Part shown: in pieces, positions 1 to 64,000 of the stretch | Layout of the letters: each line of letters opens with the position of its first letter | Numbering within the stretch: position 1 is the first letter of the stretch | From: Azolla caroliniana | Taxonomy: Eukaryota; Plantae; Polypodiophyta | Assembly (NCBI GenBank): GCA_043228905.1 | Contig: JBHGNT010000003.1 | Location: 18,910,001-18,974,000, forward strand | Direction of reading: 5' to 3' | Length of the DNA stretch: 64,000 nt | Made by a program: the position numbers and the translations under genes | Notes under the pieces: model-generated | The model's database searches: none | Seen by the model: the letters and a program-made list of their open reading frames with translations, nothing else | Told to the model about the DNA's origin: nothing

Positions 1-716
1 GGTTCCGTAACATTTTCCTTCATAAGCTAAGCATAGCATATCATATCACATGTTGCAATCATATTAGACCACTGAAAATATCCATATCCCGAAGATTCAG
101 TCTACAATGAACTAATGAACACATTTGATCCACCAAGAGAATGAAATAATCATCTAAAGTATTGCAAAAAAAACACATTTGCAAATGCCAGATTCTATAT
201 TAACTCAGTTTTCAAAATTATTTATTGCCATGAACTATCTAAGAACGCATACCACAAAATGAAATAAAAAAAATTGAAATTTTGTACTACTAGGGAAACA
301 ATCAAATAATGTTCTAAAAAAGGAAAGTAGGAAAACAAACAAATCAAATCAAATATAAATGGTGCACCCTAAATCCTAAATTCACATTTTATCAATGACA
401 TGTAAAATAATTTTCATTTTAGATCATCATGTACTTCAAGACAACTTATTCTTGATGATATGTGAAAGATTCTTTTCATAATCCAAAGCAACATTTCTTT
501 ATTTTATAAATGTTTTAGTCAAGAACTTTTGCTAAGCGTCTACAAAACTTGTTTCCATATGCTCAAAACTCATCCACGTCTCTTTCTGCGGCCTCTGGCC
601 GATTTGATTGTTCTAAATGTTGCTAACTTTCTTGGTCATTAGGGACACTGTCAAATCAGCATCACTACTACAAAATCGAAAAATAACATTATATAAAAAT
701 CTAAGATGAGGAATAC

Positions 717-3700
717 CTCTAATGCCCGTGATGATTCTTTCTCGATCCACACCAATGAGTGATCCTTTGTGGCATCGCAAGACAGGACAACATGCTCAAA
801 GCGACCCTTAACTGGGACAGCTGATTTAACTATGGGAGGTACTCGTCCACAACTGCAAAATATCAAATAACCTTGTATATCTCTTCTCAATTATATACAT
901 GAAAAATTGTTTTCTTCTTCTTTTTACCTTTTCTTACATTTTTATGATTTTTTATCTTTTTCGTTTTTCTCATTCTTTCATTCTTTCAAATATTTCCCTT
1001 TTTCTATTTCATATTTTCCTATGTTTTCATTCTTTCCATTTTTATTTGTTACTTTCAATGATTTTGTTTTTTCAATTTTGGTTTGAACTTTCATTTTCTC
1101 CCATTCTTCCATTTTATCCTAATTCTTGCAGTTTTGCAGCTTTTTTCATGTTTTGATGGTTATTGATTGGCTTCCCTCTATAAAGTCTTCCAATTGCAGA
1201 TCAATCAAACAAATCACAAAAAGTCTTGAACATTTTTTAAATGAAAATTATCTCTGTTTTTCACTAAGAAAAATAACTAGCCTGCCTATGGCAATGCTGT
1301 TTGGGTACTAGCGTAAAAAGGGACAACATGGGGTGATTCTTGGCAATTGCTCAGATCATATGATCTACAGTTAACTGAGGATGGGGAGGATGACTCACAA
1401 AATGGAGTTGAAGAAAATTTCAAAAATATATAGCTGAAAGAAAAATGGAGGGTAGAATCTTCCTCTGGTAAATAAAGACCAAAAAGCTTCTGAGCTGGAG
1501 TCCGAGACTTGCAAAAAAAATTCCAGAAGGTTTTCTAGGAAAGCAGAGGATGAATTTGTTTAAAAACTAATATTTCTGCATTAAGTACATGTTAATATAT
1601 ACTGTTATATAATGTTCTACGCTATATATTATTCTATGTTGTATTCTTCCCATAATTCACATATCTTTAAGAGCTATACCTGCAAGACTTCTTATTGACA
1701 ATGTGATATACACGTCCAGGAGTGTAGAGCCTTCTTGAGTCACGTATTGCCTGCTTATTCAGCCTGAATGTGTCTTTAGTACATCTGCTGCAAAGCAGGC
1801 ATGGCAAGCTACACAAACATATTGAAACTGGCATTAGAATTTGGAACCCACAATGTGAATATACGAGAAAACAAAAATATGGAAAAAATTAATGAAAGCA
1901 AAAGTTTACGTTAGGTTCTCCCCTTTAATTAAGTCTTGCCACCTAAGACAGATTGTAGTATGTACTGAAATTTCATATACGAAGTGGGAACCACTTAGAC
2001 CTGGGTGTGATGAGTGGATGCTTACATACCCAAGCTGTTAAGTGTGATATTTGTTAGATATGGCAGCCATGGACTGAAGTAAAGACAAATATGCACATAT
2101 ACTATTTCAAAAAGACTCTCGATCGATGTTCTAATACAGCACATGATATAAATGTGTCAAAAACATCTCGTCATTCAACTCTACAGTAAGGTGATGGATG
2201 AAACTCTAAACATGTAGGATCTTCTCAAGCTTTGGGTTAATTTTGGAAAGTAGATCTTCTTGTGTAAAGTTATCTAGCTTATGCTAATCTCTGTAAATGG
2301 GAAAATTATGAAAAAGCAAGGAAAAGGGATTAAGAGAGGTCCTTTGCTTATAAATGAGTTTACGAACAAAATCTCAGCCCATAATTGAGGTCCCTTTGAT
2401 TTCTAAGAGTGATTTTCCTTGCTTGTTACAAGTTGTATCTTCTTTATTTACATTAAACCTAGTAAGTACAAATATCTTTGTCCTTACTGACAATCCATTC
2501 ATAGTCAAATTCTAGTTTGAGAGAAGTATGGGTGTTTGCAGTAAAAATCACCAAAAGACAAATTGTTAACAGAGCACATCATCAAATTTTCAAAAGAATG
2601 TATCGACAATTGCAGGGAGCTCACATCAACGAGTTATCATTAGCCCACATTGATGAATTGTCAGTAAATTCCTTCTGATGAAACTTCGAGCTGAATTTTC
2701 TACCAATAGTTCTCTCTGCCTCTGTCTGTCTGTCTCTCACTCTCTTTCTACATATATTTGAATAAAACACCTCTCTGGTTCAGAACTTCTGTGATTCCAC
2801 CTCACTTTCAGACATGCTCCTGCTTTTTGCCATCCAACCCAACCCTGACCCCGCTTCACCCATCCCTAATCCCGGTCCCCAACTACAATTCACTTGATTA
2901 CCAAATTTGACCAGGCCCTACCATCCTAACCAACCTTCCCTAGGTCAGACTGGCCCACCTATCTGTCGTAATCATCTCTTTTACGCTTCCTAAATGTGGA
3001 AGGGATTCATGGTATCAAGGGGGTGACATCAATGTCAGTGCAACAATAAACATTGTCTCCAATATATATAGATGAATTGTCTACCAATAGTCCTCCGCCT
3101 CTCTATATATGCATGCATACATATGTATATGTATATGTATATCTATATCTGTTTGTATCTGTATCTGTATCTGTATCTGTATCTGTATCTATATCTATAT
3201 ATAACGTGTGTGTATATATTATGATTCTCATAAGATGTCTGTCCTGTTTCTGCCTCAGTTTCACATGTACTCTTGCTTTTTCATAACATCAGATCCATTT
3301 TTGGCCCTGCTTCACCTATTCCTAACCCCAACCCAGTTTCATGTGATTATCAAACTTGACCAGCATCTACCATCCCAACTAACCTGCCCCAGCCAGACAG
3401 GCCCACCTATCTGCCCTATGCGATTCTATGACCATTTTTTAAGTGAAAGGACGATGGTATCAAGAGTGTTATACTGATGTCAGTGCAATGATGAACAACG
3501 TCTCCAACATGCAAGTTTTAGAAAACAAGGAGATTAACAAGTCTACCTTTAGGAGTCATTGGTAAAATTCACCATACCTGATAGTTTCTTAGAAAATAAA
3601 AAAGCATTCTTCCAAATCATGTTCAGTCATCTTGTTGATAATGACACACCATTATTGTTAGCTTTCAAGATAGGCACCACTCTTATGCCATTACAATGGC

Positions 3701-5273
3701 AAGGAGTGAAAGAGATTGATAGATATCCAGGAGCTACAGCTACGATTTGGCAAAAGTATTCTTGGCCTAAGACCTCAAAGTTTGAATGTAATTTCATAGA
3801 TTGTGGAGATTTTGGCCATAGCAATAATGTGCATATGGCAAGTTTGATGCTATGGGGAGAAATCAAGATCTGCATGTATTGTCATAAGACAAAATTGGTG
3901 TGTAATCAAGATAGCCAAGGTCAAGAATCTTCTTTTTTCGGCCTTTGCATTGTCCACACACTTGTATTATGTATGGAGGATTTCTGTCATGGGCTTGTCA
4001 GCTGTGATGACTTGAAAGATTATCTCCACTAATAATATTGTGACTCTTGCAACTTACCCAAGCTATATCACATGCAAGCTGATTTATATCATATAAATGC
4101 ATACTTTTATCAGTTGCATTGCTAGATTGAGACTTTATTTAGATCTCTACACCATGATGAGATAGACATGTTTATTGCAGGAACAAAAGTCATTAAGCAG
4201 CTAACTAATTATTAGGTCAAAACCATAAAGATTTAGGTTAAATTTTTTTTCACTCTTGATCGCATTATCTAGTTGAAAGGAAAATATATACTAAGCTATC
4301 ACAAAAAACTGTTAACCTTCTCAGTTCCCCACACAAGAAAAAAAACCATGTAACAACTGCCATAGGAAAAACCACCTCACCAGAAGATACTCTTGAAAAT
4401 GTCCTCCAGGGGTGTGACTGTCCGCGGCAAGAAATCATCCTGCATTGTATAATGTAACTGAATAAGAATGCATAAATCTTATCCATGCTTATTGGTAGTA
4501 TCACATTGTACAACTATCCTTAAAAAATGTATAGAAATGTAAATTGGACACCCTAATAGGATCTGAAGTGTCACTTGGATGGCTATTTTATGTATGTTTT
4601 CGACGATATTCAAATACATCTTAAATGTTTCTATCAATACTTGATAATACAACTTTATTTTGAGATCACTCCATGCACAGAGCATAGTTACAGAATAATT
4701 ATGAATATAGTAAGTGTACAATATGTATGCTATGTCTTCTAAAGTCATTCTACCTTTTTTGTTAAATTTTTAGAATATGCATTTTATTGTATTGCATCTA
4801 GCAATTGTATTTTGGCCATTTTTTTTTTTTTGGAAATGTGTGCACTTGTTAAATATGTGTAACATTTTGAAATGACAGTTCTAGAACATAGAATACAAGT
4901 GAAATATTTCAGAATATTCTTAAATGTATTCTATGCATAAAATCTGCTTCTTTTAGCTATGGTTTAGCTATGGTTTGGAGCAATTTTCTCTTCGGGCATT
5001 ACATAATAGGAAATTAGGTGAGAATACTGCAAATGTATGGGAATTTTGAACAAAAAAACTAAATAGTCCAACTGTATTTTGTTCATTTGATTAATATTTC
5101 TAACAAGCAAGGTAAAATACCCAATCATTCTTGCTTGTAATCCATCTTCATTAGGATAGTTTCTCTAGGAGGCAATCATTGTGCAAATTTACATTGAATG
5201 CCTAAAATTGCAGAAGAAATTATGTGCTTTACAAATTTGACTATTTTTAGCATGCTGATGAGCATTATGGTTC

Positions 5274-5312
<39 letters not shown>

Positions 5313-6284
5313 TACGAGAGTAAAATTAAGGGAACCCATGCTCGTCCTCCCCATGGGTTTGCTGGCCCCATCCCATAGATTGTAATCAGTTTCCCATGGC
5401 TGCTAAGAAGATCCCCCCCTCTCTCTTATCGGTTTCTAAAAGCTAATTGATTACTACATTTGCAAGCACCACACTGTGTTTTACAAATTTTTCCATTTTT
5501 CTTGTTAAGTTTATGAATCATGTCTGATCTAGTTAAATATGAACTTAGAAAAGAAAATAAAAGAAGGTTGACATCTTACCTGCAAAATCACTGAATGGAT
5601 GATATCGGCATAGAGGAGTGCTAAGTTTAATGACATACACCTCGCGGGCGCAATGCAATAGCAGCGAATCTTTTCTCTAGCAATACTTCCTATCGAGTTT
5701 CGATCTTTCGCCACAAGTAGGGATACCAAGGCAACCACACCAGACCCTAGTGAATGACCAGCAAAGCTCAGAGTATAAGAAGGATTTTCCATAACCAACC
5801 TTCTCAAAGTGTCTCCTTCTTCATTAAGCAACCACATTGCTGCTTTGAGGAGTCCATGGTGCACATAACCATTATCATATGGCTCCTTTCCAAGGTCATT
5901 ATTGAGCAACACAGAGTAATCTTTTTCTTTAATAAGGTTGAGGCCTCTCACAGCAAGAACAATGTCTTTAGCAATGTGATCCACATAGATCAGATATGGT
6001 GGACATCGACCACCGGTATCATCATACCCAGCTTTCTTCACAAGTGAAGAGATATCCATATTATAACCACCCTGAGGAGGCCATTGGGGGTTATTAAGAT
6101 CACTTTCATATACAGCTAAGATCATTCTACACATCCGTGGAATGGGTTCAAAATCTTCTATGGATGCAAGAGGCCATTTATCACTATCTTTGTAGCCAGC
6201 CATTAACCATCTCTTACAAAGATATCTTCCACAAGCCACTACATATATACATTCAAGCAAAGGTACACCCACAGCTATAGACAT
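717..6284 (-). CDS. Class 3 (alpha/beta-hydrolase) lipase family protein, spliced
   Basis: Exon 1 5580-6284 (MSIAVGVPLLEC..., GHSLG nucleophile elbow, IAPARCMSLNLA). Further GT-AG exons: 4381-4439 (DDFLPRTVTPLEDIFKSIF), 1680-1808 (LPCLLC...RLYTPGRVYHIV), 717-852 (GRFEHVVLSCDATKDH). The terminal exon below 717 is uncertain, possibly ~532-612. Confidence 0.9.
2650..3515. repeat. Diverged ~430-bp direct duplication in lipase intron 2
   Basis: Two copies of GATGAATTGTC...CAGAC(T/A)GGCCCACCTATCTG...ATGGTATCAAG...ATGTCAGTGCAA...GTCTCCAA; the second copy contains a (GTATCT)n tract. Confidence 0.6.
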
Positions 6285-7169
6285 TTTCTTCTTTCCACAA
6301 AAACACTCACAAGAGATTGCTGTGTTAGAAAACCTAAGGTAGCCTCTTAGAGCTTTAGAGTTTAGTTTACTAGGGTTAGGAAATCGGGTAGCTTTTAAGG
6401 TTTATGGTTTAATTTTAAGGGTTTCAGATTTTAGGACATTGGATTTTAATTTCTGGAATTTAATGTTTAACACGTAAGGTACGGTTTAGGGTTTGGGGCT
6501 GAGAATTTGAATTAGGATTAGGGATTAGGAATCGCCGTTTCAATAGTATATAGAATTAAAGAACCGCCAGGGTTCTGCAGAAAATCCACCGAATTTCCAC
6601 TGGGAGGATAAAAGCCTTTCCAGATGAGTGAATTGTGGCAATAAATGATATAGGTTTTGTGGAGGAAAGAAGGTTCGGTGATTTTCTGAGTGTTTCCCCA
6701 ACTCTCCTTGTAATCAGGTAAAGAAGCTTCCTGGATTCTCTGTTTCTCTTACTGTAATGAGGAGTTATTATAGCCAGTTCTCTGAGAGTTGACCTAATTC
6801 TTCCTTTCATGAAGGTAAAGAAAGACCTTTGGGTGCATCTGAAGTTTGAACTTTGCCCAATTCCGTCTTCTTCTTCTTTCCTTTTAATCGTTTTCTTCTT
6901 CTTCTTCTTCTTCTGAGCTATAGAAGGGTGTATAGATTTGCAGCATTTGCTGTTGCTTTTAACAGACACCATAGCTTCCTTTTTTGGGCTTCAACTTCTT
7001 CTTTTGCTCTGAATTTCCTCTAATTTTCTAACCATAATCTATCTACATATATGTATACAGTATACATATGTAACCACATCTTCACTTGTCTTAGAGAAGA
7101 CTCAATGCTCTCAAAAACCTCTTCATGATCTATATCTCCATCATTTGACACACCAGGAGATCATCCGAA

Positions 7170-7372
7170 TCTGTGGTCACAATGAAATGGCGTGTAATGA
7201 TCGCGTGCAAATGCTTGGGATGTTCGTTGGCATCTAATGAAACTGTGGTCACGACGAAATGGCGTATGATGATCCTGCCAATGCTCTGGATGATCGTTGG
7301 TATCTTATGAAAATGTGATCACGCTGAAATGGCATGTAATGATCGTGCCAATGCATCATTGGCATCTAATGA
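7170..7372. repeat. Tandem repeat, 3 x ~70 bp, upstream of lipase
   Basis: Three diverged copies of GTGGTCAC..GAAATGGCGTGTAATGATCG..CAAATGCT..GATCGTTGGCATCTAATGA. Confidence 0.7.
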
Positions 7373-7639
7373 GAATCGGTTGGTTGGAATGTGGTCTTTT
7401 TCCCGGGACATGTGCAACCCACCCATGGCTGGCATGTAAAAGATTTGTCACAATGTGTTTGTGATGATACTGTTGATGTCCCACGAAAAAATCGGCTCAT
7501 TGCAATGTGGGTTGTACATATCTTGGCCTCACATGTTAAAATATTTTGGGGAGAGAGAGAGAGAGAGAACCTAATGGGGTTCGACCTTAAAGAGACGAGG
7601 ACTAGGACTTGGCACTTGTTTCTTTTGAACCGTTCCATT

Positions 7640-8110
7640 GGAGGATAGTACACATAGATTCATTAAATGTCCTATAGTGTGTACCATTTGGAAGTACTTA
7701 TCAGACATTTAGCAAGTTTTAACCCGTTGTTGTTTGAGACCTCAACAATGGGGTTTTTCTCAATACGTTCAAAAGGGTTCAAATGATGAGACGGAGATAT
7801 TGTTCCAATTTTTATGTTATGGGGGACTACAACACAATTGGAATATGCGTAATGCTTTCATGTTTGATAGTAGACATGGGGTGAAAGCCTATATAAAGAA
7901 GCTAAAAGGTATTCTCATGTGGAATTTTTGGATGTTAGAGCATGTGGGGATCATTTCCTCAAATGCATATTCAGGTTTTTAATGGCATTACAGGACGTCC
8001 CTCTCCCTAGATAAGCATATGATAGGTAGAGGAGACTAAGAAGTGTTGTAACTAAGTGGATTTTACATACAATTAATATAATTGTGTGCTTTCACCAAAG
8101 AGAGAGAGAG
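7640..8110 (+). mobile_element. LINE 3' fragment (end of ORF2 plus 3' UTR) ending in (GA)n
   Basis: Peptide QQWGF..ETEILFQFL..NWNMRNAFMFDSRHGVKAYIKKLKG matches the ORF2 C-termini at ~41400-41650 and ~47900-48100; ends TTCACCAAAGAGAGAG. Confidence 0.75.
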
Positions 8111-8213
8111 ATTTCATCTTGATGTTCTCTCCAACCACAAATGTTGCACCCTCCATTAAGGTGGTATGAACAAATGATGGAGAAATTTTTGTCTTGCGAT
8201 ACCATGTATATGA

Positions 8214-8466
8214 TGGTTAATGTTTCATTTGTGTGCATTGCATAATACATATAATTGTTCTTTTGTGTCATACATAATTTGTTTTTCTTCCTCTGACGTT
8301 TTCTTGTCTATCTTGGATAGTTTCATGTCTATTTTTCTTTGGTTAATGTTTCATTTGTGTGCATTGCATAATACATATAATTGTTCTTTTGTGTCATACA
8401 TAATTTGTTTTTCTTCCTCCGATGTTTTCTTGTCTATCTTAGATAGTTTCATGTCTATTTTTCTTT
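8214..8466. repeat. Near-perfect 126-bp tandem duplication
   Basis: GGTTAATGTTTCATTTGTGTGC...GTCTATTTTTCTTT occurs twice, also visible as a repeated 42-aa block in ORF 8220-8495. Confidence 0.9.
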
Positions 8467-8797
8467 CTTCATGTATTATATTGTCATCTCATTGATGAGT
8501 TTAGATTCTTTTAGAAAGAGATTTTTTCTTCCCATCACTGGAGTATGCATATTTTATGCAATGTATCATTTTTATGGAATTCCAACTTCATCTAGGCTGT
8601 AATTAGCTCATCTATCATAATGTGAGCACTACGATTGCATTAAACATCTAGCTTTCATTTAGAAACTCTAGTTGTCAAATTTAAACATTTAAACATATAA
8701 CATCCACACCAAATATGAACCAATGAATGGAAGACAATTTCAAAATTTTTACATCTAAATTGTGTGTGTGAGATATATAAATAAATAAATAAATATG

Positions 8798-8830
<33 letters not shown>

Positions 8831-8849
8831 TCTACCTAAGATAGATAAA

Positions 8850-9034
8850 TAGATAGAAATTATTATCATCTTTGGAGGTCAAATATGACCTATGACACCA
8901 AAAATATTATATTTCACGTAATACATGTGAAAGTATCTCTATGTTAAAGAACTTACTAATGAATGTTGCAATCGAGAGTGCACATTGTGATAGTGAGAGA
9001 AAATCATGCAAGGATTGGGTTTGGTTGAGAATGT

Positions 9035-9050
<16 letters not shown>
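8850..9050. repeat. Dispersed ~200-300-bp (GA)n-flanked element, copy 1
   Basis: ATTATCATCTTTGGAGGTCAAATATGACCTATGACACCAAAAATATTA...GAATGTTGCAATCGAGAGTGCACAT...GCAAGGATTGGG aligns with ~41765-41940. Confidence 0.8.
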
Positions 9051-9072
<22 letters not shown>

Positions 9073-9078
<6 letters not shown>

Positions 9079-9477
9079 AGATTATAGATTATATTATCTT
9101 CTTCAGAGGTCAAATATGATCTATGAGAGAGAGAGAGAGAGAGAGATTATATTATCGTCTTCGGAGGTCAAATATGACTTATGAGAGAGAGAGAGATTAT
9201 ATTATCATCTTCGGAGGTCAAATATGATCTATGAGAGAGAGAGAGAGAGAGAGAGAAGGAGATTATAGATTACATTATCGTATTCGGAGGTCAAATATGA
9301 TCTATGAGAGAGAGAGAGAGATTATAGATTATATTATCGTATATGGAGGTCAAATATGACCTATGAGAGAGAGAGAGATTATAATATCGTCTTCGGAGGT
9401 CAAATATAACCTATGAGAGAGAGATTATATTATTGTCTCTAGAGGTCAAATATGACCTATGAGAGAGAGAGAGAGAG
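9073..9477. repeat. Compound satellite: 7 copies of a ~38-bp unit separated by variable (GA)n
   Basis: Unit GATTATATTATCGTCTTCGGAGGTCAAATATGACCTAT, each copy followed by a GA run of different length. Confidence 0.9.
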
Positions 9478-9569
9478 TAAAGGGAAAAAAAGCAATATGA
9501 AATAGGTAATATGTTGCATTTCAATAAATAAATAAAACAAATTCGATAAATAAATAAAAAAATTTAGAA

Positions 9570-10410
9570 AAATGGATTTCTAACTAAAATCTGATGCACT
9601 ACATCGGATTTCCGTTGAAAGTCCAAAAATTTTCGTTTATTTTTATTTATTTATCATGGATTTTCAACTGAAATGCATTGGATTTCCATTGGAAATCCAA
9701 GAGTTTTTTTATTCTTTCATTGTTTTAGGAAAAAACTAAAAGAAATTTTGATTTTCAATTGAAATTCGATATAGTGCATCCGATTTCAGTTGGAAATCCA
9801 TTTTTAAAATTATTTTTATTTATTTATCGAAAAAATGAAAAACAATTGAAAAGAAAAAGGATTTCAGCTAAAATCCGATGCACTACATCGAATTCTAGCT
9901 GTATAGACTAAAATCCGATGTAGTGCATCGGATTTCAAAATCCATTTATTTATTTATTTTTATTTATTTTACTTTTTATGGAAAAAAATAAAAAACATTG
10001 AAAATGCATTGCATTGGATTCTAGCTGTATAGACTAAAATACAATGTAGTGCATCGTATTTTAGCTGAAAATCCATTATTATTTTTTTATGGAAAATATT
10101 TTAAAAATTAAAAATTTAAAAAAATCTTGGAGTTTCAACTGAAATCCAGTGCATTGCATTGGATTCAAGTTGAAAATCCAAGATTTTTTATTTTTTCAAA
10201 TTTTATCTAGTTGAAAATCCGATATAGTGAATCAGATCCTAAATGTGGCTCCAAACACAACACAAAGACAAACAAGAAGCATGACTTCGAACCACGATGC
10301 ATTGCATCAGATTATACTTTATACATCTAGTATCTAATGCAATGCAATGGATTCTTGTTGTAAGTGTTGGATTTGCAACAAAAATGCGATGCATTGCATC
10401 AGATTTGAAA
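9570..10410. repeat. Array of palindromic AAATCCGATGCACTACATCGGATTT-type motifs in A/T-rich spacers (foldback or subterminal-repeat-like)
   Basis: About ten variants of ATCCGATG(CACTA/TAGTG/CATTG)CATCGGAT in both orientations, e.g. 9871-9936. Confidence 0.7.
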
Positions 10411-11297
10411 ATATACAAAATTTCCCCTAGTTTTCTATGTAGTTAGACCTCCATTTTTTTGTAGTTTTCAACATGTTTTTTTGCTAAGAAATGCTCATTT
10501 TATAGGAATTATTCAATCTTTCCATGTAACTACAAACTCCACACATAATTTAAAAATGCAAATAAAAAACCAAATATGTGGATTGCCAATGGTTCCCTCT
10601 TCCATGGTAATGCATCTTGGTTCGAAATAAAGTTACAACAGGTTGTTTCTGAAATAAAGTTCTTAACATGACAACAAGTTGAGAACAATGTTCTACATTT
10701 TGAGACAAATCAATAGCAGTGTGGATTGCATTTAATGCTAAGAGACACATTCTATATATAAATAAACATAAATTACGCATTGTAAAATTTGTTCAATGGG
10801 GTACCATTTTCATAATTTGTAAAATCGGGGTTAATACAATTAAGCTTACATGGATTTCCATTCCTTATCTCCAAATTGGATGAAAGAACATGACAGATGG
10901 AATATGAAACTACTAACTTTCTTGTCATGAAAATAATTAGTTGAGAATTTTGGTATGTTTTAAGAAACCGTGTATGCATGTGTCATACCATTGTAAAATT
11001 GTGCTGAAATGAGCCATTTTTTAACATCTCCCCTGAAGTAAAAAAGAGAACACGATATATTACTTGTTTCAAATGTCCTGGTGTTAGTGGAGCGGGGAAG
11101 AAGAAGAAGCAAATTTGTTTTTGTTGTTGTGCCATCTATCAGCAACAGAATTGGACACAAAGACAAGCGTTAAAAAGCTCTCGATTAGAGCTTCGTAAGA
11201 GATATAACAAGTTAAATTTGGTGGTTTGTACGAGAAGCAGTGATAGAAATAAGGAATCTTGTGTTGTCGGCATCCACATAATCAATCCACATTGCGG

Positions 11298-11592
11298 CGT
11301 CGTGAAGATTTTCGGCAACGGTGTGAAAATTGTGTGCAACGAACAAAATCGAGAATGTGCAATGTGCATGTGTGAAAGGGGTGAAGGCCACACACATATG
11401 CTAGCATGTTGTAAATAGGAGTGAAATGAGAATCGTAAAAGGAAAGCTAGATGTAAAGTTAAACATGTGCACGTGTGATGTGCGCTCAATTGTAAATATA
11501 AAAATAAGACTAAAGACTAGTAACATTTAAGTGCATACATAAGGATGGAATCAAGGCTTGAACCTTGCACCTCCAAGATAGGAGACCAATCG
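11298..11592 (+). mobile_element. LTR fragment (U3 start) of the TGTCGTGAAG family
   Basis: CGTCGTGAAGATTTTCGGCAACGGTGTGAAAATTG is the reverse complement of the LTR end at 28990-29025; 11500-11590 matches 28325-28410 inverted. Confidence 0.7.
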
Positions 11593-12518
11593 TTTTTTGA
11601 TAAACGATTGGTGCATGTAATGCAATGGTCCCCGGTAGTGGATTATCATGCTTTGTTAAAACAAGAATGCCCTATTTGCATAATAGTGGATTGTAAGCAC
11701 ACTTTTTTATGGCCACTTTCATTAGAGTTGATGAGTCAAATGGGTAAAGTGTTGATATCTCCACATGCAAATGTTACAAATAAGTGCAAATTTTGTGTGT
11801 TATGGGATACAAGTTGTAAGAGGCCAGGATGGGTGCGTATGAACACACCTGGTATGAAAAGACTTTCTTTTAAATTGAAGTAGGAGACATTTGCAGGTCA
11901 TTGTTTTGGATGTGGTGAATGGGGTCACTTTATGGTGGAAGGCCATCGTCATTGTCCTTCAACTATAGAGGTTCCTAATGAAGGGAATGGTAAGGAAGGA
12001 GTTGGGATAGATGTTGGTGTGTCAGATATTATGGTTGTTATGGATGAAGAAACATCATCTAGAGCAGGTTATAAAGAGGTCTCACTTCAAGCTTTGGGCC
12101 CTAAGGATAAGGGAACTCAATCTATGGATATGGAAAAACAAAGTTGAGTGGTTATAGAGATTTAAGGGGAAAAAATTGTTGGATAGAGCTAATAGTGATG
12201 TTGTTGTTGACAAAGATTGGCATCAGGTTAAGGGCAAGTCGAAGGGGAAATCAATGAATATGCAACGTAATAGTTTAACCACTACTCGTGAGACTACTTG
12301 GCAAGGTAATTCAAAATGTTCATTGGCAACGACAATTTAGGGATAAGGGATTACCCCTTCATGTTCAATTTGATTTAGTGGGACGGGTTGTAAATTCATT
12401 GAATTCTCGAGGTTTTCGTTAAGCGGGAGGACCTAAACAAAAGATTTTGATAGACAACCCCAAGGATGTGGTGCATGAAAATCCATATGCATCATTGGAA
12501 CATGCTTTGACTAGTTTT
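11593..12518 (+). pseudogene. LINE ORF1 remnant (DUF4283-like region plus zinc knuckle)
   Basis: FFDKRLVHVMQWSPVVD...; past a stop, CFGCGEWGHF (CCH knuckle); acidic/basic tail ending ...HENPYASLE. Confidence 0.65.
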
Positions 12519-12609
12519 TGTTAGGAATAGTACTGAAACAGAGATAAATTAGTACTAAGAGATGCTGATTAGTACTAAGAAGAAAAGAGGGTGCAGAACA
12601 GTCGAGAAA

Positions 12610-12687
<78 letters not shown>

Positions 12688-12978
12688 TGATCATAACAAT
12701 ATATTATGTGAAAGAATATACAAGAATAGCTAGGAGGCTTAAGACTGGTGTTGAACCGATTTTGTTCGAAATAATGCCTTGTGCCTCCTTTTATAGTGTT
12801 CTCAAGAGTACTCCTGAAGTTTCTAGAATGTTCTAGAGAAATCTGGAATATACATCAATTTTCTATAGTAAAACTTAAATGAAAATAATGTCTTTAATAT
12901 TACAATACATAGCCTAATGGTAAAGCCTCGACCCATGTAACATAAGGTCATGGGTTCAAGTCTTGCCATATCATGACA
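12519..12978 (-). repeat. 3' LTR of chromovirus
   Basis: TGTTAGG...TCATGACA; the first ~280 bp match 29295-29520; TATA (CTATAAAAGG on -) at ~12790. Confidence 0.9.
12910..12966 (+). promoter_or_regulatory. tRNA-like Pol III A/B-box module in chromovirus LTR U3
   Basis: A box TAGCCTAATGG 12910-12920 and B box GGTTCAAGTC 12953-12962 at tRNA spacing. Confidence 0.6.
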
Positions 12979-15900
12979 CTTTCCCCTTTTTAAAACGACG
13001 AGTGGCACGAGTCGTTTTGGATTGAGAACCCGGTTTTTCTGCATTTTGACAATGGAAGTCTTCAAGAAGAGCACAAGCATTGGTCACATTCTCTATCGGT
13101 TCCCAAGTACGCTCGTTGGGACTATATCCTAGCCAATTGACTAAATAGTAGAGCTTGTTGCGGGCAATCTTGGAATCGAGGCTGGCAGCAACCTTGTACT
13201 CAGGTCCATCTTCAAGTTCGATCGGGGGTGCAGATTGTTTAATACAACCTGGGATGGTGCTATCCTGATAGGGTTTGAGGAGAGAACTATGAAACACCGA
13301 TGTATCCGAAGTTGCAGAGGTAGAGCGAGATGAAAAGCGACATCATTAATTTTTCTGATAATACGGAAAGAACCTAATTGCCGATAATCTAACTTCTCGC
13401 ATGGGCGAGTAGTCTTGATGTGTCGTCGTAGTAGCCATACCCGATTGCCAATGTTAAAACTGGATGCAAGCCGATGACGATCTGCGTAAACCTTGTGTGT
13501 TTGTTGAGCGTGCTTTAGATGAATAGATAAATCCACTTGTATCTTGCGTAACCGCTCCAAACGATCCTCTACGCAAGGATTAGTGGGTAACTCTGGAGTT
13601 TCAAATACACACCACCAGGGGTGACAACCCGTATAAGCATAAAATGGTGTAACCTTTGTCGATGAGTGGACAGAGTTATTATATGCAAATTCGGCGAAGT
13701 GGAGAATATCCGCCCAGTCATCTTGATGATAGCTTAGGAAACACCGAAGATACTGCTCCAACGTTTGATTTGTTCATTCTGCTTGGCTGTTTATTTGCAG
13801 GTGGTAGCCAGAGGAGAGGTTACAAGTGACCTTAAGCATTTTAAAGAGGTGCTTCCAGAACTTCAAGACGAACTAGGGTCCACGATCGTTGATTATACCA
13901 TCGGGAAGGCCATGATGCCAACATACTTCACGCATGACAGTTTCGACGGTTTCCTCACTGGAGATTTCCTTAGTACATGGCAGGAAATGGGTCATCTTCG
14001 TATATCGATCTACTATTATTAAGATCGCATCGAATCCCTTAGAGACCGGAAGATCTTTGATGAAATATAGAGCAATGGATTGGCACGACTTGCTTGGAAT
14101 TGGTAATGGTTCTAATAAACCATATGGATGATGCCTTGACGTTTTTGCTCTGAAACATGTATCACAAGTCCGAACAAAATCTTCGACAAATTGTCGCATA
14201 TGGGGCCACCAGAATGATCATTGTACTAAATCTAATGTTTTGGTACTACCAAAATGCCCAGCTCTATATGTGTCATGATAGTTTTGGACTACTCGAAGGC
14301 GACAAGAACCATTAGGAACATACAACAGTTTCTTAACGAATAGTAATCCATCATGACATTCGAATTGTCGATAATTTGTACCTGGTTGTTGCGACTGTGA
14401 ACAAGATGCTCGAGAGGGATCAATTTGTGCTAGAATGGCTTGGGCAAAGCATTTGTCTTCAAGTCCTCACATATGGTATCGATAACGTGGGAATCTAATG
14501 GTATACCGAAGACCCGCGTTGCTTGCAGTCGTGTCGGTCCCAGGATTACTTGCTTTTGGTTATCGAAAGTTGGCTCGCCCGGACGCGGTGCTATATACGT
14601 GCGCCATGATAATGTGTTTGCCTTCCCTTGTTGCTTTCCCGGACGATATGTAATTTTGAAGTCGAAACAATTGAGGAATTGGGCCCACCGAGCTTGACGT
14701 CGATTTAACACACGAGCATTCTGAAAGTAGGCAAGGTTTTTGTGATCACTGAATACGATGACTTGATGAGAAGATCCCTCTAGATAATGCCTCCATTGCG
14801 TAAAAGAGTCCACTATTGCTAATAGCTCCTTATCATGAAGATTCCTTTCGAGGAAATGACATAGCCCAGAAATTCTACCAAGTTGCACTTGAAACTACAT
14901 TTTTCCAACTTTGCATAAAGACCATGTTCTTGAAGTCATTTTAGTACTAACAGTACATGGGAATAATGCTCTTCTTGGGTCTTCGAATAAACCAGTAGAT
15001 CATCCAAATAGATGATGAAACAAACATCCAAGAGATCTTGGAATATATCATTTGCCATGTGCTCGAAGACTGCTGGCGCATTAGTGAGGCCGAATGGCAT
15101 GACCGTATACTCGAAGTGCCCATATCTGGTGTGAAACATGATCTTCCATTCATCTCCTGGTCGGATCCGTGCGAGGTTATATGCTCCTCGTAAGTCGATG
15201 TTTGTGAAGAACCTTGCACCATTGATCCGTTCTAAAAGACTTGAGATAAGGGGAAGTGTGTACCTATTCTTGATGGTGACCTTTTTCAAGCCACGGTAAT
15301 CTACGACGAGTTGAAGTGATCCATCCTTTTTCTTGACGAAGAAAATGGGTGTGCCAGCTGGAGATTTTGAATGTTGAATGAAACCATTTGCCAAATTCTC
15401 CTCTATATAGGCTCGAAGGACTTCTAGCTCGGTTGGTGACAAATTGTAGATCGGTCCCCATGGTGGCTCTTTTCCCAGTTGTAAATCGATGGGGCAATCA
15501 TCCGATCGATGGTGAGGAAGCATATTAGCTCGTACTTTATCGAACACATCAGCATAATGAGGATACTTCTCTGGAAGTTGAACAGTGGACTCCTCTTTAT
15601 TGATACTGGAGGGGTTTACTGATATTGCGAAGAGAAACATTTCTTCCTTGTGTCCTTCCTCACGCAACTGATGTAGCGAAATGGTTGCAATATTATGAGT
15701 AGATCCTCGAGTTTGTTGACACCGTATATATGTTGTTCTCCAATCTATGGTTGGGTTATGTAATTAGAACCATGGTAATCCCAAAACAATGGGATGTTCT
15801 GGGATACTAATTATATTAAATGATACTACACACGCTAAGTTATCTAGGACAATATTAACAGGTTCTAACTCTTCTATAATATTCCTAGAAGCAATGGGAC

Positions 15901-17071
15901 GACCATCAATGACTACTATAGAGGCTGGACATGGGAGTTTCTTTAGGGATATCTGATGAGCTTGGGCAAAATTCCTATCCATGAAGCAAGAGTTGGCTCT
16001 GGAATCTAAGAGTGCTAAGACATGTACTGGAGGAGTACTTTTAGTACTAACCATTACTTGAGCTAAGAACACATTGCTGACTTGCGTAGAGGAAATGGAA
16101 CCACTAATGGGTTGCACAAATCTAGGGCTGTCCAACCAAACGGCTCCTATTCTGGCTAGACTTAATCGGATAACTCTTCTTCTAGTTGACTAAGGATTTC
16201 AAATTTGTTTGAAAGGCTTGGGCTATTAGAACTATCACACACACCTAGGGAAATAGACTCAGGTTTAGTACTATTAGTATTTGCGATTATTTGATTTACT
16301 TGCCTTTTTGGCCAATGGGGACAGTTCATTGCAATATGCCCTGGTCCACCACAATAAACACATAATCGATTTGCCCTGCGTCATTGCTTTTCTTCTTTCG
16401 ATTTCCATTGGAGTCGGAGTATTTGTTGGAGACGTATTGAATGACCTCCTTGGGAAAGGCTTTGCTATGATCGAAGCATAGGTGGGCTCCGATCTTGTCC
16501 TTGGCATTTGGAACTGACATTCTGAACGTTGTTTGAAGAGGTAGTTATCGCATCGCATCGCACCGCACGACTGATTGCTTCTGTCAATGACTTTGGCTCC
16601 TCGGGGAAAGTTAAGAGTAAATCTTTAACATCATTACGTAGGCCAAAATGAAATTGCTCCATTAATGCCTGGCCATCCTAGGTAATATCGGTGGCAAGAA
16701 GACGGAAATTTGCAGCATAAGCTGAGGCCGGCCGCTCACCTTGGTGCAATCTCCGGATTTCGTTGATTGCTGTTCTAACACTGTCGATATCTCAAAAATA
16801 GGCTTTAAGCTCAGTAATAAACTCTTTGAAATTATTTAACAAGGGGGAATTTTTTTCTAGCAGGGGGGCGAACCATGCCAAAGTCGTGCCACTAAGTAGA
16901 GTGCCTACTAGTCCCACTCGTGATGCATCGGTGGGATATCGAGAAGGATGCATTTGAATGACTAATCGTTCCTGATTAACGAATCCATCGAATTTGATGG
17001 GAAGGCCGATCTTGGGTTCTTTATGAATCCCTTGCATCGCTACTATGGTTGCTTCGAGTTGTTGTACACGT
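12971..17071 (-). pseudogene. Chromovirus gag-pol remnant with frameshifts and stops
   Basis: gag (LLSGTTLAWFAPLLE), protease (ALLDSRANSCF), RT (PIFFVKKKDGSL, YLDD), RNase H ([13 protein letters not shown]), integrase (LIIVDRYTKMTHF), chromodomain (YLVNWLGYSPNERTWEP). Confidence 0.92.
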
Positions 17072-17676
17072 TGTCGTGAAAAATCCATCACTAAATGCGG
17101 ATCATGAGGCGGAACCGCTGGGGTTCCGAACCAGAAGGATTTGAAGTTTGCACTAGTTTTAGCGAGAAAGGATTTAAGATATATTGAGAGAGAGAGATTG
17201 AGATTAAGATTCCAATTTTGAAACAGATTGAGAAAGATTAAAATGGAGAGAGAGATTAAGATTGAACTCTTGACTTTAGACTTTCGATTTGAAGAGTAGG
17301 ATATATCATCAATTGGATAACGAATTTTCTTACTTTTAATTTCTTGATTAATATATATCTCCCCTTTGATCTTTTTCAACCACTCTTTTATAGACACTGT
17401 CGTGAAAATACGACGAGGACATGTGAACTTGAGGCAGGACCCCGGGGCCTTAGACCAGAGGACATCACATTCGTGCTTTTATATTTTTAACAATTAACGA
17501 AAATAAGAAATTTAATCATTTTCATTAACAAAGGAAAAGAAATTACAATATGTCCCAAGATTGGGATTCAGAAGTTTTAGGTTTACTAAGATTAATAGAA
17601 AAGAAAAATTAGGGGTTTTGAGAGATATGGCTTCCGTAGGGAAAATTAGGGTTTTTGGCTTCCGTAAGGAAATTAG

Positions 17677-20600
17677 TGTTAAGAAAACGTGAAGAAGGCA
17701 CTCGGGCTCTTCTTATGTGCGCGGCGGATCGTGGTGTGCTAGATCGTTTAGTGCTCAAACACAGAAGGAGAAAGGAAAAGGGGACTTACCTCTGTAGTAG
17801 CAAAATGGTTTTCTTCTATTACATGTAGAGCTCAACTTGCTCTCGTCAGTCTTCTGGTCTCTCACTGTCTCTCAGAGTTCTCTACTCACTATTCTCTGTT
17901 TTTTCTTACTGCTTACTTCCTATTCACTCTCACTTACTTTTACCTAAGTCATAAGTTATTACACATGCAGCTAATTAGCTGTCAGTCGCTAAATAGCTGT
18001 CAGTAGCTAATTAGCTGTCAGTAGCTAATTAGCTGTTTCTCCTTTATGTTCACAAGTAGCTAAATAACTACTATAGCTTATTTCCCAATAAGCATCGCAT
18101 ACCATGTTGAGCTTGCTTCTCAACACTCCCCCTCAAGCTCAACTTATCCTTTCTTGGGGTTATCTACAACTTCTTTTTCATGATGCTTTTCAACCATCAT
18201 ATCAATGTCTACAACTCCCATCATGTTCCGAAACTGTGTATGCTTTTCCACACTCAATCCCTTTGTGAGAATATCAACAACCTGCTGATTTGTATTCACA
18301 TACACCAGATCAACTTCTCCTTCAATCACTTTTTCTCTAACAAAGTGATAATGCACTTCAATGTGCTTTGTTCTTGCATGGAACACAGGGTTCTTTGCAA
18401 GTTGAATGCTGCTGATGTTGTCACACCAGATTGTGACAGTACCGTCTATATACTCTCCCAAATCAGCAAGCAATCTTCTAATCCATACCTCTTCACAAGT
18501 GGCTATGGCAGCTCCTCTGTACTCAGCTTCAGTACTAGACAATGCAACAGTAGCCTGTTTCTTGCTACTCCATGAAATACCTGCACTTCCCAATGTAAAG
18601 ATATATCCACTTGTGGATCTCCTGTCTGTTTGGCTTCCAGCCCAATCAACATCTGTATATCCTTCCAGATTTATGTCCAAATCAGCCCTGTAAAACAATC
18701 CATAGTTCTGAGTAGCTTTTACATACCTCAGAATTCTTCTAATGCAGTCCAAATGTGGCTTTGTTGGCTGTTGCATAAACTGGCTGACTAATCCAACAAC
18801 ATAGCTCAAATCAGGTCTTGTTATAGTCAAATAAATAAGGCTGCCCACCATAGACCTGTACATGTTTACATCTTCTATCTTGGCTCCCAAATCAGCCCTC
18901 AACTTGCAGTTTTTATCAAGTGGTACAGCAATAGGTTTGCATCCAAGCATACCATACTTTTTCAACATAGTTGTTGCATACTGTTTTTGCAACATACATA
19001 TACCACTTTCAGATCTGATGATTTCAATACCAAGAAAATATCTCAGATCTCCCAAATCTTTCATATGAAACTGCATTTCCAGATTTTTTTTCAACTTTCT
19101 TATTTCATCCACGGAATCTCCTCCAATAATCAAATCATCTACATAAATCAGAATAATAACAATGCAATCATTTTCACTTTTTACATACAAAGAAGGATCA
19201 GCTTTTGACATTTTGAAACCAAGATTTTTCAGAGAATCTGAAAGTTCTCTGTGCCATGCTCTTGGTGCCTGTTTCAGTCCATAGAGAGCTTTTTTCAACT
19301 TACATACATAATCAGGTTGTTTCTTATCTTCAAAACCTGGTGGTTGACTCATATACACTTCTTCTTCCAAGTTACCATGTAAAAAAGCATTTTTTACATC
19401 CATGTGATGCAAAATCCATTTTTTGGCTGCTCCTACAGCAAGTAGTGTTCTCAAGGTTGCCATCTTTGCAACCGGTGCAAAAGTCTCATCATAATCAATC
19501 CCTTGCATCTGAGCATATCCTTTTGCAACCAATCTTGCTTCATGTCTACTTACATTCCCATTGGAGTCATGCTTTGTCTTGTAGACCCATTTGCAGCCTA
19601 CCACATTTTTCTCTTTTGGTAACTTCACTAAATCCCACGTTTTGTTCTCAGCCAATGCATCAATCTCTTCTTGCATTGCATCCATCCATTTCTTCTCAGA
19701 TTTTGCTTCTTCAAAGCTGTTTGGGTCAGGGATCTGTACCACCTTAGACATATATGCATAGTGCATAGCCATATATGTATCATACCCAAATCTTTCCACA
19801 GTCTTTTTCTCTCTATCTGATCTTCTCAGTTTCTGATTTGCATTCTTTATTGCCTTTTCCATACCAGGGATTTTCATTTCCTGTATTCCAAGGAAATCAT
19901 CGAAAGACATATCTGAATCTTCATCTTCCATGTTTTTTGATAGGTCATCCGGGATTTCATACTCTGGCATTTTCTGTTTTCCTTTTTTGTCATCAGATTT
20001 TTTCTGTCCAGTTTTTCCACTCCATGAATTTGAATCAGATTTACCATCTGAGCTTTTTGATGGTCCAGAACATTCTGTTGATGTTGGACTTTGATGTCCA
20101 ACCTTGTCTCCATCTCTGTGACAGTCTTCTACATTTTCTGATCTGTCTTTGTCTTCATTTTGACAGTCTTCATCAGTCTCTAGATTCTGTTTTGGGCTGT
20201 ACCAACTAGCCAACTCATCAAATATCACATCTCGACTTGTCACAATCTTTTTAGTCACAGGGTTATAACATTTGTACCCTTTTTGTTCTTCTGAATATCC
20301 AACAAAGATACATTTTTCTGCTTTTGGATCCAACTTACTTCTTACTTCTGCAGGCACATGTACATATGCAAGGCATCCAAACACTTTCAAGTGTTGTAAG
20401 CTAGGCTTCCTGCCATAAAAACACTCTTCAGGAGTTGCCTCATGTACTCCTGATGTAATACATCTATTTAAAATGTAATTTGCTGTATTTACAGCTTCTG
20501 CCCAATAGTATAATGGCATGTTCTTCTCAGTCATCATTGCCCTTGCTATGTTCACCAAAGTTCTGTTTTTCCTCTCAGCAACTCCATTTTGCTGTGGAGT

Positions 20601-23096
20601 ATATCGGCATGTGAACTGTCTTCTTATTCCCTGATTACACAAAAAATCAGAAAATTCATTGGAGAAATACTCTCCTCCTCCATCAGATCTCAAACATTTT
20701 ATCCTAGTACCAGCCTGCTTTTCTACCATGCATTTAAACTTACGAAAATAGTCAAATACTTCACTTTTCTCCTTCATGAAGTACACCCATGTCTTCCGTG
20801 AACAATCATCAATAAATGTAACATAAAATTTGCATCCACCAATAGATGCATTCTTTGTTGGTCCCCATACATCTGTATGTACCAAATCCAACAGATTTTT
20901 GCTTACATGTCTCTCATGAGGGAATGGCAACCTGTTTTGCTTACCATATTGACATGCTTCACATACTTTTCCCATTTCACACTTTTTCAAGTTTGGCAGT
21001 CCAGCCACTGCATCTTTTCTCAACATATTCTTTAATGTTTGCATACTTATATGGCCAATCCTTTTATGCCACATTTCCACATCTAAGATTACACTCGTTC
21101 CATTTGCAAACATGGCTGAAATCTGTTTGGGCATTTCTACATCCAAGATAAACATTCTTCCTTGTCTCTTCCCTTTTGCAATGAGCTTCCCATTCTTTTC
21201 TATATAGCATCCACTTGGCTTAAACTTTACTTGCATACCTTGCTCTACTATCTGTCCAACAGAAATCAGATTCTTAGCAAGATTTGGAACATGCATCACA
21301 TCCAACATATACTTGGTTTTTCCTCTTTCTTCCCACAATGGGATATCTCCAACATGTTTTATTTGGTGAGTTGTGTCATCACCTGTTTGTACATAACCAG
21401 GAACCTCTGGTTCTCTTAAACTCTCAAACCAATTTGCATGTCCAGTCATATGGTTAGATGCCCCCGAGTCTACATACCACGTAAACTCTTCATTACATTT
21501 CTGTGAGCTTTCAGCCACTGCTGCTATCTCATGTTGCACTACAAAAACACCTTCCTTTTCACAATCTTCACTAGTAGAGGCATAGTTACTCTGTTGTCCT
21601 TTTCCTCTTTTCTCATCATTTTGTTTCTTGTAACATTCAGCCTGTGTATGGCCTGGTTTACCACAATACCAGCAGCCATCATCATTTACATAAGTTTGCT
21701 TACCTCTACCTCGGTTGCTCCCCCTGCCTCTGTTGTTGTTTCCTCCTCTATGAGCTTGTTGTCCTCTTCCTTGAAAGCCATTATTATTGGTTCTTCCTGA
21801 GCCAAATCTTCCATGGCCTCTTCCTCGGCCTCTTCCGGCATTATTATAGAGGGCTTGCCCCTCGTTCTCTGAGTTTCCTTTATTTGCATCATCCATCTGA
21901 TTCCTTTCCTCTACCACAAGCATTGAGACCAGATCTGAAAAACTTGGGATACTATCCCTTGTGAGCATAGAAGTTTTAAAACTCTTGTATTGAGGTCCTA
22001 AGCCTCTTAAGCATATTTCCACTTTGTCATCATCTTCTATCTTCACATTGATAGAAGCAAGTGATTCACATATACTCTTGATTTTTAGGGCATACTCATT
22101 TATTGACATCTTACCTTTTTCTAAGGTATTTAGCTCAGTCTTCAACTGTAGCTTTCTAGCTTTTGTGTTTACTGCAAACAGTTTTACCAAACTGTCCCAA
22201 GCTTCTTTTGGGAGCATAGCATCCTGTATGTGCCCAAGCATCGAATCTGAGATGCTAAGTGAGAGCCAATGCATTACCTTCCTTGCCCCTTGATTCCAAT
22301 CTTTGAATGCTTTAATCTGTGCTGCTGTGGCATTTTCTTCTGGGATCTCCGGAGCCTCTTCTAGGTCTCCTTCAATGTAATCCCAGTATCCTTTCCCCAT
22401 TAGGAAATTTGTCATTCTAAATTTCCACGCCGGGAAATTGTTTTTATCTAGTTTCTTTGTAACTATTTGGCCCGCATTCTCTGCAGCCATTATCTCTTCC
22501 AAACTAGGTTTTCTGTTACAATTACTTCAACAAGTAACTTTTTGATTCAGATAAGCAAACAGAGAAATACCTTTCTCAGATCTATGCACTTTTGTACTCT
22601 TCTTTATGAGCAACTCTGCTCTGATACCATGTTAAGAAAACGTGAAGAAGGCACTCGGGCTCTTCTTATGTGCGCGGCGGATCGTGGGGTGCTAGATCGT
22701 TTAGTGCTCAAACACAGAAGGAGAAAGGAAAAGGGGACTTACCTCTGTAGTAGCAAAATGGTTTTCTTCTATTACATGTAGAGCTCAACTTGCTCTCGTC
22801 AGTCTTCTGGTCTCTCACTCTCTCTCAGAGTTCTCTACTCACTATTCTCTGTTTTTTCTTACTGCTTACTTCCTATTCACTCTCACTTACTTTTACCTAA
22901 GTCATAAGTTATTACACATGCAGCTAATTAGCTGCCAGTAGCTAATTAGCTGTCAGTCGCTAAATAGCTGTCAGTAGCTAATTAGCTGTCAGTAGCTAAT
23001 TAGCTGTTTCTCCTTTATGTTCACAAGTAGCTAAATAACTACTATAGCTTATTTCCCAATAAGCATCGCATACCATGTTGAGCTTGCTTCTCAACA
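17677..23096 (-). mobile_element. Intact Ty1/Copia LTR retrotransposon (Copia-1)
   Basis: LTRs 17677-18125 and 22630-23096, near identical; TSD ATTAG; PBS TGGTATCAGAGC (tRNA-iMet) at 22618-22629; PPT GAGGGGGAG; uninterrupted gag-pol. Confidence 0.97.
18144..22502 (-). CDS. Copia gag-pol polyprotein, 1452 aa
   Basis: Zn knuckle CWYCGKPGHTQAEC, protease VDSGASNHM, integrase (HTDVWGP, RSDGGGEY), RT (YVDD), RNase H (TEAEY, CDNISSI). Confidence 0.97.
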   Translation of the reverse strand: MEEIMAAENAGQIVTKKLDKNNFPAWKFRMTNFLMGKGYWDYIEGDLEEAPEIPEENATAAQIKAFKDWNQGARKVMHWLSLSISDSMLGHIQDAMLPKEAWDSLVKLFAVNTKARKLQLKTELNTLEKGKMSINEYALKIKSICESLASINVKIEDDDKVEICLRGLGPQYKSFKTSMLTRDSIPSFSDLVSMLVVEERNQMDDANKGNSENEGQALYNNAGRGRGRGHGRFGSGRTNNNGFQGRGQQAHRGGNNNRGRGSNRGRGKQTYVNDDGCWYCGKPGHTQAECYKKQNDEKRGKGQQSNYASTSEDCEKEGVFVVQHEIAAVAESSQKCNEEFTWYVDSGASNHMTGHANWFESLREPEVPGYVQTGDDTTHQIKHVGDIPLWEERGKTKYMLDVMHVPNLAKNLISVGQIVEQGMQVKFKPSGCYIEKNGKLIAKGKRQGRMFILDVEMPKQISAMFANGTSVILDVEMWHKRIGHISMQTLKNMLRKDAVAGLPNLKKCEMGKVCEACQYGKQNRLPFPHERHVSKNLLDLVHTDVWGPTKNASIGGCKFYVTFIDDCSRKTWVYFMKEKSEVFDYFRKFKCMVEKQAGTRIKCLRSDGGGEYFSNEFSDFLCNQGIRRQFTCRYTPQQNGVAERKNRTLVNIARAMMTEKNMPLYYWAEAVNTANYILNRCITSGVHEATPEECFYGRKPSLQHLKVFGCLAYVHVPAEVRSKLDPKAEKCIFVGYSEEQKGYKCYNPVTKKIVTSRDVIFDELASWYSPKQNLETDEDCQNEDKDRSENVEDCHRDGDKVGHQSPTSTECSGPSKSSDGKSDSNSWSGKTGQKKSDDKKGKQKMPEYEIPDDLSKNMEDEDSDMSFDDFLGIQEMKIPGMEKAIKNANQKLRRSDREKKTVERFGYDTYMAMHYAYMSKVVQIPDPNSFEEAKSEKKWMDAMQEEIDALAENKTWDLVKLPKEKNVVGCKWVYKTKHDSNGNVSRHEARLVAKGYAQMQGIDYDETFAPVAKMATLRTLLAVGAAKKWILHHMDVKNAFLHGNLEEEVYMSQPPGFEDKKQPDYVCKLKKALYGLKQAPRAWHRELSDSLKNLGFKMSKADPSLYVKSENDCIVIILIYVDDLIIGGDSVDEIRKLKKNLEMQFHMKDLGDLRYFLGIEIIRSESGICMLQKQYATTMLKKYGMLGCKPIAVPLDKNCKLRADLGAKIEDVNMYRSMVGSLIYLTITRPDLSYVVGLVSQFMQQPTKPHLDCIRRILRYVKATQNYGLFYRADLDINLEGYTDVDWAGSQTDRRSTSGYIFTLGSAGISWSSKKQATVALSSTEAEYRGAAIATCEEVWIRRLLADLGEYIDGTVTIWCDNISSIQLAKNPVFHARTKHIEVHYHFVREKVIEGEVDLVYVNTNQQVVDILTKGLSVEKHTQFRNMMGVVDIDMMVEKHHEKEVVDNPKKG

Positions 23097-23656
23097 ATTA
23101 GGGTTTATGAGAGATCGGCTTCCGTATGGAAAATTAGGGTTTATGGCTTCCGTAAGGAAATTTAGGGTTTTTGGCTTCCGTAAGGAAATTTAGAGTTTAT
23201 GGATTCTGTAAGGAAATTAGGGTTTATGAGAGTTATGATTTCGATAAGATGAAGGAGCTAAGAAGGAAAAGAAAATTAATGGAGAGAGAGTATGAGTATA
23301 GGAAAAAAATGGAATATATATGGAGTTCCCCGTTGATCATATGCATGTCCACTTTTTGTTGCATGGCCTCTACTTTTAGTTGCATGTGACCGTCCACATG
23401 ACCTTTTACTTTAGTTTTCTTCACTTCACTTTAATTAGCCACATGATCCTATCATCCGTTCGGTTTGCGTCCAGCCTCGTCCGGTCGCCAATTGTCGTCG
23501 CCTCGCCAGCTCCGCCATCAGTTCTGGTTTGCTTACCGGTCGGTTTTCGGTTTTGCTTACCGGCTGATTTCGGTTTTGCTTACCGGCTGGTTTCCAGTTT
23601 TGCTTACTGGCCGGTTTCCGGTTTTGCTTCAGTCTTTGCATTTCCATGACCAATTG

Positions 23657-25633
23657 TCATGGCTCTCTTTGCTCCCCTCTAGAGCATAATGCTTCACTCC
23701 TTATGCATGTGCCACCTTCATCTCGACCATCTCCTTGGTCATTTAACTTTCTTTTATCATCCTTTCTTGTTTCATGCATGCCTTTCAAAGGCCTTATCAA
23801 AGTACTATTGTTGAGTACTCTTAGTGGTCCATTCTTTAACAACATGCTCTCTTGTAGGTCCTTAAGTGACCACATTGTATGCTTCCCATTTTGTCCACTT
23901 TTGTGGTATACTCTTGTGTTGGAGTGGACCATGACTTCTACGCTAGTATTATCCTTGTTAGATTTTGTGATCACATATTTCGGATCCGCTTGGCCCGCTT
24001 GGCCCACGTCCTTGCTTTTTGAGGTTTGTTTGGTCTCGTTGTCGCACACATTAGCTTTTGTCCTTGCTTCCTCGCTGCCATCGTCCTTCTCTTGGGTCTT
24101 ACATTGGTTAATGCCCAAGTCTCTCAAACGAGTGTGGAGGAATTTGGTAGTTTGGCATTGCCTTTGTCGTGCTACCCTTAGCCGCATCCACCTTATGGTT
24201 GTCCTCATTGGTTTTGACCTTTGTTCCTTCGCCGCCGCCTTCCATCTCTTGGGTCTTACATCGGTTAATGCCCAAGTCTCAAGAACTTTTGTGGGGAAAG
24301 TCTCTTCATGATCATCGTCTACCCTCTTCGGCTTGACGTCTCCTTCTTCTTCGCATGTGTTAGTTTTGGCCTTCACTTCCTCGCCGCCACCTTCCGTCTC
24401 TTGGGTCTCACGTTTGCTTTCCGACGCATCTGCCCAAGTCTCTAGAACAAGTGTAGAGAAAGTCTCGACACGGCCATCGGTCATTGACTCGTCCATAGCC
24501 ATCTCTGACTCAATGTCATTTTTCGTGGCTATCTCTTTAGACTCATAGGCCTCGTACCCATTGATCCTCTTGATCAAGCAAGCCTCGATTATTCTTCTCT
24601 CTTCTTTGTATGTGTTAGTTTTGGCCTTCACTTCCTCGCCGCCATCTTCCGTCTCTTGGGTCTCACGTTGCCTTTTCAACACAACTACCCAAGTCTATGG
24701 AATAAGTGTGGAGAAAGTCTCGACACGGCCATCCGCCATTGACTCGTCCTCAGCCACCTTTGACTCGATGTCAATTTTCATGGCTATCTCCGCAATCAAA
24801 TTGGCCTCACACTTTTTATCTCCCTTGATCATGCAAGCTTTGCTCATGCTTGCACCTTCATCACTTGATGTTTCAGACACGATGCGTGTTCTGAGACATT
24901 TGTCCTTGCTTGAAGTTACATTCGCCACCCTCAATTCATTGGTTTCTTTCTTCGTCATTCTTTCTGTGCAAGATGAGAAGGTCTCTTGTTCCACACCTTC
25001 TTCCATGGTTATATCGTGGTACCGAACTTGGGCCTTTGTATCAACCGTAACATTAATCCGCATTTGTTGGGAGGCCTCTTCTTCCTCGCTCATCATTTGC
25101 TTCAGTTTTTGCTCCTTTTGAAGCTTCTCTTCAGCCTCAACTTGCGCCTTTAAGTTCTCGAATGCCTCTTCCATCAAGACTTCTATGTCGAGTATTGTTG
25201 AACCTTCCCTCTTCGAGTTTTCTTCTTTAGGTGGTAGTTTGTAGTTGCTTCCCGTCCTCCTTTCACCATCCGTCATGGGTTGTGTTGTTGCCGATCAGAA
25301 TCTTGTCTTCCTCTTATCGTGAAGTCGACATACTCTTTCCACTTTCGTCCAATCTTCTGTGAGGCCATTTGCACCATCATCATCCTCAAGTCGGATTCCA
25401 ATGGCATTCCTTTCCTTCCGGTCTATCGATTTCACAAACATTAGGATTTTTTCCACGCCCACCAATCTTTGATCCCGCTTCGAGAGTTGTGCAAAGCGAC
25501 ACTCAAACTCAACGAAAGCATGCATGGCACTTTGGTGGATCTTTAATGATGATACCCATTGGTCGAACTCGTATAGTTTGCATCTCTTCGGTTCTTTGTA
25601 ACTATATGCCTCCATGAGATATCCTCCTGCCAC
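23657..25633 (-). pseudogene. Gag-like plus low-complexity ORF remnants of element B
   Basis: Collinear broken ORFs (FECRFAQLSKRDQ..LMFVKSID..LTEDWTKVERVC, then repeated ETQETEDGGEEVKAKTN blocks) starting just downstream of the PBS. Confidence 0.55.
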
Positions 25634-26549
25634 CTCGTTTCACGTCGAGTTCACCAAAGATGTCGCCAAAATACGACGAGGACACGCGAACTTGAGGCAG
25701 GACCCCGGGGCCTTCGACTAGAGGACATCACATTCGTGCTTTTATATTTTTTAACAATTAACGGAAATAAGAAATTTAATAATTTTCATTAACAAAGTAA
25801 AAGAAATTACAATATGTCCCAAGATTGGGATTACAAAAGTTTTATCTTAAGGAGATTACTAGAATAATAGATTAGAAGATACTAAGATATGGATTCAATA
25901 GAATTTTAGGGTTTTTGGCTTTGATAAGAGATTATGGTTTATGAGTTCAATAGCTTCCGTAGGGAAATTTAGGGTTTATGAGTTCAATAGCTTCCGTAGG
26001 GAAATTTAGGGTTTATGGCTTCCATAAGAAAATTAGGGTTTTTGAGTGTTATGGCTTCCGTAGGGAAGATTAGGGTTTTTGAGTGTTATGGCTTCCGTAG
26101 GGCATTTAGGGTTTATGAGAGTTATGGGTTCCCTAAGATAAGGGAGCTGAGAAGGAAAAGAAAAAAAATAATGGAGAGAGAATCTGAGTATAGGAAAAAA
26201 ATGGAATATATATGGAGTTCCCCGTTGATCATATGCATGTCCACTTTTTGTTGCATGGCCTCTACTTTTAGTTGCATCCATTTTTAGTTGCATGACTTTT
26301 TCTTTTAGTTGCATGATCTTTCCACCTTTTCTTTGCATGCCTTCCAAATTTTTGCATGCGTTCACATGGCCTTTACTTTACTTTAATTAACCACATGATC
26401 TTGTTATCCGTTCATTTTGCGTCCAGCCTCGTCCGGTCGCCGATTGCCGCCGCCTCACCGGCTACGCCGCCGGTTCTGGTTTCCTTACCGGCCGGTTTCC
26501 GGTTTTGCTTACAGGCTGATTTCGGTTTTGCTTACCGACCGGTTTCCGG

Positions 26550-27629
26550 TGTCGTGAAGTACGAAAGCTTCACATTAAAAGTCTACAATAAGATAAATAC
26601 GTAACTAAAATAAAATAAAAGTTGATAATATTTTATACATAAAGATAATATTAACAACACACTATGATAATATTATACATTATATGTAGAGGTAAATAAA
26701 TAAATAAATATGTTACATTACATGGACGAGAGAGGACTTGAGCCAATAAACCCCACCTTATGACACTCAAACCTTACCATTTAGCCTATACTAATAATTT
26801 ACAAGAAATCATATGCATTGTTTTATTTCAAGTAATATTTTATAGTCTAAACCATGTAATATACTACAAGCACACCATATAGCATATCACATGGGCAAAA
26901 GAGGACTTGAACCAACAAACTCAACCTTATGGCATTCAAATCTTACCATTTAACCTATACTTGTGATATGAATCAAACATATGTGTTGTAATATTGTATG
27001 GTTTAAACCAGGAAATGTATTACATGTGCACCATATAGCACACATGCAAGAGCCTCTCTGCATGTACGCCATGTGGCCCACATGTAGAACCATCTCTTCC
27101 CTATAAAAGGAGAAGGGAGTATGGTCACAAGGGGGATCAAAGGAATCAATCAATATCAAAAGAACTATATTATATATATATCAAATAGGGTTATGTTGTA
27201 AGTGATATCACAATAGAGAAAGAAGGAAAGGAAGTTCAACATAAAGGTGGAGCTCTAACTTGGCGATCATGGTGGTCAACTCTCAACAAGAGAGAGGCGG
27301 TTCGAGCCTTATCTTCATCAAAATATTGAAGTGAAGATTGTTGTGGCCTACTATAAAGAAAGAGAAGAGCAATTATCTTGTGAGACCAAGTTCGAAGGAT
27401 CAACGACGCTTACAATCACTTTTGTAACTCTTTCATCAAATAATTATAAATCTCTTTTATTCCTTCAAATATCGTTCAATATCCTTTCTTGTCATATCTT
27501 GTTGATCTCTATTTACTCTATCTCTACTCTTTCGTCTCTTCCGTCCATAATCTCAGTGATTCCTTCCTCACTTTCACGATACCTTTTGTCTACGCAACGC
27601 AACGCTTCTAGGCAAGCCACGCCACGACA
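26550..27629 (+). mobile_element. Solo LTR 'Y' (1080 bp) inserted in element B 5' LTR
   Basis: TGTCGTG...CACGACA termini, perfect CCGG duplication, TATA CTATAAAAGG at ~27102; it interrupts the GGTTTTGCTTACC repeat tract. Confidence 0.85.
26732..26958 (-). promoter_or_regulatory. Two tRNA-like A/B-box modules in solo LTR Y
   Basis: On -: TAGG(C/T)TAAATGGTAAG...CATAAGG...GG(C/T)TCAAGTCC, at 26733-26788 and 26902-26957. Confidence 0.55.
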
Positions 27630-28301
27630 CCGGTTTTGCTTACCAACTGGTTTCGGTTTTTGCTTACCGGCCGGTTCTGGTTTTGCTAACCGGCAAGTTC
27701 CGATTTTGCTTACCAGTCGGGTTCCAGTAGGTTTTGCTTACCGACCGGTTTCCAATTTTGCTTACCAACCGGTTTCCAATTTTGCTTATCGGCCGGTTTC
27801 TGGTTTTGCCTACCGATCAATTTCTGGTTTTGCTTATGGGCCGGTTTTTTATTTTTGGGAACTTAGCCACCATCATCCATCAAGACAAAGTGGCCAAAGT
27901 GTTCTTAGCACAAATGAAAAATGAGGGATCTCAAGGTGCTTATATAGCCAAAGCCTTAAGTTTCCTATCTATGTGGGATAAATCATAGTTCTATTTTCCA
28001 TATCTTCTCAAACATCCATCTTTCTATAACATGCCATTAAGCTAATATAAAGTACTTATTTTATTATTATTATTTTTTACATAGTGTGAGAAGATTCACA
28101 CCACAACGCCCCCATACATATGATGCATGTGAGGGTACAAGACATGCATACAATGCATGGAATGCATATGATGCATGTTTGCCATTTGGCGCTCATGCAT
28201 TACATGTGATGCATGATAACCATGTCACTCAATTAAGCTCTAATATGAGAATTTACATGTAAAACTATAATGATAGAAAAAAAAATTCTAAGGAAATGAC
28301 T

Positions 28302-28360
28302 TAGCTTAGTGGTAAGTCTACTGTCTCCTATCTTGGAGGTGCAAGGTTCAAACCTTGCTT
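28302..28360 (+). promoter_or_regulatory. tRNA-like A/B-box module in solo LTR X
   Basis: TAGCTTAGTGG 28302-28312; CTCC-TATCTT-GGAG stem; T-arm GCAAGG-TTCAAA-CCTTGC. Confidence 0.6.
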
Positions 28361-29294
28361 GCGTCCCTTTGTATACAAACTTTTACTAGGTTTTTAGTCT
28401 AGATATTTTGTTTGTTTCACACCGAAATCGTCACAATCAACCTATCCGATCGATCCGTCTATCCAGTCCATCCGGTCCGCATCTGACCTCGTGATCCGGT
28501 CTATCTGATCCGGTTCTAGTGATAGTGTCGGTCCCGGTTTTGCGTCGTCCACCATTTCGGTTCCGGCTCCGTCGTCGTCTGTTTGGTTTCGGTTTCAGTT
28601 TCGGTTTCGGTTCCGTTGTCGGTTTTGTGGTCGTCCGATCACCCAAAACCATTACAAGTAGTTAAGCCATAGTTTAGCCCAAGAACATTTTCTGCTCCAC
28701 TTATAGACAAAAAGTAATAAGTTTTGGCTCTGCTTATATAATGTGGGATCCTGTTTTGTCCTATCTATGTGGGATATCTCACAGTTTTGTTTTTCTCTTC
28801 TTCTTCTCAAACTTCCTCAAACTTCACACTCACATAACTTGACACTAAGTTGTCCATTTCACATGTAGTAAAATGCATTCGGAAGCTCTTGAAGACATAC
28901 ATCCTTTCATACCAAGATATAAATAATATCTTCATTATTATTGTTTCATATTGTGTGTGAAGAACCACACTCGATTTTGTACATTCCATGCAATTTTCAC
29001 ACCGTTGCCGAAAATCTTCACGACAGCGTACCGCTAGTTCCCCATGTTGTTGTTGCGTCTGCTGCTTTTCTAAGGATATTTGTTGAAGATCCCCCAACAA
29101 TCGTTGATTTTCTTATTCAAAAGCAAGGAACTTCTCTTTCAAACATTGTAGCTCTGAGAAAACGGATTGATATTCTTGAGCGCTAACAGTGGCCATAGGA
29201 TGAGAGGAAAGAGGAATAAGATATTAGTATGAAGGGAGAGAAACGTAAGAAGATAAAAGGAAGAGGAGGAAAGAGATGCAAAATCGGTTCAAAC

Positions 29295-29520
29295 TATCAG
29301 GAATAGTACTGAAACAGAGATAAATTAGTACTAAGAGATGCATATTAGTACTAAGAAGAAAAGAGGGTGCAAAATAGTCGAGAAAAGGACAGAGAGAGAG
29401 AATGATGATAATAATGATATATTATGTGAAAGAATGTACAAGAATAGCGAGGAGGCTTAAGACTGGTGTTGAACCATTTTAGTTCGAAATAATGCCTTGT
29501 GCCTCCTTTTATAGTGTTCT
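29295..29520 (-). repeat. Partial 5' LTR of chromovirus
   Basis: Direct repeat of 12519-12802 with a shorter GA tract; ends at TTTTATAGTGTTCT where the Copia LTR begins. Confidence 0.85.
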
Positions 29521-29829
29521 TGTTGAGAATCAAGCTCAACTTGGTCTAGTGTGTGAACTCACCATGAGAGTGAATAGACCCTCCAACAGTCAAGAGTCAC
29601 CATTATGTCACCACTTTGTATTCTAGCATTTAGTATGAGTCATAGAATCATATTCTATGACACATAACTTATGAGCTTTCACATTCCCCATGCTCCATGA
29701 GTCTTGTAATTAATGAAGAGAGAGGGTGACTATATAAAGCACCCTCCTCCCACCTTGTATGTTGTTGAGTCTTTCTCCTTTGTTAATATACTTTACCTTG
29801 CGTATTCTCTGTGTCTTACTCCTTGTCTC

Positions 29830-29892
<63 letters not shown>

Positions 29893-31122
29893 CACACACA
29901 CAACTCATATCTATTCCGCTGCATAGAATCCATCTCTTGATTCTTTACATGGTATCAGAGCGACTTGGTAGCTCGATCTAGCCCATCCGTGTGCGGTGTG
30001 TCCTACGTCGACAACCAAGAACCAGCTCATCGTTATCGTAGCCTCGCTACATAGCTCGCATTCGAAGAGAGAAGAAGCAGAAGAAGAAGAATCGACATAA
30101 TGAATACTCAAATGGGGAGCGCTCTCTCTACCGAGAAGTTGGATTGAAACAACTTTGCATCTTGGGAGTACAAGATGCACCAATACCTTGTCGGACAAGG
30201 CTATTGGAGCTACATCAAAGGTGCGCACGAAGACCAACCCGTCGAAACGGCTCCCGGATACGCGACATGGGAGCAAGCCGCAAGTCACGTGATGTATTGC
30301 TTGGCGACATGTGTTCAGGATCACATGCTTGGCTACATTCGCGAAGCCAAGACGCCGAAGGAGGCATGGGAATATCTACGAAAGATTTTCGCGGCGAACA
30401 CAACCGCAAGAAGGCTTCAACTCCGCCAAGAGTTGAACAACACTCAACAAAGGGACATGTCCATCACGACATACACCTTGAAGATCAAGGAGCTTTGCGA
30501 CTCACTCGGCTCGATAAGTGTAAATATCGATGATGATAAGATGGTGCAAATCTGCCTCGGTGGCATTGCACCACGGTTCGGCGCGATGCGAACCGCTGTT
30601 CTAGCAAGGGAGAAATCTCCCTCCTTCTTCAAGCTCCAATCAATGCTATTGGTCGAAGAAAACCACGTGCGCACAAGGAGCAATGAGTCGGAAGGCCACA
30701 TGCTCTACACGCACTCGAACAGAGGAAGAGGACGCGGACGAGCGAGAGGCCGATTCGGCCAAGGACAAGGAGGACGAGGTTCGACCTACGACAACAACTT
30801 CCAATTTCGGCCGCAAAACGAAAGCCAACGAGGAACCTTCGCAAGAAGGGGGAGCTTCCACGCCGGCCCGAGCCATCAAAACGCAACCAAATGCGGATAT
30901 TGCGGAAAGCTCAGCCACCACGAAGAAGAGTGTCGAAAGAAGATGCACGAATCGGCTTCCACAAGACGAGAACTCACGAATTACACGCACAATTCCGACT
31001 ACGAAGAGTATAGCGGAATGTACAGGCACAACTCTGACTACGAAGATTGTGGCGGAATGTATGCACACAACTCCAACCGTGGTGGAATGTTCATGATGAA
31101 ACATAGAGCAAACTCTACATAA
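29521..31122 (+). mobile_element. 3'-truncated Copia (5' LTR 29521-29949, PBS, gag only)
   Basis: TGTTG...TTACA then TGGTATCAGAGC; gag with an early stop, ORF 30175-31122 (ARRLQLRQELNN, CGYCGKLSHHEEEC) similar to the Copia-1 gag; no pol. Confidence 0.85.
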
Positions 31123-31304
31123 GTGCACATCACATTTACACTTTATGAATTTTCATAGTGCACTTTTAACACCTTACATTTACCCTTCCTTTTTTACATT
31201 TGTTTCTTTTACAAATCGAAGTCCAAGTGCATGTGCAATGTTGCACATCCCCATTTTATCCATCCCACTTGGTTTTCTCACCATGGCCGAAAATCTTCAC
31301 GACA
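31123..31304 (-). mobile_element. LTR fragment of the TGTCGTGAAG family
   Basis: Ends GCCGAAAATCTTCACGACA like 29025; resembles 11298-11480 inverted. Confidence 0.65.
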
Positions 31305-31714
31305 ACGTAACCTATGTATGTGAACGTAATACACAATTGAGGTATTAACCTTGTATCCATATGACACGAATCACATATCAAATATATGTCAAATGAGGTA
31401 TTGACCTCATACACATATATAAACGTTTTATACAACCAATTAATTACCACTACAACATCATTGAATCAATAAAGAAAAAAAACATATTCACTATACATAA
31501 ATAGATTAGGAGAAGAAACAATAGAAAAAAAAAAGAGTTACCAAAGTTCCTTTGTTGATCATTATCTGGATCAAGGTCGAACGCACATTGATCAATCACC
31601 ATCCATCAAGAAGACAACAAAAACCAACAAAAGAAACATTAGAAACATAAGCTCTGATACCGATTGTTAGAGTTATGATCTAACGTAAGCATATGATAAG
31701 GATAAAAGATATAT

Positions 31715-34700
31715 TGTTGGGAGACAGGTCCCTCCGAATGGGAAGGGTGAAGAACAGTGTCGATGAACAAACTCGGCCGAGGCCGAAACCGTATGAGGTG
31801 CAGACCCGGTATGAACCGGATGAGGAGTACCCGGCTACAGAGAGCCGGATGGTGCAGACCCGGTATGAACCAGATGAGGAGTACTCGACTACGGAGAGCC
31901 GGATGGTGCAAACCCGGTATGAACCGGATGAGGAGTACCCGGCTACGGAGAACCGGATGAAGAGACATATTCGTAAATATGTTTTCTGATAGTCCACCGA
32001 GGCTATATTTGTAAATAGCCGAAAAGTCATATTAGTATAAATATGACTTAGGGCAAACTAGTAACTGTTGTTGTTGTTTTCCTTTTGTTGGTACAAGAAG
32101 AAGAGAGAGCACGTAACAGTGTACAGAGAGAGAGAGAGAAAGAGGTCGTTGCCTCTGTTGTAACCGCCACCTGTGGCGAAGATCGTGAGCACGAGGTCGT
32201 TGCCTCAGTGAACTCACTGTTGTACATTCTTACATAGTGACAGTTTGCAGCCTGTGGGCTGCCGTGGTTTTTCCCCTAGTTTGGGGTTTTCCACGTAAAC
32301 CTCCTGTGTATTTTCCTCTTCTTTGTGTCGTGTTTTATTTCCCGTTTTCTGTGTATCATTCTAAGCTCGGTTGTGGCCGAGCGTTGTGCATAAGGAGCGT
32401 TGAGTTCCTGGCAAGTGGTATCAGAGCAAAACAACACAAAAAATGGATGAATCATTTGGCGGCATGTTCAAGCTCACCGACTCCAACTATTCAGTGTGGA
32501 AGTCGAAGATGAGGGACATGCTCGTGGTTAAAGACCTCTGGCTGCCGGTTTAGTTCGGGGACAAGAGACCGGACAAAATCGACGCCGCGATATGGGAGGT
32601 GATGCACATGAAGACAACAACGTACATACGGTGCTTCATCGACATGAGCATGTACAACAACTTCAATGAAGAGAGCAAGGCTCATGAGCTCTGGGAGAAT
32701 ATCGGCATAATGTTTCAAAACAAAAATGTTGTTAATCAAGTTTCGGTATTCCGGAAGCTAGTAAGACTCTGGTACCAAGATGGCTCCAGCATGGAGGAGC
32801 ATATGAATGCCTTCCAGGGGCTGATACACCAGGCAATGTCATTGGAAGTACCTCTTGCCGATGAGGTACTAGCGCTACTCCTGATCGGTTCCCTCTCGGA
32901 TAGCTGGGAGACGTTGGTTGTCACTTTGGGCAACGCCGGGCCGGAAGGAAAACGGTTATCCCTAGCAATAGTAAAGTCGAGCTTGCTAGATGAGGAGGTG
33001 CGTCGGAAAGACAAAGATACGAGCTCCGACTCCAAAGCGCTCCTTACCGAATCGGAACGCGGAAGACATAGAAACCGTAGTCCCCAGAACCGGGAGAAGT
33101 CGGGGACACGGTCAAAGTCAAGGGGGAGGCCTACTTGCTTCTATTGCGGCAAGCCGGGACACTTCCAGAAGAACTGTCGGCACTTCCGTAAAGACAAGGA
33201 AACCGACGGCACCGATTCGAAGCAGACACCGGACCGGAACGGTAAAGACCATAGGGGATCGGACCGGAAGGGAATGACGGCAATCACGGCAAGTGAAGAG
33301 GAGTTGATGCTCATCACCGAGGAGAGTGAGATAAACCTTGCCGGCGACGAGATGACCTGGGTGGTAGACTCCGGAGCGTCGTTCCACCTTACCCCGAACT
33401 GGAAATACTTCTCATCTTACTCAGCCGATGATCACGGCTGTGTCCGGATGGGGAATGAAGGTACATGCCGAATTGTCGGCATAGGAGACGTGTGGCTCTC
33501 GACACCAACCGGATGCAAGATGTTGTTGAGGGATGTCCGACACGTTCCGGAGGTTCGACTGAACCTGATATCAGCCGGTCGGCTAGATGATGAGGGCTAC
33601 ACGGGTAGCATCCGGAACGGTGTCATGAAGTTCAGCAAAGGGAGCCTGATTGTGGCTCGGGCCCGGAAGGTAAACACTCTATACCTGATGAATGCCCGGT
33701 TATGCCCGGAAGAAGTGAACGTGGCATCCGACACTGCCGGTGAGCTGTGGCACAAGAGGCTGTGTCATATGAGCGAGAAGGGGATGAAGAGGCTTGCAGA
33801 CGACAACCTCATTCTAGTGAAGAACGTGCACTTAGAGAAGTGCACTGATTGTCTGGCCGGTAAGCAGAACCAGACCTCCTTCCAACCAAGGCCACCAATG
33901 AGACGCAATGCACCACTGCAGTTGGTGCATACGGATGTGTGTCAAGTAGACACGAAGTCACATGTCGGAGCGCAGTACTTCGTGACGTTCATAGATGACC
34001 ACAGTCGGAAGTTGTGGGCCACACCGTTGAAGACGAAGGATCAGGTGTTATCCGTCTTCAAAGAGCTCCACGCAAGAGTGGAAAGAGAAACCGGCCGGAA
34101 GCTGAAGGCGGTTCGAACAGATAACGGAAGAGAATATCGGGGGCAGTTCGAGGAGTACTGTCGCTCGAAGGGAATCCGGCTCGAATTTACCGTGCCGAAG
34201 ACGCCGGAACTAAACGGACTGGCCGAGAGGATGAACCGGACCATAATGGAGAGGGTTCGGAGTATGCTAACGCATGCAAAACTACCCAAGAAGTTTTGGG
34301 CTGAGGCATTGTCGACGGCGACATACGTGATAAACAGATCACCCTCAGTACCCTTGGACGGAGACACGCCACAGAGAGTATGGACCGGTAAGGAAGTGTC
34401 CTACCGACATCTGAAGGTGTTCGGGTGTCTCGCGTACGTGCATGTAGCAAAGGACCGGAGAGGAAAGTTAGATCCAAAGACCCTGCCATGCATATTCCTC
34501 GGTTACGGTGACGATGAGTTCGACTACCGAGTGTGGGACCCGGTCGACAAGAAGGTATTCCGGAGTCGAGATATTATCTTCATGGAGGACAAGACGCTCG
34601 CCGACTGGGAGTCGGAGAAGAAGATAATGAACTCCGAGTCGACCGGTAAGGATCGACTCTACGATGAGCAGACCCAACCGGCGAGAGACCGGTTAGCACT

Positions 34701-37700
34701 CGAAGAACCAGCCGGATACGGTGAGGATACCGAACTGGCAGAAGAAGAAGTAGATGAAGTTGAGACCGGAACCGGCCTAGACCCCGAATCGGATTCGGAT
34801 GAAGAGCAAATAGAGGAGCCGGCTACCGAAGCCCAAAGACGGAGATATCCCCTCAGAGAGAGAAGGGCCCCCCGGAGATTTCTGGATGCAGAGCATGTTC
34901 TGCTGACCGATGAGGGGGAGCCGGAAAGCTTCAAAGAAGCAAAGGAAGACACCCACAGCCGAAAATGGTTAAGTGCCATGCAGGATGAGATGGATTCCCT
35001 GCATGAGAACCATACGTACGAATTGGTGGAGCTGCCGAAAGGTAAACGGGCACTCCGAAACAAGTGGGTGTACAAGTTGAAACCGGGAGATGCCGGAAAC
35101 CCCCCGAGATACAAAGCTAGGATCGTGGTGAAGGGGTTCCAGCAGAAGAAGGGCGTGGACTTCGACGAGATATTTGCCCCGGTAGTAAAGATGACCTCCA
35201 TCCGAACGGTGCTGAGTATAGCGGTAAGCATGGACCTCGAGGTAGAGCAGCTGGACGTGAAGACGGCATTCCTTCACGGCAACCTCGAAGAGGAGATCTA
35301 CATGCAGCAACCAGAAGGATTTGTGGAGAATGGGAAGGAGCACCTGGTATGCCGGCTGAAGAAGAGCTTGTACGGACTAAAGCAGGCTCCCCGACAATGG
35401 TACCGGAAGTTCGATTCCTTCATGACCGATCAAGGGTACCACAAGATGCAGGCCGATCACTGCGTGTTTGTGAAGAAGTTCGAAGGAGGAGACTTCCTAA
35501 TACTCCTTCTGTACGTGGATGACATGTTGATCGTCGGACGGGACCAAGTCAAAATACAGATGCTGAAGAAGGCTCTCAACCGGACCTTCTCGATGAAAGA
35601 CTTGGGTCCGGCAAGGCAGATGTTGGGGATGCACATCATCCGGAACCGGTCAGCGAAGCAATTATGGCTGTCACAGGAGAAGTACGTGACAAAGGTGCTT
35701 CACCGGTTCAACATGTCAGATGCGAAACCGGTCGGATTGACACTTCCGGCTAACTGCAAGCTATCCGGTAAGCAAAGCCCGAAGACGAAAGCAGAGAAGA
35801 CGGATATGATGACGATTCCATATGCCTCTGCTGTCGGGAGCTTGATGTACGCAATGGTGTGTACCCGACCGGATATAGGATACGTAGTCGGAGTGGTGAG
35901 CCGGTTCATGAGTAATCCCAGCAAGGAGCACTGGAACGCGGTCAAATGGATACTCCGGTATTTGAAGGGCACTTCAAATATGTGTCTCCGATTCGGCTCC
36001 GGAAAACCTCAACTGGACGGTTTCACCGATTCGGACATGTCGGCTGATGTAGACACCAGCCGGTCTACATCCGGGTATGTGATGACATATGCAGGGGGAG
36101 CTGTTTCGTGGCAGTCGAGGCTGCAGAAGACGGTTGCATTGTCAACCACGGAGGCGGAGTACATGGCGGCTGTGGAAGCAGGCAAGGAAATATTATGGAT
36201 GAAGGACTTCATCGGAGAGCTCGGTATCCGGCAAGAGGAATACCGACTCTATTGCGATAGTCAAAGTGCCATCCACCTTGCTAAGAATGCGGCCTACCAT
36301 TCCCGGACAAAGCATATCCAGCGGAGGTATCACTGGATCCGGGAAAGAGTAGATGACCAGGAGTTCACACTGACGAAGATCCATACGGCCGAGAACGGGT
36401 CAGATATGCTGACCAAAGTGCTGACACCTGACAAGTTGAGCGCATGCCGGAAGAGGATCGGACTGGTAAGACACCCCATGCCGGAGTGAAGGGGGAGTTT
36501 GTTGGGAGACAGGTCCCTCCGGATGGGAAGGGTGAAGAACAGTGCCGATGAACAAACTCGTATGAGGTGCAGACCCGGTATGAACCGGATGAGGAGTACC
36601 CGGCTACGGAGAGCCGGATGGTGCAGACCCAATATGAACCGGATGAGGAGTACCCGGCTACGGAGAGCCGGATGGTGCAGACCCGGTATGAACCGGATGA
36701 GGAGTACCCGGCTACGGAGAACCGGATGAAGAGACATATTCGTAAATATGTTTTCTGATAGTCCACCGAGGCTATATTTGTAAATAGCCGACTCTATTGC
36801 GATAGTCAAAGTGCCATCCACCTTGCTAAGAATGCGGCCTACCATTCCCGGACGAAGCATATCCAGCGGAGGTATCACTGGATCCGGGAAAGAGTAGATA
36901 ACCAGGAGTTCACACTGACGAAGATCCATACGGCCGAGAACGGGTCAGATATGCTGACCAAAGTGCTGACACCTGACAAGTTGAGCGCATGCCGGAAGAG
37001 GATCGGACTGGTAAGACACCCCATGCCGGAGTGAAGGGGGAGTTTGTTGGGAGACAGGTCCCTCCGGATGGGAAGGGTGAAGAACAGTGCCGATGAACAA
37101 ACTCGTATGAGGTGCAGACCCGGTATGAACCGGATGAGGAGTACCCGGCTACGGAGAGTCGGATGGTGCAGACCCGATATGAACCGGATGAGGAGTACCC
37201 GGCTACAGAGAGCCGGATGGTGCAAACCCGGTATGAACCGGATGAGGAGTACCCGGCTACGGAGAGCCGGATGGTGCAGACCCGGTATGAACCGGATGAG
37301 GAGTACCCGGCTACGGAGAACCGGATGAAGAGACATATTCGTAAATATGTTTTCTGATAGTCCACCGAGGCTATATTTGTAAATAGCCGAAAAGTCATAT
37401 TAGTATAAATATGACTTAGGGCAAACTAGTAACTGTTGTTGTTGTTTTCATTTTGTTGGTACAAGAAGAAGAGAGAACACGTAACAGTGTACAGAGAGAG
37501 AGAGAGAGAAAGAGGTCGCTGCCTCTGTTGTAACCGCCGCCTGTGGCGAAGATCATGAGCACGAGGTCATTGCCTCAGTGAACTCACTGTTGTACATTCT
37601 TACATAGTGACAGTTCGCAGCCTGTGGGCTGCCGTGGTTTTTCCCCTAGTTTGGGGTTTTCCACGTAAACCTCCTGTGTATTTTCCTCTTCTTTGTGTCG

Positions 37701-37783
37701 TGTTTTATTTCCCGTTTTCTGTGTATCATTCTAAGCTCGGTTGTGGCCGAGCGTTGTGCATAAGGAGCGTTGAGTTCCTGGCA
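31715..37783 (+). mobile_element. Ty1/Copia element (Copia-2, Tnt1-like) with internal 545-bp duplication
   Basis: 5' LTR 31715-32413, PBS 32416-32427, partial LTR 36500-36791, full 3' LTR 37045-37783, TSD TATAT. Confidence 0.95.
32599..36489 (+). CDS. Copia gag-pol polyprotein (1296-aa ORF; true start ~32443 interrupted by a TAG at ~32550)
   Basis: CFYCGKPGHFQKNC, VDSGASFH, RTDNGREY, YVDDML, TEAEY, HIQRRYHWIRE. Confidence 0.92.
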   Translation: MMHMKTTTYIRCFIDMSMYNNFNEESKAHELWENIGIMFQNKNVVNQVSVFRKLVRLWYQDGSSMEEHMNAFQGLIHQAMSLEVPLADEVLALLLIGSLSDSWETLVVTLGNAGPEGKRLSLAIVKSSLLDEEVRRKDKDTSSDSKALLTESERGRHRNRSPQNREKSGTRSKSRGRPTCFYCGKPGHFQKNCRHFRKDKETDGTDSKQTPDRNGKDHRGSDRKGMTAITASEEELMLITEESEINLAGDEMTWVVDSGASFHLTPNWKYFSSYSADDHGCVRMGNEGTCRIVGIGDVWLSTPTGCKMLLRDVRHVPEVRLNLISAGRLDDEGYTGSIRNGVMKFSKGSLIVARARKVNTLYLMNARLCPEEVNVASDTAGELWHKRLCHMSEKGMKRLADDNLILVKNVHLEKCTDCLAGKQNQTSFQPRPPMRRNAPLQLVHTDVCQVDTKSHVGAQYFVTFIDDHSRKLWATPLKTKDQVLSVFKELHARVERETGRKLKAVRTDNGREYRGQFEEYCRSKGIRLEFTVPKTPELNGLAERMNRTIMERVRSMLTHAKLPKKFWAEALSTATYVINRSPSVPLDGDTPQRVWTGKEVSYRHLKVFGCLAYVHVAKDRRGKLDPKTLPCIFLGYGDDEFDYRVWDPVDKKVFRSRDIIFMEDKTLADWESEKKIMNSESTGKDRLYDEQTQPARDRLALEEPAGYGEDTELAEEEVDEVETGTGLDPESDSDEEQIEEPATEAQRRRYPLRERRAPRRFLDAEHVLLTDEGEPESFKEAKEDTHSRKWLSAMQDEMDSLHENHTYELVELPKGKRALRNKWVYKLKPGDAGNPPRYKARIVVKGFQQKKGVDFDEIFAPVVKMTSIRTVLSIAVSMDLEVEQLDVKTAFLHGNLEEEIYMQQPEGFVENGKEHLVCRLKKSLYGLKQAPRQWYRKFDSFMTDQGYHKMQADHCVFVKKFEGGDFLILLLYVDDMLIVGRDQVKIQMLKKALNRTFSMKDLGPARQMLGMHIIRNRSAKQLWLSQEKYVTKVLHRFNMSDAKPVGLTLPANCKLSGKQSPKTKAEKTDMMTIPYASAVGSLMYAMVCTRPDIGYVVGVVSRFMSNPSKEHWNAVKWILRYLKGTSNMCLRFGSGKPQLDGFTDSDMSADVDTSRSTSGYVMTYAGGAVSWQSRLQKTVALSTTEAEYMAAVEAGKEILWMKDFIGELGIRQEEYRLYCDSQSAIHLAKNAAYHSRTKHIQRRYHWIRERVDDQEFTLTKIHTAENGSDMLTKVLTPDKLSACRKRIGLVRHPMPE

Positions 37784-38261
37784 TATATGAAATAAGAAAG
37801 GAGAGAGAGAAAGAAGGGTGTCGATCCACCCGACCATCCCCGAGCGAAGGGATCGAGATGGACTCGAGCCTTGATTGGCGTCCCATACCGCCGTCGTGGC
37901 GTCGAGTCATACATGGTGTTGGCGTGCTCGCTACAAGAGTTGACCCACCACAAGAACAAAGTCTCGACGTAGTCAAGAGATAATGAAATGAGGGTAGCTA
38001 GGCCTCATATTTATAGCAAGACCCAAGGCCCCCATGCAAGTTCACACTTGGCCTAATGGGTTGTCTCAATCCCGAGGATTAAAAGTAATCCTCCCCTTCT
38101 TTACACTCTCGTTTAACCCTCACACTTATCCACGTGTATAGAATACTACGATAAATTCTCACCACGGGATATTATATGGTCATGCCCGTAACACTAACCA
38201 AGCCACTCAACGTATTTCATTATGGGCTCACTCCTTCAAACCCTATGTGTGGGCCGTCCGG

Positions 38262-41200
38262 GATTACTTATGGGTGATTTCAACATGTGTATTGATGCAT
38301 CTCAATCTATATTTGAACATTCAATCATGGATGTTCCTGAGCAACTTGCTTGGGATTTGTTGGCTATGGAGGTTCTGAAGTTGGATGTTTGGACATAAGT
38401 TGCATGGGAATGATTCATGTTTTACATTCTAATATGTTCAACATAGACAAACATTGAGTCGGTTAAATAGAATGTATGTGGTGCACGATGATTCTTTTTT
38501 ACCAACATCACATCGTATGACAGTTTTACAAGATGTAGGAACTTCATATCACTTTCCTATTTGTTTGGAGGTTTGTAGTCGTGCAATTGACATGTATAAA
38601 TCCTTACTTGAAAAGCCTCCATTACGCGTTAACTCTTCTCTTTTGCTTCAACCTCCCTTTGATTCTCTCATGGATCAAATTTTGGTAATTTTGTCACAAG
38701 AAGTGAATCTTAAAGGAGTTAAAGCATGGGATATCACGTTACGAAACATTAAGATCATTCATTGTATGTATGGAGTAACTAATGCTCAACGAAGAAGAGG
38801 TCTTCTTTGACAATTCTCACAAGTTCTCTCCAGGTGTAATGCATTATTGGTACATGCACCATTAGATGAGGAGGTTTTGGATATCCAAAGTCAATTGCAG
38901 GTTATTATTTCTCAATTGTAATGCCAAAGTTATCTTTATGCGAAGATGCGTCAACTGAAGGATGGGCTCATAGATAATCAATTGATATCAATCTCATTTG
39001 TTTTTCCAAGTGTTACATCCTACTTATGCTCGATCTAATGTGGTACATGTGAAGCAAGGGGATGAATTGATGTTCATTACTTTAAGGAGTTGATTGGCCC
39101 ATAATTGTTAATGACAAATGAGGTGAGTAGAGCATGTCATGAGTTTTATGATGTGGTTGGATGTATTGTGCATGACCTCATTAGTCATGAATTGGATGCA
39201 GATTTCGCTAAGGATGAGATGGCCACGGTTTTAAGGCATCTTCCTAGTGGTAAGAACCTTGGTTGGGACGGCTTGACAAATGAAGTTTTTAAGCGATATT
39301 CGAACATTTTAAAGGGGTCCTTAACTTTGATGTTTCAACATACTTGGGATGTTGGTTGCCTGCCTCAAGCTTGGAAGGTTGGTCTAATTAAATTAGTTCC
39401 AATTGTGGCATTTCCCTAGTCATTTCATCAATGGAGACCTATTTCTTTGATGGGGGGATTGTATAAGATATTTACAAAGGACTTGGCAAATAGATTACAA
39501 AATTATTTGCCAAAGTTGATACATCCCACCTAATATGGTTTTATTGCAAGTAGGAATATATTGCATAATGTGTTGAATGTTCAAATGGCCATGGATTATG
39601 CTCAAAACACTCATCAAGAATTGATTATGGTCCAATTAGATTTGGAGAAAGCTTATGATCATGTTAATTGGTCCTTTGTTTCTAGGTTAATGGATACAAT
39701 CGGCTTTGGACCTCGTATGTCTCGCCTCATATTTTTATTAGGACAACATGCGATGTCTTGAATAATGCTTAATGGGGGAGTTACATTAGATATTGCCCTC
39801 ACAAGATCCGTTTGTCAAGGATGCCCTCTTAGCCCATTCTTATTTGTGATTGTTGGTCATCCCTTGTTAGTGATGCTATCAAGGCTTGCAACAAATGGTG
39901 ACATTGTGGGTTTACACCTTCCGTATATAGGGCAACTAGTAGCACAAGCTTTGGTTGATGATTCTTTCATGTTTCTACAAGCCTCACGAGAGAATCTTGA
40001 GAAGGGGATGCTTGTATGGAACCAATTTGCATTGGCTTCCGGATTATATATTAATTGGAGGAAGTCTAGTCTCATATCATGTACTGAAAGGAATTTGGAA
40101 TCTTTAGAATGGCAAGGATCCGTGGTGAAGAACGACTCTATCTTTTGACACTTGGGCTATCCATTAGGAATGAACGTTACAAATGGTCAATTGATTGAAT
40201 GGATGTCTAGTAAATTGAGGGATAAGTTCATGTATTGGAAGTCAGAATCTTGGTCATTTCATGTACGCTTGAAGGTTGTACAATGTATTATGAAACCCAT
40301 GATATTATATTCTTGCCATTGTTGCCATAAACAAAGAAGGCTTTGCATTCTGTTTTGCAACCTCTTCTATATTTGTTGTGGAAGAAGAGGGATAAGATGG
40401 GAATCACTTGGGTTGCGTGGAATCATCTAGCAACCCCTAAGCGCTTGGGGGGAGTTGGAATATTGAACTTATCTATGCATATGATGGCTCGTAGATTTTC
40501 ATTATTACAATACATGTGTTCAAACTCATAACCATGGATATCTATTGTTCAATATTTCATTGAGACCAAGAACAAGGGTTTAACACATGGGAGGACAACG
40601 ATTAAAGCTTCATGGTGGCAATTATTGAATGGACGTATTTCACTTAGGATTTTGGGCTCTTCATGTGTTCAACACTTGGTTACCTCATGGCAAGAAGCAC
40701 TCTTGTTATGTGTATGGAAACCATCATCTAGTAGAGAGAATTGTAATTCTTTATAAAAAGAGTTACTTGTGTCTTCTCGGTTATTATGTTGGCTGGGAAA
40801 GGATAGTTTGCACTCTCAATTTAATCATTTGTTTCGTGTGGGGGTGAAAGAGGCGGGAGATATAGTTGAGGCTCCATCTTCAAAGAATTTTGGAGTTTGT
40901 TGAAGCACAACAATTATTACGCAAGCTGCCTAATTATGGGTTTATTTGGTAACAACTACAAAATATTGCATTGATGCAAGGTCCCTTACCTCTACAAACA
41001 GGGGAACAACTATGGATTGATTGGTGTTTACGGGGTCAAACGACATTGTTACAAGTGACTACTAATCTTTTGTATTATTGCTTTGTTGAGTCTCTTGGAT
41101 GGTTATCATCTAAGGCTGAAGAAGAATGGAAAATACACAAATCTGATCATGGGTGGTGGCAGATCTTACAACGTAGTTGGCATTCTAAATTGCCACTTGT

Positions 41201-41745
41201 AGCAAAGGTCTTCATTTGGAGAGTTTTGATTGGAGGATTGCCTTTGGGATTAACTCTAAAGCATCGTGGACTAGCAACGGGTAATTGCTTCTTTTGCACT
41301 GTTCAAATGGAAGATAGTACTCATCGATTTATACTATGTATGATTGCTTGAAAGCTACATTTCGCAAATTTGGCAAGTTTTATCATGATGTTATTTGACC
41401 TCTCAACAGTGGGTGTTTGCACAATTTACACAAGTTGACCCAAAATCTGAGATGGAGATTGTTTTTCTACTTCTGAGATATAATAATTGGAACATGCGCA
41501 GCGTTTTTTATGGTAGACATGGAATGAAAGCGTATCTACGAAAGTTGAAGGGAGTACTAATGTGGCAATTTTCTTTATTGGAGCAAGTGGAAATTCTTTC
41601 CTCATTGGAGTGTTTGTCTTGCCTGTTGGCAATTCAACATGTTCCACTACCCATGTAGTGGGTAACCATACTCCATTGTCACACCCATTGCAAGTAATGC
41701 TTTTTACACACATTTATTAATATAATTCTGTGTTTTCACCAAAGA
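38262..41745 (+). pseudogene. LINE (L1/Tx1-like) ORF2 remnant, copy 1
   Basis: APE motifs (MGDFNM, SRLNRMY, SYHFPI), RT (LDLEKAYDHVNW, QGCPLSPFLF, VDDS), zf-RVT (CFFCTVQMEDSTHRFILC); many stops; ends TTCACCAAAGAGA. Confidence 0.9.
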
Positions 41746-42090
41746 GATAGATAGATTATAGATAGATTATATTATCGTCTTCAGAGGTCAAATATGACCT
41801 ATGAGACCAAAAATATTACATTTCACGTGATACGTGTGAAGATGAGTAGCGATTCTCGATGTTCAAGAACTTTACCAATGAATGTTGCAATCGAGAGTGC
41901 ACATCGTGGTTGTGAGAGAAATTCGTGCAAGGATTGGGCTCGATCAAGGAGATGTGGAAAGCATGGTCGAATATGATCAAAGGTAGAGCATTGTATCAAA
42001 GTGTGATACTCAGACTCTCGAACTTGTTTAGGGAAAAGTATGCATAGTCGGCCATTCTCATCACAAAGAGAGAGAGAGAGAGAGAGAGAG
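41746..42090. repeat. (GA)n-flanked dispersed element, copy 2
   Basis: Aligns with 8850-9030; ends CATCACAAA(GA)n. Confidence 0.75.
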
Positions 42091-45000
42091 ATGGTGTCTC
42101 GAGTAATTCTTAATGCGGGAATAACATAAGATATTTCCTTCATGAGATCTGTTCGTCAAGGGTGCCCACTTAGCCTATTGTTGTTTGTTATTGTTACTCA
42201 TCTCTCGTTAGTGATGTTATCAAGGCTTGCAACAAATAATGACATTGTAGCTCTACACCTTTCTTCTGGAGGGCAAATGGTAGCGTAAGCTTTGGCAGAT
42301 GATTCTTTTATAGAAGGGGATGCTTGTATGGAACCAATTTGCATTGGCTTCTGGAAAACATATTAATTCGAGGAAGTCTAATATCATAGCATGTACTGAA
42401 AGGGATTTGAAATGTTTAGGATGGGAAGGATTCGTGGTTAGGAAAGGCTCTATTTTTCGACACTTGGGGTATCCATTGGGAATGAACGTTACAAATGGTC
42501 AATTGATTGAATAAATGTTAAGTTAGGGAATAAGCTCATGTATTGGAAATCAAAATCTTGGCCATTTCATGTATTCGAAATCACAAACTTGGCCATTTCA
42601 TGTATTCAAAATCACAATGTAATATGGAACCCATGATATTATATTGCTTGTCATTGATGTTGTGGACAAAGAAGGCTTTGCATTTTGTTTTGCAACCTCT
42701 TCAATATTTGTTGTGGAGGAATAGGGATAAGATGGGAATCACATGGGTTGCATGAAATCATCTAGCAACCCCTAAGCGCTTGGGGGGAGCTCGAATATTG
42801 GACTTATCTATACATATGATGGCTTGTAGATTTTCATTATTATAAGACATGTATGTGTTCAGACTCACAACCATGGATATATATTGTTCAATATTTGATT
42901 GAGAACAAGGGTTTAACACATGGGAGGACAACTGTAATTAACGCTTCATAGTGGCAATTCTTGAACGGGTGTATTTCAGTTAATATTCCCGAATCTTCAT
43001 GTGTTCAAAAAATTGGTTATATCATTGCAAGAAGCACTCTCATTATGTATATTGTTCGATATAGCAAGAAACACTCTCATTATGTATATTGTTCGATATG
43101 GCAAGAAGCGCTCTCATTGGTTATCTTATGATGGCTTGTATATATTCATTATTGTAAGACATGTGTTCAGACTCACAACCATGGATATATATTGTTCAAT
43201 ATTTCATTGAGAACAAGGGTTTAACACATGGGAGGAAAACTATAATTAACGCTTCATAGTGGCAATTCCTGGACGGGTGTATTTCAGTTAATATTCCTGA
43301 CTCTTCATGTGTTCAAAAAATTGTTTATCTCATGGCAAGAAGCGCTCTCATTATGTGTATGGTGTTGAGAAATCGTTGCGGAATTAATCACAATAACCAA
43401 ACGAAGCTGAAATACGAATCACAGAAATGCCAGAAAAACAAGATAAACATATGTACACAGAGATTTACGTGGAAACCCTAAAACGGGGGAAACCACGGGA
43501 ACAGAACTTCACTCTACAAAGTGGATATACAACACCGAGAGGAATACAACACTCTGTCGAGTGTATCAGCCGCACAGGGCTCTTCACGTCTGTTGTTACT
43601 TGCACAGCTATGGCACAGCTCACACTTCTCTCTCTCTCTCACGCTCTCTCTCTCTATTTCTACTACCTCTACACTTACACTGTTCTGCACTTACATAAAG
43701 TTTGCCCTAGTTGTATATATACTTACACAACTTTCTGGCTATTTACATACGTAGCCCTCATGGGGCGCACACTTAGACTATTTACAAGTATAGTCACCTG
43801 AGTTGGCTATTTACACGATTTCGGTTTCGGCCTTGGCCGAGTTCCTCATCAACTCGACTCCTGTTTACCGACTCTTCGATTGTCGACTTTCCGAACAGTC
43901 GGATCATCCTCCCACTGGAGTGATATATTCCTAACAAACTCCCCCTTCACTCCTGTGGGAGGAAATCTGTCAGTCCTATATTTTGTCGACAGACTCTGAG
44001 TCTGTCCATAGGTAGGTTCTTTGTCAGCATGTCCGATCCATTGTCGTTGGTATGGATCTTCACAAGAGAAAACTCTCCTTCTTCGACTCTCTCGTGCAAC
44101 CAGTGATACCGTCTCTGTATGTGCTTGGTCCAGGAGTGGTATGCCGCGTTCTTGGCTAGGAGTGGGTATCTTCGTCCACTCGTTGTTGGCTCCAGTCCGG
44201 ATGTCTCTGCCAACTCTTCTCTCTGCTCGGGATTCTGCTCATCAATCGGCATCTCTAGGTTGGACAGCTCCAACTCATATTCCTCAATTGATTTTAGCAA
44301 GTATGTCGACTCTGACTCATAGTCTGTCGGTCTTTCCGAGTCGACCGACTCGGATTCAGCTCTGTCGACCAGCTATCTCCTTACAGCTGCCGGTGACGTC
44401 TCACTTGGCCTTAAGTCGATGGTAGTCGAGGTTGACTAGGGAGTCGGTTCTAACTTCTGTTGCTTCCAATCTTCAATTGTCTTGTCTTCTAGAAAGACTA
44501 CATCCCAACTTCTCACTACCTTCTTGTCGCCTAGGTCCCATAGCCTGTAGCCAAACTCATCTTCCGAGTATCCCATGAATATGCATGCTTTCGACTTGTT
44601 GTCGAGCTTTGACCTCTAATCCTTTGGTACATGCATATACGCCAAGCATCCAAACACCCTCAGGTGTTGGTAGGAGACATCCTTCCCTATCCACACCCTT
44701 TGTGGGACACCACCCTTTAGAGGTACCGAGGGAGACTTGTTGATCAGATAAATAGTTGTGTACATCGCCTCAACCCAATAGGATTTCAGCAGTTTTGCAT
44801 GAGAGAGCATGCTCCTTACCCTCTCCATGATAGTTCGATTCATCCTCTTTGCAAGCCCGTTCAACTCTGGGGTCTTTGGTACTGTGTATTCAATTCGAAT
44901 ACCTTGGCATTTCCAGTATTCTTCAAACTGCCCTTTATACTCGCCACCATTGTCGGTTCAGACAACCTTCAGTTTCCACCCGACTCTCTTTCGGTTCTTG

Positions 45001-48000
45001 CCTGGAACTCCTTGAAAACCGATAGTACTTGATCCTTCGACTTCAGTACGAAGGCTCATGTTTTGCGACTATAGTCGTCAATCAATGTTGCAAAGTACTG
45101 TCCTCCTCGATGCGATGGAGCATCTACATAGCACACGTCCATGTGTACTAGTTCCAGTGCAGCTTCTCTTCTCCTCGATGGTCTCGAGTGGAATGTCGTC
45201 CTGTTCTGCTTTCCGGCTAAGCAGTCGACACACTTCTCCAGGTGCACTCCCTTGACTTATGGTAGAAGTTTCTGGTCTGCTAATAGGTGCATTCCCTTCT
45301 CACTCATGTGGCCTAGCCTCTTATGCCATATTTCCCCTGCCGAGTCGGTTGCCACGTTTACTTCCGATTTGCACAATCAGGCATGCATCATGTACAATGT
45401 GCCTTCTTTCTGTGCTCGGGCCACTATGAGATTTCCTCGGCAGAACTTCCACTTGCCATTCCGAAAGCTACCACTGTAGCCTTCGTCGTCAAGCCTTCCA
45501 GTCGATATCAGATTCAATCTGATATCGGGGACGTTTCGAACATCCTTCAACGTTAGTCGACACCTTGTCGACGTCGTTAAGCACACACTTCTAACTCCGG
45601 TTATCTTGCACTCTCCACTATCACCCATCTTTACATAGCCATGATCCCCAGCTATGTAAGTCAAGAAATACTCTCTCGACGGAGTAATATGGAAGGATGC
45701 GCCGGAGTCGATCACCCACGTGCAATCTTCACTCGCAAGATTTGCACTCGTCTGTTCACAAAAGAACAGTAGTTCTTCATTGCTCGTAGCAATGGCTGAA
45801 GTGTTCTTGTCATCCGGAATCTTCCGGGGTTCGACATTGTTTCCGACAGACTTATCTTTCTTCATGTGTCGGCAGTCCTTCTGGAAGTGTCCAGGTTTTC
45901 CGCAATAAAAGCACACAGGCTTACCTCTGGACTTCGATCTGGCGTGGGATTTGTCCGTTCGCTGCGGACTTCTTCTTTGTCGGTCCCTTCCTCTGTCCAT
46001 GTGTTGAGTTAGATTAGACTCCATTTGGGATTGGACTCCTTTGTCTTTCCACCTTGCCTCCTCATTTAGGATGCTTGTCCTTACCTCCTCATTTAGGATG
46101 CTCTTCTTGATAGGAGGTGTTGAGAGTAACCACCAGGTTCTCCCAGCTTTCCGGTAGTGTGCACATCAACAGGATGGCATGCATCGCATCATCCAGGGGA
46201 AACTTGGTCGCAACAAGTTGATTTACATACCCCATAAATGCATTGATGTGTTCGACGATGCTCTCACCGTCTCTGTATTTCAGCCGTACGATTTTTCTCA
46301 TCAACGAGGTTCTATTGAGCGCATTCTTCCTCTCATAAAGACCCAACAGCTTCTACCACATCTCATAAGCATTTGTGCCGTTCGCCACATGCTGAAGGAC
46401 ACTTACATCGACGCATTGTCGAATAGTGGCCATGGCCTTTCTGTTTAGGAGCTTCCAGTCCGACTCCAATACCCCCTGGGTATTTCTGCTCTGTCGACTG
46501 GCTCGTACAGGTCTTTTACTATGAGAGGGTCTTCCATCTTTATCTTCAAGTCTGCATAGTTCTGAGAGTTTAGAACTATCATACCTGGGAATCCGCTCAC
46601 ACCTCCTTCCATGCTTGCACCTCAAGCTCTGATACTAGTTTGTTGAGAAATCATTGCGGAATTAATCACAATAACCAGACGAAGCTGAAATACGAATCAC
46701 AGAAATGCTAGAAAAACAAGATAAACATATGTACACAGAGATTTACGTGGAAACCCTGAAACGGGGAAAACCATGGGAACAGAACTTCACTATACAAAGT
46801 GGATATACAACACCGAGAGGAATACAACACTCTGTCGAGTGTATCAGTCGCACAGGGCTCTTCGCCTCTGCTGTTACTCACAGAGCTATGGCGTGGCTCA
46901 CACTTCTCTCTCTCTCTCTCACGCTCTCTCTCTCTATTTCTACTACCTCTACACTTACACTGTTCTGCACTTACATAAAGTTTGCCCTAGTTGTATATAT
47001 ACGTACACAACTTTCTGGCTATTTACATACATAGCCCTCATAGGGCACACACTTAGACTATTTACAAGTATAGTCACCTGAGTTAGCTATTTACACGATT
47101 CCGGTTTCGGCCTCGGCCGAGTTCCTCATCAACTCAGCTCCTGTTTTCCGACTCTTCGACTGTTGGCTTTCCGAACAATCGGATCATCCTCCCACTGGAG
47201 TGACATATTCCCAACATATGGAAGCCACCATCTAGAACATATTCCCAACATATGACAACTTGTCTTCTCAATGATTATGTAGTCCTGAAAAGGAGAGATG
47301 ATCAAGCTGTCAATTTATATGTTTGTTTCGTTTGGGGGTCAAAAAGGTGGGAGATATAATTGAGCTTGCATCTCAAAGAATTTTGATGTTTGTTGAAGCG
47401 CAACAATTATTACGCATCCTGCCTATTATGGGTTTATCTAGCAACAACTACAAAATATTGCGTCAATGCAAGGTCCTTTACCTTTACAAACAAAAGAGCA
47501 ACCATGGATTGATTGGTGTTTACGAGGTCAGACGTCGTTTTTACAAGGACTACTAATCTTTTGTATCATTGCTCTGTTGAATCTCTTCGATGGCCATCAT
47601 CTAAGGTTGAAGATGAATGGAAAATATAGAACTCTGATCATGGATGGTGGCAGATCTTGAAATGTAGTCGACATTCCAATTTTCCATTCATAGCAAAGTC
47701 TTCATTTGGAGTTTTGATTGGGGGTTTTCTTTTGGGATTAGCTCTAAAGCAACGTGGACTAGCAACGGACAATTGGTTTATTTTGCATTGTTAAATGGAA
47801 GATAGTACTCATTGTTTCATACAATGTCCAATTGCTTGTCAATTTTGGTGTTACCTTTCTCAAATCTGGCAAGTTTTCACTATGTTATTTGATGCCAAGA
47901 CAATGGGTGTTTGCACAATTCACACATGTTGACCCAAAATCAGAGATGGAGATTGTTTTCCTATTTTTAAGGTATTGGGGATTGCATCATAATTGGGATA

Positions 48001-48135
48001 TGCGCAATGCTTTTATATTTGATAGTAGGCATGGAGTCAAAGCATATCTAAGAAAGTTGAAGGGCGTACAAATGTGGCAATTTTCTTTATTCGAGCAAGT
48101 GGAAATTCTTTCCTCAGTGGAGTGTTCATCGTCAT
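42091..48135 (+). pseudogene. LINE ORF2 remnant, copy 2 (5'-truncated, split by Copia-3)
   Basis: 42091-43362 and 47222-48135 are collinear with ~39750-41610 (RQGCPL, HLGYPLGMNVTNGQLIE, DPKSEMEIVF). Confidence 0.85.
43363..47216 (-). mobile_element. Copia-3, decayed deletion derivative lacking RT
   Basis: LTRs 43363-43936 and 46641-47216, TSD TATGG, PBS TAGTATCAGAGC, PPT GAAGGGGGAG; gag/PR/INT fragments join directly to the RNase H tail. Confidence 0.92.
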
Positions 48136-48989
48136 GAATTTGAGGCTTCACGATATCAAAATGATGTGAAGAAGCCTCAAATTCATGGAGTCAAAGCATA
48201 TCTAAGAAAGTTGAAGGGCGTACTATGTGGCAATTTTCTTTATTCGAGCAAGTGGAAATTCTTTCCTCAGTGGAGTGTTCATTGTCATGAATTTGAGGCT
48301 TCACGATATCAAAATGATGTGAAGAATGATATTGTCCCACCACCTAGAGCTTATGACAAGGAGCGTGTACAAATTTATGATTCATGAATCGGAGTTTGGA
48401 AGCCCAAGATACAACCTCCGACAGGATCATCTTAAGTTCAAGATTGTTAAAGACAAAAACGTAATTATGTCAAAGGGGGAGGTCGAGATAAAATAAGGTC
48501 GACTTTGTATTTTTCAAAAGGTGTAATTTTTTAATTGATATTGAAAAAAAACGTAACCGCACGTGCATCAAGCGGTGAGCAAATCACCTCAAGGAGGGTG
48601 GCAAAGGCCGTTTGCCCCCCCCCCCATGAAAGCCCCTCTCCTATGGTAGGAAAATGCATGAGAAAGCGAGTGAAGGATTTCCCAATGGTGAAGAAGGCAT
48701 GATGTTGCAAAGGCCACTGAAGAAGATGGTGGAGATGTATAAGCTGCATAATATAATATATAAACAAAGGAAAAAAAGGAAAGACATATGTTGAGGTGGT
48801 TTATCTCAAACCTTTCTTTATATTGAGAGGTCACGAGTTTGATTTTTGGCTAACCACTTCATTTTGGTAACTTCCATTAAGTAATTGCCATTGTGATGCA
48901 TTAATCGTTGAATTGTTGAGTTTTAAGTGGAATACTTCCATTAAGTAATTGTCATCATGATGTGATAATCGTTTTTCTTCCCATATGTT

Positions 48990-50630
48990 AGACTCTCCTC
49001 AATGAAATCTTGGACAATAGATACCCAATGTTGTTGAGTGTGAAACATGTCTTACAATAACGAAAATCTATGAGCCATCATATGCATAGATAAATCCAAT
49101 GTTGTAGTCCTCCCCACCCCCCAAGTGCTTAAGGGTTGTTAGATGGTTTCACACAATTTATGTTAGATGGTAACTTTCAATACAAGAACTTATACCTCAA
49201 CTTGTTAGTCATCCGTTCAATCAATTGGCCATTTGTAACATTCAATCACAATGGATACCTCAAGTGTTGAAAAATAGAGCATTTTTCAACCATGGATTCT
49301 TGTCATCCTAGACACTCCAAGTCCTTCATAGTATTGAGATGAGAAGAAACTTCCTCAAATTAATATGCTAGCCAAATGTGGAGGCAAATTGGTCCCATGC
49401 ACGCATTCTCTTCTCAAAATTCTCACATGACGCATGTATAACTTTATAAGCGTGAAAGGATTATCTACTAAAATATGTGCTACTAATTGTGCCCTAGATG
49501 GAAGGTGTAGACACATGATATCACCATTAGTTGTAAGCCTCGATAACGTCACCAACAAGGGATGAATAACTACATATAGCAAATACAATGGGATGAAGTG
49601 GGCATCCTTGACTAATAGATTTCATGAGGGCAATATTTGATAACTCCACCATTAAGCATTACTTAGGACATCGTATCTTGCCTTGATAAAAATATACGGC
49701 GAGGCATACCTAGGGTAAAGACCAATTGACGTGATCATAAGCTTTCTCTAAATCTAACTACACCCATAATTAATTGTTGATGAGTATGCTGCATATAATC
49801 CATGGTCATTTGAACATGACCCATCATTTGAACATGATGCACATTGTGCAAGATATTCCTAGTACCTACAATGAAACCTATTAGATTAGGTATATCAAGT
49901 TTAGCAAATATTTTGTAACTATTTGTCAAAGTACATTGTATGAAATACCACGTCAAAGAAATAGGTGTTGCCATCGTTGGAACTAATTTGATTGGGTTTT
50001 CGTACAAAGTACTTGGCAAATAGAGTACAAAATAATGGGGTGATGCCATCTTTGGAACTAATTTCATAAGACTAACCTACCACACCAAACTCCACAATAA
50101 AGGCATGCACTAAAAATCCCAACACTACTAGAACCATGAAGGGGGGCCTTTCACTTAAAACTTCATTTGTTAGGCCATCCCAACAAGTGCTCTTACTAGG
50201 AAGATGCCTAAAACCGTGTTCAGCTCATCCCTACAAAATGTGCATCTAATTCCTAACTAATCACCTCATAATACATTCAACTACAAAATAAAATTTATGG
50301 TATGTGATCTAATCACTTCATTAATCATAAACAATTGTGGGCCAATGAACACATTGTAATTATTGTAGCCGAATCCACTATCAATTCAGCCCCTTGCTTC
50401 ACATATACCACATTAGATCGCACATAAGCAAGATGAAGCATTGTAGCCAAATCCACTATCAATTCAGCCCCTTGCTTCACATATAACACATTAGATCGGG
50501 CATAAGCAAGATGAAGCACTTTAAAAAAAACAAATGAGATTTGACATTTGTTATTTGTACGCCCATCTTTGAGTTATCACATCGTGGAATAACGATAGCT
50601 TTGACATTGCAATGAAGAAAATGAGTTGAA
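48990..50630 (-). pseudogene. LINE ORF2 remnant, copy 3 (inverted)
   Basis: Reverse complement matches ~38900-40580 (LAYARSNVLYVKQG, NILHNVHHVQM, HPLLVTLSRLTTNGDI); contains an 81-bp tandem duplication at ~50362-50520. Confidence 0.8.
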
Positions 50631-51017
50631 AATCTCATCATGGGAAACATTAAAGTAAATTCCATTTTTAAGACAATGAAGTTTGCCCTATTACGTAAAA
50701 ACAAATGTGCAAAAACACACGAGACTGAAGGATATTTACGCTTATTAATCTTCATTGTGTGATAATTTTTATTCCGTAAGCAATGTACACATACAAAATT
50801 TGATGCATTCAACGAAGAACAAGATCATCATATTTGCAAAAACTCTCATGAATTCTTCTCTCAATTATTCTTTTCAAAATGTTATCCGAATTATCAAACA
50901 TGTGGTTTCTCGAAATGATGGAGCTAATCATGCCCTTAAACAATATCAAATGATCTAAAACAAATTCGTCGTTCATTATCCATGGCAAATAAATCACTTT
51001 ATGTGTTGGGCGGCTCA

Positions 51018-54000
51018 TTATAATGTTAGCTCATCAGGATTCTCCACAATAGCAGCAAATGTCTGTAAGAAGGCAGCCAGCTCCGCACCATATATAATCC
51101 TGTGGTCAGCTGTCACATTCACCTGCAACAAATTGTTAAAGTCATATATAATCATGAAAATTCAACTTGCATTGATTGAATCGTAAGCATTTCAAATCCT
51201 CATAAATATATGAGTAAATAAGTTAGGAATATATAATCATGAAAATTCAACTTGCATTGATCAAATCGTAAGCATTCCAAGTCCTCATAAACATATTGAG
51301 TATATACACATACTTGGTCTATGATTTTTAAGTGACATTTTAAAACACGAAATGTTACCTGCATTTGACTTTTCACTCCAAGTAGCCCATCAGATGTTGC
51401 AACCACTTTCTTTTGTGATGCTCCCACAGCCATAATTGCACCCTGGATAAGAGTTAACAAAGAAGGTAATGAAATCTAAACGATCAAATTATCAAAACTG
51501 AATTGAGTTTTCGCTGGTACTATCTAGAAGCAATCAAAAACATTATATCGTCGATAAAAACTCACTTAACTATTTTCTTCAAGTTTTGAAGAAATATGGC
51601 ATACCGTTCCAGGAGGCAAAATTGCATCAAATCGATCTACTCCAAACATTCCGAGATTCGATAGTGTAAAAGTTCCTGTAACGAGAAAATAAAAGTATTG
51701 TCAAGACACTATATTGAAGCACTCCCAATGAGTTAATTATAGTAATAGAGTAAAGCACTATTAGACCAATACCAGAGTTATATTCTTGCGGTTGTAATTG
51801 CTTGGCACGTGCCTTCTCGACTAGTTCTTTCCACTTGCTAGATAAAGCGTATAGATCGACCTACATGGCAAGAAAGACAATCAAACAAATCAAATCTAGA
51901 GAGAAAATTAACCTACATGACATGAATATATTCACTTAAATCCAGAGAAAATTGATATGCATCAACTCGCCATATCTAGTGTGTCAATCAAAACTACATG
52001 CCAAGATCATACTAAAGCATGGCTACAAAATGACCTACAGTGGAAATCAAACCATAGCTATATATGATGTGCATAAATCAACTCACATGCCAAAAAAGGC
52101 CCAAAAAGGTATCAAGTATATAACAAATCAACCTATTACCGAGAAAATATCAGTCAAGCCACAGATAGGCAAAAAGTAGAAAATTTTATTCACCAAGGAA
52201 GATATGCATCCAATAGAAAATTGATGCATTTATATGCCAAGAACATATCCATTAACCATGCAGAACTGGTACATTCATGGCAAGCACATGTATGCATCAA
52301 ATGATAAATCATAAAGAACTGATCCATGCAACCTTAGCAAAGGTAAAAAGGAGTGCCAAGATCAGCCTATATGCCAAGAAAATAATGCATCCAACCATAG
52401 AGAATCAAAACATGTTTACAATGGCAAGGAAAAAAGTAGTATTTACACCTATTCGCCAAGAAGATGTGCACCAAACCATCACATCAAATTGTCGTCTGGA
52501 TTGATACATGCACTTCAATTCGATTGCATCAAACCATCATATAAATTGACGCATGCATCAAACTATCTATCTATCAAGGGAATTCATACATGCATCAAAT
52601 CGATAAATTTCTTTTAAAGTATTGACAAATGCATACATTGTTGTTAAATTTGTGAAACAAAATGGGAAGACCTTATCAGCATTTTGAAGCACTGGAGTGA
52701 GGAGGCCACCATCCATGGCCACAGCAACTGCAATGTTGATATCACTATTGTATGTGAAGCTTTTCCCATCCTTGCAACTCGCATTCACACCTGGATGCCG
52801 GGCAAGTGCCAATGCCGTGGCTTTTGCTAGCAATGCTGTCATGGTCACTCCCTTGGATTTCACCTACAGGGAGAATTATATGATTTTTCATCATTAACTT
52901 ATGATTAATCAAAACTCAAACCTTAGTATTTCCATAACATCTCTTGGCACGGAGAGATGTCATGTAAATTTTTGTCTGAACAAGTATGCACACAGAAGAA
53001 TTATTTTGAAGTTTTTTCCTCCAAAGTAGCAGGAAATCCTGAACTTTTCTGTTGAGAGTATTTAGGAAAACTCTTGAGATTTTCTTGAAAATTAAAGACA
53101 CTTAATCTAAAATTTTGATTAAATTTTGTATAGTGTGAGAAAATCCCATACCTTCTTATAGAGAGCATCGAGAGCATCGGTGGAGATGGTGTATCCAACC
53201 CGAAACACGGGAACACTGAGACTCTCTACCATGTTCCTCGAAACCGCATTTTGCATAGTAGAGAATGGAACCGTGTTTCCAGAAGCTTCTGATAGCGACC
53301 TCCCTGCAGGGGCAGGGGCAGCTGCAGTGGTGGTTTTAGGCTCAACAACAGGTGGTTTTCCTGGCAGTGATTTCACTTCAAGGGGTTTTCCAGAGGATGA
53401 TGGGGTTCCGGGAAGTGGTTTTCCTGCAGCAATTGCCACATCTGCGGCAGTAATTCGTCCGAATGGACCCGAGCCCACGACAGAATCCACATTGACCTTG
53501 AATTGCTTTGCAAGTTTCTTTGCATAAGGTGTGGCTATGGTTCTTCGCGGCCCATCGTTATCAACAACAGGAGGTAAAGAAGAAGATGGGTTCTCAGCTG
53601 AACTTGACAATGGCCCATCATTAGGCAGAGATGGATTAGCTTGTACAACCACAGAGTCTTCAATGCTACTAGGGGGGTCTGTAGAAGAAGAAGAAGAAGT
53701 GACCGTACTTGTTAATCCTAGTCCTTGAGCTTTCTTCTTTGCTTCTTCAATCTCTTCCTCTGTCTCAGCAAGAAGAGCTATGGCAGCACCAACAGGAGCT
53801 ATTTCTCCTTCCCCCACGATGATAGAAGCTAAAATGCCATCATAAAATGTCTCCACATCCATATCTGCCTTATCAGATTCTACTACTACCACACTCTCGC
53901 CTTTGGATAGCTTGTCCCCTTCTGATCGTGACCAGGCCACGATCTTTCCTTCTGTCATGGTGGAGCTCAGGGCGGGCATGAAGATCTCTCTGATCCGAGA

Positions 54001-54198
54001 TTCGATTCTGGTGGTGATGGCAAGGGGTGGGGGTCGATGATGAAGGCGAGGGGGGAATGAAGGGATTCTCTTGCCCAAGAAAGCAGAAGAAAGAGAGGAA
54101 GAAGAAGAAGATGGAGATGGAGATGGAGATGGAGAAGAAGAAGAAGAACAGAAGACATGGTGATGGGTCATGATGGTCATGAAGGAAGAAGAAGCCAT
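51018..54198 (-). CDS. LTA2: Plastid pyruvate dehydrogenase E2, dihydrolipoamide S-acetyltransferase
   Basis: Ser-rich transit peptide; lipoyl domain (EIFMPALSSTMTEGKIV, ESDKADMDVE); E3-binding domain (ATPYAKKLA); catalytic TADHRIIYGA. Exons 53152-54198, 52672-52863, 51773-51860, 51605-51675, 51359-51442, 51018-51122. It may equally be the EMB3003-type paralogue. Confidence 0.95.
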
Positions 54199-54389
54199 GG
54201 ATAGACAGGAGAGAGAGAGAGATGGATCTCTGAAGAAGAAGATTGAAGAAGAAGAAGAAGAGAAAGGAGGATGCTCTGTTTTTGATAGTGCAAAGAATGA
54301 AAGGAGAAGGATTTGGTGAGACAGAGAGAAAGAAAGAGAAAGAGAAAGAGAGAAAATATGTATGTATTGTATTGCTATTGTATACATAC

Positions 54390-54427
<38 letters not shown>

Positions 54428-54689
54428 TTAGACATGCAAGAGACACACTGAGAAAAAGAGAGAGAGAGAGAGAGAGAGAGATTTCTTCCTCATGCAAATT
54501 GATGCCTTTTTTCTTTGGCTTTTAGCTTTCTTTGCTTTTCTGGGCTTTTTGCTTTCACTCATTTGAATCTCTCATGAGAGAGTGTCCAAGCAATCCAATC
54601 CTTACACTTTAGACCCCCCCCCTCCAGAACCCATTGCACTCTCACTCTGCGGGTTTTGTTCGGGTTTTTCTTACAACTCATACAGACCA

Positions 54690-54900
54690 AGAGCACCTTC
54701 GATGGCAAGTCCATCTCTCTTGCTGATTGCTCTCTTTCCCAGAACTGAGTACCTTCGATGGAAATCCATCTCTCTTGTTGATTGCCCTCTTCCCAGACTA
54801 AGCACCTTCGATGGAAATCCATCTCTCCTTGTTGATTACTCTTTCCCAAGACTGAACACCTTGAATGGAAATCCACTTCTCTTGTTGATTGCTCTCTTCG
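54690..54900. repeat. Tandem repeat, 4 x ~54 bp, upstream of the E2 gene
   Basis: GCACCTTCGATGGAAATCCATCTCTCTTGTTGATTGCTCTCTTCCCAGACT repeated with variation. Confidence 0.8.
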
Positions 54901-57349
54901 CCAACATATTGCCACCGGGCAAAGGTAGACATTCATTCATGGATAAGCCACGAAAGCATGCCATCTATATATGAAGTCTAGTTGTTCATGTCTCATGCCT
55001 TCCTCGAGCGAGTTTCTATCCGAAACCATTCTACGATCCGATGTCATGGACTTGTGGATCTTATGGCATTCATGTTGTTGCGTTCGTAATCTCACTTGTT
55101 CTCCTTGATAAAAGCCTCTTTTTTTGTTTTGGATGTGTTCAATTTGAAAGACAAGATGGCAATGTCTTCCATCCAATCAATATGGTTTAGATTTTCCTTT
55201 ATCCAACGAAATAGTGGCCAAAGCTTGTGATTCTCTTCAATTAAACATTCTCTTTGGATCGTCACTTGAACAAACAACACAATTTTCTTGCTCATTAAAG
55301 TCACGCTAGCATTTGATCGCCTATTAGGCTTGTGTTGATGTGTCGAGATGTAATCAAATTGTGCTAACAACCTTCTATATATTTGGTAAGACAACTAGTT
55401 GTAATGAGTAGCGAAGACTACAATTCAAAGTGATTTTGTAATGGATATGTAAAGTTAACAATGAAAGTAGATGTATGAAAGTGGACATGTAATGTGATTA
55501 TTTAACGCTTTCGTTTCATTGAGCCCATCCTTGCTTTTTCCCTTTTACATTACACTGTAAACATAATGAAGAGTTCACAAAATCATTTATACAACGCGAC
55601 AAGGCGAGGAGCTTAAGAAATTTACATATTGCTTTGCACGTACATTCATACTAATATCAACTTCGAGAAATCCCCTTTCCTCCTAACCTTTAACATCCTT
55701 TGCACATTTATGATGATAGCTCTAACATTCACATGGAGACGACCTATTTCATGAATAACTTAATGCCACTCTAAAACTCTACAAGAAAAGCACAAAAGCA
55801 ATTAGAGCGCACATCATCGATCACCTACCGAGAAAATTAAGTAGCAAACATTTATTGCTGCAATATACTTTCTAATGAATTGGAATGTCAATCATGTTCT
55901 AAAATCTAGTCGCAAGTCCAAGTGCTTAGAATATAGAATTTGGCAATCTCAAATTCAACATATCAACACATTTATGCATTCACACTTTATATCTATTTTA
56001 GTGTTTGAAATTTCAAGGGTTGTTGTGAGGTTTGGATACATAGTGTATATACATGTCATTCAAAAATCAACATTTGCAACTCCTGATTTTGCTATAGTTT
56101 ATGCATGGGTGACTATGATGAATAAGAAAATATATTTCAAATAGAAGCAAATAGAGTATGTGGAGATGCAATGCATAGCTTTGAAAGTTCCATGAGATGT
56201 GATTGATTACATATTGCAGTTTTTAAGTATTTATATAGTAGAGACATACACAACCTTGATAGCTATTTTAGAACTTAGCAAATGACGAAGGCCACTAGAA
56301 CACCCCACATGTACATTCATTTGGATAATATATCAACAAATCTAAGAGGACAACTAGGAAAAGTTTAGGCAAGCTTAATCATGTCATGAAGTGCATTGAG
56401 GACTTGTAATTCCTCCTAATAAAGTAGGGGACAAGTATTCAAAATTTTTGTACTAATCCATGAGTTAGCTTGAAAGAGCCTCAAGTGACTAATACTTAGA
56501 ATTAGTGGTATGTTACTTGGCGCAATATGTATGCGAACAAAACATTTCACTCCCCTAGAGGCTAGAGCTTCAACTCCACTTTGTCATGCCCAATAAATTG
56601 TTGTGAGTTTAGTTGATGTTACACATAAGCAAAGTAGTAAAAAGGCTAAAGCAAGTCATGTGTGCATGAGAATGTTGCTCCCTTTATACACACCAACGAG
56701 TGCATCAACAAAGTGTGAGGCCAGACTTAACTTAGTATAGAGCACACTTAAAAAAGGGGAATAGGGAGACAATTGGCAGTAGTCTAGTACACTGAGAAAT
56801 ATAATTATTAGGAGTTGAAACCACAACATGCGCATTGAGATGTAGTAACTCCAAACGTTGAATCTTTAAAATCTTAAACTTCGATGTACTATCAAGGAAG
56901 TAATAGGAGAAAAGAAAGATATTTGAAACTAGGTAATGGAAACAGGAAAATACAGGTCAAGGAAATCGAGATGGAAATGAACGAGAGGGGTGGGTGACAA
57001 ACAACAAGAAAACAATTCGAAACAACAAATAAATAATTTGTGTGTTTCTACTCATGCGTGGCGGGGTAAAAATGGAGGGGAACGATCCTCTAGTTCTCGA
57101 TAAAATAAAGCTAAAACTCACGTGAGCGATCCCAGTGTTAGCAGGGCGGGCAAGGAGGCAGTCCAACTAGCCGCGACACTCCTCTTCTTTTTTTTGCTTC
57201 GTACGAGCAAAACGTGGATCATGGGCGAGCCCAACACTTTCATCGGTTGGAGCTCGTGTATGCATAATAATATGCATCATGTGTGAATGAAGCTCGGTTC
57301 GTGCCACCGAAACCGAGCACCCCCCGGGGAATCAATGCCACTGCTCATA

Positions 57350-57376
57350 CCCTAAACCCTAAACCCTAAACCTAAA
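57350..57376 (+). promoter_or_regulatory. Telo-box cluster (CCCTAAA)3 upstream of HINT2-like gene
   Basis: CCCTAAACCCTAAACCCTAAACCTAAA ~300 bp before the ATG; AAACCCTA telo-boxes are known plant housekeeping-promoter elements. Confidence 0.55.
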
Positions 57377-57517
57377 TTGTAGCCACTTTCTATAGTGTAG
57401 TTAGTGCCCACACACACACTTTTTTTGTGTGCCCACAATTTCTCTGCTCAATCCATCACTTAATAATTCATAGGAGAAAGAAACAGACAGAGAGACAGAC
57501 ACAGAGAGAAGAGAGAG

Positions 57518-57548
<31 letters not shown>

Positions 57549-57554
57549 GCAGAG

Positions 57555-57626
<72 letters not shown>

Positions 57627-57655
57627 CCTTGTCGAAGATACATAATCAGGAGGAC

Positions 57656-63613
<5,958 letters not shown>

Positions 63614-64000
63614 GTGAGTCACAGAACAGTGCCTAATAGATTGAGCTATTAGTAGTTGGCATTAAGATCCTCACTTTAGGTTGTATTCAGCCATCTTCTT
63701 TGTAATAAGGATTGTTGAGGTTGTGTCAATCCTTTTCTTTATAGAATTGTAGATAATTTTATCCATTATCTTTATAAAGATTGCTGAGTTTGTCCAAGTG
63801 GGTCTTGTGCAAGAAGACTTCGATCTTGTCGTACTTATTTTGGGTATTCTAAGATCCTTTCTTCCTACAAATTTCTTTAGTGCAGTGAATTCAGACATCC
63901 TTTATAATATCTTTATTATTCTCTCCAATAGGTCCAAAGGAGTAAAAAGAATAACAAATCACCACACAAGTTTATACACATATACACAAAGTTATAAAAA

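What the first reader, a model, noticed from the sequence alone, without database searches (positions are those of the whole stretch)
11294..31308. TGTCGTG-ended LTRs sit at CpG-centred 4-bp target sites (NCGN)
Seen flanks: GCGG (11294-11297), ACGT/GCGT (17068-17071, 29026-29029), ACAC/ACGC (17394-17397, 28106-28109), CCGG/CCGG (26546-26549, 27630-27633) and ACGT (31305-31308). Both TSD mismatches are transitions at or next to the CG. The three Copia TSDs in the window are 5 bp and lack CG. Inference: an integrase with CpG (possibly methyl-CpG) preference, which would steer insertions into other young TEs and explain the self-nesting in AT-rich DNA.
Basis: partly seen in the sequence, partly recalled or inferred. 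Interest (0 to 1): 0.7.

Follow-up and report, generated by a model that had tools for sequence, protein, structure and literature searches.

The report
Fern retrotransposons that insert at CpG
These jumping-gene ends, in what is likely a fern genome, sit on CG-centred four-base sites far more often than chance, which matches the already published habit of the Phygy retrotransposon lineage, so the pattern is real but largely known, and nothing here shows that the CG must be methylated.

Summary
All eight flank 4-mers are as stated. The ends are LTRs of a Ty3/Gypsy retrotransposon without a chromodomain; relatives carry a PPT, a PBS and an intact RT-RH-integrase. A public-metagenome scan gave 83 distinct insertion flanks of the same family: 67 have a central CG (background 3.8%, P about 2e-79), 14 CA/TG, 2 other, 0 TA. 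The target is better written VCGB, with ACGT commonest (25 of 67). Empty-site contigs confirm a 4-bp duplication. Neumann et al. 2019 already report 4-bp NCGN TSDs and a tRNA-Trp PBS for Phygy (186 moss elements), Jedlicka et al. 2019 report Phygy nested in Tcn1 as here, and a 2026 paper lists Phygy in ferns. Phylogenetic membership could not be tested (no named Phygy sequence). Methyl-CpG sensing and steering into young or same-family elements are unsupported: the integrase has no reader domain, and 6 of 80 flanks are same-family. The scan earlier noted CpG-centred 4-bp TSDs in another (probably fungal) genome and Phygy-like nesting elsewhere in this one. New member of a known kind; interest 0.2.

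The parts
11294..11297 (+). One-sided target flank GCGG
   Evidence: not a PPT, so the LTR behind it is a 5' or solo LTR start (compare the PPT class)
11298..11590 (+). 5' fragment of a family LTR (first base T>C); no partner end found
   Evidence: 96% over 292 bp to L108; matches stop at 11590
12523..17067 (-). Host element: Tcn1-like chromovirus (gag, PR, RT, RH, IN-SH3, chromodomain; broken frames), left part
   Evidence: Pfam hits; LTR 12523-12802 matches 29299-29520. The label Tcn1-like is recalled from its make-up, not from a tree
17068..17071 (+). TSD copy ACGT of solo LTR A
   Evidence: empty-site contigs
17072..17393 (-). 3' part of solo LTR A (ends CACGACA on the minus strand)
   Evidence: uninterrupted homologues L021 and L006 cover both parts
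17394..17397 (+). TSD copy ACAC of element B (CG decayed to CA, inferred)
   Evidence: loose ends before 17398
17398..28105 (-). Element B: non-autonomous family member, about 4.2 kb without nested inserts; 5' LTR 25661-28105, 3' LTR 17398-about 23634 lacking its first ~470 bp and the PPT
   Evidence: LTR alignment; 92-95% LTR identity on two stretches
17677..23096 (-). Nested intact Copia, 5-bp TSD ATTAG, LTRs 99.6% identical
23657..25639 (-). gag-like ORF remnant of element B with an acidic low-complexity tail, interrupted by stops; no pol
   Evidence: 94% to P0002; weak Retrotrans_gag lead
25640..25656 (-). Primer-binding site 4 nt behind the 5' LTR; tRNA-Trp type (label recalled)
   Evidence: the same site, one letter apart, follows an LTR end in 12 matches in 11 of 124 loci
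26546..26549 (+). TSD copy CCGG of solo LTR C
26550..27629 (+). Element C: 1080-bp TGTCGTG...CACGACA insert, likely a solo LTR of a sister family
   Evidence: perfect CCGG TSD; repeated in all 4 runs laid; 0 BLAST hits in the 124 loci, so family membership rests on termini and TSD only
27630..27633 (+). TSD copy CCGG of solo LTR C
28106..28109 (+). TSD copy ACGC of element B
   Evidence: 15 uninterrupted A-type LTR copies have one 4-mer here, 0 of 15 with CG
28110..29025 (-). 5' part of solo LTR A (starts TGTCGTGAAGATTTTCGGC); with 17072-17393 it makes 1238 bp
29026..29029 (+). TSD copy GCGT of solo LTR A
29030..29520 (-). Host Tcn1-like element, right part (gag start and LTR)
31114..31304 (-). 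5' fragment of a family LTR beside a truncated Copia gag; no partner end found
31305..31308 (+). One-sided target flank ACGT

Best explanation
These are solo LTRs, LTR fragments and one non-autonomous copy of a Ty3/Gypsy retrotransposon family without a chromodomain, likely of the Phygy lineage, and its insertions duplicate a 4-bp target centred on CG (VCGB, mostly ACGT). Shown: LTR anatomy (PPT, PBS), an intact partner pol behind the same LTR start, 4-bp duplication, CG-centred flanks. Inferred: the partner integrase mobilises the non-autonomous copies in trans, cuts with a 4-bp stagger and selects the bendable, palindromic CG step by reading the DNA sequence and shape itself, whether or not the C is methylated. 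Inferred: later methylation and deamination turn some TSD copies into CA/TG. The local pile-up (Tcn1-like > A > B > C and Copia) follows from CpG-richer TE DNA offering more sites and from tolerance of insertions there, not from family-specific homing.
For: 83 distinct flanks: CG 67, CA 7, TG 7, AG 2, TA 0, against 3.2 CG and 5.0 TA expected from the same loci's flanks; P about 2e-79. CG lies only at register -3/-2 (67), with 0 at -4 and 0 at -2. Within CG sites T is avoided first (2 of 67) and A last (1 of 67), each against 37% expected; ACGT 25 of 67 against 5%. The same T/A avoidance is reported for 4-bp-TSD retroviruses (PMC4422553 section 6). At the other LTR end, loose flanks before 17398 are diverse (agreement 0.39 and 0.41) yet their majority ends in ACGT, in 37 (X1) and 29 (X5) contigs. 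32 of 126 matches follow a shared PPT. L076 carries RT-RH-IN with intact H2C2 and DDE and no chromodomain or aRH; its model matches PFV and Ty3 integrases. Phygy is defined with 4 bp (100%) NCGN TSDs and 81% tRNA-Trp PBS (PMC6317226 text and supplementary table). Phygy nested in Tcn1 was the commonest repeated nested pair in moss (PMC6911290). Ferns hold Phygy and Tcn1 (PMC13477047).
Against: No named Phygy sequence was available, so there is no tree; named homologues are Riccia (about 56-62%), Adiantum nelumboides and Chara. The scanned flanks are one-sided and 116 of the 124 loci come from one series of related metagenome assemblies. The test that CA/TG flanks are older copies was negative (median identity to the nearest sibling 0.913 against 0.907; P=0.68), so some CA/TG sites may be primary targets. 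Indifference to methylation is assumed, not shown.
Confidence: 0.8

Rival explanations
1. The integrase, or a host tether, prefers methylated CpG and so homes to silenced TE DNA without a chromodomain.
For: Flanks are CpG-richer (o/e 0.83) than two window genes (0.42, 0.43) and the whole window (0.63). At least 22 of 80 flanks are TEs. Both window TSD mismatches look like deamination of methylated CpG. Phygy domains were reported enriched at centromeres of the liverwort Apopellia (PMC12885004 passage).
Against: No reader domain: Pfam finds none in L076 or in 7 homologues, the tail after the GPY/SH3 part is short and mostly acidic (median 72 aa; 36 homologues), and the 44 listed fold matches (ranks 1-50) are all integrases. 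Decay shows methylation after insertion, not a need for it before. CpG-rich flanks follow from CG selection alone.
Confidence: 0.12
2. The integrase only wants a flexible pyrimidine-purine step, like PFV and MLV, and CG merely happens to be commonest.
For: 4-bp-TSD retroviruses favour central YR and avoid T first and A last (PMC4422553); 81 of 83 centres here are YR; CA/TG-flanked copies are not older.
Against: If all YR steps were equal, CG would make up 16% and TA 25% of centres; observed 67 of 83 and 0 of 83. The retroviral YR gain is only about 63% over background. At B's site 15 uninterrupted LTR copies carry ATGC, ATTC and similar (0 with CG), whereas the copy that was hit carries ACGC.
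Confidence: 0.05
3. The ends are terminal inverted repeats of a Ginger1-like DNA transposon (11298 paired with 29025 or 31304).
For: 11299-11353 and 28970-29024 form a 55-bp inverted repeat at 91%. Ginger1 has TGT ends and 4-bp CCGG/CCGT TSDs (PMC2836005).
Against: The same start follows a PPT in 32 matches, is followed by an LTR end and a PBS in 11 loci, and sits behind an RT-bearing pol. Empty sites pair 17072 with 29025, not 11298. The inverted repeat is two LTR starts in opposite orientation.
Confidence: 0.02
4. Chance or selection by eye.
Against: 67 of 83 in an independent set; 0 of 8 non-homologous chance matches of the same pattern are CG-centred.
Confidence: 0.01

Closest known systems
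Phygy clade of non-chromovirus Ty3/gypsy LTR retrotransposons (Neumann et al. 2019, PMC6317226; passages, section 9 and supplementary table MOESM5 read)
   Same: 4-bp TSD with NCGN preference, Trp-type PBS, no chromodomain, no aRH, non-seed-plant host, nesting in Tcn1 (PMC6911290 passage).
   Different: Defined from Physcomitrium patens; here the host is likely a fern. The window holds only solo LTRs and a gag-only non-autonomous copy. The motif is narrower than NCGN (VCGB, ACGT commonest). No tree with Phygy references was possible.
TatI (same table, 4 elements)
   Same: 4-bp TSD (100%), tRNA-Trp PBS (75%).
   Different: TatI carries an archaeal RNase H (100%); none was found here. No CG preference is listed for it.
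Ginger1 DNA transposons (Bao, Kapitonov, Jurka 2010, PMC2836005; passages read)
   Same: Gypsy-type integrase, TGT ends, 4-bp CG-centred TSD (CCGG 75%, CCGT/ACGG 24%).
   Different: DNA transposon with TIRs, no RT, PBS or PPT; the preferred site is CCGG, here ACGT.
PFV and MLV integrases (Serrao et al. 2015, PMC4422553; abstract and section 6 read)
   Same: 4-bp stagger, central YR step, T avoided first and A last; PFV is the closest solved integrase by sequence and fold.
   Different: Their YR preference is weak and not CG-specific; here CG is near-obligate and TA absent.

Membership tests
Phygy | Ty3/gypsy domain order RT-RH-INT | tested here: met
   L076 pol directly upstream of the PPT and the same LTR start; not present in the window itself
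Phygy | No chromodomain (non-chromovirus) | tested here: met
   No Chromo hit in L076 or 7 homologues; short tail
Phygy | No archaeal RNase H (separates it from Tat) | tested here: met
   No RVT_3 domain besides the retro RH in L076 (RT to stop) or in 7 homologues, one of which (P0073) spans the protease to the integrase zinc finger; one sub-threshold hit overlaps the normal RH
Phygy | 4-bp TSD | tested here: met
   3 paired window TSDs; empty-site contigs; 15 uninterrupted LTR copies
Phygy | NCGN target motif | tested here: met
   67 of 83 flanks
Phygy | PBS for tRNA-Trp | tested here: inconclusive
   A conserved TGG-led PBS follows the LTR end; its assignment to tRNA-Trp is recalled, and no call matched it to a tRNA (one search found nothing relevant)
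Phygy | Falls in the Phygy clade on RT/RH/INT trees | not testable with these tools
   REXdb sequences (MOESM3 fasta) too large to read; no named P. patens homologue returned
Phygy | Full length 7.7-10 kb with the polyprotein filling the interior | not tested
   No complete autonomous copy was held; B is about 4.2 kb and non-autonomous
TatI | Archaeal RNase H | tested here: not met
Ginger1 | TIR-bounded DNA transposon without RT | tested here: not met
   PPT, PBS and RT linked to the same end

The most novel reading that the evidence does not exclude
A chromodomain-less plant retrotransposon integrase reads methylated CpG directly at its cut site, using the host's silencing mark as its address and so homing to heterochromatin; the same habit would link Phygy, Ginger1 and CpG-targeting fungal Gypsy elements as one ancient integrase trait.
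Probability: 0.12. Interest if true: 0.65.

Novelty: new member of a known kind. Interest (0 to 1): 0.2.

Why it matters
Modest. It shows with counts that the NCGN habit, published for moss Phygy in one sentence and one table cell, also holds in a likely fern family, and sharpens it to VCGB with ACGT commonest. An intact integrase (L076) is at hand, so whether 5mC helps, hinders or is ignored is directly testable. A near-obligate CG-targeting integrase would be a useful contrast to PFV. If methylation were required, it would be a chromodomain-free route to heterochromatin targeting.

Tried and rejected
No whole genome is held, so no genome-wide paired-TSD logo and no control of what other families insert into. 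My first idea, that 11298 and 29025 are TIR partners and 17072 a chance motif in the Tcn1 gag frame, was rejected by empty-site contigs and uninterrupted LTR homologues. The first read-laying showed high copy number but no usable terminal flanks. The age test of CA/TG against CG flanks was negative (51 against 12 copies with 90 nt or more; P=0.68). A PBS pattern found 0 viral contigs. Rfam found no tRNA-like match at the PBS in 4 loci. Three cluster look-ups (16 proteins) and the 50%-representative search gave no named P. patens Phygy. The atlas search of the gag-like ORF gave only a weak Retrotrans_gag lead. Rows dropped before the 83-site count: 8 matches in contigs with no homology beyond the pattern (picked by eye; used as control; two share one flank), 32 PPT-preceded 3' LTR starts (31 by rule, L015 moved by hand), and 3 flagged as duplicates (L102, L115, L105). 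L105 was dropped wrongly: it is a separate CCGT site, which would give 68 of 84. Literature: 'NCGN + retrotransposon' returned 3 papers, of which only PMC6317226 is on topic. Searches (listings only) showed no paper on methyl-CpG-reading retrotransposon integrases. PMC9002660, PMC8282616, PMC13469084, PMC7466625 and PMC10886601 (passages) added nothing. Additional file 1 of PMC6317226 (per-element TSDs) was too large to read and may already show the VCGB refinement.
Full report
Observation. The eight flank 4-mers are at the stated places. They belong to five insertion events: three with both TSD copies (ACGT/GCGT, ACAC/ACGC, CCGG/CCGG) and two one-sided LTR fragments (GCGG at 11294, ACGT at 31305). 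Two ends deviate from the title motif: 11298 starts CGTCGTG and 28105 ends CACCACA. The five other TGTCGTG/CACGACA hits in the window have no CG-centred flank. The three Copia TSDs are 5 bp without CG. No whole genome is held.

Anatomy. A Tcn1-like chromovirus on the minus strand (Pfam hits) is split in gag by solo LTR A (29025 to 17072, 1238 bp). I first suspected that 11298 and 29025 were TIR partners, because they share a 55-bp inverted repeat. The gag codon phase also agrees on the two flanks. LTR A is split by element B (17398-28105). Fifteen uninterrupted A-type LTRs carry a single 4-mer at that point, none with CG, whereas the window's right copy is ACGC. B has two LTRs, a PBS 4 nt behind its 5' LTR, a gag-like remnant (94% to P0002) and no pol; its 3' LTR lacks the PPT and its first ~470 bp. 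B holds an intact Copia (LTRs 99.6% identical) and insert C (1080 bp, perfect CCGG TSD). The order is Tcn1-like, then A, then B, then C and Copia. C has no homologue among the fetched loci, so its family link rests on its ends and TSD.

Host. The plastid-type PDH E2 exon at 53122-54300 groups with Ceratopteris and Adiantum (support 93/88, long branch; 24 rows, no named moss among them). The host is therefore likely a fern; support is moderate.

Independent sites. Close identity to window sequences (L108 96% over 292 bp; L111 26 of 26) suggests the same or a near species. 116 loci come from one series of related assemblies. Eight matches without homology beyond the pattern served as control: 0 of 8 CG-centred. 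Thirty-two follow a shared polypurine tract and are 3' LTR starts. After three rows were dropped as duplicates (one wrongly; see Tried and rejected), 83 distinct flanks remain: CG 67, CA 7, TG 7, AG 2, TA 0. Background CG in the same flanks is 3.8% (P about 2e-79). Among the 16 non-CG centres, 14 are CA/TG against 14% expected (P about 2e-10). CG appears at register -3/-2 only. Among CG sites T is avoided first (2 of 67) and A last (1 of 67), each against 37%, and ACGT makes up 25 of 67 against 5%. The motif is the palindrome VCGB. At the opposite LTR end (17398), flanks in two runs are diverse (agreement 0.39, 0.41) but their majority ends in ACGT (37 and 29 contigs).

The enzyme. L076 holds a 979-aa RT-RH-IN frame ending just before the PPT and the same LTR start. 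H2C2 and DDE residues are conserved in a 57-row alignment. The tail behind the GPY/SH3 part is short (median 72 aa in 36 homologues), and Pfam finds no chromodomain, aRH or methyl-reader. The model (mean pLDDT 78.9) matches PFV and Ty3 integrases first, as does the sequence. Named homologues come from Riccia, Adiantum nelumboides and Chara. A conserved PBS follows an LTR end in 11 of 124 loci; I recall it as tRNA-Trp type, which no call confirmed.

Mechanism. Shown: LTR retrotransposon anatomy, 4-bp duplication, near-obligate central CG. Inferred: the integrase cuts with a 4-bp stagger and picks the bendable CG step by reading sequence and shape. Retroviruses with 4-bp TSDs also favour a central YR and avoid T first and A last (PMC4422553, abstract and section 6), but only weakly. 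A pure YR rule would give 16% CG and 25% TA, against 81% and 0% seen. Inferred: CA/TG centres are later deamination. The two window mismatches fit this, but CA/TG-flanked copies were not older than CG-flanked ones (P=0.68), so some may be primary targets. Methyl-CpG sensing has no direct support. Flanks are CpG-richer than genes (o/e 0.83 against 0.42-0.43), but CG selection alone predicts that. Self-nesting is not the rule: of 80 flanks of 100 nt or more, 6 are same-family, 14 Copia, 2 Tcn1 and 58 unassigned, using a small library and without a control.

What is known. Neumann et al. 2019 (PMC6317226; passages, section 9 and supplementary table MOESM5 read) state that Phygy elements have an insertion preference for NCGN and list 186 elements, 4 bp (100%), tRNA-Trp PBS 81%, no extra domain. 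Jedlicka et al. 2019 (PMC6911290; passages and section 6; author name recalled) found GC-rich centres in 4-bp TSDs and Phygy-in-Tcn1 as the commonest repeated nested pair in P. patens. Phygy is reported in a liverwort (PMC12885004 passages) and in ferns (PMC13477047 passage). Ginger1 DNA transposons have CCGG/CCGT TSDs (PMC2836005 passages) but no RT. Five of eight Phygy features tested as met, one inconclusive, one not tested, and the tree could not be built. A search for NCGN with retrotransposon found no other relevant paper; per-element TSDs in that paper's Additional file 1 could not be read.

Earlier notes of the scan (unchecked leads): CpG-centred 4-bp TSDs in another, probably fungal, genome and a Phygy-like nest elsewhere in this genome.

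Verdict. Real, statistically very strong, and essentially the published Phygy behaviour in a new host family, with a small refinement of the motif. New member of a known kind; interest 0.2. The methyl-CpG version has probability about 0.12 and would rate about 0.65.

Noticed in passing
L080 (match 2692-2710, minus) and L105 (match at 105, plus): An LTR start sits exactly 4 bp (ACGT; CCGT) from the LTR start of another family member on the opposite strand, as if the second element inserted into the first one's TSD; 2 of 84 sites.
   Followed up: partly
window 28050-28105: Element B's 5' LTR starts TGTGGTG at a point homologous to about 55 nt inside the A-type LTR of L111: a shortened or cryptic LTR end that was apparently still integrated with a 4-bp TSD.
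   Followed up: partly
L045/L046, L065, L037: Short non-autonomous members (about 2.2-2.4 kb between PBS and PPT, or per tandem unit) with a gag-like start and an acidic low-complexity ORF, like element B; L045/L046 show a 2360-bp LTR-internal tandem unit, possibly an assembly collapse.
   Followed up: partly
window 11590-12520: Degenerate coding-like sequence with a CxxC zinc-knuckle-like stretch that cuts off the LTR fragment at 11590; possibly a LINE ORF1 remnant (label by eye).
   Followed up: no
window 17677-23096: Intact, very young Copia (1460-aa frame, LTRs 99.6% identical) with low CpG (o/e 0.22), unlike the Copia at 31715-37783 (o/e 0.94).
   Followed up: partly
window 8839-10196 and 41749-41938: (GA)n-containing tandem repeats of about 50 bp and a long imperfect palindrome (9542-10196).
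   Followed up: no
window 5529-6990, 53119-54489, 58685-61051: Host genes: class 3 lipase, plastid-type PDH E2, PLS-class PPR with an E motif.
   Followed up: partly

Follow-up and report, generated by a model that had tools for sequence, protein, structure and literature searches.

Antisense A-box/B-box modules in the U3 of chromovirus and Phygy-like LTRs of Azolla caroliniana as candidate TFIIIC/TFIIIB sites

Long terminal repeats (LTRs) of three retrotransposon families in a 64,000-nt stretch of the Azolla caroliniana genome (the window) carry an RNA polymerase III (Pol III)-type promoter module within U3. Each intact module contains an 11-nt A box, a gap of 32 nt, and a B box; there are four intact units and one half unit, all in U3 and all antisense to the LTR. 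One host is a self-priming, Tcn1-like chromovirus, and the others (X and Y) are two Phygy-like LTR families. Sequence comparison supports selection on the boxes in the chromovirus lineage, with a weaker case for the X and Y families, where modules are missing from part of the sisters. The module is tentatively viewed, with a little less than even confidence, as a candidate TFIIIC/TFIIIB site at the outer edge of the LTR, where it may serve as a barrier or as an aid to the promoter. An initial annotation had proposed antisense A/B modules in the U3 of three different LTRs; all are present where it placed them, at a frequency above that of shuffled sequence:

12910..12963, plus strand: module T; boxes A and B 32 nt apart, with 0+1 mismatches; 15 nt inside the start of the chromovirus U3
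28302..28355, plus strand: module X; boxes A and B 32 nt apart, with 0+1 mismatches; antisense, in U3
26903..26957, minus strand: module Y1; boxes A and B 32 nt apart; antisense, in U3
26734..26788, minus strand: module Y2; boxes A and B 32 nt apart, with 1+1 mismatches; antisense, in U3

The chance test used A- and B-box consensus sequences, gaps of 25-60, both strands of the window, and 12 block-wise dinucleotide shuffles. Pairs with at most one mismatch occupy 3 rows in the window versus a shuffle mean of 0.08 (maximum 1); with at most two mismatches there are 7 rows versus 0.58 (maximum 2). These 7 rows correspond to five places, the four modules and one inside copia gag. The copia LTRs in the window contain no module at this threshold of two mismatches. 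Candidates at 30711-30761 (within copia gag), 38049-38120 (gap of 50, B box with 3 mismatches), and 62550/62580 (an intron-like region) were dismissed as chance. As first described, the module in each of the three families is positioned upstream of the LTR's TATA, from which it faces away. Orientation is set in the chromovirus by its open reading frames (ORFs), polypurine tract (PPT), and self-priming primer binding site (PBS); in X by the PBS and ORFs of element Z, described below; and in Y by the TATA and end motifs only.

The host of module T is represented by these features:

12519..12978, minus strand: chromovirus 3' LTR, 460 bp, TG..CA, defined by its ends and the adjacent PPT
12789..12795, minus strand: Pol II TATA box of this LTR, ~114 bp inward of the A box
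12750..12764, minus strand: start of R, the putative self-primer, complementary to the PBS at 29280-29292
12971..17478, minus strand: broken gag-PR-RT-RH-(IN)-chromodomain region, from Pfam matches and ORFs
29280..29520, minus strand: self-priming PBS and R/U5 remnant of the 5' LTR, 91-95% identical to 12523-12802

Pfam matches within the coding region are to Chromo, SH3_Tf2-1, RT_RNaseH, RVT_1, aspartyl protease, and DUF4939, the C-terminal chromodomain matching PF00385 with an E value of 4.8e-11. In read data, the LTR end at 12978 is marked by loose ends of low agreement. A copia LTR inserted at 29521 has cost the 5' LTR its U3, together with the module, and no further match is present in the window. 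The outer end of this LTR, beside which the 5-bp TSD (target site duplication) of a Tcn1 element would be read, is thus missing from the window. Three DNA runs cover the B half of module T at the same depth as the rest of U3, and ~95% of that depth has a G at position 12958, which is within the B-box consensus. Eight records from run X17, presumed to be RNA, were set aside, as contigs do not reveal strand.

Relatives of the chromovirus were fetched by integrase similarity alone. Three of them (L001, L002, and L006) and the window element together make up a 100/99 clade, and in the tree, which included no named Tcn1 reference, a clade of plant type sits among Tf1/sushi-like rows from fungi and vertebrates. 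The window element, L001, L002, and L003 have the R-start/PBS self-priming layout in common; a script found no such PBS in L007 or L008. The TATA at 12789..12795 aligns with that of L001. Viral contigs searched with the window chromodomain ORF gave no relative, and other queries gave distant elements only. All three clade relatives contain the module, 15-35 nt inside the LTR start. In the sister clade one locus has it, weakly, and more distant loci have none near U3. The modules of L001, L002, L005, and L006 are antisense, as are all those of the window. When a weight matrix trained on the four window modules only was scanned across 1.02 million positions in 83 loci, the modules of L001, L002, and L006 ranked 1st, 3rd, and 4th; a further 51 loci gave no match above 15.

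The initial annotation had suggested comparing the boxes with their surroundings, and in the chromovirus the boxes are more conserved than module interior, flanks, and synonymous sites. Between pairs of the window element, L001, and L002, the A box, the sequence AGGTC, and the B box are together identical at 23, 20, and 17 of 27 positions (85, 74, and 63%), while the module interior is 42, 38, and 42% identical, the flanks 30-40%, and the fourfold sites of integrase 39, 35, and 42% versus 27-31% at saturation; these values rest on three independent lineages, and L001 and L002 are high-coverage metagenome contigs that may be collapsed family assemblies. The 32-nt spacing is the same in L001, L002, and each of the window's four intact modules, although indels abound in the U3 spacer around it. 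AGGTC, at tRNA positions 44-48, is invariant in 4/4 chromovirus lineages. Conservation of the boxes above the neutral rate fits a selected site for Pol III factors in this lineage. The modules might instead be passive relics, functionless antisense insertions of a SINE2 or a tRNA pseudogene that successful master elements carry along, an explanation considered unlikely. A passive relic is expected to resemble the interior, and boxes at 63-85% identity against 38-42% for the interior, in elements whose synonymous sites are near saturation, argue against passivity. Passive carriage would also require that each lineage had received its own insertion, on the same strand and at the same position of 15-35 nt. 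Furthermore, the footprint of an inserted SINE is absent: no target site duplication (TSD), A-rich tail, or simple-repeat tail is visible at any module, the loose ends beside the modules are LTR-type sequence, and read depth over them (likeness of at least 80%) is even, with no SINE-like spike. These observations indicate that the module is integral to the LTR families. Passive carriage does gain from precedent, since insertion of SINEs into LTRs has been proposed as an origin of such sequences and "not a few" Repbase LTRs contain tRNA parts (PMC10886601). A SINE inside a Crypton is on record (PMC3522703).

The X and Y families lie in a nest of related elements:

25661..28438, minus strand: 5' LTR of element Z, which includes X as its U3 and has Y nested inside; right boundary approximate
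28436..29025, minus strand: LTR unit W, related to X, with a homologous TATA region (78%) and without a module; precedes X
11298..11593, plus strand: truncated LTR of the X/W family, with a W-like start and the B half of a module
26550..27629, plus strand: solo LTR Y, 1080 bp, TGTCGTG..CACGACA, inserted in the LTR of element Z; Phygy-like

X was at first taken for a solo LTR and proves to be the U3 of the 5' LTR of nested element Z, an LTR that ends at 25661. Its TATA is at 27940-27946, ~350 bp from module X, and its PBS is at ~25642-25658; contigs from the read data bridge 27753-27924 within it. A-box-like loose ends occur at module X in organisms B and C. The PBS of Z is led by TGG and presumably resembles plant tRNA-Trp. 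Z contains ORFs and no pol; the ORFs have no Pfam or Atlas match, and pairwise comparison gave nothing. Searches of viral and genome contigs with patterns for the LTR ends of the X/W family yielded 0 matches; evidence on X and Y from outside the window thus consists of depth data. The truncated LTR is 91% identical to the start of W over 55 bp and 81% identical to X over 90 bp. The relative of module X originally marked at 11547-11590 is real as to its B half (11554-11586, minus strand) and lacks an A half, which has been replaced at an inverted-repeat junction near 11585-11612.

Y is indeed a solo LTR with two antisense units on the minus strand. It is flanked on both sides by the 4-bp TSD CCGG, which is of the NCGN type, and loose ends in the read data mark its start at 26550. 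The flanks of X/W/Z, ACAC and GCGT, do not match as a TSD, so that the NCGN rule holds for Y only. Y1 and Y2 form a tandem duplication of ~170 bp with 74% identity, and module Y1 is ~144 bp from the TATA at 27102-27108. Joints in the read data that skip 189-197 nt indicate that some Y family members have a single unit, and in organism E, where ends of Y-related LTRs are abundant (depth ~15,000), the module bins are nearly empty (29-214). Modules are also absent from W and from L003, L007, and L008. The existence of such sister families indicates that the module is not essential and favors passive relics, as does the fact that comparison within X and Y spans no deep divergence. The word CATAAGGT, common to Y and the chromovirus, was considered as a sign of common origin; its registers differ, and it is thus no evidence for one.

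The modules had been called tRNA-like, a description that suits the boxes and their spacing and does not extend to the rest. ARAGORN finds 0 tRNA genes in the window and in 19 loci. An RF00005-type search at low threshold, proposed earlier, gave no tRNA match at E<=10 for any window module or for 10000-31000, nor did Rfam return a 5S match in that region at the same cutoff; the module of L002 reaches 15.8 bits with the Rfam tRNA model, whose gathering score is 29. Pairing in the acceptor (15/42 pairs, p 0.74), anticodon (15/30, p 0.14), and T (9/18, p 0.26) stems is not above shuffles. The anticodon-like position noted in Y is present insofar as CAT falls in the anticodon register of both units, but the stem around it pairs almost entirely by G-U. 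The first run of four Ts (T4) lies 2-113 nt downstream in 8/9 U3 units and is missing within 300 nt in L001, and no terminator shared among the modules was found. Stems that are not kept and a T4 of variable position point to a function at the level of DNA rather than RNA. The earlier suggestion of an antisense small-RNA source is weakened for the same reason, neither fold nor terminator position being conserved.

These features bear as well on the idea of an active antisense Pol III promoter by which the module holds the element in check, either through a transcript from the 3' LTR across the PPT into the integrase/chromodomain end or through tgm-like repression, in which an assembled Pol III complex silences the Pol II promoter next to it. 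Both boxes are kept and their conservation would serve this role equally, AT-rich DNA upstream is available for TFIIIB, and yeast provides tgm silencing as well as de-repression of LTRs on TFIIIC depletion (PMC4228148). However, no fold is conserved, the terminator position is not conserved either, so that the RNA would differ in every family, and a self-repressor acting in cis would presumably be harder to retain in a very abundant family. On balance such restraint appears improbable.

AGGTC lies outside the B-box consensus, and TFIIIC tolerates a range of A-B spacings; thus, a role in RNA or repeated recent captures would fit these two features equally well. Ty1 and Ty3 use extended or bipartite primer sites, which offer a model for a module that acts in genomic RNA: its copy in the 3' U3, antisense to tRNA, would base-pair with the D, variable, and T loops of host tRNAs as an aid to packaging, dimerization, or strand transfer. 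This would account for AGGTC being kept alongside the boxes. However, identity drops to background (0.28) at positions 49-51, which separate AGGTC from the B box, and a continuous complement to any one tRNA is therefore lacking; the chromovirus primes itself; and the X and Y modules lie 80-400 nt from the LTR start. A genomic-RNA role is thus quite unlikely. Least credible, and very improbable, is that the boxes serve as landing pads or decoys, attracting Pol III-targeting retroelements to a place in the LTR where they do no harm. Pol III complexes do target Ty (PMC4228148), but the window has no nested insertion at TFIIIB distance upstream of a module; copia entered the chromovirus 5' LTR at a position equivalent to one ~108 bp from the A box, and at 11593 the inserted DNA breaks into the module.

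The preferred explanation, a TFIIIC/TFIIIB landing site, would begin with a tRNA gene copy or SINE2 head inserted antisense into U3, an event that would have taken place a single time in the Tcn1-like clade and independently in the Phygy-like families, after which reverse transcription would copy the module into both LTRs. The repeated capture originally proposed is plausible between Tcn1 and Phygy-like LTRs; within the Tcn1 clade one old capture fits. TFIIIC would bind the A and B boxes, which may be kept as a DNA landing site, and TFIIIB could assemble on AT-rich DNA just inward of the A box, between module and TATA, keeping open a nucleosome-poor stretch that separates the Pol II promoter of the element from heterochromatin in the flank. 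Chromodomains direct integration to heterochromatin, as proposed for moss RLG1 (PMC7466625, PMC2864245), and tDNAs and TFIIIC sites are barriers in yeasts (PMC7990762, PMC4228148). Barrier function in yeast seems to require the full Pol III apparatus (PMC7990762), and tDNAs can also repress adjoining Pol II promoters (PMC4228148); both points count against a landing site. No TFIIIC barrier in plants was found in the portions of the barrier literature consulted. The broader proposal, that two deeply separate autonomous Ty3/gypsy lineages each built a predicted Pol III pre-initiation site into the LTR edge as a portable heterochromatin barrier, keeping the elements expressible and scattering many thousands of TFIIIC sites or insulators, is possible, though doubtful.

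Chromoviruses are thought to insert into heterochromatin and yet must be transcribed there, which poses a question of mechanism in non-seed plants. If the landing-site explanation is correct, a conserved, outward-facing predicted site for TFIIIC lying between flanking DNA and the Pol II promoter would offer a specific answer open to test, gene targeting being feasible in mosses; the range of Pol III boxes in LTRs would extend from sense, non-autonomous miniature retrotransposons with terminal repeats (TRIMs) to autonomous elements, and very abundant LTRs would rank as a major source of a plant genome's TFIIIC sites. Were the modules passive, they would merit a minor annotation note only. Similar cases may be on record, given Kojima's remark on other Repbase LTRs with tRNA parts (PMC10886601). 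A search of mostly non-subscription literature, outside Repbase, turned up no account of antisense Pol III boxes in autonomous LTRs of plants, mosses included.

Several known systems share individual features with these LTRs. The window chromovirus has the chromodomain and self-priming PBS of Tcn1 (PMC6317226, PMC2864245), and Y has the 4-bp NCGN TSD of Phygy, whose PBS mostly matches tRNA-Trp (PMC6317226). The difference is the Pol III boxes, which go unmentioned in the available portions of PMC6317226 and PMC2864245; "polymerase III" occurs 0 times in those of PMC2864245 and PMC7466625. Yeast tDNA/TFIIIC (ETC) barriers and mouse B2 SINE boundaries likewise set A/B boxes beside a Pol II promoter and exert a chromatin effect independent of any product (PMC7990762, PMC4228148, PMC8136502). 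Those are host loci or SINEs whose function has been tested, whereas the present modules are built into LTRs and known from their sequence. Cassandra, named initially as a precedent, is a plant LTR element with internal Pol III promoter boxes in each LTR (PMC7215508, PMC10886601), and to that extent the parallel stands. However, its boxes are of the 5S type (A/IE/C), and it is non-autonomous, with its own RNA made by Pol III (PMC7215508). Closer, by virtue of tRNA-type boxes, is Helenus (TRIMp3), known among plants from Selaginella only, which has tRNA-derived sequence in its LTRs with boxes A and B mainly conserved and no functional tRNA, and for which insertion of a SINE2 into an LTR, with several origins, has been proposed (PMC10886601). 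Helenus elements are non-autonomous TRIMs of 311-1263 bp, whereas the window has gag-pol-chromodomain remains, a Y LTR that alone measures 1080 bp, and the ORFs of Z. In Helenus-1_SMo and three ToGe families the tRNA part is in sense and transcribes the element; here it is antisense, the boxes lie in the U3 of LTRs with a TATA of their own, and the hosts include a chromovirus lineage that codes for proteins.

A plant transposon nest fills the window, with host genes on its flanks (lipase, dihydrolipoyl transferase-like and PPR). A search with an A/B-box consensus located the tRNA-type modules that the initial annotation had claimed in the chromovirus LTR and in the Phygy-like LTRs X and Y. A/B pairs with at most one mismatch (3 rows in the whole window) are far commoner than in 12 shuffles (0.08); with at most two mismatches there are 7 rows, representing 5 places, versus 0.58. 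In each intact module, 32 nt separate an 11-nt A box from an 11-nt B box.

Modules in the window
12910-12963, plus strand: intact module, chromovirus LTR
28302-28355, plus strand: intact module X
26903-26957, minus strand: intact module Y1
26734-26788, minus strand: intact module Y2
11554-11586, minus strand: half module

The Rfam tRNA model, suggested earlier as a check, called no tRNA gene at the window modules, nor did ARAGORN. An inverted repeat at 11585-11612 marks the junction where an X-family relic is cut within its own module.

The Tcn1-like chromovirus lies on the minus strand, and its gag, protease, RT, RNase H, SH3 and chromodomain are all broken. Its module is antisense in U3; counted from the start of U3, the B box ends 15 nt in, and ~114 bp separate the A box from the TATA. 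Only one copy of the module survives, because a copia LTR cuts the 5' LTR. The sequence that follows the 5' LTR and the start of R are complementary, which is the self-priming layout of Tf1/sushi/Tcn1 elements; a supplement row of PMC6317226 gives self-priming in 83% of Tcn1. In that paper, Neumann et al. record Tcn1 only from mosses and club mosses, and Phygy only from Physcomitrella. Judged by these element types, the host would likely be a moss; searching with the flanking lipase yielded no close named relative.

LTRs bearing on the modules
12519-12978, minus strand: chromovirus 3' LTR, PPT adjoining
29295-29520, minus strand: chromovirus 5' LTR remnant, interrupted by a copia LTR
28436-29025, minus strand: related LTR W, which precedes X; TATA region homologous, module absent

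Y had been described as a solo LTR and is one (26550-27629), with a flanking TSD, CCGG, that agrees with the 4-bp NCGN rule for Phygy in PMC6317226. Its two modules are parts of one 170-bp duplication, and contig joints skipping 189-197 nt reveal single-unit family members. The same description was mistaken for X: it forms the U3 in the 5' LTR of element Z (17398-28438), whose PBS adjoins 25661. Element Z lacks pol; neither of its two ORFs (23657-24694 and 24695-25294), which include a 255-bp internal repeat, matches Pfam, and the second has no Atlas match. The 3' LTR of Z is cut short near 23630 and contains a copia whose LTRs are 96% identical and which has a single long ORF (17677-23096). 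In the relic at 11298, a W-like start is joined to the module, and a contig from organism E, a source of compared reads (depth 1883), links 28370 to 28970; together these suggest that the W-start/module order is usual in the family. The W-X tandem has no matching TSD and may be a recombination product, comparable to tandem LTR structures listed in PMC11899658. Y (27060-27085) and the LTR of the chromovirus relative L002 (~4230-4250) share an identical 12-nt stretch immediately upstream of their TATAs, possibly a common transcription-factor site.

Read depth was compared in three DNA runs (organisms A, A and B) at 80% likeness. As summed word depth, not copy number, the chromovirus module's B half (1.54, 0.65 and 0.60 million) equals mid-U3 (1.77, 0.76 and 0.63 million). 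Depth falls at 12890-12929, where divergent contig ends (agreement 0.85-0.91) indicate that most copies hold a variant that is still A-box-like; among the variant rows listed, G at 12958, inside the B-box consensus, accounts for ~95% of depth. X module bins reach 79-89 thousand versus 125-130 thousand at the TATA region (run X1), and Y module bins 7-9 thousand versus ~17 thousand in adjacent bins; in organism E, Y module bins are almost empty and Y LTR ends abundant. The initial annotation had named SINE insertions with their own TSDs and tails as one refuting case. At the modules there is no depth spike, TSD or tail; thus, they are not recent independent SINE insertions.

Relatives were collected with an alignment of 16 integrase-chromodomain relatives, which matched 79 metagenome loci (from the best 80 of 582 confirmed, out of 3/64 collection parts) and 4 viral loci. 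A 43-row tree (36 loci from a chosen subset, 6 database proteins and the window element) groups the window element with L001, L002 and L006 in a 100/99 clade, and each of the four bears the antisense module, 15-35 nt in from the start of the LTR. Of the sister clade, L005 bears a weak module (score 11.2), and L003, L007 and L008 have none; over 8 rows, presence or absence is not significantly clustered on the tree (187/500 shuffles as low). Scored over 1.02 million positions with a matrix built from the four window modules, the top loci are L001 (29.9), L056 (28.5), L002 (23.9) and L006 (21.9), then L053 (20.5); none of 51 further loci exceeds 15. Since L006 belongs to the window element's own family, the independent lineages are the window, L001 and L002. 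In pairs among these, A box, AGGTC and B box are identical at 23/27, 20/27 and 17/27 positions, versus 30-40% in the flanks, so that the boxes are, as had been proposed for checking, better conserved than the surrounding chromovirus U3. The 24-nt interior is 38-42% identical, and integrase fourfold sites (55-67 per pair) 35-42%, where saturation would give 27-31%. Drift at the neutral rate is thus seen in the interior but not in the boxes, a pattern consistent with a single old capture maintained by selection. The module is judged to be real and under selection, at least in the chromovirus lineage. That it is a passive relic is unlikely overall, though less so in X and Y than in the chromovirus.

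The L001 and L002 sequences may represent collapsed assemblies. Both pol copies of L001 contain a second antisense A/B-box-like unit (1010-1063 and 6334-6386, minus strand; gap ~31; score 17.1 for the first copy) in the coding linker from protease to RT; this linker is shorter in the window element and has no such unit. L056, a distant chromovirus locus, has an intact antisense tRNA fold (3627-3699, minus strand; Rfam 55.9 bits) ~2.3 kb behind the integrase match, which by eye looks like the tRNA part of Helenus-1_SMo. Weaker box-like units lie behind integrase in L044, L052 and L059. Tf1/sushi-like integrases in 42 contigs of bacterial and archaeal genome records (L084-L125) are likely eukaryotic contamination.

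Outside the boxes, six modules pair no better than shuffled sequences (acceptor 15/42, anticodon 15/30, T 9/18); anticodon plus T pairing gives p 0.08. The chromovirus module (z -3.3) and X (z -3.5) fold strongly relative to mononucleotide shuffles, forming dissimilar hairpins, neither a cloverleaf; the other five modules do not fold strongly. Against the Rfam tRNA model the L002 module scores 15.8 bits, a sign of tRNA ancestry. Oligo-T runs lie at scattered distances from the modules. The invariant AGGTC and constant 32-nt spacing are unaccounted for by TFIIIC binding as generally understood. These features keep alive two other readings: the repeated capture first proposed, and pairing of the module, within element RNA, with a tRNA, which we consider improbable.

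In yeast, according to PMC7990762, A and B boxes are bound by TFIIIC, which sets TFIIIB on AT-rich DNA upstream, and tDNAs lack nucleosomes and function as barriers. Because the module faces outward, TFIIIC would take the LTR-edge position and TFIIIB would settle between TFIIIC and the TATA. Such a stable complex would separate host chromatin from the element's Pol II promoter; a putative TFIIIC/TFIIIB complex in this position is the reading we favour, though tentatively. The chromodomain of such elements is thought to target heterochromatin (parts of PMC7466625 and PMC2864245). Yeast Pol III complexes can also repress neighbouring Pol II promoters, stop read-through and draw Ty elements (PMC4228148, in part); a module serving as an antisense or tgm-like restraint is rather doubtful, and one serving as a landing pad very improbable.

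As described in PMC10886601 and PMC7215508, Cassandra LTRs carry 5S-type and Helenus LTRs tRNA-type Pol III boxes; both are non-autonomous TRIMs, and the boxes are thought or shown to drive the element's own transcription. In four LTRs of the PMC10886601 supplement, the Helenus tRNA part is sense, whereas the window modules are antisense. The window elements were considered as Helenus and ruled out, because they agree with it neither in being TRIMs nor in orientation; their modules likely arose in the same way as the Helenus tRNA parts. The literature searched, of limited coverage, yielded no description of antisense Pol III boxes in autonomous LTR elements. Pol III boxes in LTRs are thus already known, and the antisense, autonomous arrangement is apparently an undescribed variant.
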